Shown here: positions 1 to 64,000 of the stretch, piece by piece
Position numbering within the stretch: the stretch's first letter is position 1
Layout of the letters: each line of letters opens with the position of its first letter
Source: Patescibacteria group bacterium
GTDB lineage: Bacteria; Patescibacteriota; Doudnabacteria; UBA920
NCBI GenBank assembly: GCA_036726225.1
Contig: DAIMCS010000004.1
Coordinates: 21,829 to 85,828 of the forward strand
Length of the DNA: 64,000 nucleotides
Reading direction: 5' to 3'
Program-made: the position numbers and the translations under genes
Notes under the pieces: model-generated
Told to the model about the DNA's origin: nothing
The model's input: the letters and a program-made list of their open reading frames with translations, nothing else
Databases searched by the model: none

Positions 1-1581
1 TAAAATTGGGTTGTCCCGCGTGGTGTTGGAGATTACCGCAGTCAAGTTTAAAAAGAAAGCCATTATGGGAGTAAAGAAGGCGTACTTTAAAAACTCCTGC
101 CACCACTTGGCCCTATAGCTGGCCATGGAAGGCAAAACCCCGCAAGCAAACGCGACAGGGGAAATTAACAACAAAATCCACAGCGCAATAATTCGGATCA
201 TTAAAAATGCGGCAATGGCGCAAAAAACAATAAACGCTCCCCAAGAAAGCGCCAAATAAAAAAGCGGCGTTACAATTGATGAAAAAGATGAACTGTAGCT
301 GCCAAAAGATGTGGCATCCAAAAATGACGAACGCCAATTTTTGACCATTAATTCCCCTGCCAGACTGCGTATTACCTCAACATTAGCCGGCAAAAATTGC
401 GCTTGGATAGTGTCTGCAAAACCTAAAATTATTTGCCCTATAACCAAACTAAAATTTATGGTCAAAGCCGCAATAATAAGCTGGACCAATAAGTGCTTGT
501 ACTGGTAGCTCTCAACCCTAAACAGCGTAGCCAGGCCAATAATTATTAAAGCTAAAATGAAAAGTATGTTACAAATATTCCTGACAATTTCCCAACCCGG
601 ATAGATTACCGCCACAAAAGTATCTGTATACGGATGAATTGAGAGCATGGCCTGGATAATTGGTGCCACCAAATAGAAGAACACCACGTACACAAATTCC
701 TGGAGCAAACCAACTGCAAAATTAACAACCTGGCCTAAAAACCCCACCAATGAAGTAGGGCTACTTTTGCCTTCACCTTCTTTTTGTTCATTACCCGTAA
801 TTTCCACCAATATGGGTTTGGCAGAAATGGTAGTACCGTCGCTAAGCGCTGCGATAACGGTCAATTCATAGCTCTGTTTGTTTAAAGGGTAAATGCAGGT
901 AAGCTGGGTGGCTGTCCCGGACAAATTTTGTGGCTTGCTCAATTCGCCACTGCCTTTTGCATCACAAATAAAAGTGTAAGAATTTACGGAAATAGAAGTT
1001 CCGGCGTTGAGGTAAGTAACGGTATATACCTTATTCACGCCTTTGTTAACAAAAGAATCTTTTGGAGTAATTTGTATCTCCGGCGACGAATTGCTTGCGG
1101 GTGTTACTTCCAGCTCAACTAAAGGCGAAAGTATGGACTGGGAGTTTACAGTCTCGCCAACAACTTGAGTCATACCTATATACCCGCCTATGCTAAAAGT
1201 AGTCTTTTTCGATACCAACAAGTGGCCTCCAACTGTGTAAGCAAAACTGCCTGAAAAAGCAGTGCCTATATTTCGGGAAACTAAATTGGAGGCCGTTACC
1301 TTTGCGCAACCGGGAAGCCCGGCCTGTGTAGGGCAAACCCCAACATACAAAGTTTTCTGTTCCTGCGCATACCTTTCTAACAGCTCGGGGTCTGTTACAC
1401 TGTAAGTAATGGTTACTGAATCCCCAACCTTGGCTGTAGCAGGACTAATGCTCATATTTAAGCCGTCGCATACTGTATCTGACCCGCCAACACCGCTGTT
1501 AGTTGTGCAAGCAGCCAAAGCTGTTTGCTGGAAATAAAATACGCCCGCCAAAACTACCAAAGCGGGTAATATAAATTTCAA
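1..1581 (-). CDS. Partial CDS running off the window edge: secreted protein with a C-terminal multi-pass membrane domain, possibly TrbL/VirB6-like
   Basis: Reverse-strand frame open from ~1581 (TTG start, then MKFILPALVVLAGVFYFQQTALA signal peptide) to position 1 with no stop. A Cys-containing extracellular region is followed by at least five hydrophobic helices. It is absent from the ORF track, probably because no stop lies inside the window. Confidence 0.45.
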   Translation of the reverse strand, partial: MKFILPALVVLAGVFYFQQTALAACTTNSGVGGSDTVCDGLNMSISPATAKVGDSVTITYSVTDPELLERYAQEQKTLYVGVCPTQAGLPGCAKVTASNLVSRNIGTAFSGSFAYTVGGHLLVSKKTTFSIGGYIGMTQVVGETVNSQSILSPLVELEVTPASNSSPEIQITPKDSFVNKGVNKVYTVTYLNAGTSISVNSYTFICDAKGSGELSKPQNLSGTATQLTCIYPLNKQSYELTVIAALSDGTTISAKPILVEITGNEQKEGEGKSSPTSLVGFLGQVVNFAVGLLQEFVYVVFFYLVAPIIQAMLSIHPYTDTFVAVIYPGWEIVRNICNILFILALIIIGLATLFRVESYQYKHLLVQLIIAALTINFSLVIGQIILGFADTIQAQFLPANVEVIRSLAGELMVKNWRSSFLDATSFGSYSSSFSSIVTPLFYLALSWGAFIVFCAIAAFLMIRIIALWILLLISPVAFACGVLPSMASYRAKWWQEFLKYAFFTPIMAFFLNLTAVISNTTRDNPIL

Positions 1582-1804
1582 ACTAAAAAATATGTTTTCT
1601 TTGTATTTTTGTCTCAAATTTGTGCTGGGCAAGGCTGTAAATCCTTAATAAAATAAGACTTTTTCCAAGCTCAATTAGAAAAATTATACCACATAAATTC
1701 TAAAAACACAAAATTCATCCACAGTTATGAACTTTTTAAAAAATATAAGCCAATTTCGCGCAAAATGGCTTTAAATTTTTAATGGAAATTTGTATTCTTA
1801 ACCT

Positions 1805-2293
1805 ATGGACCTAAGGAAACTTAAAAAATTATCCCTGCTGCTTTCAATTATTTGCCTAACTTCTGTAGGTTGTTCCAAACCCACCGCGTCATTTGAAGGA
1901 ACAGACCCTTATAACCGCAAGCTGCTGGTGTCAAACCAAATTTTGTGGGTGGAAATTGCGGACACGGAGGAAAAAAGGCGGCGGGGACTGTCTGACAGGA
2001 ATTTTATGGCTGAAGATGAAGGGATGCTATTTTACTTCGAAGCAAAAAATCCCGAACCGGTTTTTTGGATGAAAGACACAAAATTTAATTTGGATTTAAT
2101 TTGGATAAAAAGAAATAAAATTGTTAGCATAACTCAAAACGTCCCGGCGCAAAAGCCTGGGACGCCAGATAAAGATTTGCCTCGCTACTCTGCCCCTTCC
2201 CTTGTCGATGCAGTCTTGGAGGTTAACGCGGGCTTTGCTGAAAAAAATGGGATAAAAGTCGGAGATGAAGTAAGGCTAATTGAACAAGATTAA
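1805..2293 (+). CDS. DUF192 (COG1430) family lipoprotein
   Basis: Lipobox-like LTSVGC near the N-terminus; conserved DUF192-like core (LWVEIADT...GL, FWMKDT, LDLIW). Confidence 0.7.
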   Translation: MDLRKLKKLSLLLSIICLTSVGCSKPTASFEGTDPYNRKLLVSNQILWVEIADTEEKRRRGLSDRNFMAEDEGMLFYFEAKNPEPVFWMKDTKFNLDLIWIKRNKIVSITQNVPAQKPGTPDKDLPRYSAPSLVDAVLEVNAGFAEKNGIKVGDEVRLIEQD

Positions 2294-2306
2294 ATAAGAT
2301 TTACCT

Positions 2307-2345
2307 GCCTGCCGGCAGGCAGGAATGATTGAACATGATTTTTTT
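2307..2345. terminator. Perfect palindrome cctgcctgccggcaggcagg followed by a T-run, between convergent genes
   Basis: Seen in sequence; 20-bp perfect inverted repeat then tttttttatt. Confidence 0.5.
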
Positions 2346-2360
2346 ATTCTTGTCATTCTT

Positions 2361-3200
2361 TTAAATCATGTCAATCTTGTCACTCAACTTTACCCAATCC
2401 TCAATTGAAAGTTCCTGGGGCCTTACGGTGGATTTTATGTTTAGTTCAGATAAAATTTTGAGGACGAAATTTTTGTCTTGTCCCAAATTGTTTACCAGCG
2501 TGTTATGAATTTGTTTTCTTTTGCCGGCAAAACAGGCTTTTATTATTTTAAAAAACTTTTTTTCGCCTGCAATTTTATATTTGGGCTTTTTAAATAAATC
2601 TATTTTCAAAATTGCGCTGTCAACTTTTGGGGCAGGATAAAAATTTTTTGCCGGTACAATTTGGACTAATTCCGGCTTGCCAAAAAGTTGGACGGAAATT
2701 GCGAGGATAGATAAGTCCCCTGCTTCGGCCGTAATATTCTGCGCAACTTCTTTTTGTGTTAAGACAATAACAGATGTCGGTTTAAATTTTGCGGTCATAA
2801 ACATTTGCAAAATTTTTCCCGTAATAAAATAGGGAATGTTGGCAACAACCTTGTAACTGCTAAAACCCTGCTCTTTAAAAAATTCCTGGAAATTAAATTC
2901 TAAAGCGTCCGCAATTTCAAAACGAAAATTTTTCTTGTGGTCTTTTTTTATTGAGTGGAGTATGGGGAAAAATTTTGCATCTTTTTCTATGCTCAAAACA
3001 AACCCCGCTTTTTGGCAAAGCAGCTCTGTCAGGTTGCCTATTCCCGGGCCAATTTCTAAAACCGCATCCTCAGAAGTTAGCTCAGCCGCATCCACAATAT
3101 CCAGCAACACTAAATCATCCACCAAAAAATTCTGTCCGTAGGTGAAATTTGGCCGCAAGTTATTGCGTTTTAACAGTTGTTTAAGTTGCTCAAGGTTCAT
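2361..3200 (-). CDS. rsmA: 16S rRNA (adenine1518/1519-N6)-dimethyltransferase
   Basis: GQNFLVD motif; SAM-binding EIGPGIGNLT; length 279 aa typical of KsgA. Confidence 0.9.
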   Translation of the reverse strand: MNLEQLKQLLKRNNLRPNFTYGQNFLVDDLVLLDIVDAAELTSEDAVLEIGPGIGNLTELLCQKAGFVLSIEKDAKFFPILHSIKKDHKKNFRFEIADALEFNFQEFFKEQGFSSYKVVANIPYFITGKILQMFMTAKFKPTSVIVLTQKEVAQNITAEAGDLSILAISVQLFGKPELVQIVPAKNFYPAPKVDSAILKIDLFKKPKYKIAGEKKFFKIIKACFAGKRKQIHNTLVNNLGQDKNFVLKILSELNIKSTVRPQELSIEDWVKLSDKIDMI

Positions 3201-3203
3201 AAA

Positions 3204-5357
3204 CTATTCGTTAGTTATTTCATATTCAAGTTCGCCGTCTGCTTCTTTAAAATGCTCCTTAGCCATGCCTCTGTAATCTATTTTGTCCTTTGGCAAAGCC
3301 TTTAAAATCCGGGAAGGCAGGCTGCTTTGCAAATTACCAAACACCCTGCGGGCATGGGTATACACTAAAAACAAACGTTTACGGGCGCGGGTTAGGCCCA
3401 CATAAGCCAGGCGGATTTCTTCGGAAAGCTCCTCCGGGTCAATAAGGCTTCTGGAATGCGGCAATATCCCCTCTTCTAACCCGACAAAAAATACGTTGTC
3501 AAACTCAAGGCCTTTAGCCGAATGAAGCGTCATTAAGGTTACCGCGTCTTTGCTTTCATCCTTTTGGTCAATTTCGGAAATTAGCGCGACTTCCTCCAAA
3601 AATTCCGTGGCCGCTTGCCTCCAGGGCAGATTTTTAAATTTATGCGCAACGTTAATTAATTCCAAAACGTTTTCGTAACGGGATTCTCCCGACTCGCTAC
3701 CGTCCCGCAAATATTTTTCATACCCGCTTTTTTTAACTATTACTTTCATTAATTCCGGAAGGGTAAAAGATTCATTAAACAGGAAAAATTCTTCCAGGAG
3801 AGCAAAAAAATTTTGTGCGGCTTGCCACGCTTTTGGCTGGAGTTTAATTTCAGAAAAAGCAATTCTGAATTCTGCTATGCTTCTGTCTTTTCCATTATTA
3901 GTAAAATTTAAAATAAAATCGCGAATTCCTTCGTACGACTTGTCACCAATGCCCCTGGGCGGCTCGTTAATTACCCGTTTTAGCGAAACTAAATCTTTAA
4001 AATTTAAAGCCAGGCGCAGGTAAGCCAGCACGTCTTTTATTTCCATACGTTCGTAAAATTTCAGACCGCCGACAATTTGGTAAGGGATAGAAGCTTCAAT
4101 AAGCGCTTCTTCCAAATTTCTGGATTGCGCATGGGTGCGGTACAGGACACAGTACTCTTTAAGCGATTCGTGTTTTTTTGGCATTTGCGGAAGCAGGCCC
4201 CTGCCAAAGCCGGCGGAATAATTCGCCTGCATTTTTTTAGCTTTAATAAACCTGTCCAAAATAGAAAATGCCGGCTTGTCGTCGCCAAGATTGTGAGTAT
4301 TGTCCAACGCATATTCCAGGTCGCCGGGCTGGTTTGTAGAAAGGCTAATTATAGTCCGCGCCACAAATTCTGCTTCCCCCCTTTCGTCGTCCTCGCAAGT
4401 TAAAATAATTTTCTCCCCCTGCTCATTGTTCGTCCACAAAGTCTTTTGCTTTTGCTGCGGGTTTAGCTCAATGACTTTTTGCGCCGCGTCCAATATATTT
4501 TTAGTGGAGCGATAATTTTGCTCAAGCTTAATAAGCAGCCCTTCGGGGTAATCTTTTTCAAAATTTAAAATGTTAGTTATGTCCGAGCCGCGGAATTTGT
4601 ATATGCTTTGCGCGTCATCGCCCACCACAAAAATATTGCGGTGAGTGGCCAAAAGCGTTAAAAACAGGTATTGGGCGGCGTTCGTGTCCTGGTACTCGTC
4701 TACCAGTATATAACTAAACTTTTTGCGGTATTTTTCCAAAACTTTTGGGAAATTTTGGAAAATTTTAACTGTCAGCATAAGCAAATCGTCAAAATCCAGT
4801 GCATTTTGCCTGTATAGTGAATCCTGGTATTGGCTATAGACTTCCAAAAGCCTTTCCCGCAAAGGCGATTCCAAACCTAAATTTAACTCCGAAGGGAGCT
4901 GCAAAATATTTTTTGCCCTGGAAATAAGCGCACCAAACAGTGAAGGCGGCATACGTTTGGTGTCTATTCTTAAATTTTCCAAAATCTCCTTTATGACTTT
5001 CTGCTGGTCCTGGCTGTCAAAAATTACAAAATCGTTGCCGTATCCTAAAACGCCTATTTCGTGGCGCAAAATTTTGGCGCACACGGAATGGAACGTTCCC
5101 ATGGTTAAATTATCTGTTGCAGATGTGTACCTGGCCAACAAAGCAGAAATCCTTTGCCGCATTTCTTTAGCCGCCTTGTTGGTAAAGGTTAGGGCCAAAA
5201 TATTCGCCGGATGCGCCACTTTCTTTTCTATTATATAAGCAATGCGGTGGGTTAAAGTTTTGGTTTTCCCGCTGCCGGGCCCGGCCAATACCAAAACCGG
5301 ACCCCCGGGGGCTTCTACCGCCTGCCTTTGCATATTGTTTAAGGAAGATAAATCCAT
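3204..5357 (-). CDS. pcrA: ATP-dependent DNA helicase, UvrD/PcrA/Rep family
   Basis: Walker A GPGSGKT; UvrD helicase motifs (TFTNKAA, DEYQDTN, VGDDAQSIY, YRS, LMTLHSAKGLEF). Confidence 0.9.
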   Translation of the reverse strand: MDLSSLNNMQRQAVEAPGGPVLVLAGPGSGKTKTLTHRIAYIIEKKVAHPANILALTFTNKAAKEMRQRISALLARYTSATDNLTMGTFHSVCAKILRHEIGVLGYGNDFVIFDSQDQQKVIKEILENLRIDTKRMPPSLFGALISRAKNILQLPSELNLGLESPLRERLLEVYSQYQDSLYRQNALDFDDLLMLTVKIFQNFPKVLEKYRKKFSYILVDEYQDTNAAQYLFLTLLATHRNIFVVGDDAQSIYKFRGSDITNILNFEKDYPEGLLIKLEQNYRSTKNILDAAQKVIELNPQQKQKTLWTNNEQGEKIILTCEDDERGEAEFVARTIISLSTNQPGDLEYALDNTHNLGDDKPAFSILDRFIKAKKMQANYSAGFGRGLLPQMPKKHESLKEYCVLYRTHAQSRNLEEALIEASIPYQIVGGLKFYERMEIKDVLAYLRLALNFKDLVSLKRVINEPPRGIGDKSYEGIRDFILNFTNNGKDRSIAEFRIAFSEIKLQPKAWQAAQNFFALLEEFFLFNESFTLPELMKVIVKKSGYEKYLRDGSESGESRYENVLELINVAHKFKNLPWRQAATEFLEEVALISEIDQKDESKDAVTLMTLHSAKGLEFDNVFFVGLEEGILPHSRSLIDPEELSEEIRLAYVGLTRARKRLFLVYTHARRVFGNLQSSLPSRILKALPKDKIDYRGMAKEHFKEADGELEYEITNE

Positions 5358-5478
5358 CCCGTTAGAAGAAAATTAAAAATTGTATTTATAGACAAAAATC
5401 GAACAGATTGAAGAAAACTAATACCCGTTAAAAATATTAAACTTCTAACGGGATCCATTAGGTCATCTTATCATACAA

Positions 5479-5540
5479 TCATTTTATCATTCTAACATCC
5501 GATAATTTTTTTACTTGAATTTTGGCAAGATGATAAAATG
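5479..5540. repeat. Cargo-less inverted-repeat pair TCATTTTATCAT ... ATGATAAAATG, related to the repeats flanking the four-helix-bundle gene at 15224-15636
   Basis: Seen in sequence: TCATTTTATCATTCTAACAT at 5479 matches TCATTTTATCATCTTAACAT at 15224 (20/22). Its reverse complement GATGATAAAATG lies at 5529-5540, about 38 bp away. Confidence 0.45.
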
Positions 5541-5668
5541 TCAAAATATGCTTTATTTAAGCCATAAATCATTAATTTTCTTATAAATAAAGCCTCAACT
5601 GACAACTTGTGGATGAAAAACCTTGTCCCATAAAAGCATCCTTGCTAAACTAGTCAAAGATAAAAAAC

Positions 5669-6985
5669 ATGGACTTGCAAAATATAAAATATCGGCTTAC
5701 TAAAGCGAGAAAATTACTTTTCAAACTCTTTTTCTTCGCTCAATATTTCACTAAAAGACTGTTTTTCCAAATTAAGCGGCGCGCACCGCTTCTTAAGAAG
5801 CTCCATTTAGAAAGTTTTCCCGCCATCCATTTGAATAAAATGGATTGGATGGATTTTACACTCAAGTTCGCAGGCGAATTATTAGTATTGGTTTTGGCCC
5901 TAATGGTAGTGGGCTTAAACCTTTTTTATTTTGGAGGAGCCAAAGATTCTGTTTTTAAAGACTTTAGTTTGGCTTCGGTTTTCCTAAACCGCCACACCCA
6001 GCTAAACCCAAAGCTCTATGCCAAAAACAGCCAGGTGGTCACCGTGGTTTCCAGCGGCGGCCTGTTCCCCACTGCCTTGGCCGACGACTTTGCGGGCCTG
6101 GATAATTTAAACCTTGCTGCTTACAGCGCTGAATATGAAGATGAAAACTTATTGCTCGGCAACGAAAGCACTATTTTGGCCCCAAACCCGGACAGTGTCC
6201 AGAGCTTGATTGAAAAACAAATCCAGGTTTACCAAACCCAAAGCGGAGACACATTGGGCTCGGTGGCTCAAAAGTTCGGCATTAGCCAGCAAACCATTAT
6301 TTGGGCCAACAACCTGCCTTCCAACCTAATTAAGCCGGGCTGGTATTTGTTAGTTCTGCCGGTAGACGGTGTTGCGGTAAAAGCAGACAGCAACGACACC
6401 CTGCCCGATATTGCGGCCAAGTACAACCCTCAAAGGTACAACACGGACAAAAAAATTAGGGATGAAGCGGCCGAAAAACTGCTTGATAAAATTATTTCTT
6501 ATAACGCGCTGGAAAACGCCGAAGATATTGACGGCGGACAGGTTATTATAGTGCCCGGCGGGGCCATTACCCAGGCTCCGGCGGCCCCAAGACCGGTGAC
6601 ACAACCAAAGCCCACGGGCAGCGGAGCTTCCGACGTCGTAACCAGCATAGGCTCAGGCTATGACGGCATTGGTCACATTTTCCCCAAAGGTTACTGCACT
6701 TGGTATGTAGCTTCCCGCATGAAAATTACTTTTGGCGGCAACGCCAAAAACTGGTTAGCCAACGCCAAAAGCTCCGGTTATGTGGTTAAAGGGCCTTCTG
6801 AACCCTCGGCCAGGACAGCTGTAGTTACAACCGACGACAAACGCTTCGGCCACGTAGCCCTTGTAGAAGAGGTTACTGACACTGCCATCTTTGTCACGGA
6901 AATGAATTTTGTAGGCTTTAACAAAATTAGCCAACGCTGGATTCCGAGAAACAGCAAAACCATTCGGGGTTACATTTACCCATAA
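5669..6985 (+). CDS. Peptidoglycan hydrolase with two LysM domains and a C-terminal CHAP domain
   Basis: LysM-like segments (YQTQSGDTLGSVAQKFGIS, AVKADSNDTLPDIAAKYN). CHAP signature with Cys (GYCTWYVASR) and His (GHVALVEEV). N-terminal TM segment; the true start may be an internal Met. Confidence 0.75.
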   Translation: MDLQNIKYRLTKARKLLFKLFFFAQYFTKRLFFQIKRRAPLLKKLHLESFPAIHLNKMDWMDFTLKFAGELLVLVLALMVVGLNLFYFGGAKDSVFKDFSLASVFLNRHTQLNPKLYAKNSQVVTVVSSGGLFPTALADDFAGLDNLNLAAYSAEYEDENLLLGNESTILAPNPDSVQSLIEKQIQVYQTQSGDTLGSVAQKFGISQQTIIWANNLPSNLIKPGWYLLVLPVDGVAVKADSNDTLPDIAAKYNPQRYNTDKKIRDEAAEKLLDKIISYNALENAEDIDGGQVIIVPGGAITQAPAAPRPVTQPKPTGSGASDVVTSIGSGYDGIGHIFPKGYCTWYVASRMKITFGGNAKNWLANAKSSGYVVKGPSEPSARTAVVTTDDKRFGHVALVEEVTDTAIFVTEMNFVGFNKISQRWIPRNSKTIRGYIYP

Positions 6986-7010
6986 AGCATTTATAAATCA
7001 CCAAACGCAA

Positions 7011-7048
7011 AGCGGCCGTCGAATTTAATTCGATGGCCGCTTTTCTAT
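7011..7048. terminator. Hairpin gcggccgtcgaatttaattcgatggccgc followed by ttttc, between convergent genes
   Basis: Seen in sequence; 13-bp stem with one G-T mismatch. Confidence 0.5.
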
Positions 7049-7080
7049 TAGATACGAAGGCTTAATCTAAATAAATTTTG

Positions 7081-8913
7081 TTATTCCTGCACCGTTCCCT
7101 TATTAAAACCATCATTGCCCGGCAGGCTGCCGGTATTTAAATCTTTGGCGCTTGCGCTAACCTCTTGCAAAGTGAATGAATCTCTGGCCGTAAATTTAAT
7201 ATCTTTTAGCAAAACCGGGCTCGTGCCCACCTGGGTTTGATTCGGGTTAAACACCAACTGGAATTCCACGGCTTTAGCGGTAGTAAATTTGCCTGAAAAA
7301 GCGGGCAAGTTGCCAAAATTCCAGGTAAGCTTACCGGTGCTGGCATCGAAGTCTATTTTCTCGCCCGAACTTACGCTGGAACTCACAAAACTGCCAAAGC
7401 CAAGGGGAATATAAGCAGTAAGCTGGCCGTTGCCTAAGTCGTTACTGGAATTATTTAAAGCCAGTCTAACTTTGTAAGTGGTGGACAAACCCAGCTTTGG
7501 CGGGAGCTGCCCGGAAAAAAAGCTTAACGTTGCGTTAATGCTGGAGGGGCTGGAAATTTTAAAGCTTAGGCTGTTGCCCGGGAAAAACGACTCGTATTCG
7601 CTGGATTTAATTTTAATATTTGAAACCAAAGTTAAATTTTTAGAGGAATCTTTGGTGGCCGGGTCGCTAATTTTAAAATTAAAAGACAGCTGGCCGGACT
7701 CATTGGGCGCTAAAGTTTCCAGCTGCGAAACAGTGGACGCGTTCCAACTAATTGTGTTGTTGTTTATTTGCCCGCCCTCGGAACGGATTGAGCTTAAGTC
7801 AACGGCTTTAGAGTCTAAAGTAACGGAAATATTGACTCCATGGGCTAAAACACTGGAATTGTTCTGGTAGCGGACGCTGAAATTTAAAGTGTCTCCGGGG
7901 CTTGCAACGCCACTTAAATTTTCCGGATTCAGTCTTTGTTCCACCAGCAAAGGCAAATTGGATATTTCTGTTATAAAAGACGAGCTGTTTTGGACAAAAA
8001 ATTGCCCGCCGTCACCTAAAATTAAAAACTCTGCTGTCGCGGTTTTGTTCTGGCCAGGAATTGACGAGCTAAAAGTACCCTGGATTTGGATGCTGCCTGA
8101 AGCCGCCTCAGCCAAGGCGCCAATATCCCAGGTGTCAGAACCCAGGGAGGGTGAAGGATTAGCTGAAGCAAAAACAAACCCTTCAGGATATATCATTTTA
8201 ACTCTTGCGCTTTTTATTGCGGTATCAGAGTTGTTTTGGTATTTAATTAAATATTGGACTAATTGGGCATTGTTAGTGCTTGCCGGCCCTTCTAATTCAA
8301 TTATTACATTGGAAGCTACGAGGGTTATTTCGGACTGAGCCTGTTTAACAAATTCAGAATTAAAATTGGCGTATTTGTAATGAAGCTTAATTTCTAAAGT
8401 TTTTTTCTCATTTAAATTACCCGATGCCTTGGTTTTTACAAACACCACTGCGTTCTGGCCGGAAATTAAATCGGGCATTTCAAAAAGGCTGTGGGACAGG
8501 TTGGAAGCATTGGGACTGCTGCTTTGGTACACTACCCCGCTTGGATAAGCAAGCTCTAACTCTAAATCTACCAATTTTTGCGGGTCATTGTTTTGGACTG
8601 TAATTTTGTACACGGCCTCGCCTCCGCTGGGCACATTTTGCGGCACTTCCACTGAAATATTTACGTTAGCCTCTAAAACCGGAGCAGGTGCGCTGGGTTT
8701 GAACGCAAAATAGGCCAAAACCGAAATTAACACTACCCCAACAAAAATAGCCCAAAAATAAATCTTATTGGCTTTATAAAAACCAAAAAATCCCCCTCCT
8801 TGGAGCTGCTCCCTTACAAACGAGCCCGTGGACGTGTTTTCCACAGACTTGGTTACAAACCCTTGGTTAGAAACTGCTTTATTTGGTTCAGAATTATTTA
8901 TTTCTTCAGGCAT
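7081..8913 (-). CDS. Large cell-surface protein: N-terminal TM anchor and repetitive beta-rich extracellular domains
   Basis: TM helix (IYFWAIFVGVVLISVLAYFAF) then about 530 aa of Ser/Thr/Asn-rich repeats; no catalytic motif recognised. Confidence 0.55.
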   Translation of the reverse strand: MPEEINNSEPNKAVSNQGFVTKSVENTSTGSFVREQLQGGGFFGFYKANKIYFWAIFVGVVLISVLAYFAFKPSAPAPVLEANVNISVEVPQNVPSGGEAVYKITVQNNDPQKLVDLELELAYPSGVVYQSSSPNASNLSHSLFEMPDLISGQNAVVFVKTKASGNLNEKKTLEIKLHYKYANFNSEFVKQAQSEITLVASNVIIELEGPASTNNAQLVQYLIKYQNNSDTAIKSARVKMIYPEGFVFASANPSPSLGSDTWDIGALAEAASGSIQIQGTFSSSIPGQNKTATAEFLILGDGGQFFVQNSSSFITEISNLPLLVEQRLNPENLSGVASPGDTLNFSVRYQNNSSVLAHGVNISVTLDSKAVDLSSIRSEGGQINNNTISWNASTVSQLETLAPNESGQLSFNFKISDPATKDSSKNLTLVSNIKIKSSEYESFFPGNSLSFKISSPSSINATLSFFSGQLPPKLGLSTTYKVRLALNNSSNDLGNGQLTAYIPLGFGSFVSSSVSSGEKIDFDASTGKLTWNFGNLPAFSGKFTTAKAVEFQLVFNPNQTQVGTSPVLLKDIKFTARDSFTLQEVSASAKDLNTGSLPGNDGFNKGTVQE

Positions 8914-8926
8914 GGTCTTTCATTAA

Positions 8927-9691
8927 TTATAGCATATTTTCCTGTTTTAAATATTTTTCCGAATTAACCTTACGTTCCAATTGATTTTCTATAAACTGGG
9001 ACAGAAAAGTCTGCAGTGGGCCAATGCCCGGCAGCCCAAAAAGCGATGGAATTTCCGGAAAATTGCTGCTTTTCAGTTTTTTAAATAATTCATCGTTGCG
9101 GTCCGGAACACCTAATCCCGAAGCCTCCAGAATTCCAATTTTAAATTTCGCCAGGCCTAAATCTATAATTCTGTCCGGATAAGATTCGGGGTTAAACAAT
9201 AGTGTTCGACCTTGTGGAGAACCTATTGTTTGATCTTTGGCTCCATTAGCACTTCTCGACTTCGCTCGAAGACTATTTTGACATTCGTCATTTAAAAATT
9301 GTAAAAAATCCTGTAGCAGATTAAACAAAACTTCGTTTTTCTGCTCATCGGCAGTTATTTTTAAAGTCAGTTCTGTGGCGTAAAAAGCCGTCTTCATTGC
9401 CTGCAAATTTTCGCGTAAGTGATGATACACCTTTACTGTTTCGGCGGATATTATTTTCGGCATTTTTCCCAAAGTCAGCCTAACCTCCACTAAAAACAAA
9501 GCCTGCAGCTTTTGCTGCAGCTTTGACTTTGGCGATTTAACGGATTTTGCCAGGGCGCGGATTTTACCCTGTTCTTTTGTGAAAAAAGTAATAATTTCAT
9601 CCGCTTCTTTGTAAGCCTGTTTTTTGAGGATGATTGCGTGATAAGTTTGTTCTCTCATAAATACATCGAATCTACGAATAAGGCGAATCAA
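8927..9691 (-). CDS. recO: DNA repair protein RecO
   Basis: N-terminal OB-fold region (YHAIILKKQAYKEADEIITFFT) typical of RecO; length 254 aa; no Cys-rich zinc finger. Confidence 0.7.
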   Translation of the reverse strand: MIRLIRRFDVFMREQTYHAIILKKQAYKEADEIITFFTKEQGKIRALAKSVKSPKSKLQQKLQALFLVEVRLTLGKMPKIISAETVKVYHHLRENLQAMKTAFYATELTLKITADEQKNEVLFNLLQDFLQFLNDECQNSLRAKSRSANGAKDQTIGSPQGRTLLFNPESYPDRIIDLGLAKFKIGILEASGLGVPDRNDELFKKLKSSNFPEIPSLFGLPGIGPLQTFLSQFIENQLERKVNSEKYLKQENML

Positions 9692-9762
9692 CGAATAACA
9701 ACGAATTTACGAATTTTATAATTCGTAGCCCTTCGCAGATTCGTTCAATTCGTTGATTCGAA
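9665..9762. repeat. Imperfect palindrome of about six CGAAT pentamers followed by about five ATTCG pentamers, in the ileS-recO intergenic region
   Basis: Seen in sequence: tcgaatc tacgaat ggcgaat aacgaat aacgaat tacgaat | ttat | aattcgt ... attcgtt aattcgtt gattcgaag. The central 8-bp arms are perfect and the outer arms match cgaatcaacgaat / attcgttgattcg. Confidence 0.5.
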
Positions 9763-9767
9763 GTATT

Positions 9768-12700
9768 CTATATTTTTATCATACCCAGCCATATTGGCTT
9801 ACCTGAAATCTCTGCCTGGATTTCAAAATCCACCTCTACTTCCAGGCTTTTGTTAATTTGGTTTACAAAAGTTTTCTTGCGGTCAAGCCCGGAAAGCAGT
9901 GAACTTTCCAAAGATTCATCCTGGGTGTTGTAATACAAGTCCACCAGCTCCCCTACTTTAAGGCCGCTCTTTTTGCGCAAATCCTGAACCTGGCGTTCCA
10001 GTTCCCTGGCCACACCTTCTTGTTTTAATTCAGGAGTCAAATTCAAATCCAAATAAAAATTCTTAACAAACTTAGTGCCCGGCAAAACCTCCACGCCTTC
10101 GGGCCGCAAATCTTTATCCAGCAAAGCATTGTCAAGCTTTTTAACATTGAGTTCGGCCAAAATTAGTTCAACTAATTCTGAACTGAGCAATGTTTTTTCG
10201 TCCTGCAATTCAAAAGCAAAATTCGCAAGCGGTTGGCGCACGGGTAGGGATTTTTGTTTGCGCACGGCCAACCCCAAAGACACAATCTCCCTTACAATTT
10301 CCATATTAGTAAGCAACTGCCCGTCAGCAGCGTCTAGGGCGGGCGTCCAGCTTTCTAAATGCACCGAATCTTTTCCGGTAAGGTCGCGGTAAATGAATTC
10401 AGACAAAAACGGCATAAACGGAGCAAGCAGCTTTGCTAGCTCGGAGAGCACAAAACTTAAAGTAACCAGGGAATTATGGCCGTCCTCCCCGCCCAGCTTA
10501 ATTCTGTCACGGCTTCTTCTGACATACCAGGTGGATAGGTCGTTTATAAAATCTATAATTTCTTTACCCGCCCTTACGGTGTTGTAGTTATCCAAATTCC
10601 CGGTTACAGATTTATGCAATTCAGATAACCTGGCCATAACCCATTTGTCTAAAACGTTTTCTGACTGCCCGACTTTATGGTATTCCAGCTTCCTGCGCTC
10701 ATACAGCCTTAAAAAACTCCAGCAATTGTAAATTAGCGCGTTAACTTTGCGGCTTATTTCAAGTACGCCTTTTTCGCTGAAATTTAAATCTTCCCCGGTA
10801 ACTACCGGGCTAGAAAGCAAATAAAAACGCAAAGCATCCGCGCCGTATTTTTCTATCACCAAATTCGGGTCAGGATAATTATTTTTGGACTTGGACATTT
10901 TACTTCCGTCTTCGGCCAGAATTGTTCCGGTGGTAACCACATTTTTAAACGGCGCGTGGCCAAATAAAATTGTGCTAATAACATGCATAACGTAAAACCA
11001 AGCCCGGGTTTGGGGGATGTATTCCACAACAAAGTCTGAAGGAAACCTTTTTTCAAACAGGTCCTGGTTTTCAAAAGGCGCGTGTAATTCGGCAAAAGGC
11101 ATACTGCCGCTTTCCACCCAGCAATCAACAACTTCAGGCACACGATTCATTGGCCCGCCGCATTTTTCGCATTTAAACCTTATTTTATCAATGTAAGGCT
11201 TATGGAGGTCAATTTGGGTTTGGGTATCGGGATAAACCTCGGAATAATTTAAAGATTTTTCCTTAAGCTCGTTAATAGAACCCACACAAACAACATTTCT
11301 GCATTCTTTATTTTCACATTTCCAAAACGGCAAAGGCGTGGCCCAGTAGCGGTTGCGGGAAATATTCCAGTCCGGCGCATTTTCTATGCCCTGTTTAAAC
11401 CTGCCGTCCTTTAAATGCTCCGGGTACCAATTTATAGCCTCATTATTTTTAAGCAAATCGCCCTTTATTTCCTGAATATTAATAAACCAGGCAGGCAGCG
11501 CGTTATAAAAAAGCGGCGTGCCGCAACGGTAGCAGTGCGGGTAGCTGTGCAAATAACTTTCAGTTTTATAAACCAGGTTATTTGCCTTTAGCTCTTTGAG
11601 AACAATTTTGTCAGCGTCTTTAAAAAATACGCCCCGCAAATGTTCTGAAATGTTAGGCTGATTTAAATACCTGCCTTGGTGGTCCAGCATATCTTCTTTA
11701 GGCAAATTTTTCTCTTTGGCTAACTGGTAGTCTTCTTCACCATATAAAGCTGCGTTGTGGACTATGCCGGTACCGTCAGTGGTGGTTACAAAATCGGCCA
11801 CATAAATTTTGTGAGCCTTCGATGAATCTCCACTTCCGCGTGACTGCGCGGCTGCAGTGTTTTCCGCGTGATTCCGCGATGCTACAACACCCGGGTACAA
11901 AGGTTCGTATAAAAGCCCTTCCAGCGCAGCAGCCGGAAACTCTGTAACCATTTCGTATTCCCCTTCTATGACGGATAAACGGTCTTTAGCAAGAATGTAC
12001 CTCTCTTTTGTTTTTCCGCGTCTGTCCGCCGAAGCTTCAGCGAAGGCGGATGATTCCGCGCCTGTCCCGACGCTTGCGGTACGGGACTCCGATACTAACG
12101 TCGGAGCAGCAGCTTCCGCGTGATTCCGCGCCTCTTGCTCTATCATCACATAAGTTATTTCCGGTCCAATGTTGAGCGATGTATTTCCCGGCAAAGTCCA
12201 GGGTGTAGTTGTCCAGGCCAGCGCATAGGTGTTGTCGTTGGTTAAGTCGTTAATTATTCTTTGTCCTTTAGGCAGCTTGAATTTTGCGTACACCGATTCT
12301 TCCGTAACTTCGCGGTAGGAATTGTCCATAGCGACTTCAAAATTGGAAATTGGCGTTTCACAGCGTGAGCAATACAAAAGCACCTTACGGTCTTCGTAAA
12401 TTAAACCTTTATTCCAAATTTGCTTAAGCGCCCACCAGACACTTTCCATATAGGAAGTGTCCATAGTTTTGTAGGAATTATCAAAATCCACCCAGCGGGC
12501 AACCCGCTTAATGGTTTTACCCCACTCTTCTGCGTACCTTAAAACATTTTCCCGGCACTCCTGGTTAAACTTTTCTACACCAATTTCTTCAATTTGTTTT
12601 TTTCCGGAAATTTTTAGTTTTTGCTCCACAATATTTTCAATCGGCAAGCCGTGGCAGTCCCAACCCCAACGCCTGCGAACAAACCTGCCTTTCATGGTTT

Positions 12701-12923
12701 GGTAGCGCGGCACGGCATCTTTAATTACCGAGGGTAAAATGCTGCCATAATGCGGCAAACCGGTAGCAAAAGGCGGCCCGTCATAAAAAATAAAAGGCTC
12801 GCCGGTTTTGGTTTGCTCTAAAGATTTTTCAAATATTTTATTCTCGTCCCAAAATTTTAAAACCTCTTTTTCAAGGTCATTAAAATTTGGAGGACCTGAT
12901 GGTTGTTGTTTCTCTTCTGACAT
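9768..12923 (-). CDS. ileS: Isoleucine--tRNA ligase
   Basis: HIGH-type motif (PHYGSILP) and KMSKS; class I aaRS editing and anticodon-binding regions. At 1051 aa it is long because of two low-complexity in-frame inserts (see findings). Confidence 0.95.
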   Translation of the reverse strand: MSEEKQQPSGPPNFNDLEKEVLKFWDENKIFEKSLEQTKTGEPFIFYDGPPFATGLPHYGSILPSVIKDAVPRYQTMKGRFVRRRWGWDCHGLPIENIVEQKLKISGKKQIEEIGVEKFNQECRENVLRYAEEWGKTIKRVARWVDFDNSYKTMDTSYMESVWWALKQIWNKGLIYEDRKVLLYCSRCETPISNFEVAMDNSYREVTEESVYAKFKLPKGQRIINDLTNDNTYALAWTTTPWTLPGNTSLNIGPEITYVMIEQEARNHAEAAAPTLVSESRTASVGTGAESSAFAEASADRRGKTKERYILAKDRLSVIEGEYEMVTEFPAAALEGLLYEPLYPGVVASRNHAENTAAAQSRGSGDSSKAHKIYVADFVTTTDGTGIVHNAALYGEEDYQLAKEKNLPKEDMLDHQGRYLNQPNISEHLRGVFFKDADKIVLKELKANNLVYKTESYLHSYPHCYRCGTPLFYNALPAWFINIQEIKGDLLKNNEAINWYPEHLKDGRFKQGIENAPDWNISRNRYWATPLPFWKCENKECRNVVCVGSINELKEKSLNYSEVYPDTQTQIDLHKPYIDKIRFKCEKCGGPMNRVPEVVDCWVESGSMPFAELHAPFENQDLFEKRFPSDFVVEYIPQTRAWFYVMHVISTILFGHAPFKNVVTTGTILAEDGSKMSKSKNNYPDPNLVIEKYGADALRFYLLSSPVVTGEDLNFSEKGVLEISRKVNALIYNCWSFLRLYERRKLEYHKVGQSENVLDKWVMARLSELHKSVTGNLDNYNTVRAGKEIIDFINDLSTWYVRRSRDRIKLGGEDGHNSLVTLSFVLSELAKLLAPFMPFLSEFIYRDLTGKDSVHLESWTPALDAADGQLLTNMEIVREIVSLGLAVRKQKSLPVRQPLANFAFELQDEKTLLSSELVELILAELNVKKLDNALLDKDLRPEGVEVLPGTKFVKNFYLDLNLTPELKQEGVARELERQVQDLRKKSGLKVGELVDLYYNTQDESLESSLLSGLDRKKTFVNQINKSLEVEVDFEIQAEISGKPIWLGMIKI

Positions 12924-12981
12924 ATTAGTGAAATTAATTTCTGTAGGCTTCTGTAGTGTTTCTTATTTGTAGTTCTGTAGC

Positions 12982-14730
12982 TTACATTTCCTCCGGCGCT
13001 TCAACTCCGAGCAAATATAACCCATTTTTTATTACTTGGGCGGTTGCCGTTATTAAATTAAAGCGAAATTCTTTCAATTGCTCATTAGTTTCGGCAAGCA
13101 CGGGAACTTGCTGGTAAAAATTGTTAAAACTTTGTGAGAGCTCAAATAAAAAATTACAAAGGTTATTGGGAAAATAATCTTGCGTTACCTGCTCAACTAT
13201 TTCCGGAAATTTAATTAATTTTCTTAATACCGCCAACTCAGAAGGTTCTAGCTGCAAGGTGCTGGGTTCAAAACTAAAACCTGAAACCTCCAACCTTGAG
13301 CCTTTTCTTAAAATCCCATGAATTCTGGCGTGTGTGTACTGCAAATACGGGCCCGTGTTACCTTCGAAAGACAGCGCTTTGTCCCAGGTAAAAGTAACTT
13401 CTGTTTTTCGGTTGTGCGAAAGGTCAAAATATTTTATGGCTGCAAGCGCAACTTTTTTCGCCACCTCTTCCTTATTTTCCAAGCCTGCATTTTTTTCTTC
13501 TATAATTTTTAAAGCTCTTTTGTCAGCTTCGTCCAGCACACTCCTAAGACTGACGGTTGTACCTTTACGCGTAGAAATTGCGCCTTCCGGCAAGGACATA
13601 AAGCCAACATCTACATGGACGCTGTCTGAATTCGCGGGATAACCGGCCAGTTCCAAAACTTTAAAAATTTGTTTGAAGTGATGTGTTTGCCGGTTGTCTA
13701 CTACATAAATATTTTTTTGGAAATTGAACTGCTGTTTTCTGTAAGTGTAAGTTGGCAAATCCCGTAAAAGATAGGTGGTTGCTCCGTCGCTTTTAACTAA
13801 AATAGCGCGGCCCAGTCCATATTGTTCTAAATCTACATACAATTCGCCCTGCTCGCCTTTGGTAATTAATTTTTTCTCCTCCAGCTCTGCCAAAACTTCC
13901 GGCATATGCTTTTCGTAAAAACTTTCACCTAAGTTATAGTCGAACGGAAAAACTTGAAGTTCGGCCCGGTAATTTTCAAAATCTTTTAGAGATTCGTCCA
14001 CAAACCATTTCCAAAGCTTTCGGTTTTGCTCGTCGCCGTCTTCTAATTTTTTAAATTCCTGCTTTGCCGCCTCGCGTAAGCTTGGGTCTGCCTCTATTTT
14101 CGCCGACATTTCTACGTATAAGCGATTCAGCTCGGTTATAGGGTCTTTTTCTAAAGCCACGCCGTCCGGCTTTAGTGTTTTGTAAGCGAGGATAAGAATT
14201 CCAAACTGCACTCCCCAATCGCCAATGTGCGTGTCGGAAATGGTCTTATACCCTTGGGATTTAAAAATCCGCAAAAGACAGTCGCCAATAACCGCGCTGC
14301 GTAAATGGCCAATATGCGGCGGCTTGGCTACATTGTTTTGGAAATATTCAACAATTATGTTTTTGCCTTGTCCGTTTAACGAGCACCCGTACAAATCCCT
14401 TTGCTCCAAAATAGCGCTAAGGTTTTTTAACAAAAAGCTTTTGGAAAGCTTAAAATTTACAAACCCGTTCTTTTCTTCCACAGCCTCAAAGATATTTTCG
14501 GTGTCCGCTTTTTTAACCTCTGCAATTAATTTGCCACTTACGTCTTTGGTGTCAATTTTGCCCTTTTTGGCCAATACCAAAGCTATGTTGGTTGCGTAAT
14601 CGCCAAACGCGCTGTCAGGCGTGCTAACCTCAATTTTGTCCACAAAAGGAGCAGCTTTTAACTCGGCAAGCGCTACTGAAAGCAAATGGGAAAGATAATT
14701 TTTGGTTGTTTCACTCCTCATAATGTTCAA
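12982..14730 (-). CDS. argS: Arginine--tRNA ligase
   Basis: HIGH motif region (PPHIGHLRSAVIGD); Arg-tRNA synthetase N-terminal and DALR-type C-terminal domains; 582 aa. Confidence 0.95.
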   Translation of the reverse strand: MNIMRSETTKNYLSHLLSVALAELKAAPFVDKIEVSTPDSAFGDYATNIALVLAKKGKIDTKDVSGKLIAEVKKADTENIFEAVEEKNGFVNFKLSKSFLLKNLSAILEQRDLYGCSLNGQGKNIIVEYFQNNVAKPPHIGHLRSAVIGDCLLRIFKSQGYKTISDTHIGDWGVQFGILILAYKTLKPDGVALEKDPITELNRLYVEMSAKIEADPSLREAAKQEFKKLEDGDEQNRKLWKWFVDESLKDFENYRAELQVFPFDYNLGESFYEKHMPEVLAELEEKKLITKGEQGELYVDLEQYGLGRAILVKSDGATTYLLRDLPTYTYRKQQFNFQKNIYVVDNRQTHHFKQIFKVLELAGYPANSDSVHVDVGFMSLPEGAISTRKGTTVSLRSVLDEADKRALKIIEEKNAGLENKEEVAKKVALAAIKYFDLSHNRKTEVTFTWDKALSFEGNTGPYLQYTHARIHGILRKGSRLEVSGFSFEPSTLQLEPSELAVLRKLIKFPEIVEQVTQDYFPNNLCNFLFELSQSFNNFYQQVPVLAETNEQLKEFRFNLITATAQVIKNGLYLLGVEAPEEM

Positions 14731-14784
14731 TTATTATAGCATAAAATTGCTGATGTTTCATCAAAATTGTGATATTATTATGGC

Positions 14785-15216
14785 ATGCGCAGTTTCGCGG
14801 AAAATAGAAGGGCAAAATTTGACTACGACATTAAAGAAAGCTTTGATGCCGGTTTAGTTTTGTCCGGCGCAGAAGTTAAAAGCATAAAAGGTGGGAATGT
14901 GTCTTTAGAGGGTTCATACGTAAGTGTTTCGGCTAACGGAGCCAATTTAATTAACTGCCATATTGGCCCTTACAAATACGCCCCCAATGAAAAGTATAAC
15001 CCCACACAGCCACGAGCCCTGCTTTTAAACAAACACGAGATAAACCAAATGTTAGGCAAAGAAAAAGGCTTAACCGTTATTCCGTTAGAAATTTATTTAG
15101 GCAAGCGAGGGCTTTTAAAAATTAGAATCGGCTTGGGCAAAGCGCGGAAAAAAACCGACAAAAGGGAATACATAAAAAAACGAGAAGCCCAAAAAGAAAT
15201 TCGCAGCTCATACTAA
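14785..15216 (+). CDS. smpB: SsrA-binding protein SmpB
   Basis: Conserved SmpB segments (NRRAKFDY, GLVLSGAEVKS, CHIGPY) and basic C-terminal tail. Confidence 0.9.
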   Translation: MRSFAENRRAKFDYDIKESFDAGLVLSGAEVKSIKGGNVSLEGSYVSVSANGANLINCHIGPYKYAPNEKYNPTQPRALLLNKHEINQMLGKEKGLTVIPLEIYLGKRGLLKIRIGLGKARKKTDKREYIKKREAQKEIRSSY

Positions 15217-15223
15217 CATACTA

Positions 15224-15636
15224 TCATTTTATCATCTTAACATGGAACAAAAGCAAAATAATTACTTCGAGCAAATAAAAAACAAAATGGATTTATATGT
15301 CCATTTTGTATACCAATTAACTAAAAAATTTCCTAAAGAAGAGCTATACGGATGTACTTCTCAGCTCCGTCGCTCAACCCTTTCAGTTGTTTTAAACTTC
15401 ATTGAAGGCTTTGCAAGAAGAAAAATTGCAGTAAAAAGAAACTTCTGGGAAACTTCCTATGGCTCTTTACAAGAATCCAAATATTTGTTGAATTTTTGCT
15501 TTGTTGAAAAATATATTCAACAAGATGACTATAAAAAGGCGGCCGGAATGGCGGAAGAAATCGGAGCAATGCTTTGGCGTGCCTTGGAGCCTTTGTCTGA
15601 ATGATAAAATGTTAAAATGATACGATGATAAAATGA
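15224..15636. mobile_element. Small cassette: four-helix-bundle protein gene flanked by 13-16 bp terminal inverted repeats (TCATTTTATCATC)
   Basis: Left TCATTTTATCATCTTA at 15224-15239; the reverse complement of the right end (15621-15636) is TCATTTTATCATCGTA. An extra ATGATAAAATG copy overlaps the stop codon at 15601. Confidence 0.45.
15242..15604 (+). CDS. Four-helix-bundle protein (TIGR02436-like, the '23S rRNA intervening-sequence protein' family)
   Basis: About 120 aa with a family-typical core: LYGCTSQLRRSTLSVVLNFIEGFAR. Confidence 0.75.
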   Translation: MEQKQNNYFEQIKNKMDLYVHFVYQLTKKFPKEELYGCTSQLRRSTLSVVLNFIEGFARRKIAVKRNFWETSYGSLQESKYLLNFCFVEKYIQQDDYKKAAGMAEEIGAMLWRALEPLSE

Positions 15637-15854
15637 AACCGAGCACCAAAGAAAAACTATATATTTTAGTAATAATTTTTCTAATTGGCATTAGTGCCCA
15701 GTTCTATTACACTTATAGTTACGAGCCAAATAATAGAATACAAGTTTACTATAACCAGGAGCGGGCGCTAAATACGGAACTCATAAGTCTAATTCGTGAC
15801 GCGGATGAATTTGTATATTTCGGGGTTTACACTTTTACGAGAGCGTATTCGTAA
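15633..15854 (+). pseudogene. N-terminal fragment of a PLD/Nuc-family (HKD) protein, truncated by the GC-rich island
   Basis: TM/signal segment, then LIRDADEFVYFGVYTFT typical of the start of a Nuc-like PLD domain. It stops right where GC content jumps, and the matching C-terminal fragment lies at 22374-22526. Confidence 0.6.
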
Positions 15855-15948
15855 TTCCAGAATGCTTGCCTTTAGCCTAGTAGCAGCGTTGCCTGCTCCT
15901 CCTGTAAATGCGAGTGAATCGGTGAAGCGGCTTTGGCGCGAATCGACT

Positions 15949-16272
15949 TCAATGGTATGAGATTACGTATAAGACTCGGCTTCGACCCAGATCATTCACC
16001 AGCGTGAGATATCGGTGGCCTTTGCGAAACGCCTTTTCATCGACTCCAATGTGCGTCACCGGTTCCGCTTTCCGTCGCTTCAGCCCACGTTTGACCGCGC
16101 GATCCATGATGCCGTGAATTTCATCCCAACTCAGATGAAGCTGTTCAGCAACCGCCTTCTGACTGGCCACCTTCAACCAATCGATCGCCAACCGTTCAAA
16201 CAGTGCGGTGAATCGGCTACCCGGCTCCGCCCAGGAGAGCTTCACCACTTTAACCCCGTGCTCGACCGGCAA
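15949..16272 (-). pseudogene. ISL3-family transposase fragment (HTH region and start of the DDE domain)
   Basis: HIGVDEKAFRKGHRYLTLVNDL matches the start of DDE_Tnp_ISL3; TTG-initiated with a TGA two codons upstream; lacks the catalytic core and C-terminus. Confidence 0.65.
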
Positions 16273-16390
16273 ACTTCAGCGAGCTGAGGATCAGTTTTCT
16301 GTGGGGAGGGAGTGGAAGGCTCTGTTTTGCCGGAAGTTTCGTAGATTGGTTTCAGGAAAGATTGAGGGCTCACCAGTGTGGAGGAAAACA

Positions 16391-16813
16391 CTACGAATTT
16401 CGTCGCTTTATCCCATATTTCTCATACCAACCATATGTCTTGAGCCACTGATACAACGCATCTCGACTAATTCCAAGCAACTGCGACGCCTCTCCAACCT
16501 CTTTGGTTACTTCAAAAACACGGGTAATTAGCCATTGTTTTAAGAGTTTGTCATGCTCTCTAAATTCTAACTTGCCCAACCGAATGTCCTCACCTGTAGG
16601 AGCCTGTATTAAAAAGTCACGACTGCAGCTCTCGACTTGTTCACGAATCTTCATCGCGTGTCTATGGAGCCCATCATGCTCGACGACCCCCTTGAGTTGC
16701 TCCCAAATCTGAAGCTGATTCTTAGCGCTGAGGATGTCCTGAGTCTCCACGTAGGTTCGCGCCAAGTATAAGGAGAGTACGGCCCTCAATTTTGCATCCG
16801 GCATTCGAGGCAT
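16391..16813 (-). CDS. Hypothetical protein with a C-terminal Fis-type helix-turn-helix
   Basis: ASQLLGISRDALYQWLKTYG resembles the HTH_8/Fis DNA-binding motif; no AAA+ motif in the flanking ORFs. Confidence 0.35.
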   Translation of the reverse strand: MPRMPDAKLRAVLSLYLARTYVETQDILSAKNQLQIWEQLKGVVEHDGLHRHAMKIREQVESCSRDFLIQAPTGEDIRLGKLEFREHDKLLKQWLITRVFEVTKEVGEASQLLGISRDALYQWLKTYGWYEKYGIKRRNS

Positions 16814-17917
16814 AAACGAATCTTGCGGTGAAGGACCCTGCTTTCACTCCGCTGTGATGTACTTGACTCGCGATGAAGGTTGCAAAAAACAGCCTCACCA
16901 TCTCGCACGCACAATCGTGCCCTTTCAGTTTGCCCGAGATAGTCATATACCTGCGACAGGAGACAGCGCAATTCTACTTGCGGTATTAGAGCCCCGTCCC
17001 AATGGCCGTCAGCGACAGAACGAGGTATAACCCACCCAAAAAGCGAATTGGCAAGGTGCGTCGTTTCTTTTACAGCCAACCGACCGTGATGCCAGGCATT
17101 CGCCAACTTCTCGTAGGACGACTTGTGATCCTCCAGCCGGTCAGTGGTTTCTTCAGGCCATTTGACGAATCGATTTTCTTCTTTCACATGGAATCCGTTG
17201 TAGGAGCCACCGACATTTCACATCAGTTTAATCAATCACTATTGAAAACCCTTGATTTCACGATGTCAAGAAAACCTAGAGTTTGTCATTTTTGTCGACA
17301 AATCCCTTGAAGCTTTTGAGATGGCATTTGCGATAGTGTTAAGTGTTTCGGGATTGGTTGACCAGAGGCTTCGAGTCCAGCGTTCCTTGAACTTCCTCTG
17401 TCTTTGTAAAGTCCCCCGACGTTTATGGTGCTTTGGCTCGTGTTCTGGCCAGGGCAACATGTTATGAGCTTTCTGGCAGCCTGAAGCGGATGCGGTGTCG
17501 GAAAGCTTAACGTATTTCGCAATTCTTAAGAACAGGCTTTGTCCTTCGCTGGTAAGGAATTCTGTTTGTAATGGATTCGAGACAAAGACTTGACTAGCTC
17601 GTGATTTGCTATTTGCTGAATTGGTCCTTCTGTTGCTGGCAGCGTCGCGCCTTGTAGTGTGTCTGAAACTTGACAGACGTGGACTTAATGCTGTACATTG
17701 AGCGCAAGGTATTGGGATTAATTCATTTGCAAGATACTGCCTATAGTGTTCTTGTCTCTGAGGTAAGAGATTTGGTTCTTGTCGCAGTTCGGGATCTTCG
17801 GCGCTCTCAGGTCTTGCTTCGCCGGCCATGCTCAAACAGGCCACCGTTCCCCAACCCTTCCTTTAGCCCGTACCATTTCCGTTTGACGTACCCAGAAGCA
17901 GAAGGAGGAATCTTGCA

Positions 17918-18427
17918 ATGTTAGGGCGAACTGTGATCTTTACGGCCGCGGGTTTGTTGCTGTTAGGCGGTTTGACAACCACTGCCGGCTTATTAGCCAC
18001 AGCGGTTGCTGTTGGCCAGCAGCGACCCGCATGGCCGCCACCATTACTGCCAGGTTATTCGTATGCACAACCGAGACATCCTGGACATCGGTGGGCGATG
18101 GTTAAATATCGTACACCCGTTAAGTTTCAGGACGCAGCTATAGAGATCTTACTCGACTCGTCTGTTTCCACGCCTGCCCTCCGCAAGGTGGAAATTCGGG
18201 ATGTAGGCAACTCCGTGGTGGCGACGAAAGAGTGGAGCGCTACTACCGTCGAGGGAACTGTTCAAAGTCAGGCTTTCTATCAGTATCGGATCAGGGATAT
18301 CTTCTCAAGTGTTCCGCCACCGAGCGCAGCTGAAACTCGAACTCGAACTTATGTAGTTCGCATATCGGCTTTCGATCGCCGCGAGGTCATAGAAACGATG
18401 GAGTTTCGGCTGGAACTCGTCCCATAG
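17918..18427 (+). CDS. Hypothetical secreted protein (island cargo)
   Basis: Hydrophobic N-terminal signal/TM region; GC-rich codon usage; no motif recognised. Confidence 0.35.
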   Translation: MLGRTVIFTAAGLLLLGGLTTTAGLLATAVAVGQQRPAWPPPLLPGYSYAQPRHPGHRWAMVKYRTPVKFQDAAIEILLDSSVSTPALRKVEIRDVGNSVVATKEWSATTVEGTVQSQAFYQYRIRDIFSSVPPPSAAETRTRTYVVRISAFDRREVIETMEFRLELVP

Positions 18428-18540
18428 GTCGGTTAAAGAACGTTCTTTGGTAGAACGTTCTTTTTTTGGTTCTCAGTTTCCCAAGAGACCACCCTCCTTC
18501 AGCAGCAACAAGCAAGTACAGGTTTAAGAAAATATGGAGC

Positions 18541-19275
18541 ATGGAGCGGAAATTGCGTCTGCTGATTCTAAATGTAATTGTTTTACTTAGCATACTGCTT
18601 GCGAGTTTTTCTCACCGCACGGCAGAAACGCAAACACCGCAAGCTCAGAACAGCCCAGCTTCTACGCGGCCCTATTGCTATTCAATTTTCGGTAGAAGAC
18701 CGATTCCAATGGTTACGTACCAACTAATATTGTCTTCCAAGGTTGCTATGCCTAATGCCTGGACTACTGCAGTATCAAATGCAGCGACCGAATGGAATAT
18801 GGTTGGGACGGCGTTTACGCTAACAGGGGGGAATACGATTATTCTCGCGACGGACGATACTGTGATTCGCGTACCCGGCGGCAACGTTTTGATCCAAAGG
18901 GGAAATGCAATACAAGCCACTATCGCCGGTACAACTATTACGATTTCCGTCGCGCTCACAGATGAAGAATTACGTTCTACCCAAATTGGTGCGAGCGTTG
19001 CAACAACTTCAACCGAATTCAACGAACTTACTCGTGCTGTTTTCAGCAGAGAGATAGTTGTGAACGGACGGGCAAACTGGATACTAACCGGCGCTATACC
19101 CACAAACGGGTTCGACCTTCAAGGCGTGGTTGCGCATGAGTTTGGACATATCGCCGGTTTGGCAAATGTGTCATGTCCTGGGCCCGTTATGCAGGAAACC
19201 ATAGAACCTGGGCAACCACGCAGACTCACGGATGACGATAGACAAGCTCTCAGGCAAATTTATCCATCTAAGTGA
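18541..19275 (+). CDS. Secreted zinc metalloprotease-like protein (HEXXH, metzincin/snapalysin-like)
   Basis: Signal peptide after MERKLRLLILNVIVLLSILLASF; motif VVAHEFGHIAGLAN. The track ORF starts at 18466, but the internal Met at 18541 fits the signal peptide better. Confidence 0.55.
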   Translation: MERKLRLLILNVIVLLSILLASFSHRTAETQTPQAQNSPASTRPYCYSIFGRRPIPMVTYQLILSSKVAMPNAWTTAVSNAATEWNMVGTAFTLTGGNTIILATDDTVIRVPGGNVLIQRGNAIQATIAGTTITISVALTDEELRSTQIGASVATTSTEFNELTRAVFSREIVVNGRANWILTGAIPTNGFDLQGVVAHEFGHIAGLANVSCPGPVMQETIEPGQPRRLTDDDRQALRQIYPSK

Positions 19276-19370
19276 GAGAGACAATTCCCTAATCGAGAAA
19301 ACCCTTCTTGATTCATCGAAGCGTGTTCAATCGTCGCCCCGAAAAAAGGCTCTTCCGGGTTTTTAGTGGG

Positions 19371-19763
19371 TTACGGAGCCAGATCCAGCCCGCCACAGTG
19401 GAAGTAAATCGCATTGATGAAGTTCCTCTGATTGCGGAATCCGCGTGCCGTGTACTTCACCCACTGGATCTTGGCGTTCAAGGATTCGCTGGCCGCATTG
19501 GTGATCCGATGTTTGATAAACGTCAGAATATTTTCGAGACGACGTTTCAGCATGCGACCGGCTTCGATCATTGGCTTCAAGCGGCAGCGTGAAGCCCAGC
19601 TATACCAGCGGTCGAAGAATGACCGTGCCGCTCCGGTATAAACATACGTGAACAGGGTCGTGTAGTACTTGCGGAAGCAGTGGATGGCTGTTGGCCACCG
19701 GTTTGGGCTGCCATTCAGCAGAACGAAGCGTTCGGTAAATCCCTTATCGAAGATGTCGCTCAT
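19371..19763 (-). pseudogene. ISL3-family transposase C-terminal fragment
   Basis: WYSWASRCRLKPM, ITNAASESLNAKIQWVKYTARGFRNQRNFINAIYFHCGGL match the DDE_Tnp_ISL3 C-terminal region. It lies upstream on the strand of the N-terminal fragment, so the two pieces are not contiguous. Confidence 0.65.
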
Positions 19764-19908
19764 GGCAACTTTTTCGGAAGACAGGCTAATTCGTTGCCGT
19801 CGACTGAGGTTGAACTTGCGGATCTATACATTTGGGTGGTCCGGCGATATCCATATAGCGTCGAGCTCTGTCAGCAGTAGCCGGTCCCGTTCCTGCAAGA
19901 CTAATCCA

Positions 19909-21315
19909 TCATTGCCAGTCATCCAGCGCCTCCTCGGTGGACAGCGCCAAGGCGGCCCTGACGTTGATATCGTGCTCGATCTCTGAGCGGGGCATGGCCC
20001 ATCGTCCACGGCATCGCGAAAGCAAATCTCCAGAGGAGGGCAATGCCTTGATCTCCGGCACTTGAATTTGCGACCAGCGATAGGAGCCGCTTTTGACAAT
20101 CATTTGACGGTGAGGCAGGTGGCGGAGCAGTTCAGATAGCTGCTTTCCGCCACCCAGGGCTGATGCCATCTTGCTGGCATCATCGCTGGAAAGCTGAAAC
20201 AGAACGTGCGTGCCGACAGCAAGGATTGCGGCCTTCATCTGCGGTGGATATTGCTCCAAGAATTGGTTGGCCGAGACGACTGAAATGCCGAACTTCCTGG
20301 CTTCGGACAACAGTGTGTCGATGCCGGCGTCGAAGGTCACGAGATTCTGGATTTCGTCGCAATAGAGCGTAAAAACCCTCCTCGATTTTCTTCGAAAAAT
20401 CGCATGCTTGAGCTTGGCAAGAAATAGGCTGCCCAAGGTCGACGCCTGTTCGCCCAAACGGCCTTTGTCCAGGTTGAGAATGATCCAGTAGCCGTTATCC
20501 ATCGCATCGAGTAGAGAAAAACTCGAGTGCTCCTGACCCAAGATGTGGCGAAAGTGCGGGTCCGCGGTAAACGCCGTCGTCTTATTCAACACCGCCTCCC
20601 TAAATGCAGCCTGCATCCCCTCGCTGATTCGGTCATATCGCGTCTCGAAATATCGGCGGACTTCAGGATTGCGAACATGCTCCAGGCATGCTGTCCGAAA
20701 GGCGGAATGAGTCAGCAGCGGTGCGATCTCAAGGAACGTGAGACGGCTTTCCGACAAGACATACAGTGCGTTCCTGAGCAGCTCTTCTGTCCTGGCCCCC
20801 AACGCGTCCAGATGCCAGCGTTGTTTCAGTATCTGTGCGAACTCCGAAATCTGGACGAAATTGGAATCGGCTGCTTTGGGCTGTTCGAGGACATTGAGAC
20901 CGACGGAGTAGCGGGGATCACCCGGTTCGATGACGATCAGCTTTTGAGTTAGGTCCTCATTACGCGATCGTTCCCTTTGCGCGATGGCCGCGAGCAGGAA
21001 GCTTTGAGCGTCGCCATGGAGATCGAAGAAGACAAAACCGCGATTGGCCTCGATGTCCTGCAAAACAAAATGTTTGAGCAGAGTCGACTTGCCCGTGCCC
21101 GTCTTGCCCAACACAGCGATGTGCTCCGGCCGACGAGCGTGCGGTAACAACGACATTGAAGGATGGAGCGGCAGTATGCTGGCCCGTCCCAGTTTGGATC
21201 GTCTCCGCGACGATGCGACAAAAGGAAGTTTTGATGCCGTACTGCTCAATGATGTAGACCGCCTAGCCCGCGATGTTGCGCATTTGGGAATAATCAAGCG
21301 GGGTTTCGAGAGCAA
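19909..21315 (-). CDS. TraD/TraG/VirD4-like conjugative coupling-type P-loop ATPase (soluble form lacking an N-terminal TM domain)
   Basis: Walker A LGKTGTGKST; Walker B-like FVFFDLHGDA; C-terminal LYCDEIQNL...ARKFGISVVSANQ typical of the T4SS DNA-transfer (TraD/HerA-like) ATPase domain. Confidence 0.55.
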   Translation of the reverse strand: MLSKPRLIIPKCATSRARRSTSLSSTASKLPFVASSRRRSKLGRASILPLHPSMSLLPHARRPEHIAVLGKTGTGKSTLLKHFVLQDIEANRGFVFFDLHGDAQSFLLAAIAQRERSRNEDLTQKLIVIEPGDPRYSVGLNVLEQPKAADSNFVQISEFAQILKQRWHLDALGARTEELLRNALYVLSESRLTFLEIAPLLTHSAFRTACLEHVRNPEVRRYFETRYDRISEGMQAAFREAVLNKTTAFTADPHFRHILGQEHSSFSLLDAMDNGYWIILNLDKGRLGEQASTLGSLFLAKLKHAIFRRKSRRVFTLYCDEIQNLVTFDAGIDTLLSEARKFGISVVSANQFLEQYPPQMKAAILAVGTHVLFQLSSDDASKMASALGGGKQLSELLRHLPHRQMIVKSGSYRWSQIQVPEIKALPSSGDLLSRCRGRWAMPRSEIEHDINVRAALALSTEEALDDWQ

Positions 21316-22374
21316 ACACGTTCAGTTGGTCTTTCGCAAATTGCCTTCAGACAACAGTCCCACGTACAACCTGATGGTCAATATCCTCGGCAGTTTCGCT
21401 GAGTTCGAGCGGGAACAAATTCTTGATCGAATGCGCCGAGGCAAACGCCACAAGGTGGAGGTCCGAAAACAATATGTCGGCTGCATCGCTCCTTACGGCT
21501 ATCGATACCAAGTCGGTAGTGCAACGGTCGGCCGCGAAGCTCAGATCGAGATCATCTCCAAGGAAGCCGAAGCCGTAAAGAAGATTTACACTTGGGCATC
21601 GGCGGGCATTTCAATGAAAAGAATTGCACGCAACCTCGACGAATTGGGTGTGCCAACACGAACTGGCAGGCCCGCCTGGGCTGCCAGCATCGTTCATCGG
21701 ATCCTCCATAACGAAACGTATGCTGGTGTCTGGTCCTACTGCAAACTGGAGGCATGCGAACCGATCCGTCCAAAAATCCGCACTACATATAGACGCATTT
21801 CGCGCTCGAGTCGTCGGCGGATGCGCTGGAATCGATTATGTGGACGTCCCTACGGGAGGCTCTTTTGAACCCGAAACACTTGAAGCAGCGAATTCTCAGG
21901 GCGCGAAACCGGATTGCAAAGGAAGGCGCTGCGGCCACTAAGACCCAAACTTCCGTTGAAAAGCTCGACGAAGACACTCGTCTGATCCAGCGCTATCGCT
22001 CCGGTGTCATCACAGCGCAAGAATTAACAAATGGTCTCGAGGCTATAAAAGCTCGTCGTCAGGAGCATCGAGCCGATCATTCCAATAAGCAGAGTCGAAA
22101 TCACCCATGGCCCGGGATTACAAAGATGTGTCGTCGCTTGGCAAAACGACTGGAAGATCCCGCGCCAGCATCGCGCCAACAAATATTCCGGGACTTAATC
22201 GACGAAGCTACGGTCTTTGTCGATGAGGTGAGAATCCGCGGCAAGATTACCGCTGAGTCTCTGAGCGGTAGTACGGTCGTTAACCAAATGGCAGGAACAC
22301 GCGAAAATCTGATGGCGATTCAATCTGCGAATGAATTGTCTTGTGAGATTGCATCATCTCAATCAAGGTTTTAG
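21176..22374 (+). pseudogene. Large serine recombinase, 5'-truncated and frameshifted
   Basis: Frame A (to 21868) has the resolvase-domain C-terminal half (LDRLRDD, DRLARDVAHLGIIKRGFESKHVQLVF, ILGSFAEFEREQILDRMRRGKR) and the recombinase domain. Frame B (21838-22374) has the coiled-coil tail. The catalytic-Ser N-terminus is missing and overlaps the TraD-like gene. Confidence 0.6.
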
Positions 22375-22526
22375 TGACTGAAAAGGCTTATGCTTCGGGT
22401 TCGTTTAACTGGACAGCGGCGGCAACCAATTTGAATGACGAAGTGCTGGAAATAGGTTATGATGAAGCCGTGAGGCAAAAATACCAAAATATTTTGGAAG
22501 AAATATTTAAAAAATATAATAACTAA
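22374..22526 (+). pseudogene. C-terminal fragment of the same PLD/Nuc-family gene (carries the GSxNxT part of the HKD motif)
   Basis: Translation TEKAYASGSFNWTAAATNLNDEVLEIGYDEAVRQKYQNILEEIFKKYNN begins exactly at the island's right edge. Confidence 0.6.
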
Positions 22527-22536
22527 CCTAAACAAT

Positions 22537-22797
22537 ATGACGAATGATTTTTTGAAACAAGATATTTTCTTTTTCGTTACAACTATTGCGGTAATAATCC
22601 TCACCCTGCTTGTGTCAATTTTAATAATTTATTTTATTAAAATTTCCAGGGACGTAAAATATCTGCTGACCAAGGCAAGGACTGGCGCAGATATAATAGC
22701 AGACGATATGTCCGACCTTCGCGATAATATTAAAGCCGAAGGTTTTAAGCTTAAATACTTGTTCAGGTTTTTGAGCCGCTTAAAGAAAAAAAGATAG
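22537..22797 (+). CDS. Small membrane protein (DUF948-like)
   Basis: Single N-terminal TM helix then a charged helical tail, 86 aa; often paired with YtxH-like genes. Confidence 0.45.
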   Translation: MTNDFLKQDIFFFVTTIAVIILTLLVSILIIYFIKISRDVKYLLTKARTGADIIADDMSDLRDNIKAEGFKLKYLFRFLSRLKKKR

Positions 22798-22807
22798 CTT
22801 TAAATTT

Positions 22808-23179
22808 ATGACAAAATCATCTTCAGTAGGCAGGGTAGCAGCAGGTTTAGGCATTGCGGCTTTAGCAGCCACAGCTGCCGCAGCTTACTATTTCTCCGGA
22901 TCTTCGGGTAAAAAACACCGCAGGCAAATAAGCGCGTGGGCAAAAAAGGCCAAAGCGGAAATGGTGGGTGAAATTAAAAAAATGAAAGTTGTCAGCAAGT
23001 CAGCTTACGAAAAAGCAGCCAAAGAGGTAATGGCAAAATATAAGCAAGCCAAAAACGTTAAGCCCGAAGAACTCGCCGCTTTAGGCAGAGAACTTAAGGG
23101 CCACTGGAATAAAATTTCAAAAACTGTTTCGGCGCTTGGCAAAAAGAAAGAGGCCGTTAATAAAAAAAGATCCCCTTAA
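22808..23179 (+). CDS. YtxH-like protein
   Basis: Gly/Ala-rich hydrophobic N-terminus (GLGIAALAATAAAAYYFSGSSGKK) then a Lys/Glu-rich coiled region, typical of the YtxH family. Confidence 0.5.
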   Translation: MTKSSSVGRVAAGLGIAALAATAAAAYYFSGSSGKKHRRQISAWAKKAKAEMVGEIKKMKVVSKSAYEKAAKEVMAKYKQAKNVKPEELAALGRELKGHWNKISKTVSALGKKKEAVNKKRSP

Positions 23180-23196
23180 GGGGATCTTTTTTTGCT
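23165..23196. terminator. Bidirectional rho-independent terminator
   Basis: aaaaaaagatcccc-ttaa-ggggatctttttttg: 9-bp perfect stem, A-run before and T-run after, between convergent genes. Confidence 0.75.
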
Positions 23197-26087
23197 TATT
23201 CCGCTTTTAGCATAAAGTGCGTTGGCACAACTTTGCCGTTATGTTTAAATTCTCCAAAAATATGGTACGCACCCGGGCCGGGGAAAGTTAATCGGGACTC
23301 AATATTGGGGCCGAATTTTTCCGGCAAAAATAAATGTTGGGTATGAATGCCGGTGCCTAATATTTTATTAAGGCCGGATTTCGGCAACCAGCCGTGAGTG
23401 TGCATAAACTTTGACAAATCTTCTTTTATAATACTTATATGCATTGGCGAATTTAAATAGGCCTGCAAATCTGTAACCGGATTGTCGGCTTTTTTTATAT
23501 TGTATTGTAAAATAATTTCTTCTCCGGATTTTATTTTGGCCGGTGATGTTTTTAAAGCTACCTGGTAACTATTGAAATTTTTTGATAACGAAAAATCTTT
23601 TTGTAAATTTGCTTGCAGGCTTAATCCGCCAACATTAACAAAAAAGCTTTCGACAAAAAGTTTAGACCTCACGGTAAAATCTACGGCAACTAAATATTTG
23701 CCGGCTTTTGGAAAAACATAACTAATGGGAAATTTTCCCTGCTTAATCATTTCTTCGCTAACAGGATTAAGGTCTTCCACATGCAGGTGGCTAAATACGC
23801 TAAAATCCTCAGAAACAACAACAGCGTGCAATATTCGGTCATGATCCAAATTCAGCTCCCCTACCGGCTGACCGGTAAAGTCCCTAATGTTGAAAACTAA
23901 AATAGCAGGTTTGCCGGCTTCAAACTCTTTAGGCTCTATGCTTAAACCTGCTTGAGCCTGAACCGGGCGGATAAAATATAAAAATTCCCGTATGTCAGCA
24001 AAATGGTATTGACCGAGCCCATTGCCAACCATACAGCCCGGCACGGCAATATCTGAGGTTGCCTGTCCGGCCCTTTGGGGCACATTTTCGTGCCAAACAA
24101 AAAAAGTTTGGTTGGCATTTTTTTCGCATAAAATTTGAAAATCGCTTTTAAACAAAGTAACATTGTGTCTGCCCCCCAAGAAAGACAGAACAAACAGACC
24201 AAAAACCAAAGGCACGCTCCACGCTCCCCTGTCGTACAATAAGCTTATAGGTGTTGGGTTACTGGTAATAGTTTGTGGTTGCCCAGATAATTCGTTTAAC
24301 CGATCACCATGGCGATACAAAAAAACAGCTGTCAGTAAAATTAAAAGCGCTATAAAAATATTTATCATCTCAAAACGGTCAAAGCTCCTGTCTTGAGAAT
24401 GCGCTTTGGCAAAATCTATTTCCCCAGGATAATTTACCGCAAAAGAAGCCACTGCATCGTAAGCGCTCGGTCTTTGTGCGGTAATATCAATTTTCCATAC
24501 CCCCTGCGGGCTTAGCAGCTCTTGGTCAAAAACAAAACCACCTAAAAAACGCTGCTCAATAGGAACTATTACCGGCCCAATGTTTTTTTCAGAGTTAGTT
24601 AAAGTTATGGTTAATTTGTGAATATCGGGACTTGTCTTACTATTAGCAGACGTCAAAGTAACTAAAAATTTGCTTAGCTCATAAGGATGCTGAGTTAAAC
24701 TAATATTAATCCCCTGGCTTTGTTGCTGTTTTAAAAAACTATAATGGGGTGCAATGGGCGGCGTTGTGATAATTAAATTACCGGTAACTAAAAGTATAAA
24801 AATACCCATGCCCGCCTCGAAACTCAAGATTATTGGCAGCCAGGAAGCAATAACTTTTTTCTTTAGCCAAAGCTGGCTTAATATACGGGCGGCAAACAAA
24901 GCGGCCGCGAAAATACTTAAAATAATAAATTTTTCTCCCCACGAAGTGCTCAAAACGTTACCAAAACTTTTTAAATGCAGCCAAATAACATAAACCCCGG
25001 TCACCCCTGAAACTGCCAGGGAAATGGCAACAATTTTGGAAAAACTCGTAAGGATAAAAAGCGAAATTTTGGCATTTTTTAATTTGCCAACAACCGGCGA
25101 CAGCAAAATTAACAAAGCCAAAACTCCGCCAATCCATAAATCTTTAAAGTACAAATGGACAAAATTAATAAAAATTGAAAGCTCGGGATAAAAAGCAGAC
25201 GCCGCCGCGTGGCTTACTCTGGCCCTGGCGAGCGCAACAAAAGCTAAAAGTAAAAATAAAAATACTTCCGTTTTGCTAATTTTTTCATTAAGCAAAATTT
25301 TCTTTCGGGCTGACCAAAAAACTAAAAAGAAAGTTATAATGGCAAGCATCCGGTAAAAAGTATACTTGGCCGAAACCGTGGAAAAAAATAACCAAAAAGT
25401 ATGGCTAATAGTTGATTGCTGCAGCTCTGCAAGCTGATTAGTTTTTAAAATAAAGTAAACTATTCCCCCGCCCAGGACTAAAAGCGTTGCTGCAACCAAA
25501 GCAAAGCTTAATCTTTTTTGTAATAATCCTTCTGTAAGCTCAAGCTCTGCGCTAAAATATTTCCTTCTGGCCGGACGCCAAATAAAGACAATTACTAACA
25601 AAACTCCCAAAGCCAAAGCTTCACCTAAAAGCTCAATGCCAACTGTTAAGCCTTCCGGAACAGAAGAAATATGCCTAACTTCTACGCTTTGAGAAACACT
25701 AGCTGCATTTACCGATGTCTGCCCAACGGAAAAAACAAAAGCGCCTTTGGTAAAATGGCCATCATCTGCGGAAACTACCTGCCAGGAAACAGCGTAGCTG
25801 CCTTCACCGGCGTTTTTTAAACCGACAACAAACAACCTGTTGTCTTTTGAGTCAACGTGTGCGTCGTTATTGTCTGCCCTGCTGCCGTCCGGGGCAAAAA
25901 CAAAAATACTACCGGCTTTTGCTTCCAGCCTTTCGCTAAAACGGATTCTAACTTCAACGGGCGCTTTTAAAACCACCGAAGAAGCTTCGGGTTGGTAGGA
26001 AAAAGGCGTAGCATGGGCAAAAGCCCGGCCAAACGGAAACAAACAAAGCAAAACAAAAAAAGCAGCTTTAAAAAATTTAGCGCTCAT
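23196..26087 (-). CDS. Copper transport/resistance protein, CopC-CopD fusion (YcnJ-like) with a large C-terminal extracytoplasmic extension
   Basis: Signal peptide ending FAHA so the mature N-terminus is His. CopC-like domain (ASSVVLKAPVEVRIRFSERLEAKAGSIFVF...YAVSWQVVSADDGHFTKGAFVFSV). Then about 10 TM helices (CopD-like) and a ~400-aa C-terminal region with His motifs (SHLHVED, MHTHGW). Confidence 0.75.
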   Translation of the reverse strand: MSAKFFKAAFFVLLCLFPFGRAFAHATPFSYQPEASSVVLKAPVEVRIRFSERLEAKAGSIFVFAPDGSRADNNDAHVDSKDNRLFVVGLKNAGEGSYAVSWQVVSADDGHFTKGAFVFSVGQTSVNAASVSQSVEVRHISSVPEGLTVGIELLGEALALGVLLVIVFIWRPARRKYFSAELELTEGLLQKRLSFALVAATLLVLGGGIVYFILKTNQLAELQQSTISHTFWLFFSTVSAKYTFYRMLAIITFFLVFWSARKKILLNEKISKTEVFLFLLLAFVALARARVSHAAASAFYPELSIFINFVHLYFKDLWIGGVLALLILLSPVVGKLKNAKISLFILTSFSKIVAISLAVSGVTGVYVIWLHLKSFGNVLSTSWGEKFIILSIFAAALFAARILSQLWLKKKVIASWLPIILSFEAGMGIFILLVTGNLIITTPPIAPHYSFLKQQQSQGINISLTQHPYELSKFLVTLTSANSKTSPDIHKLTITLTNSEKNIGPVIVPIEQRFLGGFVFDQELLSPQGVWKIDITAQRPSAYDAVASFAVNYPGEIDFAKAHSQDRSFDRFEMINIFIALLILLTAVFLYRHGDRLNELSGQPQTITSNPTPISLLYDRGAWSVPLVFGLFVLSFLGGRHNVTLFKSDFQILCEKNANQTFFVWHENVPQRAGQATSDIAVPGCMVGNGLGQYHFADIREFLYFIRPVQAQAGLSIEPKEFEAGKPAILVFNIRDFTGQPVGELNLDHDRILHAVVVSEDFSVFSHLHVEDLNPVSEEMIKQGKFPISYVFPKAGKYLVAVDFTVRSKLFVESFFVNVGGLSLQANLQKDFSLSKNFNSYQVALKTSPAKIKSGEEIILQYNIKKADNPVTDLQAYLNSPMHISIIKEDLSKFMHTHGWLPKSGLNKILGTGIHTQHLFLPEKFGPNIESRLTFPGPGAYHIFGEFKHNGKVVPTHFMLKAE

Positions 26088-26090
26088 AAT

Positions 26091-26642
26091 TTAATATCTT
26101 TTTTTGCTTTTTACAAAACTGTAGGAACCCAAAATTAAACCAAAACCTAAAATGCCGACTATTGCTCCGCCGGCAAAATTAGCCCAATCTTTTTTGGAGT
26201 TTTTAGGCGGTTGTTCGTAGTAAGCCTGTAAAACATCAAGTTTAAAGGCCGCTTCGGCGATTGATTCATCCCCCGTCTTGTAACGCACTCTAAACTTGTA
26301 AGTCCCCCCTTTAGGGAAAGTATATATCCAGGTATTGGGGCCCTCGGGCTTGGTTTTTATGCTGCCGTAAAAAGTAATAGGCTCCGGTTCCTGGCCAATA
26401 TCGACCACTACTTCACTAAAGCTCACCGGATTATTGTTTGAGCTTTGATACAATTGAAAATCAAACAAAGTTGGCTCGCCTGCAACCGGTGTTGGCATTA
26501 AGGAGTCGTAGCCCACATCTACCAAATAACCGTCTACCTTCTGATTTAGCGACTGCCCAATAGCGTGGGCTAAAACCGAAGTTGCAAAAAGCAAACAAAA
26601 TCCAAAAATAACAAATATTTTTTTAATATTATTTAATTTCAT
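26091..26642 (-). CDS. Secreted, C-terminally membrane-anchored protein whose predicted mature N-terminus is His (YcnI/DUF1775-like)
   Basis: Signal peptide ...SVLA|HAIGQ; beta-rich ectodomain; C-terminal TM (GAIVGILGFGLILGSY) then KSKKRY. Confidence 0.4.
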   Translation of the reverse strand: MKLNNIKKIFVIFGFCLLFATSVLAHAIGQSLNQKVDGYLVDVGYDSLMPTPVAGEPTLFDFQLYQSSNNNPVSFSEVVVDIGQEPEPITFYGSIKTKPEGPNTWIYTFPKGGTYKFRVRYKTGDESIAEAAFKLDVLQAYYEQPPKNSKKDWANFAGGAIVGILGFGLILGSYSFVKSKKRY

Positions 26643-26663
26643 AACCGCCTCAAACTCAAAAAT

Positions 26664-27380
26664 TTAAGGATTTTTTTGGCCTCTAAAAAACCCGCGACCT
26701 GAAGCAGCCAAGCTTACTGCTGCCAAAGCTAAAGCAGCAATCGCCAAACCCTTGGAACCGGAACCGGATTCTGCGGCTGCGGCATTGACCTTTGAATTTA
26801 ATTCATTATTGGTCACTGCGCTTTCCGGAAATCCCAAGTCCGCCTTGGCTGTTGGACAGCCAAAAGCCCCGGCTGCCTCAATGCGCAAAACCCCTTCAGA
26901 CACCCTAACCTCACTTTTATCCTCAGCTGCCTGCGGGTGGCCTGCGGGGTTACAAGTCCAGGTATAGTCAAAAGGAATGCTATCAATAGCCCCAAACAAT
27001 CGGTAACTAAAAGTAGTTTGAACTGTTGGAATAAAATTAGCCTTATACGCGCCCGGGGTATTGTAGACCGGGCTGATGTCTAATATTTTTTTCTTTCCTG
27101 ACGCTATTAGCTCAACTTTTAATGTTTTATCTAAGCCTACCACAGGCGTTGTAGTATGATCATCCTCTAAATGCCCGGCCATGTTAGCCACACGTAAATC
27201 AAGACCGGTTTTGTCGTCTACGGCAACCGGCTCATTGAGTGAGCCTATTGTGAATGAATACACTTTTCCATTAATCTCAAACACCGTGTGGCCGTGTGCT
27301 AAGACATTAGCCGGAGCAAGCATTAACAAACTAAACAAAAAAACCAAAAAACTGCAGAAATATTTTTTCATTTTACACAT
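26664..27380 (-). CDS. Second secreted protein whose predicted mature N-terminus is His, with a C-terminal TM anchor (YcnI/DUF1775-like)
   Basis: Signal peptide ...NVLA|HGHTVFEING; C-terminal anchor GLAIAALALAAVSLAASG. Confidence 0.4.
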   Translation of the reverse strand: MCKMKKYFCSFLVFLFSLLMLAPANVLAHGHTVFEINGKVYSFTIGSLNEPVAVDDKTGLDLRVANMAGHLEDDHTTTPVVGLDKTLKVELIASGKKKILDISPVYNTPGAYKANFIPTVQTTFSYRLFGAIDSIPFDYTWTCNPAGHPQAAEDKSEVRVSEGVLRIEAAGAFGCPTAKADLGFPESAVTNNELNSKVNAAAAESGSGSKGLAIAALALAAVSLAASGRGFFRGQKNP

Positions 27381-27474
27381 CCCTTATTGATTATTTATAT
27401 TACTTGTATTATACACGTTAGCCTAAACCAATAAAAGATGCTAAACTGAAAAAACAAATAATTAAACTAACAAA

Positions 27475-28107
27475 ATGTCTGACAATAAAACAGTGCTAAC
27501 AAGTACGTTAAAAGCCTGGGCGCCCCTGGCCGTTGTAATTGTAATTTTCGCAGGGCTAATTTACGCCACGGCGCAGCAAAACTACCGCCAAAATGCTAAC
27601 GACCCCCAAATCCAACTCGCCCGTGATGTGGCAGACGCCATTTTACAGGGAACGCCGGCTGACGCTATAGTCCCCCAAGTGGGCAACACAGACCTTAAAA
27701 AAAGCCTTTCCCCTTTTCTCATAATTTTTGACGCTTCGGGCAAACCGCTTGGCTCTTCTGCAATATTAAATGGCCAAAATCCCGAATATCCAATTGGTAT
27801 GCTTGAAGAAGCCAAAAAGACCGGTGAGCACCGTGCAACTTGGCAGCCCGAACCCGGAGTGAGAATTGCTGCAGTAGTGGTGCATTATAGTGACAAAGAC
27901 CAGTCTGGCTATGTGGTAGCCGGCCGCTCGCTTACAGAAATAGAAGCCCGGGTTGCTAAAATAGCTGCCCTGGTCGCTATGGCCTCTGCCGCTGCCTTAA
28001 TTATTAGCTTGCTGTTAATTTTTATATTTAAAAAATTATGTAAAAACTGCCTCCCACAGCACCATCAACACACGGAAATAACTATAGATTCAACTAAGGA
28101 AGTCTAA
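27475..28107 (+). CDS. Hypothetical membrane protein (N- and C-terminal TM helices, His-rich tail QHHQH)
   Basis: Hydropathy pattern and ORF context only. Confidence 0.45.
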   Translation: MSDNKTVLTSTLKAWAPLAVVIVIFAGLIYATAQQNYRQNANDPQIQLARDVADAILQGTPADAIVPQVGNTDLKKSLSPFLIIFDASGKPLGSSAILNGQNPEYPIGMLEEAKKTGEHRATWQPEPGVRIAAVVVHYSDKDQSGYVVAGRSLTEIEARVAKIAALVAMASAAALIISLLLIFIFKKLCKNCLPQHHQHTEITIDSTKEV

Positions 28108-28114
28108 TTATCCC

Positions 28115-28208
28115 TGTCATTGCCGCGTCGTCACACCTTTTTGCATAAAAAAGGTGTGACGACGCGGCAATCTTAAAATAGATTGCTTCGGATGCACTCG
28201 CAATGACA
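28115..28208. repeat. ~94-bp palindromic element with TGTCATTGC... / ...GCAATGACA termini and an internal perfect 19-bp hairpin
   Basis: tgtcattgccgcgtcgtcacacc-tttttgcataaaaa-ggtgtgacgacgcggcaat ... gcactcgcaatgaca; related to the element at 45928-46026. Confidence 0.5.
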
Positions 28209-28222
28209 CTAAATCTAAAATC

Positions 28223-28642
28223 ATGCCGAAGGTTCAGGTTAATGAAGAAGAATTAAAAAAGAAACTCACGCCCGAGCAGTACCATATACTGCGCGAAAAA
28301 GGGACGGAAGCGCCGGGTACGAGTGAGCTTTTACATGAAAAAGGTAAAGGGATGTTCAATTGCGCCGTTTGCGGCCAGCAATTGTTTGCATCGGACAATA
28401 AATTCGACAGCGGCACCGGCTGGCCTTCCTTTGACCAAGCCCTGCCCGGAGCTGTGGAGTTTAATGAAGACAAAGATTTAGGCATGAGCCGGACCGAGGT
28501 AACCTGCTCGAACTGCGGCAGCCATTTAGGCCACGTATTTGATGACGGCCCAACAAAGACAACCGGTAAAAGATTTTGTATTAATGGCGCGTGCCTAATG
28601 CATAATCCTGAGCCCGTCGAAGGGCACCAGCCTAAGCAGTAA
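28223..28642 (+). CDS. msrB: Peptide-methionine (R)-S-oxide reductase
   Basis: SelR/MsrB fold: two CxxC pairs (CAVCGQQLF; CSNCGSHLGHVF) and the catalytic region; 139 aa. Confidence 0.9.
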   Translation: MPKVQVNEEELKKKLTPEQYHILREKGTEAPGTSELLHEKGKGMFNCAVCGQQLFASDNKFDSGTGWPSFDQALPGAVEFNEDKDLGMSRTEVTCSNCGSHLGHVFDDGPTKTTGKRFCINGACLMHNPEPVEGHQPKQ

Positions 28643-28680
28643 CTGTGCCCTGCCGGAGCTATTAGAAATCTATATATGGA

Positions 28681-28738
28681 TCCCGGATATTTTGCTTTAG
28701 CAAAATTCCGGGATGACACGCTCATAAGAGCGTGTCAT
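28681..28738. terminator. Two tandem hairpins between convergent msrB and the alkA-like gene
   Basis: cccggatattttgc/gcaaaattccggg, then atgacacgctc-ataa-gagcgtgtcat (perfect 11-bp stem). Confidence 0.5.
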
Positions 28739-29334
28739 TTTAAATTCAAGCTCGCCCATAAGTACCTTGCCGCAGTCGTTCGATGCGGGCTCCAAGACTC
28801 TACCAGCTTATGATATTTTTTAGGATGAACTTTTATTTCCAGTTTATACCAGCGCTTAATTGCGTTTTTAAGACCCAAGTCGCCGTGCGAAAATACGTCA
28901 GGCCGGGCCAGCGAAAACATTAAAAACATTTCCGCGCTCCAGCGGCCAATGCCTTTTAACTTAGTAAGGCTGACGATAATTTCTTCATCAGCCATTTTTT
29001 TAAACTGTTTAAAGTCTATTTCTTTTTTAACAATAGCCCTGGCAATACCTTTTATATAATTTACTTTTTGGCCCGAAAGCCCGGCTTTCCTAATACTGGC
29101 TGATGATTTACTTAAAATTTCAATCGCTGACGGGAATCGTCGCCCGCCGAAAATCATCCGAAACCTTTTTTCAATTGTATCTGCCGCCTTGGTGGAAAGC
29201 TGCTGGTTAATAATGGCCACGCATAAAGCTTCAAAGTAACGGTTGTGGGGTTTGTAAGGCTGCAGTTTAATTTGCCTAACAATCTTTTTAAGCACCGGGT
29301 CAACCTCCTCCAAATGCTTACTACTCTTATGCAT
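28735..29334 (-). CDS. HhH-GPD family DNA glycosylase (AlkA / 3-methyladenine glycosylase II-like)
   Basis: HhH-GPD hallmark LTKLKGIGRWSAEMFLMFSL...PDVFSHGDLGL with the catalytic Asp region. Confidence 0.7.
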   Translation of the reverse strand: MHKSSKHLEEVDPVLKKIVRQIKLQPYKPHNRYFEALCVAIINQQLSTKAADTIEKRFRMIFGGRRFPSAIEILSKSSASIRKAGLSGQKVNYIKGIARAIVKKEIDFKQFKKMADEEIIVSLTKLKGIGRWSAEMFLMFSLARPDVFSHGDLGLKNAIKRWYKLEIKVHPKKYHKLVESWSPHRTTAARYLWASLNLK

Positions 29335-29338
29335 AATT

Positions 29339-29932
29339 TTAACTTGGTTTCTTTTTTAAAATTACTTTCCAAAGAATAACGGTAATTAATATTCCGCCAA
29401 TTACCCAAAACCACCAGGAAATTTTATTAAAATATTCCCAGTTAGTTCCGAGCAAATACCCAAGCAAGCAAAACAGGGTAACTTCCGTAAGTTCCCCCAA
29501 AGATTCGTAGAGCAAATACCTTTTATAAGAAAGTTTGGAAAGTCCGGCGGCAACGTTTATAGCCGGCGCAATGGAAGTAAAAAAACGGGTGGAGTAAATA
29601 GTTAAAATAGGATGCGTGTCTAACTTGTCCCTGGCAGCCTCCAGCCTCTCGGGCTTAAAAAACCTGCCTAATTTTATTTTGTTCATAGCAGACATACCAT
29701 AATGCCTTACTAGCCAGTACCCCGCATTGTCGCCTAAAATGTTGCCGGTTAAGCCGACAATAAAAACCGAAACAATATTAAAATGCCCACCTAAGGAAAA
29801 AGCGGAAGCGGCCATAAGTATGCTGCCCGAAGGCAAGGGCAACGCAAAAGCGCCTAAAAACGTAATAAGAAACAGGGCAATATATTTGTAAACTAAAACA
29901 AATGAAAGTAAAGAGGCAAAAATTCCGGCCAT
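29339..29932 (-). CDS. DedA/VTT-family membrane protein
   Basis: Multi-TM; conserved GLTGNILGDNAGYWLVRHYG segment typical of DedA (SNARE-associated) proteins. Confidence 0.75.
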   Translation of the reverse strand: MAGIFASLLSFVLVYKYIALFLITFLGAFALPLPSGSILMAASAFSLGGHFNIVSVFIVGLTGNILGDNAGYWLVRHYGMSAMNKIKLGRFFKPERLEAARDKLDTHPILTIYSTRFFTSIAPAINVAAGLSKLSYKRYLLYESLGELTEVTLFCLLGYLLGTNWEYFNKISWWFWVIGGILITVILWKVILKKKPS

Positions 29933-29935
29933 AAT

Positions 29936-30556
29936 TTAAGCAATTTTGAGCAACTGTGGAAACTTTTTTTTAAATTTTTCCAGCTTGGGGTTAATAACTG
30001 CCTGGCAATAAGGGTTATTAGGATTGTTTTTAAAGTAGTCTTGATGGTAGTTTTCAGCCACATAAAACTTATCAAGCTGCCGGACTTCGGTGACTATGGG
30101 AGCGCTGTATTCTTTTTGAACTGACTGTATATATTTTTCCGATGCCGTTTTTTGCTCGTCCGATGTAAAAAAAATTGCCGAACGGTACTGCTGCCCGACA
30201 TCGTTGCCCTGGCGGTCTTTTGTTGTCGGATCATGAGTGGCAAAAAAAACTTCCAGCAAATTTTCGAATGATATTGTTTTTGGGTCAAATTCAATTTTTG
30301 CCGCTTCAATATGGCCTGTTCCGCCGGCGCATACCATTTCATAGGTGGGATTTTCAGCTAACCCGCCCGTGTAACCCGGCAAGACAGATGACACGCCCTT
30401 TAAATTTTGGAAAATGGCTTCTGTGCACCAAAAACAACCACCCCCAAGGACGGCCACTTCCGCTGAATTTTGTTGATTTTGATCCATAAAAATTTTTAAC
30501 GGGATTTTACTGGTTGTTTTTGGAAAAAGCCTTGCCCCGTACCATGCCGAAGGCAT
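29936..30556 (-). CDS. msrA: Peptide-methionine (S)-S-oxide reductase
   Basis: Active-site GCFWC motif (AVLGGGCFWCTEAIF); PMSR fold length. Confidence 0.9.
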   Translation of the reverse strand: MPSAWYGARLFPKTTSKIPLKIFMDQNQQNSAEVAVLGGGCFWCTEAIFQNLKGVSSVLPGYTGGLAENPTYEMVCAGGTGHIEAAKIEFDPKTISFENLLEVFFATHDPTTKDRQGNDVGQQYRSAIFFTSDEQKTASEKYIQSVQKEYSAPIVTEVRQLDKFYVAENYHQDYFKNNPNNPYCQAVINPKLEKFKKKFPQLLKIA

Positions 30557-30598
30557 TGGTTCGGGGAACCTCCGCCGAATACTGCTGTTTCCATAAAA

Positions 30599-30997
30599 TT
30601 ATTTTAACCTATACTTGCTAATATCTAATTTAAAATCTTTTGTCACTTTTATTCCGTCCTTAATCAATAACTCTCTTTGCAATTCTTTTGTTGCCGTCCA
30701 ATTGCCTTTTATGCTAATTATCCCGTGATTATTTACAACTCTCCACCACGGGACAATAGCCCCTCCCGCCTTAGCGTGCAAAATTGGTTTTGCCCGCTTC
30801 GGCCTACGGGGCTTTGCCCCTTTCCCCAAATTTCCAATGGAAATTTGGGGGCCCCCTAAAATATCAATACTCCTTAAAATCCCGCCTACCTGCCTAGCTG
30901 CCCTTGGAGATCCCGCAGCGGCTGCCACCTGACCATAGCTCACCACTTTGCCTTTTGGAATTTTTTTAACAAATTTTAAGACTCTGTCTTTAAACAT
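30599..30997 (-). CDS. MGMT-family alkyltransferase-like (ATL) protein lacking the active-site Cys
   Basis: VVSYGQVAAAAGSPRAARQVG (HTH of the O6-alkylguanine-DNA-alkyltransferase DNA-binding domain), and VPWWRVV where Ogt has PCHRV. The probable start is the internal Met (MFKDRV); the track ORF extends to 31105 and overlaps the upstream gene. Confidence 0.6.
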   Translation of the reverse strand: MFKDRVLKFVKKIPKGKVVSYGQVAAAAGSPRAARQVGGILRSIDILGGPQISIGNLGKGAKPRRPKRAKPILHAKAGGAIVPWWRVVNNHGIISIKGNWTATKELQRELLIKDGIKVTKDFKLDISKYRLK

Positions 30998-31538
30998 GGA
31001 AAAGCTGCTTGCGTAGAGTTTGATAATTAGGGATGGCTTTTCCAACCAACTGCCAAAAATTTTTACTGTGGTTAAATTCGGCCAAATGGCAAAGCTCGTG
31101 GACAACTAAATAATCTTGCAGCTCACCTGGCAAATGGAGAATTTTGTAATTAAAATTTAAATTACCTTTTCTGCTACAGCTCCCCCATCTGGATTTATGG
31201 TTTTTTATATTCACCCGATTATAATTAAACCCATAAAATTTATTCCATTGTTGAACTTTTGCCAATGCTAATTGTTTTGCCTCATCGCGGTAAACTTTAT
31301 ATTCCCGCTTACCAAACTTTACAATTGGCCGACTTTTAAAGGTTTGGAAGTATGCCAAACTTTTTTCTATCCAGGCAAGCTTGGATTGAATAAATTTATC
31401 AACTAAATTCAAATTAAAGCTAAAAGGCAGGGTAACTACTACCGACAAATCGCAATATACCGCAATTCGCATCCTTTTTGCCCTCGAGCTTACCCTTACA
31501 GAATAAGCTATTGATTTTTGTTCTGTCTTTGCAGCCAT
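30990..31538 (-). CDS. YgjP/DUF45-family metal-dependent hydrolase (M48/WLM-like)
   Basis: HELCHLAEFNHSKNFW zinc-binding motif characteristic of DUF45/YgjP. Confidence 0.7.
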   Translation of the reverse strand: MAAKTEQKSIAYSVRVSSRAKRMRIAVYCDLSVVVTLPFSFNLNLVDKFIQSKLAWIEKSLAYFQTFKSRPIVKFGKREYKVYRDEAKQLALAKVQQWNKFYGFNYNRVNIKNHKSRWGSCSRKGNLNFNYKILHLPGELQDYLVVHELCHLAEFNHSKNFWQLVGKAIPNYQTLRKQLFHV

Positions 31539-31726
31539 TGTTTAATTTTGGTCCACCATGCCAACCGAATGCCAATAAACTCCAAGCCTACAAAAATTAG
31601 CCAGGCTCCCGGAGTCAGCGGAGTTATAAGGGCCAATAACCCAATTACTATTAAAACTATCCCAATAATTTTTTTACCTCTTGGGTATTTTTCTGAAAAA
31701 TTCTTGTATCGTTGCTTTATGTCCAT
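31508..31726 (-). CDS. Small PGPGW-motif transmembrane protein
   Basis: ITPLTPGAWLIFVGLEFIG resembles the PGPGW family core; 72 aa, two TM helices. Confidence 0.45.
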   Translation of the reverse strand: MDIKQRYKNFSEKYPRGKKIIGIVLIVIGLLALITPLTPGAWLIFVGLEFIGIRLAWWTKIKQWLQRQNKNQ

Positions 31727-32172
31727 TAATGGTGTTTATGCTTTTTGACCTGATGCCACAGTACCCAAATAAGAAGCAACAAAACCACCCACACCAAACC
31801 AATGGTAAAAATAACCATTAGGCCAAACCATTTGTGCAGATCCCCAAAAGCTTTATCACCCATTATTTTATAATGGAACTGTCCCGGCATTTCGCTTACC
31901 GCCATGCCCAAGCCTTGGGTCATTATGCCGTACATTTCCCTCTGCTCTTGGCTAGACAAAGTTCCGCTTTGCATTTTTGTCATAAACCCCTGCATTTTTT
32001 GCGCAGCGGCCGGCACTACAGAAGCATTCACCATAGTTCCGGCTTGTCCGGGAACATAGGTAGCGGCCAGCACAAAAACAGGGAGCGCCAACAAAAATAC
32101 AGAAAGCGAAATTAACAATATTTTTTTCATTTTTGTTAGTTTAATGATTTTTTTCATTATAACACACTTCAT
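31726..32172 (-). CDS. Met-rich secreted/membrane protein with a His-rich C-terminal tail
   Basis: Signal peptide; many M-x-x-M/M-x-M motifs (QKMQGFMTKMQSG...REMYGIMTQGLGMAVSEMPGQ); C-terminal TM then HQVKKHKHH. Confidence 0.45.
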   Translation of the reverse strand: MKCVIMKKIIKLTKMKKILLISLSVFLLALPVFVLAATYVPGQAGTMVNASVVPAAAQKMQGFMTKMQSGTLSSQEQREMYGIMTQGLGMAVSEMPGQFHYKIMGDKAFGDLHKWFGLMVIFTIGLVWVVLLLLIWVLWHQVKKHKHH

Positions 32173-32221
32173 AAACCATAGAATTTGTAGGCAATGCCAT
32201 GGACTTACCTAACCAAAAAGC

Positions 32222-32872
32222 CTAAACCTTCTTCCACTCCACGAGCTTGCCCGCTGCAATTTCTATTTTGTCCGCCCTTCTAAGATGGCGGATTTGTTTT
32301 TTATTTAAAATTTTAAAATGCTTAATCTTGTCCAGCTTGTGCGGGATAGCAAAAAGGTTTTTGGCCGATGTCCGCCAGTTAAGTTTGTCAAAATATGCAA
32401 GGTCAAAAAGATGGGAATATTCCCTCAAGGTTTTTTTTCCGTTGTCTAAAAAATATTCGTGGAAAAAAGAAAGCGCCAATTCCCTTACAGTTTTATAAAT
32501 TGGCTCCCGATAGCGCAAAACTCCGTGGTTAGTCTTGGAAATTGCGCCGTAGCAGCCAAATTGCTTAAAAACGGCCACCACATGATCGTCATCATAAGGC
32601 TTAGCCGAACGAAGGTCTAAAACATACGGCCGCGCCCCGTTAAATTCCAAAACCGCGGCCGCAAACATTGCCCCTTCCATACAGTGCGCTTTTTGGGTTT
32701 TTATAACAAAACGGGGCGACATACACGTCTCCCCGCCCTTTTCAAAGTTGATTTTTATGGAATTCAAATAATCCTGAATTTTTTTGGGCGAATTCAGTTT
32801 CTTAAACAGTAAAAGTTCATTCTTGGAATAGGCAAATTTGTTGCTTGTCACTTGTAACCTGTTACTTGTCAC
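32222..32872 (-). CDS. Hypothetical protein with a possible Cys/His/Asp papain-like fold
   Basis: Only CMEGAMFAAAVLE ... DDDHVVAVF ... NHGVL spacing noted; weak. Confidence 0.3.
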   Translation of the reverse strand: MTSNRLQVTSNKFAYSKNELLLFKKLNSPKKIQDYLNSIKINFEKGGETCMSPRFVIKTQKAHCMEGAMFAAAVLEFNGARPYVLDLRSAKPYDDDHVVAVFKQFGCYGAISKTNHGVLRYREPIYKTVRELALSFFHEYFLDNGKKTLREYSHLFDLAYFDKLNWRTSAKNLFAIPHKLDKIKHFKILNKKQIRHLRRADKIEIAAGKLVEWKKV

Positions 32873-33782
32873 TCTTTACCCCATGCCCGCCAAATTGTTT
32901 GCGAAGGAGTGCCACAATTTTGTTTGAAAATTTTTGCTGATTTTCAGCCTGCGACGATTCTTTACGAACATTTAAAGCATCTTCAATCACCCTTACATCA
33001 ACTCCCAACTCTTTTGCCGTACTAACAGTCCACTCCCCTTCTCCGCTCGATGCAATTTCACCGCTCACAGAATCGAAATTTTCCTTTTCAAAAATATTCC
33101 TGGTTAAATCAATTAGCCACGACCTCACCACAGTTCCTTGCTGATAAATCTTGGTGACCTGATTTAGATCAAGATTAAAATTAGATGCATTTAAAACACC
33201 GTAGCCTTCGGCAATAGCTTCCATCATTCCGTATTCAATGCCGTTGTGCACCATTTTTACAAAATGTCCGGCGCCATTTGCTCCAACTAAACCGTAATTT
33301 TCACCCGATGATAAAGCTTTTATTGCCGGTTCAATAATATTCCAATGCTCATGAGGTCCCCCGACCATTAAAGCAAAACCGTTTTTTAAACCCCACACCC
33401 CGCCTGAAGTGCCGCAGTCATAAAATATCACGCCCTTAGATTTCAAACTCTCCGATCTTTTAATGGAATCTTTATAAAAACTATTGCCGCCGTCTATAAC
33501 AATGTCGCCGGCTTTTAAATGCGGCCCGAGTTGGTTTTGCAAAAAATCTTCCACAATTTCATGCGGAAGCATAAGCCAAAAAACTCTTTGCCCAAAAAGC
33601 TTGCCTACTGCCTCAGAGACATCCGATGTTGCCCAGCCGCCAAAATTTTTTAATTCCTCTACTGGTTCACTTGAGCGATTCCAGGCAAAAATCTCAAAGC
33701 CATTTTTATGCAGCCGCTTGGCAATTTGCATACCCATTCTCCCCAAACCAAAAATTGCAATTTGCATAATTTTTCCCTTCAT
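32862..33782 (-). CDS. gnd: 6-phosphogluconate dehydrogenase (decarboxylating), short ~300-aa form
   Basis: N-terminal Rossmann IAIFGLGRMGMQIAKRL; 6PGD family conserved segments (GGNSFYKDS, HFVKMVHNGIEYGMM). Confidence 0.85.
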   Translation of the reverse strand: MKGKIMQIAIFGLGRMGMQIAKRLHKNGFEIFAWNRSSEPVEELKNFGGWATSDVSEAVGKLFGQRVFWLMLPHEIVEDFLQNQLGPHLKAGDIVIDGGNSFYKDSIKRSESLKSKGVIFYDCGTSGGVWGLKNGFALMVGGPHEHWNIIEPAIKALSSGENYGLVGANGAGHFVKMVHNGIEYGMMEAIAEGYGVLNASNFNLDLNQVTKIYQQGTVVRSWLIDLTRNIFEKENFDSVSGEIASSGEGEWTVSTAKELGVDVRVIEDALNVRKESSQAENQQKFSNKIVALLRKQFGGHGVKSDK

Positions 33783-33797
33783 ACTTCATACTTCATA

Positions 33798-35264
33798 CTA
33801 CCTAGTCCACCACTCTTTGCCATCTTTTTTTATTAATTCTTCTGCCTGGGCTGGCCCATTGGAGCCGGATTTGTAACTTAAAACCGGCAGTTTTTTAAAA
33901 GCAGGACTTTCGGTGATGGAATCTACAAACTGCCAGGCAGCCTCAATCTCGTCACTGCGGATAAACAGCCTCTGGTCGCCTTCTAAAAAATCTAAAAGCA
34001 AACGTTCGTAAGCGCCGGGAATTTCTCCCTTAAATGCCATTTTGTAGCTAAAATCCAAATTCCCCTGGTGCAACTTTACCCCAAAACCCGGAATTTTGTT
34101 GTTAATAAGCAGGTTTACGCTTTCGTTAGGCTGGATTTGCAGGGTAAGCACGTTGGCGCTGCAGCCCTCAAACAGGCAACGGACAGGCTCTCTAAAATGA
34201 ATGGAAATTTGCGTAAGCTTTTTGGAAAGTTTTTTTCCTGTGCGCAAATAAAAAGGGACACCCTGCCAACGCGGCAGGTTAATATAGGTTTTTAAAGCAA
34301 AAAAAGTTTCGGTATTGCTGCTGCGAGCAGCCTCTTTTTGGTAGTCCCCATACTGGCCCAACGCCAGGCGCAACGGTAATTTTTCCGCCGTCAAAGATTC
34401 TAAAGCCCTTAAGACTTTTAGTTTTTCGTCGCGAATAAACTCCGCGGTTAAATTGTAAGGCTCATCCATGGCAATTAACGCCAACATTTGGAGCATGTGG
34501 TTTTGCAAAAAATCTTTAATCGCCCCGGTTTGGTCGTAAAAATTTATTCTGCCGCCTGCCCCGTCCTTCTCCAGCACCGAAATTTCCACATGGTCAATGA
34601 AGCGGTTGTTCCAAAGCGGTTCAAACAAGCTGTTGGCAAACCTTAGCACCATTAAGTTTTGTACTGTCTCTTTGCCGGCATAATGGTCAATGCGGTAAAT
34701 TTGGTCTTCTTTAAAATATTTAAGCAACAACGCATTTAGAGCTTGCGCCGATTTTAAATTAAAACCAAAAGGCTTTTCCACTAAAATCCTGACTTTCCGC
34801 TCGTGGGCCTCACAGGTCATAAGCAAGCCGGTTTTCTGCAAAATTTTAGTTAAAGAAGCAAACTGCTGCGGGCTGGTGGCAAAATAAAACAGCCGGTTGT
34901 AGCAAACGTGTTTGGGTTTTTCCTGGTCTGCCAAAATTTTGGCCAGGCCTTCAAAATTTTGGGTCTCTTCAAAGTTGCCTTCAAAATAAACCAAATGTTT
35001 TAAAAATTGCTTTTTTTTGGCCGGAGAAATTTTTTTTAAAACTTTGGATTTCTTTAAAATAAAATCCAAAAAAGATTTGGCCGTAAGCGGCCTTCTGCCC
35101 ACGCAAACCAGCTTAAAGGTTTTAGGCAAAAGCTTATGCTCGTCCATATGCAAAAGCGCGGGCAGTAAATAGTCCGCGGACAAATCCCCGGTGGCCCCAA
35201 AAATTGTGAGAATGGTGGGCGGGAGGTGCTTGTTTAAAAATTTAAAATGAATGTCTTTGGCCAT
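33798..35264 (-). CDS. zwf: Glucose-6-phosphate 1-dehydrogenase
   Basis: IFGATGDL NADP-binding; active-site region RIDHYAGKE; 488 aa. Confidence 0.9.
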   Translation of the reverse strand: MAKDIHFKFLNKHLPPTILTIFGATGDLSADYLLPALLHMDEHKLLPKTFKLVCVGRRPLTAKSFLDFILKKSKVLKKISPAKKKQFLKHLVYFEGNFEETQNFEGLAKILADQEKPKHVCYNRLFYFATSPQQFASLTKILQKTGLLMTCEAHERKVRILVEKPFGFNLKSAQALNALLLKYFKEDQIYRIDHYAGKETVQNLMVLRFANSLFEPLWNNRFIDHVEISVLEKDGAGGRINFYDQTGAIKDFLQNHMLQMLALIAMDEPYNLTAEFIRDEKLKVLRALESLTAEKLPLRLALGQYGDYQKEAARSSNTETFFALKTYINLPRWQGVPFYLRTGKKLSKKLTQISIHFREPVRCLFEGCSANVLTLQIQPNESVNLLINNKIPGFGVKLHQGNLDFSYKMAFKGEIPGAYERLLLDFLEGDQRLFIRSDEIEAAWQFVDSITESPAFKKLPVLSYKSGSNGPAQAEELIKKDGKEWWTR

Positions 35265-35302
35265 ATATTTATTCTAACATCCTGCCGCAAATAAAACCAC
35301 CT

Positions 35303-38011
35303 TCAAGATATTGGGCGCCTTCTCAAGAAAAATTTGCGCACTTCGTCCACAAAAATTACCGCCAAAGCCAAACACAGCACGGTTACCCATTCTGCCAAAG
35401 TAAGCGGCGTGGTTTTTAATATTTTATTAAACCACCCGTTGTGCACGGCCAAAACCTGGACAAATGCATTTACCAAAAAAGCGAGCCAAATATATTTGTT
35501 GCCAAAAATTCTTTTGTTAAAAACGCTTTGCTTAATAAAGCGGCAATTAAAAGCGTTATACCACTGGAATGCGGCCAGTAAAGTTAAAGCCATGGTCTGC
35601 GCTTTAAGCGAATTTACAAAATAATACTGGTTATAAATATAAATGGCCCCCACGGCCATAATCAGCCCAATAATAACCATATGCGTTAAGGTTGAGGGGG
35701 AAACAAAAAACCTGCCTAAAGGAGATTCCCTTTTTTTCAGCACATCTTCCTCCTCCTCTTCCAAAGCAAGCGCAGCGCCGGAGAGCGGGTCGGTAATTAA
35801 ATTTAACCATAAAATTTGTACAGCCGTTACCGGCAAGGGCAAGCCCAGCAAAATACTAATGGAGATGGTTAGAAGTTCACCCAAGGAAGTAGAGAACAAA
35901 AACTGCAAAGCTTTTTTTATATTCGCGCGCATTACCCTGCCCTCTTTAATGGCAGTCACTATGCTGCGCAAATTGTCGTCCAAGAGCACAATGTCGGCTG
36001 CCTCTTTGGCTACCTCGGTGCCAATTTTTCCCATAGCAACGCCAAGGTCTGCGGCAACCAAAGACGGGGCGTCGTTAACCCCGTCGCCCGTCATGGCAAT
36101 AATTTGCCCCGCCCCTTTGTAGGCTTTAATAATTTTCATTTTGTCCTCGGGCGTAACGCGGGCAAAAACAGAGACCTTTTGTAATTTTTCATCTAACTCA
36201 TTGGGTGAAAGCTGGGCCAGCTGGTCTCCGGTAAGAATTTCGTCCCCGGCTTTGAAAATCCCGGCCTCCTGCGCAATGGCTCTGGCAGTAATTTTAAAAT
36301 CTCCAGTTATCATAACCACTTTAAGCCCGGCCTGCTGCGCCGCCATTACGGAAGTTTTAGCCTGCGGCCTGACGGCGTCTTCTATCCCATAAAACCCCCC
36401 GAAAATTAGGTTATCAATATTGTCCAAAGCGTGGGTTTTTTCCAAAAGCTTATAACCAAATGCCACTACCCTCAAACCTTTTTGGGCAAATTCTTCTAAA
36501 ACTTCAGCACAAACCTTTTCATCGGCCCCGGTTTTACTTCTGCTTTGGCCGTTTTCCATTACAGCGGTGCTGCTGTTTAAAATAACTTCCGGCGCGCCGG
36601 CAACCGCGCAAAATACTTTTTGTTGGTGCTCATAAAAAACCGCATGGTATTTATTTTTATGTTCAAAAGGGATTTCCCCGCTTTCTTTGTAGTGTTCCTT
36701 TAAATTGTCGCGCGAAAGGCCGAGCTTTTCAGCAAAGACCAGCATGGCTGCCTCGGTCGGGTCGCCTGACACTTTGTAAGTTTGTGTTGCTTCCATAAGC
36801 TGCACTGCCGCCTTGCCGGTAAGGCCTGCAATTGTAGCTGCCATTTTTACATCCGGGCTATTAGTCTGCACAGCATCGCCTAAAAGCACAAAACCTTTGG
36901 GCTCGTAACCGTCACCGGTAACTTTGTAAATTTTACCGGCCACAAACAGCTGTTTTACCACCATTTGGTTTTCTGTAATGGTACCGGTTTTGTCCACGGC
37001 TAAAATGGTGGCCTGGCCCAAAGCTTCCACGGCCTGAAGTTTTTTTACCAGCGCATTTTTTTTGCTCATGCGCCAAACCCCGTGCGCTAAAATTAAAGTT
37101 AAAATAACCGGCAGGCCTTCGGGAATTACGGACAGCGCCAAAGAAACCACAATAGAAAACATTTCACGGGGCGGGATGTTGGCCTGGATGCCCAAAGTAA
37201 AAAGTGCCACGGAAACAGCCGCAACAAAATAAATAATAAACTTAGAAAGTGCCTTAATGTTTTTCTGGAGCGGCATTTGCTCCTCGGGCATAAGCAAAGC
37301 CCGGCTAATTTTTCCCATTTCAGTAGCCGCGCCCACGGAGACAACCACTGCCCGGCCAAAACCCGAAAGCACAGCCGTGCCTTTAAATATAACGTTGTGC
37401 TGCGAACTGGCCGGCAAATTTTCCTCGTGCAAAACGGTTTCGTGTTTGTTTACCGGGCCCGACTCTCCCGTTAGCGCCGATTCATCTACTTTTAAATTAT
37501 TGCTAAAAATTAGCCGGGCATCGGCAACTACCCGCTGGCCTTCGGAAAGTTCCAGCACATCCCCCATTACTATTTCTGCCTCCGGCACTATTATTTCCTT
37601 GCCGTCACGAATAACCGTAGCCTCGGCAAAAGAAAGTTTTTTTAAACTTTGCAAAATTTTGCCGGCCCTGCCCTCCTGCACCGCCCCAATTAGCGCGTTT
37701 ATAAGCAAAACTACGGCAATAATTATGGAGTCGGCGGTCTCGCCCAAATAAAAAATAATTATTGCGCAGACCAGTAAAATATAAATTAGCGGGCTTTTAA
37801 ATTGCCGAAAAAAAATAACCCACCAGCTTTCCGGCGGTTTTTCGGGAAGTAAGTTGGGTCCGTTTTCTTTTAAACGTTTTTCAGCCTCGGCAAAAGACAA
37901 ACCTTTTTCTAAATTGGTTTTAACTTCGGCTTCAATTTGGCTTTTGATGTACTGGTGCCAGCGCATATAAAAACTAAAAACCTTAAGAATTAACAACTGA
38001 CCGCCTGTCAA
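35303..38011 (-). CDS. P-type cation-transporting ATPase (IIA/Ca2+-type-like)
   Basis: Phosphorylation motif DKTGTITEN; hinge motif MTGDGVNDAPSL; TGES-like motif TGESGPV; about 10 TM helices. Confidence 0.9.
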   Translation of the reverse strand: MTGGQLLILKVFSFYMRWHQYIKSQIEAEVKTNLEKGLSFAEAEKRLKENGPNLLPEKPPESWWVIFFRQFKSPLIYILLVCAIIIFYLGETADSIIIAVVLLINALIGAVQEGRAGKILQSLKKLSFAEATVIRDGKEIIVPEAEIVMGDVLELSEGQRVVADARLIFSNNLKVDESALTGESGPVNKHETVLHEENLPASSQHNVIFKGTAVLSGFGRAVVVSVGAATEMGKISRALLMPEEQMPLQKNIKALSKFIIYFVAAVSVALFTLGIQANIPPREMFSIVVSLALSVIPEGLPVILTLILAHGVWRMSKKNALVKKLQAVEALGQATILAVDKTGTITENQMVVKQLFVAGKIYKVTGDGYEPKGFVLLGDAVQTNSPDVKMAATIAGLTGKAAVQLMEATQTYKVSGDPTEAAMLVFAEKLGLSRDNLKEHYKESGEIPFEHKNKYHAVFYEHQQKVFCAVAGAPEVILNSSTAVMENGQSRSKTGADEKVCAEVLEEFAQKGLRVVAFGYKLLEKTHALDNIDNLIFGGFYGIEDAVRPQAKTSVMAAQQAGLKVVMITGDFKITARAIAQEAGIFKAGDEILTGDQLAQLSPNELDEKLQKVSVFARVTPEDKMKIIKAYKGAGQIIAMTGDGVNDAPSLVAADLGVAMGKIGTEVAKEAADIVLLDDNLRSIVTAIKEGRVMRANIKKALQFLFSTSLGELLTISISILLGLPLPVTAVQILWLNLITDPLSGAALALEEEEEDVLKKRESPLGRFFVSPSTLTHMVIIGLIMAVGAIYIYNQYYFVNSLKAQTMALTLLAAFQWYNAFNCRFIKQSVFNKRIFGNKYIWLAFLVNAFVQVLAVHNGWFNKILKTTPLTLAEWVTVLCLALAVIFVDEVRKFFLRRRPIS

Positions 38012-38046
38012 TTGTTAATCGTAAATTGTCAATTGTATGTTTTGTT

Positions 38047-39063
38047 TCAGTCTTTAAAACCTGTACGGTAAATGTTGAGCAGTGTAATAAACACAGCCAT
38101 CATAATTGGCCCAAGCAAAAACCCTAAAACTCCAAAAAGTTGGATGCCGCCCAGCACTGCCAGCAAAACCACCAAAGGATGTAAGTTAGCTTTGCTGCCA
38201 ATAACTCTGGGGCTAATAAAGTTGTCTATTAAACCAACAGCTACCGCCCCCCAAATAACCAATCCCACGGCTGCGCCCGTGTGGCCGGTAAGCAGCAAAT
38301 ACAAAACCGCCGGAACAATGGACAAAGATGTGCCAAAGGTAGGCACTAAGGCAGCCAGCACGGTGACCGCTCCCCAAATAAACGGATGGGGTACGCCAAA
38401 AATTAAAAAACCGACTGTGGCAACGACACCCTGTGTAAGCGCAATTAAGAACGAACCCTTTACCACTCCGGAAATTGCTTTTTCCAATTCATCTATTAAT
38501 TTTATTCCGTGGGCCCGGGAGAGCGGGAAAATTGCGCCTGCTAATTCTTTAATTTTGTCGCCGTCGCGCAAAAAATAATACAGGCTAAAAAATACCAAAA
38601 AACACCCGAGCAAAAAGTTGGCAACGTTAGACAGGATGGTAGTTACGCTGCGAACTGTGGCTCCTGCTAAAGTGGAAACCCTTTCAGACAAGCCTATTAA
38701 AAAACTTCTTCCCAAATCCTGCAGAGCCTCCGGCAAAGCTTTCACAAGCCCGTTTTCGCCTAAATTCAATCCGCCATTGGCAAAGCTGTTGTAGAGGTTG
38801 ACAATTTCACCATACAAAGCGTAGCCAATTAAAAACAAAGGCACTAAGACAATTATTAAAACCAATAACACGGTAAGCAGCCCGGCAGAAGTTTCGGATT
38901 TTGTCTTTCTTACCAAACGCTCATACCAAGGCTTAAAAAGCACTGCCAAAATTCCGGCCAAGGCGAGTAATTCTAAAAATGGCCAAAACAAAAAAAGGGC
39001 TAAAATAGCGGCAGCGCCTAAAAGAATAAAAAAACCTATATTTTGAGTCCGCTCATTAAACAT
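38047..39063 (-). CDS. AI-2E family transporter (PerM/YhhT, UPF0118)
   Basis: About eight TM helices; overall UPF0118-like layout; 338 aa. Confidence 0.7.
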   Translation of the reverse strand: MFNERTQNIGFFILLGAAAILALFLFWPFLELLALAGILAVLFKPWYERLVRKTKSETSAGLLTVLLVLIIVLVPLFLIGYALYGEIVNLYNSFANGGLNLGENGLVKALPEALQDLGRSFLIGLSERVSTLAGATVRSVTTILSNVANFLLGCFLVFFSLYYFLRDGDKIKELAGAIFPLSRAHGIKLIDELEKAISGVVKGSFLIALTQGVVATVGFLIFGVPHPFIWGAVTVLAALVPTFGTSLSIVPAVLYLLLTGHTGAAVGLVIWGAVAVGLIDNFISPRVIGSKANLHPLVVLLAVLGGIQLFGVLGFLLGPIMMAVFITLLNIYRTGFKD

Positions 39064-39186
39064 ACACTATTATTATAACAGATTTATCCCAGTAGACAAA
39101 AACCCCTGTTTATGCTATATTTTATGTATCTTTCCCGAAAAGAAAACGCGGGATTTTTTTATGAAAAGCGAGCAGCCCCATACTTT

Positions 39187-39245
39187 CCTCTCCCCTTGCG
39201 GGAGAGGATGTTCTGACAAAGTCAGAACAGGTGAGGGGAAATAGG
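39187..39245 (+). promoter_or_regulatory. Structured GC-rich element in the typA 5' leader
   Basis: 8-bp perfect hairpin cctctccc-cttgc-gggagagg, then ttctgac-aaag-tcagaa and GGTGAGGGGAAA; a related copy lies inside typA at 40481-40534. Confidence 0.3.
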
Positions 39246-39254
39246 CACTAAATT

Positions 39255-41165
39255 ATGAAACGAGACAACATTAGAAACATTGCAATAATCGCGCACGTCG
39301 ACCATGGGAAAACGACTCTTGTCGACGCCATGCTTAAGCAAACCCAAACCGTAAAAGACAATCCTGACACCAAGGATTTAATTATGGACAGCATGGACCT
39401 GGAGCGCGAGCGCGGCATTACCATTCGGGCGAAAAACGCTTCGCTTATTTATAATGGCACGAAAATAAATATTGTAGATACCCCCGGACACGCTGACTTT
39501 GGCGGTGAAGTGGAACGTACTTTAAGAATGGCCGACGGAGTTTTGCTGCTTGTAGATGCCAAAGAAGGCCCCATGCCGCAAACCAAATTCGTGCTTAAAA
39601 AAGCTTTGGAGCTTGGCCTTAAAGCCATTGTGGTAATAAACAAAGTAGACAAGCCCGATGCCCAGGTGGAAGCCAGCATCAACAAAACTTTTGACTTGTT
39701 TGTAAAATTAAATGCGAATGACCAACAGCTCGATTTCCCTATTATTTACGCGGCCGGCAAAAAGGGCTTGGCCGACACTGACTTAGAAAAATTAAAAGCT
39801 AAAATTACTTCGGAAAGCACGCCCGATGTTTCTCCTTTGTTTGAAGCCATTATAAAATATATTCCTGCGCCCGATGTTAAACCCGAGGACCCATTTGCTA
39901 TGTTGGTCTTAGCTTTGGTTTACGACAACTACAAAGGTAAAATGGGCATTGGCAAAATTGTTTCCGGCTCCATAAAAAAAGCCCAGAATATTGTCCGCAT
40001 TAAGCCGGACGAATCAAAAACATTAGGAAAAATTTCTTCCTTACAAATGTACGAAGGCCTTAAGCCTGCCGATGTAGAAGAAGCCGTAGCCGGCGACATT
40101 GTGGCTATTGGCGGCTTTGACGACATCTCCATTGGAGAAACTTTAACTGACCCTACAAATCCCATTCACTTAGAGCCCGTAGAAATTGAACCGCCCACAA
40201 TAAAAATGACTTTTGGCGTAAATACTTCTCCCTTTGCCGGACGAGAAGGTAAATTTGTCACCTCCAGAAATTTGAGAGATAGATTATACAAAGAACTTGA
40301 AATTAACGTGGCTTTGAAAGTTGAACCGAGTGAAGAAGGTGCGGAAAGCTTTTTAGTTAGCGGCCGCGGTGAACTTCACCTTGGAGTTTTAATTGAAACT
40401 ATGAGACGCGAAGGTTTTGAACTGCAAGTTTCCCAGCCACAGGTTATTTATCACTACAAAGCGCCGGATGGCACAATATTACCTTCTCCCCCCGCGGGAG
40501 AAGGTGGCCAAAGGCCGGATGAGGGGGAAAAGGGCTACACAAAAATGGAGCCTTACGAAGTAGTTACTATTGATGTACCCAGCGAATACCAAGGCGCTAT
40601 GATAGAAAATTTGGGCAAACGCGGCGCAGAAATGCTGCATATGGATTCTTCCAACAACACTGAACTCCACGCCGAATATCTCATACCCACTCGTGGTTTA
40701 ATTGGTCTTAAAAACCTGCTTTTAACACAGACCCGCGGCACAGTTATTTTAAATAATTTGTTCGACAGCTACAAACCCGTTCACGAAATAGATGCCCATG
40801 CTAATGAGCACGGCAGTTTAATTGCTTCTGAAACCGGAGTCTCCAATGCCTACGGACTTAACAATGCCCAAGAACGCGGCATTATGTTTATTGGCCCGGC
40901 CGTGGAAGTTTATGAAGGTATGGTTGTGGGACAAAATGCTTTGGATACCGACCTTGAGCTTAACGTTTGTAAAACTAAAAAACTTACCAACATTCGCTCC
41001 AGTGGAACCGACGAAGCCATTATCCTCACCCCTCCCCGTTTAGTTGAACTGGACTTTGCGCTCGAATACATTGGGCCGGACGAACTTGTTGAAGTAACTC
41101 CAAAATCTATTCGCATCCGCAAAAAATTATTAGACGCCAACGCCCGCAAACGCGCAGCACGGTAG
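39255..41165 (+). CDS. typA: Translational GTPase TypA/BipA
   Basis: G1 AHVDHGKTTL; G3 DTPGHADF; G4 NKVD; EF-G-like domains and the BipA C-terminal domain; carries an extra ~18-aa Pro/Gly-rich insert. Confidence 0.95.
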   Translation: MKRDNIRNIAIIAHVDHGKTTLVDAMLKQTQTVKDNPDTKDLIMDSMDLERERGITIRAKNASLIYNGTKINIVDTPGHADFGGEVERTLRMADGVLLLVDAKEGPMPQTKFVLKKALELGLKAIVVINKVDKPDAQVEASINKTFDLFVKLNANDQQLDFPIIYAAGKKGLADTDLEKLKAKITSESTPDVSPLFEAIIKYIPAPDVKPEDPFAMLVLALVYDNYKGKMGIGKIVSGSIKKAQNIVRIKPDESKTLGKISSLQMYEGLKPADVEEAVAGDIVAIGGFDDISIGETLTDPTNPIHLEPVEIEPPTIKMTFGVNTSPFAGREGKFVTSRNLRDRLYKELEINVALKVEPSEEGAESFLVSGRGELHLGVLIETMRREGFELQVSQPQVIYHYKAPDGTILPSPPAGEGGQRPDEGEKGYTKMEPYEVVTIDVPSEYQGAMIENLGKRGAEMLHMDSSNNTELHAEYLIPTRGLIGLKNLLLTQTRGTVILNNLFDSYKPVHEIDAHANEHGSLIASETGVSNAYGLNNAQERGIMFIGPAVEVYEGMVVGQNALDTDLELNVCKTKKLTNIRSSGTDEAIILTPPRLVELDFALEYIGPDELVEVTPKSIRIRKKLLDANARKRAAR

Positions 41166-41198
41166 ACTGTCATTGCGAGCGAAGCGAAGTAATCTATC

Positions 41199-41228
41199 CA
41201 AAGTATAAAACCCCGCTATCGGCGGGGT
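41199..41228. terminator. Rho-independent terminator after typA
   Basis: aaaaccccgc-tatcg-gcggggtttt, with flanking A/T runs; it is bidirectional. Confidence 0.7.
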
Positions 41229-41238
41229 TTTATCTTAA

Positions 41239-42417
41239 CTATTTCTTTGCTCGATGAGCACGAAAACCATCATCGAAGATTTCGTAATAATCGGCATATA
41301 TATATTTTTGAGCATATTCCGTCTCGCCAAGAGGTTCTAGAATTCTTAACTTTTGCAAACGCTCAATCATATTGTAGGCACCCTGAGGAGAAAAACCAGT
41401 CCACTTCATAATTTCCGAAATACCTACTATGGGCTGACTGAAAAGCTTGCGGACAATTTCCAAAGTTGATTCTGCCGATTTTTTGCCAAGCTTTTGCATT
41501 TTAGCAAAATCGCGATCGCGCAATGCAGTAATCTGAGCACATGTTTCTATACCAGATTCGGCTATTTCCGCAATTCCCTCAAGAAAAAAATCGAGCCAGC
41601 CATAGACGTCAGAATCTTCATCATGATACGCCTGAAGTTTCTGATAATATACTTTTTGGTATTTTTTGAAGTAGCTTGAAAGATACAAAACTGGTAACTC
41701 TAACAACTTTGCGTGATGAATATACATGGCAATTAACATCCTTCCAGTACGTCCGTTACCATCGGTAAACGGGTGAATAGTCTCAAATTGTGCATGAATT
41801 AAACCTGCCTTTACTAATGAAGGGTAATCATCTTTAGTGTGAATAAATTTCTCTAAATCGCCCATGGCTTTATTCATGTCATGTGGCGCTGGGGGGACGA
41901 ACGAAGCATCGGCGGGAGTTTTTCCACCAATCCAATTCTGAGTACTACGAAACTCACCTGGATATGCATGTTGTGTAGAACGAGCACCCGTCATTAATTT
42001 TTCATGTAATTCACGAATAAAACGCAAAGAGATCGGGAATTCCTTTGTTCTGTCAACGCCGTAATTCGCAGCCTTTATATAATGTTCAATATCGTCCACG
42101 TCAGGATTTTTCCTGTCTTTCTCCTCTGTCACTGGCGCGGCAACGGCATCTTGCAATGTAGCCTTAGTACCTTCGATCTGACTTGAGTAAGTAGCATCTT
42201 TTACTACGAACATAGAAATAAAAAAATCCTTATCAGGCAATAGACGCATAATACCATCTAGTTTACCAACCAACCTAATAGCCTCTTCGTGCTTTTTATA
42301 AAGTTTTGGGCTAATATTGAAACCAGCTTTTGGCGGGAAATCCAAAGGCGTGAAGGTCTTATAACCTTCTTTTTGTTGTATATACTTGCCAATTTTCGGT
42401 TTGTTGATATCATTCAT
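41239..42417 (-). CDS. Fic-family protein (AMPylator-type) with an N-terminal inhibitory motif (class II-like)
   Basis: Fic motif HPFTDGNGRTGR; N-terminal SSQIEG matches the (S/T)xxxE(G/N) inhibitory helix; C-terminal wHTH-like region. Confidence 0.85.
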   Translation of the reverse strand: MNDINKPKIGKYIQQKEGYKTFTPLDFPPKAGFNISPKLYKKHEEAIRLVGKLDGIMRLLPDKDFFISMFVVKDATYSSQIEGTKATLQDAVAAPVTEEKDRKNPDVDDIEHYIKAANYGVDRTKEFPISLRFIRELHEKLMTGARSTQHAYPGEFRSTQNWIGGKTPADASFVPPAPHDMNKAMGDLEKFIHTKDDYPSLVKAGLIHAQFETIHPFTDGNGRTGRMLIAMYIHHAKLLELPVLYLSSYFKKYQKVYYQKLQAYHDEDSDVYGWLDFFLEGIAEIAESGIETCAQITALRDRDFAKMQKLGKKSAESTLEIVRKLFSQPIVGISEIMKWTGFSPQGAYNMIERLQKLRILEPLGETEYAQKYIYADYYEIFDDGFRAHRAKK

Positions 42418-42521
42418 AGCAATATCAACATATTAGGCTATTTAGTTGATATTGTCAAGAGAGATGTCAACTGTTTTGAAAATGCTCATTTTAATGGGCC
42501 ATGTCCCCATTTTTTATTAAG

Positions 42522-42716
42522 TTATTTGGCTAAGTCGGCAGCGGCTTGCAGTAAATTTGTCCTTTCCTTTTCTTTTGCTTGCGGGCCCATTTTGTCTGAC
42601 TTATCCAATTCCTGCATTAAGATATTAGTAGCTTCATGCAATTCCTTACCTTCTTGCATAAAAGCCTGCAGACGATTTTTGTAGTCAGTTGGTTGTTCTG
42701 GTCCTTTTTCTGGCAT
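42522..42716 (-). CDS. Small charged helical protein, hypothetical
   Basis: 64-aa ORF between the NERD and Fic genes; no motif recognised. Confidence 0.3.
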   Translation of the reverse strand: MPEKGPEQPTDYKNRLQAFMQEGKELHEATNILMQELDKSDKMGPQAKEKERTNLLQAAADLAK

Positions 42717-42755
42717 AAATAATTCTTTAATATTAATATATTACCTTATTTACCT

Positions 42756-43520
42756 CTATTTTCCAATATAAGGCTTTAAAAATTCAACTACGGCAATAAC
42801 ATTTAAAGGTTTTTGCGAGTGAGCGTAATTTTGCAAAAAATTAAACAATACTCGTTGATGAATGACAGGAATGCCTAAAACCGGTCCGTTTATGTCAACA
42901 TAACATTTAGGATTTGCAAAAACTAAAACTGGAATAATTGGAAATTCGTGGCCCATTTTATGAAATAAAAAATCTTTTAAGATTCGCTCCTGCAGTCTTA
43001 CTTGGCTTAAAATATTTTTTGGGAAAGGTCTCCCATTCCATAAAAGCTTGCGGCCATCAAAAGATACGCGGCCAGCATGATTTTTTACTTCAAGACTAAA
43101 AACCTCATTTGGCCTTGTTAAAACAAAATCTATATTACCTACACTACCTAAGTTAATATCTTGCAAAACATGATTATCGTCTGGTAATTGCTTGAGCGTA
43201 TTAAAAACCAAAAGCTCGCCTGCCCTGCCGGATTCATAATTTTTGGATCTCCTTTCTCTTTGGCTATAAAAGTATAAAAACGCTGCGCAGGCAATAAAAA
43301 TTAAAAATAAAATTATAGCGAGTCGAAGAATACTCAACTCTTGTATTGGGACGCTTTTAATAACTGTTAAAATCAGAGCTACTATTACGCCCCCGATTAT
43401 TAAAGCAATAAAATAATGTCCTTTTGAAAACCAAGTATTGGTTTTCTGTTGTGTAATTAAATATTTACTCTCCGAACCGTATATTTGAGCCATGTATAAA
43501 TTATAAGACTTTCTTTCCAA
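42756..43520 (-). CDS. Membrane-anchored NERD (nuclease-related domain) protein
   Basis: Two N-terminal TM helices, then a NERD-like core: GRAGELLVFNTLKQL...GNIDFVLTRPNEVFSLEVKNHAGRV. Confidence 0.65.
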   Translation of the reverse strand: MERKSYNLYMAQIYGSESKYLITQQKTNTWFSKGHYFIALIIGGVIVALILTVIKSVPIQELSILRLAIILFLIFIACAAFLYFYSQRERRSKNYESGRAGELLVFNTLKQLPDDNHVLQDINLGSVGNIDFVLTRPNEVFSLEVKNHAGRVSFDGRKLLWNGRPFPKNILSQVRLQERILKDFLFHKMGHEFPIIPVLVFANPKCYVDINGPVLGIPVIHQRVLFNFLQNYAHSQKPLNVIAVVEFLKPYIGK

Positions 43521-43559
43521 AAAAGAAACGCACCGAGAATGCTGGTGCGTATTCCTTAG

Positions 43560-44009
43560 TTAGACCGGAAAAGTTTCGGTACCAAAGAGCTCCAACTGTA
43601 GTGGCTTTTTGTATTTCTGTCCGAACCTCTCTATAAGACGGTCGAGTTCTTCCATTGTTTTGACGCCAACCCCGTAAAGGTCGGTAATTTCTTGTCGGGT
43701 TCGCTGACACACATCTTCCAAGGTCGATATTCCATGTTTTTTGTGTAGTCTTGTCAGCCCGTGAGTTTCGGTTGTGAATTCGTGTGCTAAACAAATTTTG
43801 CTCCGACTCACGGCGAAATGAGTAGTCCGGATTGGGTTAGAAATGACAATAGAGAAAAATACCACGTTATGCCATATGGAATTCTCCCTGTTTAGCATTT
43901 CGGAGGTCTTTCCTGCTTCCCCAATTTCGGTGAGGTCTCTTAATATCTTACACAAGCCACAGTCTACCTGAGAACATATGGCCAAATCTCGCTTCTGCCT
44001 TTGCGTCAA
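43560..44009 (-). CDS. Hypothetical protein with a C-terminal HhH motif (RNA polymerase alpha-CTD-like)
   Basis: ITDLYGVGVKTMEELDRLIERFG resembles an alphaCTD/HhH segment. Confidence 0.35.
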   Translation of the reverse strand: MTQRQKRDLAICSQVDCGLCKILRDLTEIGEAGKTSEMLNRENSIWHNVVFFSIVISNPIRTTHFAVSRSKICLAHEFTTETHGLTRLHKKHGISTLEDVCQRTRQEITDLYGVGVKTMEELDRLIERFGQKYKKPLQLELFGTETFPV

Positions 44010-44136
44010 AATGTTTCCTCCATTCTGTAAAGTTCTCGTCCACCGGACGAGCCCTTAAGCAATTGGAGGTTGCAAAAGTGTCGTCGAGATGGATATATTA
44101 GCGTATACCCATCAAAAATATATGTCAACAAAATTT

Positions 44137-44166
44137 TAAAAAACCTGGACAAAGTCCAGGTTTTTT
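44137..44166. terminator. Rho-independent terminator, bidirectional
   Basis: aaaaacctggac-aaa-gtccaggtttttt. Confidence 0.65.
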
Positions 44167-44169
44167 AGT

Positions 44170-45897
44170 TTACATTTGAGGCTGGGGGGCTGTTGGGGCT
44201 ACGGGTTTTATAGGATCTATTTCGTAATCTTCAAAGTATTCTAAGGAATTATCCTTCCTGGGCACGCGGCTTTCGTCGCCTTCTAAGGCTGGGTCGCCAA
44301 TGTAATTTATCCGTCCGGCGTTAAAAATTCTATACTTTAACACATCTGTCACCCAAACATTGGCGTGGGAAGAATTGCCAGCGGTAATATTTGCGTTGGC
44401 GGCTTTGAGCGCGCGGGAATCCAAATTGGAAGCGTTTTGAAGTGTAGCATTAAAGTTTTGGGCTTCGCCGGCAACTTTAAAAAAACTGGAATTTAAAAGA
44501 TTGGCATTTAAAGTCTGGCCTTTAAAAGTAAATCCGGCGCTGGCAGAGTTTGAAAGATTTATAGTTGTAGTAGTTGCGGTTAAAGATGCACTTTGCACGT
44601 TAGAAGAATTTCTTGCGGTAATTTCTTCAAAGAAGGGCGCGGTTATTTCTACCAATGTGTCGCCGCTTATGCAAAAGAAGCAATGGCCTTCTGATTTCTT
44701 TGTAATTTTAAGCAAATCCCCTTCTTGGGTAACTTCAAGCCTGTCTACATCCATTGCCCAGCCCTGGCCTCGAATTTTAAATTCATTGCCTTCAACTAAT
44801 TTATAGTCTATGGAATTAGAAACATCTATTCTTTTGAAATCTCTATGATCAAAAGTTTTAGATACTGTTTGAAGCTCGGGACTGTTTTTTACCTGCTGCA
44901 CATAGCCCGGAATGTAGCGGCTGCCCAAAACCCCGGCAAAAACCAAGGCAATTAGCCAAACCCCAAACAAGCTAAAACCAACAGTGGAGCTGACAATTTT
45001 GCGCTTGCTAAACAAAGCCACAAAAAGCAATAGCAAAAAAATTAAAGGAACAATAACCAAAGCATAGGCAATAACCAACAAAAAATGGAAACCGGCCCCG
45101 TGGGCAATGGTTGAAAGAGGAAAACCAATGTAAGGCGAGTTAACATTAAAAAGCAGGGAAACAAACGCCGTGGTAAAGAGTGCTGTGGCAAAAGCAAAAC
45201 CAACTACCAACAAAAACGAAAGCACTTTAACTAAAATACTAAGAAGCCTTTTTAAAATTTCCCCTACCCGCGAGAAAAATTCATTCAGAGAACCGCCTAC
45301 TCGCTTTTTTTTTACGTGCTCCTCAAACTCATGCGCACGCTCTTTTATGGTTTGTCCTATGGAATCTAAATTAAGCGGCTCGCCGCGCATTTGCATTTTT
45401 TCGGTTGGCGTTTTAGCTTCGGGCATTATAAGCCACAAAACTAAGTAAATGGGGATCATTGTACCCCAGGCAAATAATAAAACCACAAACCCCAAACGCA
45501 CCCAAAAAGGGTCAATGTCAAAATATGCGGCAATGCCCGAAGCTACACCGGCAATAACTTTGTTGGAGCCGTCGCGCATTAGTTTTTTTGGCGCAAAAGA
45601 AGTCTTTTCTTCGGACCTTTTACCGCTGTCTTGGCCGGTTATGTCTTCCACACTGCCAAGCTCTTGTATGAGTTTTTCAGCGTCGCTCAAAGTAATTACC
45701 GCCTGCGTGTTTCCTTGGTGTTGCTCGGAAAACTTTTCCGCAATCCGGTTTTCCATGTCTTGAACAATTTCCTCGCTTCCCGGGTACCTGGCAAAATGCG
45801 CCCTAATAGAGCTTAAGTACTCGTCCAGTTTTTTGTAGGCGTCTTCTTCTATAAAAAAGTTTGTGCCGCCTAAATTTATGCTTATTGTTTTATTCAT
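44170..45897 (-). CDS. PspC-domain membrane protein with a C-terminal DUF4097/DUF2807 (LiaG-like 'adhesin') beta-region
   Basis: PspC core KKLMRDGSNKVIAGVASGIAAYFDIDPFWVRLGFVVL; several TM helices; C-terminal Asn/Ser/Thr-rich beta-repeat domain. Confidence 0.7.
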   Translation of the reverse strand: MNKTISINLGGTNFFIEEDAYKKLDEYLSSIRAHFARYPGSEEIVQDMENRIAEKFSEQHQGNTQAVITLSDAEKLIQELGSVEDITGQDSGKRSEEKTSFAPKKLMRDGSNKVIAGVASGIAAYFDIDPFWVRLGFVVLLFAWGTMIPIYLVLWLIMPEAKTPTEKMQMRGEPLNLDSIGQTIKERAHEFEEHVKKKRVGGSLNEFFSRVGEILKRLLSILVKVLSFLLVVGFAFATALFTTAFVSLLFNVNSPYIGFPLSTIAHGAGFHFLLVIAYALVIVPLIFLLLLFVALFSKRKIVSSTVGFSLFGVWLIALVFAGVLGSRYIPGYVQQVKNSPELQTVSKTFDHRDFKRIDVSNSIDYKLVEGNEFKIRGQGWAMDVDRLEVTQEGDLLKITKKSEGHCFFCISGDTLVEITAPFFEEITARNSSNVQSASLTATTTTINLSNSASAGFTFKGQTLNANLLNSSFFKVAGEAQNFNATLQNASNLDSRALKAANANITAGNSSHANVWVTDVLKYRIFNAGRINYIGDPALEGDESRVPRKDNSLEYFEDYEIDPIKPVAPTAPQPQM

Positions 45898-45927
45898 AGA
45901 TTTAAGATTAAAGATTTATGATTTTAG

Positions 45928-46026
45928 TGTCATTCCGAGCGAGGCCTTTTGGGCCGAGTCGAGGAATCCCTTTAATTTGATATTTATCCCGGATTAAGGG
46001 ATCCCTCCACTTCGGTCGGGATGACA
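45928..46026. repeat. ~99-bp palindromic element with TGTCATTCCGAGCG / CGGTCGGGATGACA termini and a nested internal inverted repeat
   Basis: Terminal inverted repeat of 14 bp (12/14 match); internal gaatccctttaat ... attaagggatcc; intergenic between the padR-like and pspC-like genes. Confidence 0.5.
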
Positions 46027-46032
46027 TGCAGA

Positions 46033-46401
46033 TTAGGAGGCATACTTACTAATTAATGATTTAATGCTTTTTGAAAGTTGGTCCCAATTTTTTTCTAAAG
46101 CCTTTAAGGTTTGCCTGCCGCTCTCCGTTAGCCGGTAATACTTACGGGGCGGTCCGGCTTTACTTTCCACCCATTTGTATTCAAGCAGTCCGCCGTCTTT
46201 AAGGCGGCTTAAAAGCGGATAAAGCGTGCCTTCAACAACTATAAGGTCAAAATCTTTTAGCTCTTTTAAGATGTCCGACGGATAGATCTCTTCTTTGGAG
46301 ATAATAAGCAAAATACAAAATTCTAAAATGCCTTTGCGCATTTGGCCTTTGGTATTTTCTATGTCAAAGTCGTTTGTATTTGTCATAATGGAATTATACA
46401 C
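46033..46401 (-). CDS. PadR-family transcriptional regulator
   Basis: wHTH with LYPLLSRLKDGGLL...YYRLTESGR; 122 aa. Confidence 0.8.
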   Translation of the reverse strand: MYNSIMTNTNDFDIENTKGQMRKGILEFCILLIISKEEIYPSDILKELKDFDLIVVEGTLYPLLSRLKDGGLLEYKWVESKAGPPRKYYRLTESGRQTLKALEKNWDQLSKSIKSLISKYAS

Positions 46402-46455
46402 GATAGTAGTTTGTAATGCAAGGTACTGGGCTGTGGATAATTCTAAAATTTAAGT

Positions 46456-46485
46456 TTGACTTTAAATAAGCGAATAATATATAAT
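46456..46485 (+). promoter_or_regulatory. Near-consensus sigma70-type promoter (TTGACT-N18-TATAAT)
   Basis: Seen in sequence; followed by SD AAGGAG at 46522 and ATG at 46537. Confidence 0.4.
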
Positions 46486-46536
46486 CTACTTAACCCACCG
46501 GTGTTTTGGTGGGAAAACAACAAGGAGAAAACACAA

Positions 46537-46878
46537 ATGAAGCGAAAAGATCGGCCTCTGCTTTCGGTTGTGGTAGTGATTGTTTTGTTGCTCTTGGTCG
46601 GAACTTTGGGCAACGCGGCGTCGAAATCCGCTATCGACGAGCCCGTTGCAAATAGCATTGAATCGACGAACGAGTCTTTTGGTCCTGCGCCGGCCGTCAA
46701 CATTGATATCGACGCCACGCAGACTCTGGTCGCTTTTGGCACGGCGGCTCGCATTGCCGGAACGCACCAAACCGTAACGACGACGATTGCAATAACGGCT
46801 ACGAACCTGGGCAGGAGGTTGGAAACTTCTTCTCCACCGCCTGCAAAGACAACGGCCGTGTACCGACTAAACGTGTAG
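46537..46878 (+). CDS. Small secreted/membrane protein in a visibly GC-rich (foreign-looking) patch
   Basis: Strong SD (aaggagaaa, 7 nt upstream); signal/TM RPLLSVVVVIVLLLLVGTLGNAAS; terminator at 46918-46955. The GC-rich DNA also yields antisense ORFs, so the strand call rests on the promoter, SD and terminator. Confidence 0.4.
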   Translation: MKRKDRPLLSVVVVIVLLLLVGTLGNAASKSAIDEPVANSIESTNESFGPAPAVNIDIDATQTLVAFGTAARIAGTHQTVTTTIAITATNLGRRLETSSPPPAKTTAVYRLNV

Positions 46879-46917
46879 TTCCCTCCCCCCTAGCAGGCGA
46901 TTCCAGTCGTGCTGCAA

Positions 46918-46955
46918 CCCCCATCCAGCTTCTGCCGGATGGGGGGTTCTTTTTT
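46918..46955. terminator. Rho-independent terminator
   Basis: cccccatcc-agcttctgcc-ggatggggg, then ttcttttttaaaa. Confidence 0.65.
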
Positions 46956-47958
46956 AAAACAACTGGCTTACTATTAAATCTAACAAAACTTTAGGCGGAA
47001 CATTGGAGGATTTAAGCTCCTCATCCAGCGCCACTAATTTGTTTAAAAATTCCAAAACTTTTTTGGGAGAAAAGGTTTTGGCAATTTTCTTTAAAACAAA
47101 AAGTTTGCCGCTCTTCCAGCCCGTAATTTCTAAAATTTGGCCGTCCCCAATTTTGCGCGACAAAAAATCTTGCGTGCTGGCCACATTCCTAAACTGCTGG
47201 GAAAGGAGGGCGTTTAACTGAATAACCGTCCCCTTTTCGTCGCTACCGGTCTGATTAAATAAAAATTTATGCAAAAGCTTCATTGCCTGCTGTTTTTTGC
47301 CGTCGGCAATGGAGTTGGTCAGCTCAAACACATCCACTTCGAAAGTTTGGTTCACCAACTGTAAAACATCGTTTTCATTTATTTCCCTGCCATTGGCAAA
47401 AGCCAAAAGTTTTTTTATTTCCGCATCCGCCTGCCAAAGGCTGTAAGCCTCCTCTACTTCCACTACCCTGCCTCCGAATTTGGTTTCTTTGGCGTCGTCC
47501 CTGCCTAAAGCAACCGCCAAACTTTCGGTAGCAGCAGAAGTTATTGTGCCTCCTAAGAGCTTTATCCTATTTGTAATCCATTGGTTTAATTCCCGGCCAT
47601 GCGGCAAACTAAATTCTTGCACCGTGATATTTTTATTTGCCAATAAATCTTTATTTTCCTTTTTTCGCTTGTCTAAAGATTTAATGCTAATGACAATTTG
47701 GTTTGGGGATTTTACCAAGGCTGATAAATCTTCCGGAAGCTTTGGGATTACAGAGTCAAACACAAAAACTTTAGGCTTGGAAAACAAATCTGTCCCAAAT
47801 AGGTCTGAAGCTTGGGGTAAGTTATCTATCTCCACAAATTTAACCAAATCCGCCCTTTTTTCTTTAACCAGGGAGGTTATAAAGTCATTTTTAAAAAAAT
47901 CGTCCGGACCGAGTAATAAATAGAGCATAAATTTATTTGCGTATTTACAATAACACAA
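46954..47958 (-). CDS. holA: DNA polymerase III delta subunit-like (HolA)
   Basis: N-terminal LYLLLGPDDFF and overall delta-subunit clamp-loader layout; the true start is probably MLYLLLG at 47928. Confidence 0.6.
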   Translation of the reverse strand: MCYCKYANKFMLYLLLGPDDFFKNDFITSLVKEKRADLVKFVEIDNLPQASDLFGTDLFSKPKVFVFDSVIPKLPEDLSALVKSPNQIVISIKSLDKRKKENKDLLANKNITVQEFSLPHGRELNQWITNRIKLLGGTITSAATESLAVALGRDDAKETKFGGRVVEVEEAYSLWQADAEIKKLLAFANGREINENDVLQLVNQTFEVDVFELTNSIADGKKQQAMKLLHKFLFNQTGSDEKGTVIQLNALLSQQFRNVASTQDFLSRKIGDGQILEITGWKSGKLFVLKKIAKTFSPKKVLEFLNKLVALDEELKSSNVPPKVLLDLIVSQLF

Positions 47959-48190
47959 ATAAAAAAACCCTGCTATAAGGGCATTTTTGGCGGGCCGCTA
48001 TCCAGGCCTTTAGAATCTTTTGTCGGTATTCCCAAAAAATTCAGATTTGATTCTTTTGTCGGGGCCCCCAAATTTTCATTCCGGAATTTTCAAAGGAAAA
48101 TTTGGGGCAAGGGGCAACGCCCGAAACGAAGTGAGCTTTTTGTCCGCCAAAGAAGGACAAAAACGAACGAAGTGGAGGGCGATTGACCCG

Positions 48191-48266
48191 TGGTGGGTTG
48201 GGTGGGGATCGAACCCACGACAAGCGGATTAAGAGTCCGCTGCTCTACCAACTGAGCTACCAACCC
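48191..48266 (-). tRNA. tRNA-Lys (anticodon CTT)
   Basis: Manual fold: acceptor GGGTTGG/CCAACCC, D-arm GCTC-AGTTGGTA-GAGC, anticodon arm GCGGA-CTCTTAA-TCCGC, T-arm GTGGG-TTCGATC-CCCAC, discriminator A, encoded CCA. Confidence 0.85.
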
Positions 48267-48398
48267 GGAAATATAAATAACCTTGATATCTTACACTAAA
48301 TAAGCAGCTTTTTCAACCCCAGATATTAGGGCTCCCAAAAATTCAATGCATTTTTGGGATGAGGGGCAACGAACGAAGCGAGGACAATTGACCCGATG

Positions 48399-48480
48399 TG
48401 GTGACCCCGGTAAGATTTGAATCCCTCGACTTGGCTCAGGACAGGCTCTACTGCCTCGTGGTTTAAAGCCGGGCGCTGCT
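48399..48480 (-). pseudogene. Degenerate partial copy of tRNA-Arg (pseudo-tRNA)
   Basis: Matches tRNA-Arg from the D-stem 3' side to the CCA end (AGCGCC-C/T-GGCTT..AACCA.GAGGCAGTAG...TTCAAATC.TACCGGGGTCACCA). The 5' acceptor cannot pair, the anticodon loop is mutated to CTTTAAA, and about 26 nt are inserted in the T-arm. Confidence 0.4.
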
Positions 48481-48508
48481 CCCCCGCCCGACTCGCTTTA
48501 GTATTATA

Positions 48509-48585
48509 TGGTGACCCCGGTAGGATTTGAACCTACTGCCTCCTGGTTCGAAGCCAGGCGCTCTATCCAAATGAGCTACGGAGTC
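48509..48585 (-). tRNA. tRNA-Arg (anticodon TCG)
   Basis: Manual fold: acceptor GACTCCG/CGGGGTC (one G-U), D-arm GCTC...GAGC, anticodon arm CCTGG-CTTCGAA-CCAGG, T-arm GTAGG-TTCAAAT-CCTAC, discriminator A, CCA encoded. Confidence 0.85.
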
Positions 48586-48825
48586 ATGTCAGGCGAGTCG
48601 GGCGGGTATCCAACATGAGCTACGGGTGCATGCCGCATTTTTCTTTTGGCGTTCCCATATAGTATAGCTAAAAAAAGCAAAATTGAAAATTCAACCCCGT
48701 TAGAAAATTCTTCAATTCTTTTGGATAATTTAAAGGTTTTTTACCCAAAAATAATTCAAAAAACAGAAAATCTATAAAAAAATTTTCTTATAGGGTCAAT
48801 TTTTGCTTTTCCTTATAAGCTAATT

Positions 48826-49200
48826 TTATTCAGGACTTTGCAGCAATCCGCTGCTTTCGTCGTAGTTTGACGTTCCTTCGCCTAAAGGCGCGCTCTCCTC
48901 AACTGGCGCCCCAAGGTTAAACGGATTCCTGCGAATCCCGCCCGTCGGCCTGAAATTTTCCGCGTCCTGTATGCGTTTTACAACCTGGTTATAGTTGTCA
49001 AAATTTATCCTTACTCCCTTAACCGCCACCATGGGAGCGGCTTCTTCGTTGAAATTTAAAATTATATCCACTGACTTTTTTATCTGGATGGCTTCAAAAA
49101 TCAACAAAATTATAAACACCACAAAAAACAACAGGCTTAAATTTTTGGTCAGCTGTACAAGAAAATGCTTGGGATTTATAGAAAATTTAAGTTTAGCCAT
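48826..49200 (-). CDS. Small TM protein at the distal end of the pilMNO operon (PilP-like or minor component, hypothetical)
   Basis: Single TM helix then a periplasmic domain; operon position only. Confidence 0.3.
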   Translation of the reverse strand: MAKLKFSINPKHFLVQLTKNLSLLFFVVFIILLIFEAIQIKKSVDIILNFNEEAAPMVAVKGVRINFDNYNQVVKRIQDAENFRPTGGIRRNPFNLGAPVEESAPLGEGTSNYDESSGLLQSPE

Positions 49201-49204
49201 AAAA

Positions 49205-49762
49205 TTATTTATCTTTCTTTAAATAAAAATTCGCGGTCATATTTACGTTTACCGTGCTTTGGTCAGCGGAACTAATGGAAATGTTACTTACGTTGGTAAT
49301 GAACCTCAAATTCTCCAGGGTTTCTATAAAATCCACGACCCGGGGTAAACTCCCGTTTACATTAATGCTGTAAGGGATTACCCCCAAAGGCGTTATGGTT
49401 TTGGCTTTTGAGACCGTATGAATAGTCCCGCTAACGCCGCCAATTTGCATTTTAACTCCCAAGCGCTGGCCCAAAGCTTCCAGAACTTTAAGCTCATTGA
49501 CTAAAGTAATGTCCCGGCTGAAAAAATCTTCGGGCTGGATATTTTCTTTGGCCAGGGTGTCTAAATCCCACTGGGCCTGACTTTCGCTTTGCTGCTCGGC
49601 TTTGAGCTGAGCCAGCTCCTTTTTTTGTTTATCAACCGACAATAAAGTGAGTTTGTTCGCCCGGTCCAAAATTTTGAAAAAATAACCAAAACTTATGGCG
49701 CTTAAGCCAAACCAAACTATGAGCAGGACAACAATTTTATTTTTTGCTGAAAAATGGTTCAT
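49205..49762 (-). CDS. pilO: Type IV pilus assembly protein PilO-like
   Basis: N-terminal TM, coiled-coil then a periplasmic domain; position after pilN. Confidence 0.55.
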   Translation of the reverse strand: MNHFSAKNKIVVLLIVWFGLSAISFGYFFKILDRANKLTLLSVDKQKKELAQLKAEQQSESQAQWDLDTLAKENIQPEDFFSRDITLVNELKVLEALGQRLGVKMQIGGVSGTIHTVSKAKTITPLGVIPYSINVNGSLPRVVDFIETLENLRFITNVSNISISSADQSTVNVNMTANFYLKKDK

Positions 49763-49766
49763 ACAA

Positions 49767-50321
49767 TTACTTTAGGAGTTCGTCTTTAATATAAAAAGTA
49801 AAATGGAAAGTAATTTCTTTTGGCTTGGCTACATTTTCCAGCGGGTAATCAATGTCATAAAAATTTTCTTTGTCGTCTAAAATATTATTGTAAAGCTGGA
49901 TAACCAGCTCACGCGTGGGGCTAAAACCGTTTATATTAATGCTTTTTCTCTGCGGGTCTATGGCAAAGCTGTTAATTTTGACTCCCGATGGCGGCAATGG
50001 CACAAAAGCTTTAATGACCTTTGACCAGCGGGGCGTTAAATCTACCAAATTTTTATAGTCGGAAACCAGGTCATTCGCCGCTTTAACCTGAGCTTTGACC
50101 TGGGAGTTTTCGTTCTTTTTTATTAATTCCCGAAGTTTGACAATGTCATTTTCCAAAACAACAATTTGGTTTTTTAAATACATCTTAGTGGCCATTTGCG
50201 CAGCCACCACCAGCACAAAGGTTGCAATGGACATGAAAAAAATTACAAAAAGGGCGTGCAAAACAGTAATGAACCGCAGTTCCGTTTGCCTCTTTTTTGG
50301 CAATAAATTTATTGTTTTCAT
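49767..50321 (-). CDS. pilN: Type IV pilus assembly protein PilN-like
   Basis: Short cytoplasmic N-terminus, TM helix, coiled coil, then a periplasmic domain; directly downstream of pilM. Confidence 0.55.
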   Translation of the reverse strand: MKTINLLPKKRQTELRFITVLHALFVIFFMSIATFVLVVAAQMATKMYLKNQIVVLENDIVKLRELIKKNENSQVKAQVKAANDLVSDYKNLVDLTPRWSKVIKAFVPLPPSGVKINSFAIDPQRKSININGFSPTRELVIQLYNNILDDKENFYDIDYPLENVAKPKEITFHFTFYIKDELLK

Positions 50322-50336
50322 AAAATAAACAAATAA

Positions 50337-51437
50337 TTATAACTCAAAATCTATTCCCCGCATGGCCAATCCCATAGCCGTTATATAACTTAATGCTTCT
50401 TCCGCGCTTAAGGGGGAAGCTTTAAACTTAGGCAGGTTTTTCCAGGGATTTGCCAATTCCACATTTATTATACCCGAAGCCTGCAATTGCGGGGTTAAAA
50501 ATTCGGGTAAATTTTTAAGCCTGGAAGCTCCGCCTAAAAGCATAACTTTTGAAACCTGTTTTTCGGAGTGCTCGCCGTGGAATTTTAAAACATTTTTTAT
50601 TTCTTCGGCCAAATTATTCAGCACCGGCAAAAGCGAAGTGGTAATGTTGGGGTATTCAACCGTATTTGCAATTCCAACCTTCTTTTTTATTTCTTCGGCT
50701 TTGGCGTTGGAAACCCCCAAAGCTCTGGCAATACTTTCGGTAAAGGAATTGCCGGCAACCGGAATGGTAGAAGTAAACTGCAAATTCCCTTCTTCTATCA
50801 TTATCATAGTGGTCTTAACCGTGCCAACGCGGGCCAAAAGCGTGTTATCGGTCTTTATTACCCCGGAAAGCGCCCTTTGAATGCTTTGAGATTCAACTTC
50901 CAAAGCTACCGGCACCAGCCCGGCCCGGTCTAAAATTTCTAAATATTTTTCCGCAAAATCTTTTGGGGAAGCGACAATTAAAATGTTCATTTTATCCCCG
51001 CTCACCCCAATTTGCTGCCAGTCTAAATATACCTGGTCAATGGGCAGGGGGATAAAACTTTCAGCCTCAAAAGGCACGGCGTTTTCTGCTTCCGCCGCGC
51101 TCATTTGCGGCATTTGGATAACCCTGACAAACGACTTAGACTCCGGCAGGCTCGCAATTACATAGTTAGTGCTAATCCTCCCGAATTGCGGCTGCTCCAA
51201 AGCTTTTTTTAGCACGGCATTAAAATTCTTTTCATTGACAATTGATTCGTTGACCACCGTTTCCGGAGGCAGCGCGCTGCTGTGGTAACTTTTAATGGCC
51301 AAATCCTGGCCCTTTTTTTCCATCTGCATTATTTTTATGGCGCTGCCGCTTAAATTCAAACCGAATGCAGGTAAAGTTTTAGAAAGGAAATTCATAAAAT
51401 TATTGAATGCTTTGGCTAATGCTATAAATAGGTGCAA
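50337..51437 (-). CDS. pilM: Type IV pilus assembly protein PilM (actin-like ATPase fold)
   Basis: 366 aa; PilM/FtsA-like segments (LDIGSS-like GLNLSGSAIK, MLLGGASRL) and operon context. Confidence 0.75.
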   Translation of the reverse strand: MHLFIALAKAFNNFMNFLSKTLPAFGLNLSGSAIKIMQMEKKGQDLAIKSYHSSALPPETVVNESIVNEKNFNAVLKKALEQPQFGRISTNYVIASLPESKSFVRVIQMPQMSAAEAENAVPFEAESFIPLPIDQVYLDWQQIGVSGDKMNILIVASPKDFAEKYLEILDRAGLVPVALEVESQSIQRALSGVIKTDNTLLARVGTVKTTMIMIEEGNLQFTSTIPVAGNSFTESIARALGVSNAKAEEIKKKVGIANTVEYPNITTSLLPVLNNLAEEIKNVLKFHGEHSEKQVSKVMLLGGASRLKNLPEFLTPQLQASGIINVELANPWKNLPKFKASPLSAEEALSYITAMGLAMRGIDFEL

Positions 51438-52611
51438 TTAACGCTACGGCCAAAAGCCCGACCACTCCTCCAATTACCAGCAAAAGCAAAGGCTCAATGA
51501 CCGATGAAAGATTGCCTAAAATACTGTCCACTTCTTCTTCATAATGCACGGCCAGTTGTTCTAAAATTTCCTGGACTGTGCCGCTCTCCTCTCCCACTTC
51601 TATCATTTGCACAACCAACACCGGAAATAAAGTCTCGTCTTTGCCTAAAGAATCTGTGAGTGACTTGCCCACTTTGACGTCCTGGGCAGAATTGCTTACC
51701 AGCTCCCTGTACGGGATGCTGCCTAAAGACTCGCCGGCGACTTCCAATGCCTGGATTATGGGAATGCCGCTTTTAAGCAGGGAGCTCAAAATTCTGGAAA
51801 ACCTCGCCAGGTTTATTTTTTTAACAATATTATTAATTATAAAAAAATGCAGGAAAAATAAGTCGAACATACGCTTGCCGGGATAAGTTTTATAAATCCC
51901 GAATACCCCTACCAGCGTCCCCACCATCCCTAAAACCACCAGCACAGAATGCGCGCTCATAAAGTCGGAAAACCAAATTACAATCCGAGTAGAAAGCGGC
52001 AGCGTACCGCTAAACTGCTTAAATACTGAAGTCAGCTGTGGCAGGACGAAAATTGCCATAAGCGTTCCTATAATAACCATAGCAGAAACAATGACTGTCG
52101 GGTAGATCATTGCCCCCCGAACTTTACTTTTAAGGTCTGCTTCGCGGTGGAGTTGGATGCTTAAATATTCCAAACTTTTGTCCAAATTCCCGGAAAGCTC
52201 CCCCACTTTAACCATACTGTGAAAAATATTAGAAAAAACTCTGGGGTATTTTTGCAAAGCTTCAGAAAGCCCTTTGCCCTGCTGCACCATGTTGTGGATA
52301 TCTGTAATTATATTTTTAAATTTGATATTCTTTGTCTGTTTAACCTGTATTTGAAGTCCGCGGCTAATAGAAATACCGGCTTTCAGCATTATGCTTAAAT
52401 TTTCCACAAAATTAATTTTTTCATTCAAAGAAACAGAGGAAATATTCCTTAAAAAATCCAAAGACGCTTTGCTGGAGCCCTGTTCAGCAATTTCCATTGG
52501 CAAAAGGCCCTGCTCTTTAAGCATACGTCCGGCTGCGGCCAAATTAGGCGCCTGGATTACCGAAGTTTGCCTTTTGCCGTCCTTAGTTACTGCTGTGTAA
52601 TTAAAATCCAT
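51400..52611 (-). CDS. pilC: Type IV pilus inner-membrane platform protein PilC (GspF family)
   Basis: Two T2SF repeats with three TM segments; 403 aa; immediately downstream of pilB. Confidence 0.85.
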   Translation of the reverse strand: MDFNYTAVTKDGKRQTSVIQAPNLAAAGRMLKEQGLLPMEIAEQGSSKASLDFLRNISSVSLNEKINFVENLSIMLKAGISISRGLQIQVKQTKNIKFKNIITDIHNMVQQGKGLSEALQKYPRVFSNIFHSMVKVGELSGNLDKSLEYLSIQLHREADLKSKVRGAMIYPTVIVSAMVIIGTLMAIFVLPQLTSVFKQFSGTLPLSTRIVIWFSDFMSAHSVLVVLGMVGTLVGVFGIYKTYPGKRMFDLFFLHFFIINNIVKKINLARFSRILSSLLKSGIPIIQALEVAGESLGSIPYRELVSNSAQDVKVGKSLTDSLGKDETLFPVLVVQMIEVGEESGTVQEILEQLAVHYEEEVDSILGNLSSVIEPLLLLVIGGVVGLLAVALIAPIYSISQSIQ

Positions 52612-52729
52612 AGAGTAAACGGTGCTGGATTAAATAGAATTGAACAAAATTATATAGAATTAAATAAAATTTATTATTAAACTTTGGTTTTCAAATTTTA
52701 CTTAATTTTATTTAATTAAAAAATTTTAA

Positions 52730-54481
52730 TTATTCTTTACTCACTCTTACAATTTCTTCCAAAGTGGTTATACCCCTGGCTGCTTTTATAAATCCGTCTT
52801 CCCACATAAGAATCATCCCCCCCTTTTCGGCCTCATCCTGGATTTCGTTGGAACTCTTATGTGCCATAATCATATCCGACACGGCCGGGGTAACTTCCAA
52901 AATTTCGTGAATGCCCACGCGGCCCCTGTACCCGCTGCGGTTGCATTTGTCGCAGCCCTGGCCCTTAAAAAATTTAACTTCCTCCAGGCTTTTAGCTTTG
53001 GCTGCTGCCACGCCCACGCGAATAAGTATTGGCAGGATTTTTTCCAAATGGAATTCTTTGGAAAGGGCTTCAAGTGCCGTCTCGTCCAAAGGCGCTTCCA
53101 CCTGACAATCTTTACAAACCACCCTTACCAGCCTTTGCGCAATTACCGCGTTGACTGTGGAGGCAATTAAATAGGGTTCAACGCCAATGTCCAAAAGCCT
53201 GGGCAGCGCTCCGGCCGCGGTGTTGGTGTGAAGGGTGGAAAACACAATGTGTCCGGTCATAGCGGCGTGCACCGCTTCTTCAGCGGTTTCCTTGTCGCGA
53301 ATTTCACCAATCATAATTATGTTCGGGTCCTGCCTAAGCAACGCGCGCAAACCCACGTCGAACGTCAGGCCAATTTTTGGGCTCACCTGCATTTGGTTGG
53401 CGCCCACAATCCTATATTCAACCGGGTCTTCAATGGTGGAAATATTAACGGCTTTGGTATTTAAAATGGAAAGCACTGTATACAAAGTAGTAGATTTACC
53501 GCTACCCGTAGGTCCGGTAACCAGCAACATACCGTGGGGTTTTTTAATATTGCGGGTAATGGCGTCTAAAGCTTCCTGTTCAAAACCCAGTTGTTCTAAA
53601 GTTAAAGCCTTGGCAGATTCGTCCAAAAGACGGATAACAATTTTTTCCCCGTCAAAAATAGGAATGGTGGAAACACGCAAAGAAAACTTGTAACCGTCTT
53701 TTTCTATTTTAAAGCGTCCGTCCTGCGGCAGCCTCCTTTCGTCTATTTTCAAATTGGATAAAACTTTTACCCTGGCCGCAATTGCCGCCTGAATCACTTT
53801 TGGCAAAGTCATAACGTCGTGCAGCACACCGTCAATGCGGTAACGCACCATTAAAGAATTTTCCTGCGGTTCAATATGAATGTCAGAAGCTTTTTCAAAG
53901 ACCGCATATTCCAGCAGTGTGTCCACCACGCGAATAACCGGCACCTCCTCGGCCATTTTTTTTAAGCTATCGTCCTGGCTTAAACCTTCCGGACTGGTGG
54001 AAAACGGCTTATCGTCGGGAGTAAAAAGATGCTTTATTTCTTTTTCCAGTGAGGAGTGGTATTTGGAAAGCCCGTAATCTAAGGAGCTCTTGGCAATCAA
54101 AAACGGCTTAATTTTCAGCCCCGTCTTCTTTTGCATAAACTCCTTGGTCTGCAAATCATCCGGGTCTATCATCGCTATAGAAACCTCTTCTTTGGTTTTG
54201 GCAAAGCTGATGATTTTGTGGCGGTGGGCAATTGGTTCAGGCACCAAATTCAAAATTTCCTGGGGGATTTGCTTGTCTGTTAAATCTATGGTCGGAACCC
54301 CCAACAGCGCGGATTTCAGCTCTAACAGGGCTTCCTCTGTCAGGACTTTTTTTTCAATTAAAAAATCTTCCCAGGGTAAGCGAATTTTTAGCTGGCCCAG
54401 TTCCTTTTCCAGGGCAGACAGCTTGTCATCCGATAAAATTTTGCTTTGTTTTAAGGCCTTATTTAACTGCTGTTTATCCAT
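52730..54481 (-). CDS. pilB: Type IV pilus assembly ATPase PilB (GspE family)
   Basis: Walker A GPTGSGKSTTLY; Asp box; His box; tetracysteine motif (CKDC...CDKC); N1/N2 domains; 583 aa. Confidence 0.9.
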   Translation of the reverse strand: MDKQQLNKALKQSKILSDDKLSALEKELGQLKIRLPWEDFLIEKKVLTEEALLELKSALLGVPTIDLTDKQIPQEILNLVPEPIAHRHKIISFAKTKEEVSIAMIDPDDLQTKEFMQKKTGLKIKPFLIAKSSLDYGLSKYHSSLEKEIKHLFTPDDKPFSTSPEGLSQDDSLKKMAEEVPVIRVVDTLLEYAVFEKASDIHIEPQENSLMVRYRIDGVLHDVMTLPKVIQAAIAARVKVLSNLKIDERRLPQDGRFKIEKDGYKFSLRVSTIPIFDGEKIVIRLLDESAKALTLEQLGFEQEALDAITRNIKKPHGMLLVTGPTGSGKSTTLYTVLSILNTKAVNISTIEDPVEYRIVGANQMQVSPKIGLTFDVGLRALLRQDPNIIMIGEIRDKETAEEAVHAAMTGHIVFSTLHTNTAAGALPRLLDIGVEPYLIASTVNAVIAQRLVRVVCKDCQVEAPLDETALEALSKEFHLEKILPILIRVGVAAAKAKSLEEVKFFKGQGCDKCNRSGYRGRVGIHEILEVTPAVSDMIMAHKSSNEIQDEAEKGGMILMWEDGFIKAARGITTLEEIVRVSKE

Positions 54482-54665
54482 TTAGTTTTTATTTCAAAAA
54501 AATTTAGACTTTTTTAGGCAATACTGTGTATAAAAAGTGCTAGATATCCAAAATTATAACATAAAATTAAAAATCCGCAAAACCAATGCTGCGGATAAAC
54601 TAACTGTCCAATTTAAGGCAAATCGGATGCCCTGTCTTTGTTAATAAACAAAGGCTTCGGGCGCT

Positions 54666-55976
54666 TTACCGGCCTTGCCAGGTAAAAATATAATAGACAG
54701 TTTTTAAAATTATTTCTAAATCAAAAATAAAGCTGCGATTTTTAATGTAGTATAAATCGTATTGTAGCTTTAGCCTTGTTTCTTCCGTGTTGCCGGCGTA
54801 AATGTTGTTAATTTGCGCCCAACCGGTAATGCCGGGTTTTACCAAATGCCGCTCGTCGTAAAAAGGTACCTGTTTTTTGAGCTCTTCTACTATATGCGGC
54901 TGCTCGGGCCTGGGCCCGACCAAGCTAATGTTGCCCAAAAGCAAATTAATAAACTGCGGCCATTCGTCAATGCGGCTTTTTCGTAAAAATTTGCCAAAGG
55001 GCGTAATGCGCGGGTCGTTAACCGAGGTCCAGGTGTTGGTCGGCCCGCCGGACATAGAGCGGTATTTGTAGACCCTAAAAACTTTGCCTTTCTTGCCCAC
55101 CCGCTCCTGGATAAAAAATACCGGCCCTGTGCTTGAAAATTTTATTGCCAGCGCGCAAAAAGGCAGGCTTATTAAAAATCCCAGCATACCCACCAGCCCA
55201 AAAACAATGTCCAATATTCTTTTGACAAGGTTGTAAAAACGTTTTTCCTGGTAATCCACATTTTCCAAAAACCAAACTTCATTTAGCTGGGAAAGGTAAA
55301 CGCGCCTAAGCAGCTGCTCGTAAAATTCTTTATGGTTATAAAAGCCCACGCCCAAAGTGCGCAAACGGTAAAATTTATTTAAAATTTCCGGCTTGGTCTG
55401 CAAATTTTCCGGCAAAATAATTGCCGAACCCTGGCTTAGGTCTGCTGTGCTTAAAGTTTGCTCATTTAAATGCCCCAAAACTTTGTAACCCAAATAGCTG
55501 TGGGCGGTAATGGCGTCCTCCAGTTCTTTAAGCTCGTTGTTAAAAGAAAAAATATAAATGTTTTCAACCAGCCGGTTTTGTAAAAAATACTTTAGAAGCA
55601 AATGCCAAATTAAAAGCAAACCAAAAGCAATGCCCACTTCTATGAGCAAAAACCTTCTGGGAGTTAAAATTAAGTTGGGTTGAAAGTAAAAATAGGCAAT
55701 GGCGACAAAAAGGTTAACCGCCATAGCGGAAAGCAAATTAAAAATCAGTCCGCTAAAACGCCTGAAAGAGGCAATGTCAAAAAGCCCGTGGATAAAGAAA
55801 ACCAAAAGCCACAAAAGAAAAATTACCGAAAAAGCGGAATAGTGCGCGCTGCTCTGTACCGGAGAAAGTACCTGCTCATAACGGACGGCAATTGCAATTT
55901 TCAAACTTAAATACAGCAAAAGCAAATCGGGTAAAATTATTGCCCAGAGGTTTAAATTTTTTCTGCTGGAGGTCAT
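54666..55976 (-). CDS. Polyprenyl-phosphate sugar phosphotransferase (WbaP/WcaJ/EpsL-type bacterial sugar transferase)
   Basis: Four to five N-terminal TM helices; C-terminal bacterial sugar transferase domain (SLVGPRPE, KPGITGWAQIN). Confidence 0.85.
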   Translation of the reverse strand: MTSSRKNLNLWAIILPDLLLLYLSLKIAIAVRYEQVLSPVQSSAHYSAFSVIFLLWLLVFFIHGLFDIASFRRFSGLIFNLLSAMAVNLFVAIAYFYFQPNLILTPRRFLLIEVGIAFGLLLIWHLLLKYFLQNRLVENIYIFSFNNELKELEDAITAHSYLGYKVLGHLNEQTLSTADLSQGSAIILPENLQTKPEILNKFYRLRTLGVGFYNHKEFYEQLLRRVYLSQLNEVWFLENVDYQEKRFYNLVKRILDIVFGLVGMLGFLISLPFCALAIKFSSTGPVFFIQERVGKKGKVFRVYKYRSMSGGPTNTWTSVNDPRITPFGKFLRKSRIDEWPQFINLLLGNISLVGPRPEQPHIVEELKKQVPFYDERHLVKPGITGWAQINNIYAGNTEETRLKLQYDLYYIKNRSFIFDLEIILKTVYYIFTWQGR

Positions 55977-55981
55977 AAAAT

Positions 55982-56728
55982 TTATAAAAACAGCCTAAAT
56001 TTCATTAAAATATTGGCAAAAAAAGCGTAAGGATAGTCTTTTTTTTGTTTATTAATTAAACCTAGCTGTTTGCCCAAAAACGCGCTTTTCTTCTCCTTAT
56101 TATAGTTTGGCTGCCTATATTTCGCAAAAACTTCATTAAAATTGGCCATTTTGCCTAACTTCCCCATTCTTAGCCACAAATCGTAATCTTCTGCCAAATC
56201 CACGCCATCGTTAACAAAACCTCCTACCTTTATTGCCGCAAACCTCCTAAACATAACTGTGGAAGTAAAAAAATTATTCCTAAACAACATTGTTTTTCGA
56301 ATCTGCTCGTCTTCTGTTGGCCTAAACTTTGTCACTTGTAACTTGTCACCTGTTACTATATTTATTCCTCCCCCCACTAAAACAACATCCGGATGGTTAT
56401 CTAAAAATTCAACCTGTTTTTTTAACTTATCAACATCTGTCCATTCATCATCGTCATCTAAGATAGCAACATAATCCCCTTCACTCATCATCAATGCTTG
56501 TTGACGACTGTATGTTATACCCATCTGTTCAGTATGACTGATCATTCTTAAATTTGGCCCTGACCGTGAGACAAATTCTTCTAACGCTTTCTTATGCTGA
56601 TCATCGGAAGCATCATCAACTATCCATACTTGAAAATCTTTAAAACTTTGTGCATTCACTGAATCTAAAGCCAGCTTTAAAAGCTGGCTTCGGTTTTTGG
56701 TTAAAATATTTACAGAGACTTTGGTCAT
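55982..56728 (-). CDS. Family 2 glycosyltransferase
   Basis: GT-A N-terminus VSVNILTKNRSQLLKLALDSVNAQSF...IVDDASDD and a DxD-like DDDDE motif. Confidence 0.75.
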   Translation of the reverse strand: MTKVSVNILTKNRSQLLKLALDSVNAQSFKDFQVWIVDDASDDQHKKALEEFVSRSGPNLRMISHTEQMGITYSRQQALMMSEGDYVAILDDDDEWTDVDKLKKQVEFLDNHPDVVLVGGGINIVTGDKLQVTKFRPTEDEQIRKTMLFRNNFFTSTVMFRRFAAIKVGGFVNDGVDLAEDYDLWLRMGKLGKMANFNEVFAKYRQPNYNKEKKSAFLGKQLGLINKQKKDYPYAFFANILMKFRLFL

Positions 56729-56729
56729 C

Positions 56730-57923
56730 TTACTTAAAAAACTCCCAAAACACCCAAATAATATAATCTAAATCTGCTTTGGTTAAGCTTTGGTGAATGC
56801 CAATGTAAAACCCGTTGGCATTGAGTTTTTTAGCCACCGGATATTTTGGTTCTAAGTTTCCAAAGATTTTTTTATAGACCGGCTGGTTAATAAGCGGCAT
56901 AAGATAACGGGTTTCAACACCATGGTGTTCCAAATGTAAAATTAATTTGGTGCGGTTGACTTTCGGGTCAACAATAACTATAGGATAGCCTAAATATGTG
57001 TGTTTACTATAATTAGGAATGCCGGGCAGCTGCAAAGCGCGGCCAACTTTTTTTAAGCCCGCAGTTAAGTACGCTGCGTTTTGTTGTCGCTTGTCAATAA
57101 TTTTTTTAATAATTCTCATTTGCTCAAGTCCCAAAGCCGCTTCCATTTCCGTTAAACGATAGCTATAGCCCACATCTACAAAAGAGAATCTTCTGTCAAT
57201 TAAATAAAAAGCGGATTTGTCGGTTTCTTTGGAAATTTTATCGTCATCGTCAATACTTAAATATACCGCGTCCCTGCCGTGGTTCATAAGGCTTTTCATT
57301 TTGACTGCGTATTTGGCATTATTGGTTGTTGCCAAGCCCCCAACACCGGTGGTAATGATGTGCGCAACATAAGTGGAAAAACAGCCAATGTCACCCATAC
57401 TCCCGACTTTTTTGCCTTTGTAGCTTGCACCCACGGCCTCGCAGCCGTCTTCTATTACCTTAAGCTTATGTTTTTTAGCAATTTTTAAAATTGCGTCCAT
57501 TTCCGCCGGCAAGCCAAAAGAGTGGACTGCAATAATTGCCCGCGTCCGTTTGGTAATATGTTTTTCAATTTGGCTTGGATCTATGTTGTAAGTTTTGCTG
57601 TTAACGTCAACAAATACAGGTTTTAAGCTGTTTTGGATGACAATATTGGAAACCGCAATAAAAGTTACGGCCGGGACTAAAACTTCGTCACCGTCTTTCC
57701 AGTTATGCAGACTTTTTAGCGCATGCAATGCAATTTGCAAAGCGCACGTGCCGCTGGCCGTAAAAATACCAAACTTGCAATCGTGATAATTGGCAAATTC
57801 ATTTTCAAATTTGGCGCTCAAAGGACCATAAGAAAGCCGGCTGTCGTCTAAGGTCTTGTTAATTAGCTGTTTAGCGTACTTGCCGATTTCCAGGGTGCCA
57901 ATTGTAATTTTGCGTTTTTTCAT
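56730..57923 (-). CDS. DegT/DnrJ/EryC1/StrS-family PLP-dependent sugar aminotransferase
   Basis: Characteristic N-terminal segment and PLP-Lys region (SFVDVGYSYRLTEMEAALG-like); 397 aa. Confidence 0.8.
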   Translation of the reverse strand: MKKRKITIGTLEIGKYAKQLINKTLDDSRLSYGPLSAKFENEFANYHDCKFGIFTASGTCALQIALHALKSLHNWKDGDEVLVPAVTFIAVSNIVIQNSLKPVFVDVNSKTYNIDPSQIEKHITKRTRAIIAVHSFGLPAEMDAILKIAKKHKLKVIEDGCEAVGASYKGKKVGSMGDIGCFSTYVAHIITTGVGGLATTNNAKYAVKMKSLMNHGRDAVYLSIDDDDKISKETDKSAFYLIDRRFSFVDVGYSYRLTEMEAALGLEQMRIIKKIIDKRQQNAAYLTAGLKKVGRALQLPGIPNYSKHTYLGYPIVIVDPKVNRTKLILHLEHHGVETRYLMPLINQPVYKKIFGNLEPKYPVAKKLNANGFYIGIHQSLTKADLDYIIWVFWEFFK

Positions 57924-58822
57924 TTTTTTAAATAATTTTTCACACTTTCCTCTACCCCTGCTTGAAGGGAAACTTTAGGCGCCCAATGCAATTCTTTTTT
58001 CATTAAACTTACATTTAAAGCACGTTTTGAAACTTTCATTCCTTTTTGCCAGATAATTTTTCCCTTAAAATTTAAAATTTTTGCAACCAACTCAAAGACT
58101 TTGGAAATTTTTACGCTTTTGCCTGTGCCAATATTTATAAGTGCGGGCATATTTGGCTTTTTCAGCATAAGCTGAAGCGATTTTGCAGCGTCGTCCACAT
58201 ATAACAAATCCACCGGGTGGTGTCCGTTGTTGCCGGCAACCAAACTTTTTGCATTATGTTTTTTTGCCTTATGTACCTGCTTAATTGCGCTTGGCACCAA
58301 CGGCGGCGGGTTGAAATTAAATTTGTCTTTTGGTCCGTACAAATTTGGAAAAATTACGCAGGCGGTTTTAATGCCGTATTGCTGCGCGTATGATGCTGCA
58401 ATTACATCCGTAATTCTTTTGGCGTAGCCATAAGGCATATTGCCCTGGGGCGGGCCTTTCCATAAATCTTCTTCTTTTAGCGGCAGTTTGCCCGAAGGGT
58501 AAGCGGTAATAGAACTAATAAATATTAGCTTTTTTACGCCGTTTAGTCTAGCTGCTTCGGCAATATTTAAAGCCGCTGCCACATTTTGGTAAAAAACCTC
58601 GCCCGGCCTTTGCATTTGTTCAATTCGGCTCAAAACCAAACCGGCCGTATGGATAACAATGTCCACATTCCTTAAGGCGGCTTTGGCCCTGTTTAGGTCG
58701 GTTAAATCAAAAGCCTTGTGGCTTATGCCCCTGACTTTAAACTTTTTTTCGGCCTTTAAAACTTTTAAAATGCTTTGGCCTAAAAAACCGCTTGCGCCTG
58801 TAATTAATACTTTTTGCTGCAT
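57920..58822 (-). CDS. NAD(P)-dependent epimerase/dehydratase, GDP-L-fucose synthase (Fcl)-like
   Basis: ITGASGFLG Rossmann; YxxxK in YGYAKR; PNLYGPKDKFNF matches the Fcl TNLYGPHDNF segment. Confidence 0.7.
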   Translation of the reverse strand: MQQKVLITGASGFLGQSILKVLKAEKKFKVRGISHKAFDLTDLNRAKAALRNVDIVIHTAGLVLSRIEQMQRPGEVFYQNVAAALNIAEAARLNGVKKLIFISSITAYPSGKLPLKEEDLWKGPPQGNMPYGYAKRITDVIAASYAQQYGIKTACVIFPNLYGPKDKFNFNPPPLVPSAIKQVHKAKKHNAKSLVAGNNGHHPVDLLYVDDAAKSLQLMLKKPNMPALINIGTGKSVKISKVFELVAKILNFKGKIIWQKGMKVSKRALNVSLMKKELHWAPKVSLQAGVEESVKNYLKK

Positions 58823-58834
58823 TCTGTTAGAAGT

Positions 58835-59719
58835 TTAGTCTTTTAAATAACTATGAAAAGAAACCGAGTTATACTTGTCCCCATACTTTGCCCTTAACAT
58901 CTGCCAGTCAGTAAGCTTGGACGGGCCTAAGCCTGTATTATAAAATATTTTGCGGATAACTTTTTGTGGATATTTGCAATACACCCAATGGGCGTAATTT
59001 TCATAATCCGCAATGCTGGACAGCTCACTTCTGTCCACTGCCGCAAGGTAAGCTTTATACCATGGCATATTATGCTTCTTTTCCATTTCATCCTTGCACT
59101 CTTTGAGAAGCTGTTTGTTAAAAATCATCATATGCACAATAAAAGACAGCGGGCATTTAATGCCAAAACCGAACAGCCTTTTAAAAGCGTCAAAGTACGG
59201 CGGGTTCCATTCCTCGCTGTTGCCAAAAACAAATTTGCCGCCCTGCAAAAAACCTACGGGATTTAAAAAAATGGTGTCAGATTCCAAAATTAAAAAATTC
59301 GGCATTTCCACAAAACTGTCCGCGCCAAATTTTAATAGCTGCTGCAGTATCCAGCCGCTCCTGTCCCAACCCTGGACTTTTAAATTAATATCCTCCTTCT
59401 TTACGGGAAGGTAAGAATTTTCGTCTATAAAAACACAGTTATAAGTACTACAAATGTTTCTAATTTCAGGGTTGTCGGTGGAAACAATAAAAATTTTATT
59501 GATGGTATGGCAAACGTTACTTAAAGAAGAAATTGATTTAACCACCGCTTTATAATCTTTTTGGATGGTGACCAAAACTACGTCAATGGCCACCTGGTCA
59601 AAGTCACTCCGGCTGTGTTTAAAATCTGCTTTAAACAGTTTTTTAAGTTTGTACAAAAAATAGGGCGGCAACAACCAGGGCTGCTTTAAACGCTGTTTAA
59701 TTTCAAAAAGAAAGCTCAT
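58835..59719 (-). CDS. Hypothetical protein in the glycan cluster (possibly a nucleotide-sugar transferase-like fold)
   Basis: Context only; no clear motif. Confidence 0.3.
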   Translation of the reverse strand: MSFLFEIKQRLKQPWLLPPYFLYKLKKLFKADFKHSRSDFDQVAIDVVLVTIQKDYKAVVKSISSLSNVCHTINKIFIVSTDNPEIRNICSTYNCVFIDENSYLPVKKEDINLKVQGWDRSGWILQQLLKFGADSFVEMPNFLILESDTIFLNPVGFLQGGKFVFGNSEEWNPPYFDAFKRLFGFGIKCPLSFIVHMMIFNKQLLKECKDEMEKKHNMPWYKAYLAAVDRSELSSIADYENYAHWVYCKYPQKVIRKIFYNTGLGPSKLTDWQMLRAKYGDKYNSVSFHSYLKD

Positions 59720-60639
59720 TTATTTTTTAACTGGTTTACAAGATTTAAAAATAATTTTGCGCAAACTGAGTCAGTCATATTTTGCAAAACCCACTGCCTG
59801 GGCGAAAATTTATTTGAAGTTAAAGATGTAACTAAACTTTTTAACTGCTCAACATTTTCCCAATATTCTCCGGTGGCTTTTGACAGAAAAGGCGCCGGGT
59901 CATCTGTCATGTCCGCAAAATGCGGATGCGGTTTTTTTGGGTTCCAGACAAAAGTCGGCACATCCATTGACCAGCTTTCTGCCAAAGCAATTCCCTGGCT
60001 TTCAGACTGGCTAAAAAAAATGCTTGCCTTGCTTTGGCTTAAAGCTGCTTTAAAACTTGCGGCCGAATATTTACCGTAATTAACCCGCAAGGCTTTAAAA
60101 CCCAAATTTTCAACCAAACTTTTGGCCTGTAAAATTAATTCTTCCGGTGCATTTTTTGAATACAATAAAATGCTTTTACGATTTTCTGCCCGGTTATCTT
60201 GGGTCCAAAATTGCTCATTTACTCCAGTATACCATACGTAAATTCGTCCCAAAAGCTTTGGATTGTACCTTTCGTAAGCGGTTTTTACCTGTTGTGACGG
60301 CACTAAACAAACATCAACTTCCGCCCTGGCAATAAGTCCGTTATTGTCGTTGGACGTGTAAACAACATTTGGTCCGGCAAGCAAAAATTTTATTTTGCCC
60401 GCTCTTTTTTGCTCAACTGCCCAGGCTAAAACGTTAGCGCCGCTAAGCACACATACCACTTCTACGGGATTAACTATGTTTTGGTTTACTTTAAAGTCTG
60501 CCTGTAAATTCGTAAGTCCGCGGGTTAAGCTTCCAAATACGGCGGCAGGGCCGCTGTTTTTTTTACCCAGTAATTTTTTTATTGCCAACTTCAACCTGCC
60601 CGACAAAAAAAAGTCCTGATTGTATAAAAATACAGGCAT
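59716..60639 (-). CDS. GT-B (family 1-like) glycosyltransferase, probably truncated or atypical
   Basis: C-terminal segment ...SESQGIALAESWSMDVPTFVW resembles Glycos_transf_1 (E...G..l.EAma.G.P). Confidence 0.45.
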   Translation of the reverse strand: MPVFLYNQDFFLSGRLKLAIKKLLGKKNSGPAAVFGSLTRGLTNLQADFKVNQNIVNPVEVVCVLSGANVLAWAVEQKRAGKIKFLLAGPNVVYTSNDNNGLIARAEVDVCLVPSQQVKTAYERYNPKLLGRIYVWYTGVNEQFWTQDNRAENRKSILLYSKNAPEELILQAKSLVENLGFKALRVNYGKYSAASFKAALSQSKASIFFSQSESQGIALAESWSMDVPTFVWNPKKPHPHFADMTDDPAPFLSKATGEYWENVEQLKSLVTSLTSNKFSPRQWVLQNMTDSVCAKLFLNLVNQLKNK

Positions 60640-60640
60640 C

Positions 60641-61465
60641 CTATTTAAAATCCTTAAGCCTCTTGCTTGCAGCCAAAAAATTGGTAGTCACAAAAATTTC
60701 AAAAAATTCGCTGTAATTAAGCGGCCTTAAACCGTCTTTTACAATTCTAAAAATATTAAACCGGCCTTTTAATAAATTTACAAAATCTCTCAAAAAAACC
60801 CGCGCGTCTATGTCTGCGCCGCCAAATTCAAATTGAATGAAGTCCACAGCGTCAGCTTTAAGCAAGTCTTGGGCGCCTTTTAAAACTTCCATTTCATTGC
60901 CTTCAACGTCGAGTTTTAAATAATTAATTTTTTCAATCCGGCTTTCTTTGCAAAATTTGTCCAGTGTGGTAATTGCCACTTCTTCCTGCAAATTAAAATC
61001 TATTTTAAAGTACGACATATCCCGCTTATAAAGCGAAGCCATACCCGAAGATTGCTCATCGAAATAAAGCACGGATTTGGCCTCGGCCGAGCCCAAACCA
61101 AAATTGTAAGCAGTAACTTCCCCGTAATTAGCGGCGTTTTTTTTAAAGGTTTGGTAAGCTGCGGCAGAAGGCTCAAAAGCAAAAATTTTAAACGGGAAAT
61201 TATGCGTTTTTAAAATATCCCTAAGGCTTAGTGAATATTCACCTTTGTTTGCGCCGACGTCGAATATGGTTACCTTAGATGCGTCTTGCCATAAATTTTT
61301 TGCAATTTGCTTTATGACTTGAGTCTCGCCGCTGTCCTGCAAAAAAGAACCGCCGCCCACATTCATACCCCTTAAGCTAAAGAAAAAAAGCCTTTCAAAA
61401 AACGGCTGAAAAATTTTCCTTCCCCAAAAAATCCCTAAAAATGATTTTACAATTTTCTTAAGCAT
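60641..61465 (-). CDS. FkbM-family methyltransferase
   Basis: IFDVGANKGEYS and FAFEPS motifs typical of FkbM. Confidence 0.75.
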   Translation of the reverse strand: MLKKIVKSFLGIFWGRKIFQPFFERLFFFSLRGMNVGGGSFLQDSGETQVIKQIAKNLWQDASKVTIFDVGANKGEYSLSLRDILKTHNFPFKIFAFEPSAAAYQTFKKNAANYGEVTAYNFGLGSAEAKSVLYFDEQSSGMASLYKRDMSYFKIDFNLQEEVAITTLDKFCKESRIEKINYLKLDVEGNEMEVLKGAQDLLKADAVDFIQFEFGGADIDARVFLRDFVNLLKGRFNIFRIVKDGLRPLNYSEFFEIFVTTNFLAASKRLKDFK

Positions 61466-61544
61466 AACCTATGTATTTTAACACAAAAACCCTGCCTAAA
61501 ACAAAATTCCCCCGTCAATTGGCGGGGGAATTTTTTTTGCTGTT

Positions 61545-62111
61545 TTATTGAGCCGGAGCCCCGGTTGGGTTGGCTTTGTAAGCTTCTATAGCCTTAACTA
61601 CACTGCCTTCTGTTTTCAAATCTTCGTAGAACAAAATTTGCGAGCGGGAAATGTGCATTTCATCTTCAGGACCGTGGAGTTCATTACCCAACTTGACCAA
61701 AGAAATGGACTGTTGGGCATTTAGGGCATCGGTTCCGCTTCCCTGCTGTGGTCCAACCTGCAAGTAGTAAATATCCTTTAAGGTAACATAGTTATCTTGC
61801 GTATTGGAAATTTGGCCAAAGTACACTTGTCCGTTGGTCAAAAATACAGCCTGGTAGGTTGAAGCCTGGTCCGTAGCAGTGCCTAAAACATCGCCGCCTG
61901 AACCTTTAAAGAGTTTGCCTCTAAAAAGTACACCCAAAACTACAATAACAATTACGACTATGGCCAGAATTATCCAGGGCATTTTGGAAGATTTTCTCGG
62001 TTCTTCTGACATTTGCATTTGTGGCTGTTGTTGCATACCGCCCTGCATACCAGGGGTTTGTTGTGGGCGATTTATTCTAATTTCATCTGACATATATTTT
62101 AATCCTTTCAA
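61545..62111 (-). CDS. Hypothetical single-pass membrane protein with a Gln/Met/Gly-rich cytoplasmic N-terminus
   Basis: PQQTPGMQGGMQQQPQMQM, then a TM helix (WIILAIVVIVIVVLGVLF), then an extracellular domain. Confidence 0.4.
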   Translation of the reverse strand: MKGLKYMSDEIRINRPQQTPGMQGGMQQQPQMQMSEEPRKSSKMPWIILAIVVIVIVVLGVLFRGKLFKGSGGDVLGTATDQASTYQAVFLTNGQVYFGQISNTQDNYVTLKDIYYLQVGPQQGSGTDALNAQQSISLVKLGNELHGPEDEMHISRSQILFYEDLKTEGSVVKAIEAYKANPTGAPAQ

Positions 62112-62204
62112 AAATTAGTATTAAGTATCTCGTATCACGTATAAAGTATTAAAAGCAAAACACACGTTGCTTAATACATAATACCTTATACTCTGTACTA
62201 ATCT

Positions 62205-62789
62205 TTAGCACCTAAGCACCATAAGCCTGTGCAGGGAAAAAATGGACTTAAAGCTGCTAGTAGCTTTAAAGCTTTTGGAAACCGGAAGTTTTTTTAGTTC
62301 AAATAAGCTTACCAAAAAGACAAACGCGGCTAAAGGCAAAACCGGAAGTCGGCCGGTAACGGGAGCTGGGGCTAAAGAAGGGCTTTGAATTTTGGCCGGC
62401 GGAATGACGACTACAACTTTAGGAAAAGTTTGCTCATTTGCCGAAACAGAAAGTTTTGGATTAACAGCCCTCTGGAAAGCTATTTGCAAATTAAAACAAT
62501 TGGCGGGTTGGTTTAAATTTAAGCCCGCGGTGGGTTGGACCAGGTCTTGGGTATTGCCCAAAGAAAGCAGACATTCTGCTCCCGCAGTTACTTGTTTTCC
62601 GCTCTCTACCACTGCTCTGACCGAAGGTTTTGGCTGCGCAAAATGGACAAAAACCGTCGGGGCATTTGCAAGGCTTGGTGCTTCAGTTTTTTGCTGCTCC
62701 AGGTTGCTGCCAAAAACGCCCTGATTCTGCAAAATTAGGCTTAAAGAAAAGGAGAATATTAAACTAAAGGCTAGTATTTTTTTCAACAA
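62205..62789 (-). CDS. Hypothetical secreted protein
   Basis: Signal peptide, and an AAFVFLVSLF hydrophobic segment near the C-terminus. Confidence 0.35.
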   Translation of the reverse strand: MLKKILAFSLIFSFSLSLILQNQGVFGSNLEQQKTEAPSLANAPTVFVHFAQPKPSVRAVVESGKQVTAGAECLLSLGNTQDLVQPTAGLNLNQPANCFNLQIAFQRAVNPKLSVSANEQTFPKVVVVIPPAKIQSPSLAPAPVTGRLPVLPLAAFVFLVSLFELKKLPVSKSFKATSSFKSIFSLHRLMVLRC

Positions 62790-62865
62790 AAAATTGCTAC
62801 TAATTTATATAAAAATTATAGCAACATTAGTGTTAATGCCCAAAGAAGTTATACACAGCAGCCCT

Positions 62866-63348
62866 TTAATTCGGGAACATTTTTTGCAAATCTTCCAAAT
62901 TATTTATATCCGTAGTTTTTATTAACCGGACAAAAAACTTTTTGCCTAAATCGGAAAGCTCTTTTTCAATTTCTTCGTCTAAAAAATACGGCGAAACCCA
63001 AATACTGTTCTGCCATTTTTTAAAATGAAGCTGTTTTAGTTTTGCGCGAAGAACGGTGCGTACATATTTATGCTTTTCCGGAATGTCAAAAATTACCAGT
63101 TTCCAAACCCCGTCTTTTTGCGGCAAAAGGCGTTTAAGTAATTTTTTACCTTCCGCGGTAATTCCGGCTGTGCTCTGCGTTTTGTTTATGTACCCCTGCT
63201 CGGTTAGCCTGAAAAGGTAATTATAAAAATCTTTGCCTGAAAGTTTTTCGGCACAAGCGGAATGGATTTGGCTAAATTCTACAGGCTTCTCTTTTTCAAA
63301 AAGAAAATTTAAGATGGAAATTGTAATTGGATTATAAACTCTGGCCAT
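62866..63348 (-). CDS. PaaX-like transcriptional regulator (N-terminal wHTH plus PaaX_C-like domain)
   Basis: VWKLVIFDIPEKHKYVRTVLRAKLKQLHFKKWQNSIWVSP matches the PaaX pattern W.lv.yDiPe..r..R..Lr..L...Gfg.lq.svWvsP. Confidence 0.5.
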   Translation of the reverse strand: MARVYNPITISILNFLFEKEKPVEFSQIHSACAEKLSGKDFYNYLFRLTEQGYINKTQSTAGITAEGKKLLKRLLPQKDGVWKLVIFDIPEKHKYVRTVLRAKLKQLHFKKWQNSIWVSPYFLDEEIEKELSDLGKKFFVRLIKTTDINNLEDLQKMFPN

Positions 63349-63435
63349 TCTTTGATTATACCAAACCTGGCAAAAATTTCGAGCCTAAAATAAAAGGATG
63401 CCTTTTTTAGGGGAATCCTTCTATTAAAAATATTT

Positions 63436-64000
63436 TTAAGGCGTTTCTCCGCCTCCGCCGCCGCTGCCACCGCCACTCTGTGAACCACCGCCCCCACTGC
63501 CGCTGCCCTCACCGCTGCCGGTGCCCCCGCTGCCTCCGCCAACTTGAGTCGGGCCGCCCCCGCTGCCATCTCCTGCGCCGGTGGTTCCGCTACTTGTAGC
63601 AAAGCCCCAACAAAAAGCATTATTACCCAGGTTAACATTACCCGTGTTACTTACTAAAGCTGAAGTGGCCGTACAACCGGAATCCATTACAAAAACATTG
63701 GTCACATTACTTTGGGTGGAATTAAAATGCACCAGCCAGCGGGTGCCCAACATATCTGACCTTATAATTATCCGGCTCGCTCCGCCGGTAATGGAAAAAT
63801 TAGAAGCAATGGTAAACAAAGGCGTGCTGCCGTCTACCGAGGCGCCAAAACGCAATTCCTTGCCCGTGGAAGTGGCGGTTACATTGTAAAAAATTACGGA
63901 GCTGCTGGCGGTAATTGTAGTAGTGGCTACAGGTGCAAAAAACACAGTGCTCGTATTGTGGACAAAAGTACCTGCAATGACAAAATTGCCGGAAATTGTT
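63436..64000 (-). CDS. Partial CDS: secreted Gly/Ser-rich repetitive protein, runs off the window end
   Basis: C-terminal GGSGGGGGETP-type tail; the frame stays open to the window edge; a GC-rich repeat creates an Ala-rich antisense ORF. Confidence 0.35.
   Translation of the reverse strand, partial: TISGNFVIAGTFVHNTSTVFFAPVATTTITASSSVIFYNVTATSTGKELRFGASVDGSTPLFTIASNFSITGGASRIIIRSDMLGTRWLVHFNSTQSNVTNVFVMDSGCTATSALVSNTGNVNLGNNAFCWGFATSSGTTGAGDGSGGGPTQVGGGSGGTGSGEGSGSGGGGSQSGGGSGGGGGETP

Follow-up and report, generated by a model that had tools for sequence, protein, structure and literature searches.

A decayed mobile element of Terriglobia type inside a PLD-family gene of a soil Patescibacterium

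A 6.5-kb island in the chromosome of a soil Patescibacterium is a scar of cross-phylum gene transfer, and its source is of the type of a mobile element of soil Acidobacteria (class Terriglobia). The island has destroyed a PLD-family gene, whose catalytic H-x-K is gone. In the explanation that we favour, and which taken as a whole we consider probable, it combines the non-functional remains of a Terriglobia-type element, integrative and probably mobilisable, with ISL3 debris and 3 kb of orphan cargo. An earlier note on this DNA had proposed a decayed integrative/conjugative-type element with IS debris, from a higher-GC donor, replacing the middle of a PLD-family gene, and this proposal was supported in every test that we ran.

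Results

Between about 15855 and 22373 (also placed at ~15846-22364) of the window, by which we mean the whole 64,000-nt stretch of DNA analyzed, GC content is 51.3%, against 41.7% in the remainder. For its size this is the stretch of highest GC and the most deviant part of the window, and the tetranucleotide distance to the remaining window rises from ~0.18 to 0.4-0.53 within it. These computed profiles, a check that the earlier note had named, bear out the compositional jump that it described; its GC estimate of 55-60% was overstated, as only some 400-nt windows reach 0.55-0.56. On either side of the island lies part of a host gene:

15633 to 15845, plus strand: N-terminal fragment of the host PLDc_2 gene (Nuc-like, membrane-anchored), residues 1 to ~71 of intact homologs of ~180 aa
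22365 to 22526, plus strand: C-terminal fragment of the same gene, (K)VLVTEKAYASGSFNWT..., with the GSxN part of the HKD motif kept

The N-terminal fragment, for which no Pfam match was found by itself, runs through the conserved ...VYTFTR(A), after which the frame meets a stop at 15852-15854; the C-terminal fragment (22374-22526) matches positions 92-131 of the Pfam PLDc_2 profile. When joined, the fragments retrieve 264 proteins of ~180 aa, all of them PLDc_2, and both align to the same proteins, so the comparison with homologs that had been suggested as a check confirms that these are two halves of one gene and belong together. In related Patescibacteria the PLDc_2 gene is intact at the equivalent syntenic site (IleRS-ArgRS-SmpB-PLD-...-86aa-12xaa). 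The recipient is an ultra-small soil bacterium with a low-GC, reduced genome. Missing from its copy of the gene are 52-59 codons (~55), the catalytic H-x-K among them; a deletion of the H-x-K codons had been expected, at a larger size of 60-70 aa.

DNA alignment to intact homologs places the end of host sequence at ~15841-15845 (homology ends at 15841 against L011 and at 15845 against L014) and its resumption at ~22365. The junctions are as follows:

15838 to 15845: left junction overlap CGAGAGCG, read in the host as A CGA GAG CG (T-R-A) and in the element as CGA GAG CGt (R-E-R)
22348 to 22364: right junction, ~14-17 nt ATTGCATCATCTCAATC, between the end of recombinase homology at 22347 and unambiguous PLD homology from 22365

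Host residue R70 at the left junction is at least 90% conserved in PLDc_2 homologs, and the R-E-R with which the element's reading begins matches P0247, L027, and L029. The right-hand ATTGCATCATCTCAATC could represent filler, or host sequence that has degenerated around the missing I-M-H-x-K motif. Neither inverted or direct repeats nor a target duplication was found at the island ends.

The DNA is metagenomic, and assemblies are prone to break at the ISL3-derived pieces (16177-16186, 19470, and 19838), which would suit an assembly chimera or a mis-binning that brought in a GC-rich segment foreign to the genome. However, in a comparison of assemblies, which stands here in place of the read-pair check named in the earlier note, both junctions recur at 100% identity in independent JGI, ENA, and Logan assemblies, made from different samples with different assemblers, the left being spanned in L001-L010 and the right in L001-L005 and L024. 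Beyond the island the same PLD gene and the synteny of relatives resume, and a second allele also spans both junctions. An artifact is therefore extremely improbable, and the island is both foreign and real. The population carries the following deletion variant:

17005 to 20929: segment missing from the second population allele (L004 and L005; blastn of loci against the window)

The breakpoints of this 3.9-kb deletion share a 3-nt microhomology, ATG. Because ATPase homology is contiguous through 20930, the long allele is ancestral, and since a variant without this segment exists in the population, decay is ongoing.

A large serine recombinase gene is split across the ends of the island, with both parts in the same orientation:

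15838 to 15960, plus strand: detached C-terminal tail of the recombinase, last ~40 codons and stop, RERIRNSRMLAFSLVAALPAPPVNASESVKRLWRESTSMV
21158 to 22347, plus strand: recombinase body (tblastn to the L027 and L028 recombinases), ending ...SANELSCE

In a six-frame search of the window with an HMM of the tail, built from 19 homologs with the window sequence excluded, the 15838-15960 ORF was the sole match (E=3.9e-8; next best 0.35). The tail also matches residues 495-525 of the L027 recombinase by tblastn and is ~68% identical to the P0247 tail by hand count. Within the body, in which Pfam recognizes Resolvase (from profile position 40) and Recombinase, 21158-21790 corresponds to L028 residues 53-263 and 21811-22347 to the coiled-coil/C-terminal region. 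A truncated, frameshifted recombinase had been predicted and is confirmed, with a frameshift at ~21790-21811; the damage is greater than predicted, as the N-terminus with the catalytic Ser is missing, ~78-97 residues including the Zn-ribbon are deleted, and the tail lies at the opposite end of the island. By comparison, all 120 homologs listed are 509-680 aa long and nearly all have the Zn_ribbon_recom domain. Body and tail join without a gap relative to L027 (ANELS-5 aa-IRN in both).

With the tail at the left and the body at the right, the arrangement suggests that the DNA entered as a circle opened within the recombinase gene. A circular molecule would have entered the chromosome as one unit-length copy, with its opening in the 3' coding part of the recombinase gene that it carried; this would leave the last ~40 codons at the left edge and the remainder at the right edge, reading outward. 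The tail motif occurs in 19 of the 120 listed homologs, all 19 full-length; the tail is thus normally attached, and an attachment site within the gene is not the normal state of the family. In L029, the closest ATPase relative, the tail is likewise detached from any body, which hints that the break point is perhaps a preferred recombination site and not a random one.

Such a site would fit a different route, in which a serine or tyrosine recombinase used an attachment site in the 3' end of the recombinase gene and a pseudo-attB in PLD (core CGAGAGCG), and a later deletion took ~150-170 nt of PLD along with the core copy on the right. The insert is of exactly unit length, with nothing lost or gained at the break, which is the outcome expected of a site-specific cut. 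A shared core of 8 nt falls within the size range of recombinase core sites, and L029 adds an independent discontinuity at nearly the same place in the gene, beside two tyrosine integrases. Conservative site-specific recombination deletes no host DNA, however, and the second core copy is absent exactly from its boundary, so that an extra, oddly placed deletion is needed. The tail is attached to the body in L027, L028, and other close homologs, including one on a 99-kb chromosomal-looking contig, and inspection by eye found no dyad symmetry around the reconstructed site. We consider this route, with its later deletion, unlikely. Illegitimate joining, by microhomology-assisted end joining or template switching and not by the element's recombinases, is the most likely origin of the joint with the PLD gene, because of the apparent left overlap of 4-8 nt, the loss of ~150-175 nt of host DNA, and the absence of a target duplication and of terminal repeats.

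Two further remnants lie on the opposite strand:

19909 to 21162, minus strand: DUF87/TrwB-like P-loop ATPase (Pfam TrwB_AAD_bind and DUF87), Walker A intact
19863 to 19922, minus strand: first 20 codons of a putative relaxase (Replic_Relax), remainder deleted (tblastn, 70% identity to residues 1-20 of the L027 protein)

The ATPase lacks its first ~45 residues, aligning to residues 46-456 of the L027 and L029 proteins, and is 60-76% identical to a family of ~457-aa proteins. The relaxase remnant comes immediately after the ATPase gene, an arrangement shared with the parent elements. Their module is conserved in L027, L028, and L029 (GC 51-61%) and consists of the large serine recombinase, divergent from HTH95-p86-p152-Dam methylase-DUF87/TrwB ATPase-Replic_Relax-p96-tyrosine integrase; no T4SS genes were seen adjoining it. 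The element that supplied the ATPase and the recombinase has its close relatives (51-76% aa) almost exclusively in Terriglobia: in named genomes, every ATPase relative at or above 51% identity belongs to Terriglobia, apart from one 1.5-kb contig, and the named matches for both proteins are Acidobacteria. Judged by protein similarity, then, the affinity of the island is to the Terriglobia (Acidobacteriota) and not to Actinobacteria, which had been offered as an example of a donor. The further idea of the earlier note, that an episymbiont's host might have been the donor, is speculative. We found no name for the source element family. Neither the intact parent nor the true donor has been sampled: the best match is 76% aa for the ATPase and 88.6% nt for ISL3, and the protease is an orphan. 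The original circle and the pre-insertion host sequence are therefore reconstructions, and the size of the left microhomology, which depends on both, is uncertain (4 to 8 nt).

Between the recombinase tail and the relaxase remnant lie ISL3 pieces and the inner cargo:

15965 to 16264, minus strand: ISL3-N', internal transposase fragment (HTH_Tnp_ISL3 and first ~30 DDE residues; Pfam PF13542, E=3e-16)
16265 to 19342: inner cargo, 48.8% GC, three genes or ORFs (Pfam and NCBIfam)
16391 to 17187, minus strand: gene with a probable frameshift and, at its C-terminal end, a Fis-type HTH (weak match)
17918 to 18427, plus strand: 169-aa ORF
18553 to 19275, plus strand: predicted secreted M10-like HEXXH metalloprotease; its ORF reaches back to 18466
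19343 to 19659, minus strand: ISL3-C', transposase 3' part (DDE profile positions 148-240) and IS terminus (Pfam PF01610, E=1e-22)

ISL3-N' has neither the Zn-finger N-terminus nor an IS end and is 88.7% identical in nucleotides to positions 612-911 of the intact IS in L096; ISL3-C' is 88.5% identical to L096 1293-1606, and its IS terminus lies at ~19343-19370; in several IS relatives the similarity stops at 19343-19348. The cargo list of the earlier note (ISL3, Fis/HTH, HEXXH protease, ATPase, recombinase) was essentially right, except for the understated recombinase damage and for its reading of the ISL3 pieces as one split gene: they are internal fragments of two directly oriented copies, in the order C'-cargo-N' on the minus strand, which flank the 3 kb of orphan cargo and have both lost their outer parts. 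Among 1.84 billion representatives searched, the protease has a good match only to its own cluster (next best E=1.4e-10), and no relatives of it were found in any locus compared.

Cargo flanked by ISL3 pieces could point to normal integration at the natural ends of the element, or ISL3 composite transposition, into PLD, followed by independent deletions and rearrangements at both borders that took the element ends and the middle of PLD; large serine recombinase elements are often inserted in genes, and deletions clearly occur in the island. Deletions and inversions of a normally integrated element, however, cannot place the tail at the far island end in direct orientation, and the end of the body and the start of the tail are exactly complementary. 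Neither ISL3 copy retains its outer end, an 8-bp duplication is absent, and the pieces lie inside the island and not at its borders. Such a history seems very improbable.

All mobility genes of the island are truncated, and every remnant keeps the order and orientation of the circular parent map, a colinearity expected from deletions. After entry as an opened circle, and perhaps partly before it in the donor, colinear deletions would have taken away the greater part of the element: the ~2.4 kb that separated recombinase from ATPase plus the N-termini of both, the recombinase Zn-ribbon, all that followed codon 20 of the relaxase, and the outer portions of both ISL3 copies. Deletion is still going on, as a co-existing strain lacks a further 3.9 kb. 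The circular intermediate, the non-site-specific joining, and the timing of the internal deletions are what we infer in this history. The many deletions that it requires, at least five, could date from the donor; only the 3.9-kb variant would then show decay in the recipient. The full form of that alternative puts all internal deletions in the donor or in free DNA, followed by uptake of the circle or fragment and illegitimate recombination, and leaves only the 3.9-kb loss to the recipient; it describes the Patescibacterium as dependent on imported DNA and nucleotides. Its junction evidence is identical to that for the explanation we favour, and frames that are long and still open (the ATPase, ~400 aa; the protease; the 169-aa ORF) speak against long residence. 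We nevertheless think it improbable: no donor with the deleted arrangement was found, identical copies of the island proteins are all in one genome context, and a circle that can neither replicate nor integrate would probably not persist in a donor.

Discussion

Decayed ICE/IME islands share with this one a foreign composition, insertion in a chromosomal gene, IS debris, progressive deletion, and genes for an integrase, a coupling-type ATPase, and a relaxase; here, unlike in those, no mobility gene is functional, there are no att sites or repeats, and the recipient is a Patescibacterium. The tyrosine integrases of Myxococcus phage Mx8 (intP) and of the Sulfolobus SSV1 type have attP inside their own gene and integrate by a normal, conservative pathway, which likewise divides the inserted recombinase gene between the borders, the 3' end going to one and the body to the other. 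Here, by contrast, the enzyme is a serine recombinase, the tail is normally attached in relatives, the insertion came with a loss of host DNA, and the gene is dead in other respects too.

Foreign or circular DNA can also be integrated illegitimately or through microhomology, by MMEJ, template switching, or homology-facilitated illegitimate recombination after DNA uptake. Such integration resembles the present case in the few nucleotides of junction microhomology, the small target deletion, the lack of duplication, and the dispensability of element ends, whereas here the mechanism is deduced from the junctions only. In Bacillus subtilis skin (SpoIVCA) and SPbeta (SprA) and in Listeria A118 in comK, an element with a large serine recombinase likewise interrupts a coding gene, which precise excision restores. 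Restoration of the PLD gene is impossible, because ~55 codons are gone and the recombinase has neither catalytic Ser nor Zn-ribbon. The island is thus an ordinary kind of feature, resolved unusually well.

A foreign island within a PLD gene

The earlier note described a jump to visibly GC-rich sequence inside a gene of the PLD family. A computed profile bore out this compositional island: GC content is 51.3% in 15855-22373, the highest-GC 6.5-kb stretch within the window, against 41.7% for the rest of the window, and the tetranucleotide distance to the window background rises from ~0.18 to 0.4-0.53 inside the island. The contrast therefore stands, but the 55-60% GC estimated by eye was too high, as 0.55-0.56 is reached in some 400-nt windows only. 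Local GC peaks of 0.50-0.52 also occur at 5669-6985 (about 6001-7000) and 11800-12400, within the genes for a LysM-CHAP protein and IleRS; given their much smaller extent and their location inside genes conserved in relatives, they are probably features of those genes and not transfers.

Of the two short ORFs that flank the island, the right one (22374-22526) aligns to the final 40 positions of the Pfam PLDc_2 profile, and the left one (15633-15854), searched alone, matched nothing. When joined, the fragments retrieve 264 full-length proteins of ~180 aa, all PLDc_2 (PF13091), and both align with the same proteins (alignment A1), in agreement with the proposal that they are halves of one gene. 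The N fragment extends through the conserved ...VYTFTR, and the C fragment opens at (K)VLVTEKAYASGSFNWT; in a DNA alignment to intact homologs, host sequence stops at 15841-15845 and restarts at ~22365. A total of 52-59 codons (~150-175 nt of host gene) are gone, leaving the HxK(x)4D(x)6GSxN motif incomplete, with GSFNWT kept in the C fragment and the catalytic H-x-K absent. The fragments are a pseudogene of a true member of the PLDc_2/Nuc-like single-HKD family.

In relatives with an intact PLD gene (L011-L015), the order is IleRS-ArgRS-SmpB-PLD-...-86/87-aa-121/127-aa genes. An intact PLD gene between SmpB and the 86/87-aa gene amounts to an empty site, with both fragments derived from one gene at its ancestral locus. 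Named PLD homologs come from the Patescibacteria group and Doudnabacteria, and together with the conserved synteny they place the recipient in Patescibacteria; the window itself yielded no direct marker of taxonomy. A close homolog also comes from a MAG labelled Limnocylindria; its 5-kb contig shows the same Patescibacteria-type synteny and is probably mis-binned.

Long contigs from JGI (3300012173 and 3300027513) and ENA (ERZ27267613) are 99.995-100% identical to the window over the island and 10 kb on either side, shorter contigs of other samples (JGI, ENA, and Logan) each cross one of the two junctions, and the 120-aa gene immediately left of the island is present on 23 contigs. Because the junctions recur across assemblies and relatives have an intact PLD gene at the same place, an assembly chimera is very unlikely. 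A search for a donor context of identical island proteins returned exact copies only in the same locus or short pieces of it.

The 120-aa gene (15242-15604, plus strand), between smpB and the PLD fragment, encodes a four-helix-bundle protein (23S_rRNA_IVP/bAvd-like; 80 bits with TIGR02436, and 34 bits with the DGR Avd model against a cut-off of 80). No gene occupies its position in L011-L015, and it is therefore a second, older difference at the PLD locus. Relatives carry an extra 155-159-aa gene without a Pfam match between PLD and the 86/87-aa gene (L011:6583-7062; L014:5740-6207); the window lacks it, and there the 86-aa gene at 22537 comes immediately after the C fragment. Beside the locus, ileS is a single 1022-aa gene in L011:1-2150 and, in some strains of a related Patescibacterium (L012:1-2150 and L013:1-2150), is called in three pieces (~189 aa, 483-495 aa, and ~307-313 aa), the middle piece having no Pfam match; the split suggests that ileS was interrupted by an intein, an intron, or a mobile ORF. 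Immediately to the right of the locus, 23196-26087 (minus strand) encodes a multi-pass membrane protein of 963 aa whose N-terminus carries a CopC domain; its size is unusual in a reduced genome, and other genes occupy its position in L011 and L014.

Parent element and donor lineage

Pfam searches recovered the cargo that the earlier note had listed, namely ISL3 transposase pieces, a Fis-type HTH protein, a HEXXH protease-like protein, an ATPase, and a large serine recombinase. Apart from the recombinase, the features are as follows.

16264 to 15965, minus strand: ISL3 piece N', corresponding to IS positions 612-911 of L096 (a contig that holds an intact IS), ~88.6% nucleotide identity
19659 to 19346, minus strand: ISL3 piece C', corresponding to IS positions 1293-1606 of L096, ~88.6% nucleotide identity
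Between the ISL3 pieces: a probably frameshifted protein with a C-terminal Fis-type HTH
Between the ISL3 pieces: a 169-aa ORF
Between the ISL3 pieces: a predicted secreted M10-like HEXXH protease
19909-21315, minus strand: DUF87/TrwB-like ATPase, the island's largest gene, from a tight family of ~457 aa with 60-76% identity

Loci with the nearest relatives of the ATPase (L027, L028, and L029) carry a parent module in which a large serine recombinase of 532-584 aa, encoded on the other strand, is followed by HTH95, p86, p152, a Dam-type methyltransferase, the ATPase, Replic_Relax, p96, a tyrosine integrase, p70, and often DUF2958. Only a subset of parent loci (L027, L028, and L090), the relatives nearest the window, have the serine recombinase. 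An integrase (serine and/or tyrosine), Replic_Relax, and the ATPase keep a conserved order in the parent loci, where no T4SS genes were noted within ~8 kb; no intact member of this integrase/relaxase/coupling-ATPase set is left in the window copy.

In a scan of one genome per species, all matches to the island ATPase at 51% identity or higher were from Terriglobia (Acidobacteriaceae, Bryobacteraceae, Terracidiphilus, and Granulicella, complete chromosomes included), except one on a 1.5-kb contig binned as Nevskia; matches in Patescibacteria reached only 26-33%. The few recombinase and ATPase matches with a source name are Acidobacteria too, and the parent loci have a GC content of 51-61%. These relatives point to Terriglobia as the donor lineage of the ATPase/recombinase part, and not to the Actinobacteria suggested earlier; with the donor and the GC contrast corrected, the original reading of a decayed integrative/conjugative element with IS debris was essentially right. 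In a plasmid collection, the ATPase found matches of at most 30% identity and the protease barely any match, and the island is therefore not a known plasmid module. As for a tRNA or other RNA gene as integration target, the window has only two tRNAs (48.2-48.6 kb) and nothing else in Rfam; a tRNA-Pro lies near 2 of the 12 parent loci of Terriglobia that were scanned, an uninformative result.

Patescibacteria (Dojkabacteria, Saccharibacteria, and others) own distant DUF87/TrwB-like ATPase homologs, at 26-33% identity (L046, L056, L059, L062-L069, and L087), so coupling-type ATPases are not foreign to the group; only the window copy is.

The mobility genes are heavily truncated. The ATPase is without its first ~45 residues, Replic_Relax is reduced to its first 20 codons (19922-19863), and the ~2.4 kb between recombinase and ATPase in the parents is lost, so that the truncated genes abut at ~21158-21162. 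Homology of the recombinase begins at residue 53 of the L028 protein and position 40 of the Pfam Resolvase profile, so that ~52 N-terminal residues, the catalytic Ser among them, are gone; ~78-97 residues including the Zn-ribbon (L028 ~283-360) are also missing, and the frame shifts at ~21790-21811. Part of the Recombinase domain is kept, and the tail, the last ~40 codons, is separated to 15838-15960. The gene thus has neither the catalytic Ser motif of large serine recombinases (...YxRVSxxxQ...) nor a single frame that unites Recombinase domain, Zn-ribbon, and C-terminal region. None of the island's mobility genes can be functional. A type IV coupling protein (TraD/VirD4/TrwB) was considered for the ATPase and rejected, as its scores are far under the TraD/VirD4 cut-offs (20-31 bits with NCBIfam TraD models, whose cut-offs are 366-647). 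The Pfam profile TrwB_AAD_bind scores 35.9 bits and DUF87/HerA match as well; judged by these profiles, it would best be named a DUF87/TrwB-like P-loop ATPase.

A recombinase gene split across the island ends

Close homologs of the recombinase have a common tail motif, RE..N....FEL.A.LP, just ahead of the stop codon (...PPSRERIHNRRMAEFELVAALPPPASNS in the homolog P0247 and ...TMVEFELIAPLPAPAPN in L028), and the ORF at the left edge of the island reads RERIRNSRMLAFSLVAALPAPPVNAS.... A tail HMM made from 19 homologs, window excluded, was searched against the six frames of the 64-kb window and matched one place only, the ORF 15793-15957 (E=3.9e-8; next best, 0.35). At the right edge, the recombinase body ends ...SANELSCE at 22347. 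Body and tail together align without gaps to L027 (ANELS-PSRDA-IRN in L027 vs ANELS-CERER-IRN in the window), and the break involved neither loss nor duplication. The reconstructed circle junction has ...TCTTGTGAG joined to CGAGAGCGTATT..., and the remaining remnants are colinear with the parent map drawn circular: tail, a deleted segment now replaced by ISL3 and cargo, the relaxase remnant, the ATPase remnant, a second deleted segment, and body. On the simplest reading, a circular form would have opened within the 3' end of its own recombinase gene, and one unit-length copy would have been joined to the host. Integration at natural element ends with later border deletions was also considered, but the place where the tail lies rules it out.

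The left junction contains eight bases, CGAGAGCG (15838-15845), that fit two readings, one as host sequence (T-R-A of the conserved YTFTR) and one as element sequence (R-E-R of the tail); at least four of them are needed by both. At the right junction, recombinase homology runs to 22347 and unmistakable PLD sequence resumes at 22365, with 14-17 nt of uncertain origin in between; ATC ATC TCA ATC AAG near 22348 is possibly, if not demonstrably, a degenerate I-M-H-I-K of the host PLD. No terminal repeats or target duplication were found at the island ends beyond chance-level short matches. Such junctions look like the signature of illegitimate, microhomology-assisted joining rather than of conservative site-specific recombination or transposition, and the joining may have occurred by end joining at a break or by template switching onto the circle.

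The closest ATPase relative, L029, carries the recombinase tail motif (SREGRHNSTTIEFELTADLP) without any recombinase body (L029:141-2478), directly beside two tyrosine integrase genes in the serine recombinase's place; this may reflect an exchange of integrase modules or a hot spot of recombination where body and tail meet.

Site-specific integration via a site inside the recombinase gene would fit an insert of exactly unit length and the detached tail of L029 next to its tyrosine integrases, but the host lost DNA, there is no second core copy, and the tail is attached in L027, L028, and other close homologs, and we consider this route unlikely. Because the window and L029 both have the tail detached at about the same codon, the break point might be non-random, with a family recombination site in the 3' coding end and active self-integration into a Patescibacteria chromosome, implying intimate, repeated exchange of DNA between Terriglobia and this very small bacterium; we regard this as improbable. 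If true, it would fit an episymbiont living with its host, a pairing not known for soil Patescibacteria. A literature search on CPR-Acidobacteria transfer and on serine integrases with attP inside the gene found nothing directly relevant. The split recombinase resembles the situation in Mx8 and SSV1, but the evidence favours an accidental break.

ISL3 pieces and inner cargo

An intact IS matching both ISL3 pieces is present in L096 and in other contigs of the same soil series, and similarity to several IS relatives ends at position 1606, the IS terminus (the relative is ~1.6 kb). Read along the coding (minus) strand, the pieces are arranged as C'-3.08 kb-N', which implies two directly oriented ISL3 copies around the cargo and rules out a single ISL3 gene split by it. 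Instead of a complete ISL3 element (Zn-finger, HTH, DDE transposase, IRs, and 8-bp duplication), the island holds two internal fragments with at most one terminus, and no IR pair or target duplication was found for them. Nor is it a composite transposon as it stands: direct fragments surround 3.08 kb, but the outer parts of both copies are deleted. The ancestral state may have been a composite-like ISL3-cargo-ISL3 arrangement. Independent assemblies (Logan, MEGAHIT, and JGI) stop at 16177-16186, 19470, 19838, and 16350, in or at the edge of ISL3 sequence, as expected if related ISL3 copies (L096-L098; best, 88.6% nucleotide identity) share the samples; such copies evidently co-occur.

The 3.08 kb between the pieces has a GC content of 48.8%. 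Its protease is an orphan, with no good match outside its own cluster in a set of 1.84 billion cluster representatives; the next match (E=1.4e-10) covers the catalytic end only. PHROGs and NCBIfam gave nothing useful for the inner cargo, and neither it nor the ISL3 pieces matched any of the fetched Terriglobia loci.

Continuing deletion of the island

Two contigs, L004 (ENA ERZ27267734) and L005 (JGI 3300011434), have the same locus minus 17005-20929 (3925 bp), with 3 nt (ATG) shared at the join (17004/20930) and a few SNPs in the flank. The ATPase gene is colinear with its homologs through 20930; the long form must therefore be the ancestral one, from which the short form arose by deletion. 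Loss of the island is proceeding bit by bit in the living population.

Implications for Patescibacteria

The island is most like an ICE/IME-type genomic-island remnant with IS debris, and it fails the defining features of the functional families, having no catalytic Ser or Zn-ribbon, no complete ISL3, an ATPase below cut-off, and a PLD without H-x-K. It exemplifies, in good resolution, a known kind of event, and no new type of system is involved. Genomes of Patescibacteria (CPR) are tiny; most of these bacteria presumably live attached to other cells, and for soil lineages no partners are known. The island provides a concrete example of DNA acquired across phyla by a CPR bacterium, the source being an identifiable foreign lineage (Terriglobia), with both junctions resolved to a few bases and a likely entry form of one unit-length circle, and an example of non-homologous insertion as an entry route. 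The Terriglobia affinity is a hint, and only that, as to the partners of these cells; taking the donor lineage for the host of an episymbiont is a speculative idea only. A conserved, membrane-anchored Nuc/PLD-like gene next to smpB was destroyed by the event and is therefore dispensable in at least one lineage, and the snapshot of the population illustrates the strong deletion bias that keeps these genomes small.

Follow-up and report, generated by a model that had tools for sequence, protein, structure and literature searches.

The closest parallel to the element described here comes from bacterial 23S rRNA, where intervening sequences (IVSs) can carry an open reading frame (ORF). In such IVSs, exemplified by those of Coxiella (S23p) and Leptospira, a PF05635 ORF sits in the loop of an inverted-repeat stem. 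The Coxiella IVS is located in helix 45, has a 28-bp terminal stem within which RNase III cleaves, and carries an S23p ORF homologous to the gene considered below (PMC4990558). Immediately upstream of this ORF there are three tandem GACAGAT heptamers and one GACAGAA, whose copy number varies among strains, and they are treated in that paper as a local curiosity, not as a building block of both arms (PMC4990558). The same paper quotes a description of the Xanthomonas homologue, a four-helix-bundle (FHB) protein, as a homopentameric toroid.

Heptamer repeats have also been described in their own right. The cyanobacterial STRR heptamers are long simple-sequence repeats with 7-nt units, and they may be comparable with the units that flank FHB genes. 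In Xanthomonas, Rehm et al. (2015) reported GGGAATC heptamers that form 70-75 convergent inverted pairs per genome, together with related repeats in Nostoc, and read them as formers of G-quadruplexes; a term search of the paper gives no mention of S23 or "four helix" (PMC4692102). In Beggiatoaceae, MacGregor found TAACTGA heptamers adjoining start codons (PMC4679880). Like the arrays reported below, the STRR and TAACTGA repeats are intergenic tandem heptamers that often end beside start codons and have no assigned function, but they are described mainly as direct repeats and with no cargo gene noted.

The FHB locus and its 8-bp arrays

The element was found in a window of 64 kb, the whole stretch of Patescibacteria DNA that was analysed. 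The gene order is argS (12982-14730, minus strand), smpB (14785-15216, plus strand), the FHB ORF (15242-15604, plus strand) and a PLD-like ORF from 15633. The FHB ORF encodes an Avd-like four-helix-bundle protein of 120 aa, and its original designation as TIGR02436-like is well founded: profile searches give 80.2 bits for TIGR02436 (cutoff 24) and 85.9 bits for PF05635 (cutoff 33.8), and phmmer relates residues 9-97 to PDB entry 2GSC_A, the solved structure of Xanthomonas XCC0516 (E = 3.2e-10). The 64-kb window contains no rRNA, and the neighbours of the element are smpB and the PLD-like gene, so that by location it is not itself an rRNA IVS. It also differs from the 23S IVSs in having an array of 8-nt units as the arm on each side; for the IVSs of Coxiella and others, excision by RNase III is documented.

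Two other identities were considered and rejected. Avd, the accessory protein of diversity-generating retroelements (DGRs), belongs to the same four-helix-bundle superfamily and its profiles do give weak matches, but both fall below the curated cutoffs (NF033474, 33.8 bits with a cutoff of 80; PF22296, 29.6 bits with a cutoff of 40). No reverse-transcriptase Pfam domain is recorded among the genes within 10 kb on each side of the FHB gene, and no template/variable (TR/VR) repeat pair occurs over the same distance; the sub-cutoff scores and the lack of a neighbouring reverse transcriptase speak against Avd. As for a known RNA family, neither the window element nor any of 12 related loci matches an Rfam family, whether the gathering or the E-value threshold is applied. 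PADLOC returned no defence-system match for the element.

The repeats around the gene had been noticed from the letters alone, and the words are where they were said to be. The sequence TCATTTTATCATCTTA occupies 15224-15239, and TACGATGATAAAATGA, at 15621-15636, matches its reverse complement at 15 of 16 positions. The TGA stop codon of the gene (15602-15604) falls within an extra ATGATAAAATG at 15601-15611, and a close pair with no cargo is present as TCATTTTATCATTCTAACAT (5479-5498) and GATGATAAAATG (5529-5540). The proposal of a small cassette with terminal inverted repeats holds in so far as a discrete gene is bracketed by inverted repeats, but not as to the nature of the ends, which are arrays of units of the 7-8-nt class. 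Tandem Repeats Finder (TRF), run with lenient settings, and a direct scan for units resolve the supposed 16-mer ends into tandem arrays of an 8-bp unit of the ATGATAAA type.

The left arm (15204-15243, minus strand) comprises five units, which read from 15243 to 15204 as ATGTTAAG ATGATAAA ATGATAGT ATGTTAGT ATGAGCTG. It covers the last smpB codons with their TAA stop (15214-15216) and adjoins the start codon of the FHB ORF. The right arm (15601-15640, plus strand) also has five units, ATGATAAA ATGTTAAA ATGATACG ATGATAAA ATGAAACC; the first of them overlaps the FHB stop codon, and the PLD-like gene starts with the last ATG of the arm, at 15633. The intergenic DNA from the smpB stop to the FHB start, and from the FHB stop to the PLD-like start, is entirely array. 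Units 2-4 of the right arm are three-codon mini-ORFs (ATG-NNN-NNN-TGA), in which each TGA overlaps the next ATG, while the mini-ORF of unit 1 (MIKC) stops at TAA. The chain ends at the true start codon of the PLD-like gene and could hand ribosomes to it, a role that would apply solely to ATG-type units.

The pair with no cargo shares its units with the FHB locus and proved to be longer than first noted, its full extent being 5451-5545. The long arm (5451-5498, minus strand) has six 8-bp units, ATGTTAGA ATGATAAA ATGATTGT ATGATAAG ATGACCTA ATGGATCC, and is oriented toward uvrD/pcrA (start 5357). A spacer, or "loop", of 31 nt (5499-5529) leads to the short arm (5530-5545, plus strand), whose two units, ATGATAAA ATGTCAAA, are oriented toward a LysM-CHAP gene (start 5669). 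A second gene-less hairpin of inverted arrays is present at 9660-9774, between ileS and recO, and consists of CGAATnnn repeated about six times followed by nnnATTCG about five times; its architecture is that of the FHB locus and its unit family is different.

The ATGATAAA-type unit is confined to two loci of the window. An exact ATGATAAAATG occurs five times in the 64 kb, only at 5480-5540 and 15225-15635, which bears out the view that the motif is not a common genome word. With up to one mismatch it has seven matches against 2.3 expected, and the 16-mer with up to three mismatches has seven against 1.0; none of 100 shuffles reached this number in either case.

Could these words simply be promoter or operator sequence? 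In such a reading, ATGATAAAAT would hold an extended -10 element (TGnTAAAAT) and the pairs would be divergent or chance AT-rich matches. In its favour, TGATAAAAT looks like an extended -10, the uvrD/pcrA and LysM-CHAP genes diverge from either side of the 5451-5545 pair, and a weak TTTACT-18-TAAAAT match at 5510-5539, which overlaps the short arm, faces the LysM-CHAP gene. However, the motif is restricted to two loci, the left arm would fire antisense into smpB, and the same architecture is also built of units that do not resemble promoters, such as GACAGAA, GGGAATC and ACGCGTA. Consensus scans find promoter-like matches at 5200-5800 no more often than expected from shuffles, and none on 15600-15640. 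With no enrichment in these scans, and nothing on the right arm, a promoter or operator identity of the arrays was rejected, and the reading is highly improbable.

In form, the window element is an inverted array pair, that is, two convergent tandem arrays of short units in intergenic DNA, with a period of 8 and not 7. It resembles the Xanthomonas GGGAATC pairs, which are likewise tandem, short and intergenic, frequently form inverted pairs capable of a stem-loop, and vary in repeat length between species while the repeat type is kept. The Xanthomonas unit differs in being 7 nt long and G-rich, whereas that of the window is 8 nt long and AT-rich.

Inverted arrays across the FHB family

A scan of species-representative genomes gave 80 loci with homologues at 35-77% identity. 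In the printed flanks of the 30 closest loci, arrays of 7-8-nt units mostly stand upstream of the gene and their reverse complement downstream, and the units are lineage-specific (CATTTTAA, CATTTAAA, CACAGAAT, CAAAAAAA, CGTGAAG, ACGCATA and others). A like layout accompanies distant homologues from Planctomycetota, Ignavibacteria, Omnitrophota, Bacteroidota, Proteobacteria, Atribacteria and other Patescibacteria, whose units include GACAGAA/GACAGAG, GCAAGAG, GAAGCTG/GAAGTTA and CAAGTAA/CAAGGAA. The GACAGAA/GACAGAG units, which are akin to the Coxiella heptamers, flank many of the homologues found. Copies on cyanobacterial plasmids are flanked by heptamer arrays alike, and one of them lies between cas10 and cmr3.

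Arrays were detected beside 79 of 82 FHB genes (from Patescibacteria, Planctomycetota, Bacteroidota, Cyanobacteria, Xanthomonas and others): on both sides of 55, on one side of 24 and on neither side of 3. Among control genes of the same loci, arrays on both sides occur in 47 of 317, which corresponds to an odds ratio of 11.7 for the FHB genes (p = 1e-19). Inverted-repeat scores of the flanks also distinguish FHB from control genes (p = 3e-20), and for the window and 28 close-homologue loci they exceed all shuffles in 24 of the 29 flank pairs. The two arms of a locus usually match each other in unit sequence, and where one genome holds several FHB paralogues, each has its own matched unit type (L045, L063, L069, L072).

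The period is narrowly defined: among 129 arms it is 7 in 75 and 8 in 54, with hardly any other value. The number of units per arm ranges from 3 to 19, with a median of 5.1 and a mode of 4-5. A plain stem model gives no account of the 7-8-nt periodicity.

For Xanthomonas, it was predicted beforehand that the FHB gene of solved structure would lie inside a published GGGAATC repeat, and the prediction was borne out with the XCC0516 orthologues. In X. citri and X. campestris, the gene is preceded by GGGAATC GGGAGTG GAGAATC GGGAATC and followed by CCCATTC CCCATTC TCGACTC CCTATTC, which runs straight into the accC start codon.

The arrays have a second cargo. At one locus (L072), a TIGR04256 GxxExxY gene, with a PD-(D/E)XK-like product, stands between inverted arrays. 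When GxxExxY homologues were fetched from metagenomes, inverted arrays were seen in the printed flanks of all nine, mostly with units of the GACGCGAAA / TTTCGCGTC type; eight of the nine share 65-79% identity with the one at L072. That FHB and GxxExxY genes are associated, family-wide, with inverted arrays of 7-8-nt units appears to be undescribed so far: in the open-access full-text literature, no paper links either gene with flanking repeat arrays, the Coxiella heptamer note excepted.

One way to account for such regular units is to regard the arrays as iterons, on RNA or DNA, to which a pentameric ring of FHB protein binds, each subunit occupying one unit of 7-8 nt. By analogy, they would then serve in TRAP-type autoregulation or resemble an operator, and the hairpin would be secondary. 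Avd, a homologue of the FHB protein, works within a nucleic-acid-binding complex, and the arrays behave as binding sites might, with a unit sequence and period that are lineage-specific and common to both arms. The units are conserved with no compensating changes between the arms, as detailed below, and their typical number agrees with the homopentameric toroid quoted for Xanthomonas (PMC4990558). Against this, arm lengths spread from 3 to 19 units, gene-less and GxxExxY-bearing pairs share the layout with no FHB gene between them, proteins that are 73-77% identical adjoin visibly different units, and a protein that binds single strands would be unable to recognise both complementary arms. Overall, iteron binding is an unlikely basis for the arrays.

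Presence, absence and turnover at related loci

Five related genomes have the ileS-argS/smpB neighbourhood in common, with ArgS proteins 53-63% identical, and three of them (the window, L012 and L014) have the order smpB-FHB-PLD. The orthologous smpB loci of the other two hold gene-less array pairs and have the FHB gene elsewhere. In L011, smpB is followed by such a pair (about 12 and 11 units, loop of about 9 nt), the PLD gene and then an array-FHB-array element; by eye, and at this locus alone, the unit order of the arms is not mirrored. In L013, the pair between smpB and the PLD gene is made of a different unit (CTAATTNA), and the FHB copy, placed between argS and ileS, has an in-frame stop codon. 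This pseudogene recalls the IVS of Coxiella, whose ORF is likewise dispensable and prone to decay and is a pseudogene in some strains (PMC4990558). In turn, the argS-ileS spacer, which houses the FHB gene in L013, contains a gene-less pair in L014. When filled and empty smpB sites are compared, presence and absence coincide with the repeats, and the ORF accounts for essentially all of the indel.

The converse case is also found. L028 has an FHB cassette immediately before uvrD, the position taken in the window by the gene-less pair. Gene-less array pairs occupy many consecutive spacers in several genomes, and L011 and L014 have several array pairs per 10 kb. The notion of a MITE-like empty derivative in the window is right about a gene-less pair with the same repeat, and such a pair fits a deletion derivative and an unoccupied hairpin equally.

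More distant genomes suggest movement and rapid change. Over about 430 nt that include the arrays, elements from Planctomycetota are 90-93% identical, while their flanks are unrelated or about 75% identical: in two Sedimentisphaerales genomes the element comes after a tRNA, and in genomes of Phycisphaerae and Pirellulales the preceding gene encodes a protein, with arrays of 4 to about 14 units. In four Bacteroidota genomes, the ORF is about 99.5% identical while the locus overall is 91-94% identical, and the upstream array is hypervariable. As to the window species itself, 10 of the 23 contigs carrying the FHB protein were fetched; all are clonal with the window and uninformative on array copy number. 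As far as sequence comparison goes, the relatives argue for horizontal spread or homing with fast turnover of the arrays, which would be compatible with movement of the whole cassette or of the ORF only. The movement appears to be slow, because three of the five related genomes have the gene at one common site, and X. citri and X. campestris, the two Xanthomonas species looked up, both have it between accB and accC. The mobility proposed at the outset is upheld to this extent, by presence and absence at the repeats in L011 and L013 and by the Planctomycetota elements, but with slow movement and with no transposase.

The original prediction favoured a classical non-autonomous DNA transposon with terminal inverted repeats (TIRs) and a MITE-like deletion derivative. 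Several observations are of the expected kind: the ends are inverted, a gene-less partner exists, the position of the FHB gene differs among relatives, and near-identical elements stand in unrelated flanks. MITEs and REP/BIME palindromes are also small, intergenic, built of inverted repeats, known in gene-less versions and present or absent between relatives. However, shared and defined TIRs are not what was found here, since the ends consist of degenerate tandem arrays and homologous elements have different units. It had been suggested to check whether other FHB genes carry the same ends; the unit sequence is completely different between lineages, a poor fit with one conserved transposase that recognises the ends. 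No target-site duplication is visible by eye at 15204/15640 or 5451/5545, where the arrays have no sharp outer boundary and run into the ends of coding regions, and no transposase is linked to the element in about 100 loci examined. Unlike MITEs and REP/BIME palindromes, the element has no RAYT in view and a low copy number, with only two loci bearing the unit in 64 kb; in Xanthomonas its site has long been stable. The lineage-specific ends, together with the lack of visible target-site duplications and of a linked transposase, mean that the classical TIR or MITE reading fails, and it is now quite improbable.

A different view of the same data is that only the ORF moves. The array hairpins would be independent and abundant intergenic elements, and FHB or GxxExxY genes would home into their loops, either by recombination with the arrays as homology arms or after a break made by the cargo protein, as could be imagined for the PD-(D/E)XK-like GxxExxY protein. 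The gene-less pairs in orthologous spacers and in runs of consecutive spacers would follow naturally, as would the smpB indel that comprises essentially the ORF alone. At L018, L020, L035 and L084-L089 the ORF lies within one arm instead of centrally, and at the last of these it is more conserved than the whole locus at the same site. The 70-75 inverted pairs per Xanthomonas genome (PMC4692102) point in the same direction, and the one FHB locus examined there lies in such a pair. In contrast, the Coxiella heptamers belong to the IVS itself, the rRNA helix around it being devoid of arrays, and no nuclease activity is known for FHB proteins. The paralogues of one genome, each with its own matched unit, suggest that arrays and ORF travel together. 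Homing of the ORF alone is possible, though doubtful.

Folding, transcription and a proposed mechanism

When 15200-15645 is folded as RNA, the two arrays form a terminal stem in both the minimum free energy (MFE) and centroid structures (z = -3.95, reached by none of 100 shuffles). The folds pair 15217-15243 with 15605-15640 and leave the FHB ORF in the loop, an arrangement like the complementary termini of an IVS. The two gene-less pairs of the window behave differently from each other, with a weak fold at 5447-5550 (z = -1.1) and a strong one at 9655-9780 (z = -6.3). In the latter hairpin, the variable positions of the units stay unpaired and show no compensating change, which means that complementarity may be held at the level of the unit or of the DNA. 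A count of arm mismatches in 56 loci shows no sign of selection at the RNA level, the G.U-compatible ones (65) not being above A.C (85), and the IVS-type model accordingly gains no RNA-specific signal from them. Conservation acts on the unit, and this keeps alive both the binding of a pentamer and the homing of the ORF.

The position of the FHB genes is informative as well. They are co-directional with the upstream neighbour in 67 of 73 cases, against a baseline of 80% (p = 0.004), and they are found within conserved gene pairs or clusters such as accB-accC, cas10-cmr3 and smpB-PLD. Both features agree with an IVS-like mechanism in operon spacers.

Taken as a whole, the best explanation, in which our confidence and our doubt are about equal, is that the locus represents a variant, free-standing and with arrays as arms, of the ORF-bearing 23S IVS hairpin cassette, tolerated in operon spacers. 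The IVS mechanism is the sole experimentally grounded one for such an architecture. The FHB ORF would occupy the loop of a long imperfect hairpin whose arms are inverted arrays, with an 8-bp unit here and 7 bp in most other lineages. Transcription would reach the cassette by read-through from the host gene that precedes it, smpB in this case, and the arms of the cassette would pair in the transcript to give a stem of the type that, in IVSs, is cleaved by RNase III. By the same analogy, cleavage of the stem could render the cassette harmless in operon spacers or rRNA helices and at the same time release its own mRNA. The arrays would lengthen and shorten by slippage, and the two arms would probably be homogenised against each other. 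The cassette, or the ORF only, may pass slowly from one array hairpin to another, through recombination or in a homing-like manner, with no part for a transposase, and the gene-less pairs would be ORF-less derivatives or unoccupied hairpins.

A broader proposal is tentative and, in its full form, rather unlikely. The FHB (TIGR02436) and GxxExxY (TIGR04256) genes with inverted 7-8-nt arrays would constitute one widespread and unrecognised class of hairpin elements, of which the rRNA IVSs would be the rRNA-borne members and the gene-less pairs the ORF-less relics or landing sites. The prokaryotic heptamer excess would be largely the footprint of this class, and the period of the unit would be set by the cargo protein, either because each subunit of the FHB pentamer takes one unit or through a PD-(D/E)XK homing cut.

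The function of the abundant FHB or "23S IVS protein" family, the origin of rRNA IVSs and the excess of 7-nt tandem repeats, such as GGGAATC in Xanthomonas and the cyanobacterial heptamers, have long been unexplained. The window element and about 100 related loci bring the FHB family, the rRNA IVSs and the heptamer repeats into one architecture. There are practical consequences for Patescibacteria, where gene calling and operon models are affected by arrays that make up whole intergenic spacers. The accB-FHB-accC locus of Xanthomonas offers a tractable test system, with an FHB protein whose structure is already solved. If the arrays are binding or homing sites of the FHB protein, the family would gain a function.

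Copies of the four-helix-bundle gene in other genomes

As for the four-helix-bundle (FHB) family, PF05635/TIGR02436, its members are found with array arms in several other genomic settings. In four Bacteroidota genomes (loci L084, L086, L088 and L089) the ORF is ∼99.5% identical, the overall locus identity being 91-94%, and the array upstream of it varies in both the number and the sequence of its units. The ORF here belongs to a larger array hairpin, whose left arm encloses it. In Xanthomonas citri and X. campestris (L104-L107), an FHB gene of the XCC0516 family, for which a structure has been solved, separates accB from accC as an insertion, and the published GGGAATC repeat flanks it. The ORF called in X. 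citri extends across the right arm and into the start codon of accC. A further cassette, whose arms are inverted arrays of the GAGGAGATAAG type, occurs on a Picosynechococcus plasmid (NZ_CP016476, L103), where it separates cas10/cmr2 from cmr3 in a type III-B CRISPR operon.

Some loci hold a doublet or a decayed copy. The contig L025 carries two FHB genes ∼1.2 kb apart (5001-5354 and 6524-6874), each with a separate array pair, the units being AAGAAAGC/TTGCTTTT and AAAATCAC/TGTGTTTT. The copy in the argS-ileS spacer of contig L013 (4989-5345) is probably a pseudogene, because its reading frame is interrupted by an in-frame TAG; in this it resembles the intervening sequence of Coxiella 23S rRNA, for which ORF decay has been reported.

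Hairpins and single arms in the window

Within the window, arrays also occur where no gene is enclosed. The ileS-recO spacer holds a gene-less hairpin of CGAATnnn units and their complement (9660-9774), which has a strong RNA fold (z = -6.3) and pairs by the conserved unit cores, the variable unit positions being left unpaired. The gene-less array pair at 5451-5545 is separated from the start codon of uvrD by a minus-strand, terminator-like hairpin at 5424-5452 (CCCGTTAGAAG...TTTTTAACGGG, then a T-run); this hairpin would be the expected end for a transcript crossing that pair. At 2338-2385, 32838-32873, 38006-38036 and 56325-56357 the plus strand carries single-arm arrays, with TTGTCAC/TTGTAAC-type units of 7-9 nt, that adjoin or fall within genes of the minus strand; a nearby inverted partner was found for none of the four.

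An island in the PLD-like gene

The PLD-like gene is interrupted by a ∼6.5-kb island (15846-22349), with residues 6-75 of the protein encoded at 15642-15845 and residues 127-183 at 22350-22520. The island has 50-54% GC versus ∼41%, and contains ISL3 transposase fragments, an M10 peptidase, a TrwB-like ATPase and, at its right end, a serine recombinase. Shorter versions are present in contigs of other samples (L004 and L005).

A second cargo family

GxxExxY genes (TIGR04256, PD-(D/E)XK-like), at L072:8501-8896 and in L091-L099, are also bracketed by inverted arrays, with GACGCGAAA / TTTCGCGTC as the prevalent type. Most of the printed flanks have a terminator-like hairpin upstream and the ribosome-binding site of the next gene on the other side. 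GxxExxY is a second cargo family of the same kind of hairpin that carries FHB.

Follow-up and report, generated by a model that had tools for sequence, protein, structure and literature searches.

The palindromic repeats in the 64-kb stretch of DNA analysed here (the whole stretch, hereafter, the window) belong to the broad superfamily of CGTC-tagged REPs, and their membership is well supported. These CGTC/TGTC-tagged elements are probably composed of hairpin units on which a nuclease of the Ssn type acts as single-stranded DNA, and by analogy with the homologous systems we infer that the window organism may have a working Ssn partner. The family was already known as CGTC-tagged REPs (Di Nocera, De Gregorio & Rocco 2013, PMC3733652). 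The same motifs were named Ssn-related motifs in 2025 (SRM; NTS in Neisseria), the year in which the enzyme partner was described (Chenal et al. 2025, PMC11893778). What is new here are the divergent members.

An architecture scan with one G-T pair allowed yielded six repeat units of 27-60 nt each in the window. The units share one order, with a TGTC tag, a stem that opens with A-T and T-A pairs, a variable loop, the closing stem and then a C, and all six have the tag, the AT that starts and the AT that closes the stem, and the C after the stem. Four units form two inverted pairs with the tags pointing outward (elements A and C), and two are single. The features are as follows.

28115-28208 (94 nt): element A, two inverted units and a spacer.
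28115..28174, plus strand: left unit of A, consisting of TGTC, ATTGCCGCGTCG... as the opening stem, a long perfect hairpin in place of the loop, ...CGACGCGGCAAT as the closing stem, C, and the tail CTT.
28175..28178, no strand: short, A-rich spacer of A between the two tails, read from the sequence.
28179..28208, minus strand: right unit of A, TGTC ATTGC gagtgcatccgaa GCAAT C, tail CTA.
28677..28718, minus strand: single unit missed by the original prediction, with TGTC, the 8-bp stem ATCCCGGA, a 19-nt loop forming a hairpin of its own, TCCGGGAT, C, and the tail CCA.
28712..28738, no strand: hairpin ATGACACGCTC-ATAA-GAGCGTGTCAT, formed by the tag end of the 28677-28718 unit together with a second TGTCAT in inverted orientation.
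41168..41196, plus strand: single canonical unit, TGTC ATTGC GAGCGAAGCGAA GTAAT C, tail CTA, with the loop gagcgaagcgaa and one G-T stem pair.
45928-46026 (99 nt): element C, two inverted units and a spacer.
45928..45970, plus strand: left unit of C, TGTC ATTCC gagcga-GGCCttttGGGCC-gagtcga GGAAT C, tail CCC, with a 26-nt loop that holds an inner hairpin.
45971..45997, no strand: spacer of C, whose complementary ends (TTTAAT.../...ATTAA) extend the long hairpin.
45998..46026, minus strand: right unit of C, TGTC ATCCC gaccgaagtgga GGGAT C, tail CCC.

Elements A and C have the positions and lengths given in the original prediction, and begin with TGTCAT and end with ATGACA as described there. They had been taken for palindromic elements of 95-100 bp, and each turned out to consist of a shorter unit in two inverted copies. 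What was taken for a half-copy behind typA, at 41168, is a single unit in full (TGTCATTGCGAGCGAAGCGAAGTAATC), and the proposed hairpin at 28712-28738 is real and overlaps the tag of the minus-strand unit at 28677-28718. The suggestion of a small REP-like repeat family at gene ends stands, as the units show the defining features of CGTC/TGTC-tagged REPs (PMC3733652) and the pairs resemble REP dimers.

The stem has 5 Watson-Crick pairs in four of the six units, which have loops of 12-26 nt, 8 bp in the unit at 28677-28718 and at least 12 bp in one unit. Loops are highly variable; every unit has GTC and the closing C. The tails (CTT, CTA, CCA, CTA, CCC and CCC) have an invariant first C, with the full CCA found once. 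The 8-bp stem and the CCA tail of the 28677-28718 unit agree with the published description of CGTC-1.

Such a set could in principle be a chance collection of unrelated hairpins that share the 6-mer TGTCAT. The bare 12-mer TGTCATTSCGAG, with two mismatches allowed, was not significantly enriched (7 matches in the window, 5.3 expected), and a loose unit detector gave a background of ~4 matches per 100 kb in unrelated control contigs (MsrB relatives from a metagenome scan with at most 69% identity, too distant for an empty-site comparison). Against this, the architecture scan returned seven matches in total (the six units and a probable chance match at 20898), compared with 0.5 ± 0.7 expected in simulated sequence from a first-order Markov model matched in dinucleotide frequencies, and the two inverted pairs compare with none in 200 simulations. 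The loop word GANCGAAGYGR occurred four times (0.28 expected), TGTCAT itself was enriched (26 versus 16.1 ± 3.4), and the unit at 41168 matches 25 of the 26 bases of a motif found across bacterial phyla. The copies share the architecture of tag, stem and C, and not just the 6-mer. The simulations, and the agreement with the family consensus, refute a chance origin, to which we assign a negligible probability.

The long hairpin proposed for element A exists, and its perfect stem is longer than the 19 bp reported, with arms of 24 nt at 28119-28142 and 28148-28171. The TGTCAT said to open A and C holds, but the GAG said to follow does not in the window copy of A, which starts TGTCATTGCCGCG; three near-identical contigs from the same population (L001-L003) read TGTCATTGCGAGGAG. 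The source assemblies for this population are JGI 3300027513, JGI 3300012173 and ENA ERZ27267613. In these contigs the 5' arm of the left unit is ATTGC-GAGGA-GTCACACC, i.e., it has the usual GAG-type inner loop of the family. The sole difference between the window and the three contigs around A is in this arm (CGCGTC versus GAGGA), and the CGCGTC of the window is the exact complement of the 3' arm of the same unit. Changes of several bases that make a hairpin perfect are characteristic of templated quasi-palindrome correction. The change from GAGGA to CGCGTC is such a correction, which implies hairpin formation by single-stranded DNA in vivo, and this strain difference provides a natural example of a templated hairpin-correcting mutation. 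As a single strand, A folds far better than its shuffled sequences (z = -10.9 as RNA and -11.1 as DNA), whichever of the two strands is taken. In the NTS of Neisseria, loop identity does not matter, and loops may be lengthened or left out (PMC11893778); this freedom in the SsnA experiments would explain the 24-bp perfect hairpin inside the left unit of A. A 39-aa gene called across such a palindrome in one of the contigs (L001) is a spurious ORF.

Element C also folds far better than shuffled sequences as a single strand (z = -5.6 as RNA and -5.4 as DNA), again for both strands. The ATTCC/GGAAT stem of its left unit is one of the covarying stem classes found elsewhere.

The units had been described as intergenic at gene ends, and all six are indeed intergenic and near gene 3' ends. 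Element A is between a co-directional 210-aa gene and msrB, 8 nt past the upstream stop codon and 14 nt before the msrB start, and element C is between a co-directional PadR-like gene (46033..46401) and a 575-aa gene (44170..45897). Both single units are located between convergent genes, a few bases from stop codons: the one at 28677-28718 lies between msrB and an HhH-GPD glycosylase gene, and the one at 41168 begins 2 nt past the typA stop codon. The TGA stop of the minus-strand gene 28735..29334 falls inside the 28712-28738 hairpin. Across the loci, unit matches were depleted in long ORFs (32% inside, compared with 73% of random positions). The orientation of single units relative to the flanking genes showed no clear bias (24 sense and 38 antisense, based on crude gene calls), and thus favours neither a DNA-level nor an RNA-level role. 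A ribosome-binding site in the purine-rich stretch that follows ATGAC was considered and dropped, since the distances to the next start codon were flat.

Placement of this kind is what led Di Nocera et al. to argue for an RNA role, together with G-T pairs in the stems (PMC3733652), one of which is also present in a window unit. The repeats would then be host RNA elements, hairpins in 3'-UTRs or within operons that block 3' exonucleases or stop transcription and that are kept at gene ends by selection; the very strong RNA folding of A and C and the depletion in long ORFs are in line with this. A function as intrinsic terminators, which had been suggested, was not confirmed: there is no terminator-like site in 27900-28900 and no T-run after A, C or the unit at 41168, the last of which has a separate hairpin with a T-run downstream (~41207-41233, read from the sequence). 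An RNA role also leaves unexplained the unpaired GTC tag and the closing C, which are invariant across phyla, the single units lack a sense-strand preference, and the GA-rich loop folds on the tag strand only. In addition, SsnA in vitro binds the hairpin as single-stranded DNA only, with no activity on double-stranded DNA, RNA or the reverse strand (PMC11893778). We therefore regard host RNA elements as an unlikely primary explanation, although an RNA role could coexist with action by Ssn as a secondary effect. The paired units are predicted to form very stable hairpins in transcripts that cross them, which may affect mRNA ends.

The repeat is not confined to the window. A first pattern, built on the typA (41168) unit with five positions left free, four of them in the stem, matched 111 stretches of viral contigs and at least 120 stretches in a genome collection. 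The genome matches listed include Alpha-, Gamma- and Deltaproteobacteria, Bacteroidota, Chloroflexota, Cyanobacteria, Planctomycetota, Omnitrophota and Acidobacteriota, with complete Bradyrhizobium genomes among them. In Novosphingobium resinovorum, a single megaplasmid carries at least 40 matches. In the viral set, 117 of the 124 matches were exactly GTCATTGCGAGCGAAGCGAAGCAATC with unrelated flanks, and this canonical 26-mer is base-for-base identical in many phyla and viral contigs. With a second pattern that left three stem positions free on each side, 106 of 116 matches were fully Watson-Crick at these positions, and at least eight different stems were found (TCT/AGA, CCT/AGG, TCC/GGA, CCC/GGG and others). 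The stem clearly covaries, and the ATTCC and ATCCC stems seen in element C fall within this covariation.

Most matches were paired, and the 141 distinct inverted pairs had lengths of 59-184 nt with a mode at ~82 nt. A C is preferred at the base just before the tag, and the general consensus begins with CGTC. Among copies that had not been selected by the pattern, the tag and the closing C were conserved at 95-100% (92-100% for tag, stem and closing C taken together), and the middle base of the central GNA triloop was free. The d(GCGNAGC) mini-hairpin is known to be stable, and a free middle base of GNA fits this structure. The canonical loop, GA-GC-GNA-GC-GA, suggests tandem G-A pairs and a GNA mini-hairpin.

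No Rfam family matched the repeats. A scan of the whole window at the Rfam gathering thresholds found two tRNAs only, a permissive scan of the element region gave only generic hairpin matches to microRNA models, and the canonical dimers of six other loci had no match in a permissive scan. Literature searches with the repeat DNA strings and translated peptides returned chance primer matches or nothing; the 2013 and 2025 papers on the family were identified by keyword. A resemblance to hammerheads, kink-turns and integron attC sites was rejected after the consensus motifs were compared by eye.

Comparison of related contigs revealed how the units change. A 40-nt unit-bearing insert lies between the ribosome-binding site and the start codon of a gene in one locus (L070) and is absent at the corresponding site of another (L078). 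In one of two orthologous units (L057 versus L052) the loop is occupied by a 36-nt hairpin, and three units are nested in one another in a third case (L243) where L103 has one. In orthologous pairs the units were conserved with compensatory changes, while the spacers diverged fast. In one locus (L129), the two copies of a direct repeat (126 nt, 96% identity) lie on either side of the ssn cassette. These observations of presence/absence, nesting, constraint and duplication fit mobile, structure-constrained elements, and do not by themselves establish the mechanism of spread.

The original prediction included MITEs as a possibility. As such, the elements would stem from an insertion sequence with TGTCAT...ATGACA terminal inverted repeats that are recognised by its DDE transposase. 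The size of ~95 nt, the inverted termini that start with TG...CA in the window and the presence/absence differences between related contigs would agree with such an origin. The MITE claim nevertheless fails on two counts: target-site duplications of at least 3 nt are absent from all 141 paired elements examined in other genomes, and no parent insertion sequence was found. When the ORFs within 1.5 kb of 259 motif sites were clustered all-against-all, no protein family dominated or recurred, and the largest clusters reflected related viral contigs. Furthermore, the general consensus starts with CGTC and not with TG, single units are common and conserved alone, and the one IS200 (L038) has its own separate ends. 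MITEs are thus a very improbable source of these repeats.

The gene that does associate with the units encodes an ssn-like nuclease. The motif-anchored loci contained four GIY-YIG genes, all four of which had units within ~100 nt on both sides. In a gene-anchored set of 44 ssn-like loci from viral contigs, units were present within 250 nt of the ssn-like gene in 24 loci, and on both sides in 14. The unit density was 3.26 per kb near the ssn-like gene compared with 0.11 elsewhere in the same loci, a 29-fold difference. Among the units beside these genes are CGTC-1 and CGTC-3 in their classical forms as well as the GA-loop form. In one locus (L437) the ssn-like gene is bracketed by TGTC-ATTGC-GAG..GAA-GCAAT-CT(A/G) pairs, which are of the element A subtype. 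The motif-ssn-motif arrangement was thereby obtained independently of the 2025 study. The clustering of neighbouring ORFs missed this link because ssn is single-copy per genome. No ssn homologue was found in the 64-kb window (best E = 0.22), and a further 7.6 kb of the same contig had neither an ssn homologue nor units.

An enzyme gene bracketed by its repeats is also known from REPINs, in which paired REPs are mobilised by a RAYT of the IS200/IS605 superfamily. The spaced inverted pairs, the long hairpins and the absence of target duplication are shared with REPINs (PMC3116915). The tag is nevertheless (C/T)GTC and not GTAG, Di Nocera et al. detected no RAYT or IS200 gene flanked by CGTC units (PMC3733652), and ~2.8 Mb of unit-bearing loci contained one IS200-like ORF, with none in the window. 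The IS200 of L038 was considered as a partner and rejected, as its own ends lie ~80 nt from the repeat and the proximity was judged coincidental. The genes that units actually bracket are those of GIY-YIG nucleases. The probability we give to strict REPINs is very small.

Action on single-stranded DNA by an Ssn-type nuclease thus remains the preferred explanation, and the following steps are extended to the window from its homologues. In DNA that is single-stranded, as in replication or repair or following the uptake of foreign DNA, the tag strand would fold, as shown for the homologous motifs. A small single-domain GIY-YIG nuclease, Ssn (cd10448), would bind the hairpin and read the C after the stem, as its homologues do, and would then read GTC and cut the strand a few bases upstream of the tag. 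Mutagenesis in Neisseria showed that binding depends critically on the C after the palindrome, and cutting, which takes place a few bases upstream of the tag, on the three upstream bases (PMC11893778); these positions are those that are invariant in the window units. In Neisseria, this reduces the recombination of motif-carrying incoming DNA, and the enzyme lowers transformation ~5-fold if that DNA has the motif (PMC11893778); cutting may act likewise in the window genome. The motif-ssn-motif arrangement resembles an insertion sequence, which suggests that the nuclease might also spread the motif. The nested units, the presence/absence differences without target duplication and the ssn cassette between 126-nt repeats would fit a copy-and-paste process of the Ssn type, and may reflect one.

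The window units, with their 5-bp stem and GA-rich loop (canonically GTCATTGCGAGCGAAGCGAAGCAATC), could possibly represent a distinct SRM lineage that is missed by current definitions, a reading we put forward tentatively and hold to be somewhat doubtful. If it were true, the window genome could keep its motifs without a resident nuclease. The activity of the Neisseria enzyme was abolished when the sequence of the palindrome was changed and its structure kept (PMC11893778), indicating that each variant needs its own matching enzyme. A catalogue of the variants and their matching Ssn enzymes is what a toolkit for cutting single-stranded DNA would need. The palindromes described here should be annotated as CGTC/TGTC-tagged REPs (SRM) and not as MITEs or terminators, and short ORFs called across them should be treated as spurious.

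The closest known systems are the CGTC-tagged REPs, which comprise the families CGTC-1 to CGTC-4 and include dRS3 of Neisseria and RPE-6 and RPE-4 of Rickettsia (PMC3733652). Their tag is unpaired, with TGTC as a frequent variant and CCTC as another, and their stem nearly always begins with complementary A and T. They occur mostly as inverted (HH) dimers with spacers of 20-100 bp, sit between co-directional or convergent genes, have no dedicated transposase and are present in many copies per genome (PMC3733652). The window units share the unpaired tag, the A-T/T-A start of the stem, the C-initial tail, the inverted dimers, the position at gene 3' ends and the absence of a transposase. They differ in dimensions, since the published stems have 8-9 bp and the loops 4-5 nt, in contrast to the five pairs and 12-26 nt loops of four of the six window units, and the published tail of three unpaired bases with the consensus CCA is found in one of the six. 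Other loop lengths were seen in Bradyrhizobium, and unusual loops were discarded in that study (PMC3733652). CGTC-tagged REPs were described from five phyla, which may not include the uncultured lineage of the window; the gene content tentatively suggests a candidate-phyla-radiation origin for the latter.

The NTS/SRM likewise have GTC upstream of the palindrome, C after it and a variable or extendable loop, as the window units do, and they bracket the genes of small single-domain GIY-YIG nucleases, Ssn, of cd10448 (PMC11893778). The published search string, HGTCWYN(0-2)YYVSBRHN(0-5)WNVSBRGN(0-2)RNCYNB, had no match in the window (none of the six units) and no ssn gene is present in ~72 kb; the string matches the NTS of Neisseria and misses the GA-loop 26-mer. 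The window copies thus show that the string under-detects divergent motifs, and the GA-loop variant is very widespread. REPINs and their RAYTs (Bertels & Rainey 2011, PMC3116915; Nunvar 2010, PMC2817692) are alike in being non-autonomous paired hairpins without target duplication, with a single-copy enzyme gene that is bracketed by the repeats and whose product acts on single-stranded DNA. They are built on a GTAG tag and an HUH/Y1 transposase, whereas the elements described here combine a (C/T)GTC tag with a GIY-YIG nuclease.

Element A (28115-28208), an inverted pair of the TGTC/CGTC-tagged hairpin units whose left unit occupies 28115-28174 on the plus strand, was compared with its counterparts in three near-identical contigs from the same population. 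The contigs (L001 at 2829-3037, L002 and L003) match the window around the element except in the 5' arm of the left unit (window 28122-28129), which reads GAGGA in all three, and CGCGTC in the window and in the comparison locus L004. CGCGTC complements the 3' arm exactly, and from the sequences the difference looks like a templated quasi-palindrome correction. Among public gene calls, a 39-aa ORF (L001:2883-3002) runs right across element A and almost certainly represents a false call, the repeat read as protein.

Differences in unit content were also found at other loci. Orthologous sites carry one canonical unit (L103:1050-1270) versus three (L243:8720-9090, minus strand), and the three sit in one another's loops, with stems ATTGC, ATTCT and ATCCT and recurring linkers between them (5' side, yCCTTCGCCTyCT; 3' side, ..GCTCAGGnnAnnCTCCGC..). 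In L070 (3925-4150), a 40-nt insert consisting of a unit and AATGAC-TAAAAT separates the ribosome-binding site of a phage-like gene from its start codon; the insert is cleanly missing from L078 (1435-1635), and no target duplication accompanies it. At another locus, L129, an inverted unit pair encloses a gene for a small GIY-YIG nuclease of the Ssn family (ssn-like), and a 126-nt direct repeat with 96% identity (4877-5002 and 5436-5561) borders the whole cassette on both sides, as though insertion had duplicated part of the target.

Tandem arrays with a 20-nt period were observed in the viral record IMGVR_UViG_2808606664_000001 (L297), at 1560-1665 and 2200-2563. Their repeat comprises only the 5' half of the unit and a linker (TTGTCATGTTGAG-CCTCTAT), and some of the arrays terminate in a complete unit. 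Read on the opposite strand, it looks like the adjacent gene's ribosome-binding site and start codon.

Several other inverted repeats were noted in the window. The longest of all in the window (42403-42471, with 34-nt arms that are 74% complementary and 1 nt apart) covers the 5' end and start codon region of a Fic-family gene (41239..42417, minus strand) and continues into the DNA immediately upstream. An 18-nt repeat (5351-5368 / 5442-5459, 89% complementary, arms 73 nt apart) occupies intergenic DNA between divergent UvrD-like and LysM/CHAP genes; the right arm, ending in ...ACGGGATCCATT, resembles the 3' end and tail of the unit, and the GTC tag is absent from this repeat. The tRNA-Arg gene (48509-48585) is bracketed by a perfect 14-nt inverted repeat at 48483-48496 / 48593-48606 (CCCGCCCGACTCGC / GCGAGTCGGGCGGG). 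A tRNA-like stretch on the minus strand (~48398-48480, ending in ...GGGGTCACCA) was called by neither ARAGORN nor Rfam. Across 48100-48190 and 48340-48480, this stretch and tRNA-Lys have in common a 3' trailer with the repeat-loop word GAACGAAGYG (48165 and 48371), which could represent either decayed units or a trailer that is repeated.

Just outside the window, upstream of its start on the same contig (L463), lies a gene cluster in which neither units nor an ssn gene was found:

L463:11569-20840, type IV secretion-like cluster with TrbL-like, PrgI, TraC-like and VirB4-type ATPase genes

In annotated records, the canonical 26-mer, the widespread GA-loop form of the unit, occurs in at least 40 places on one megaplasmid of Novosphingobium resinovorum (NZ_CP017076.1, 1.76 Mb), and a few records of Helicobacter canis prophages (BK070053-BK070057) carry it as well. 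Most of these records have no annotated feature under the match, and two of the Helicobacter canis prophage matches fall inside a feature annotated as 'hypothetical protein'.
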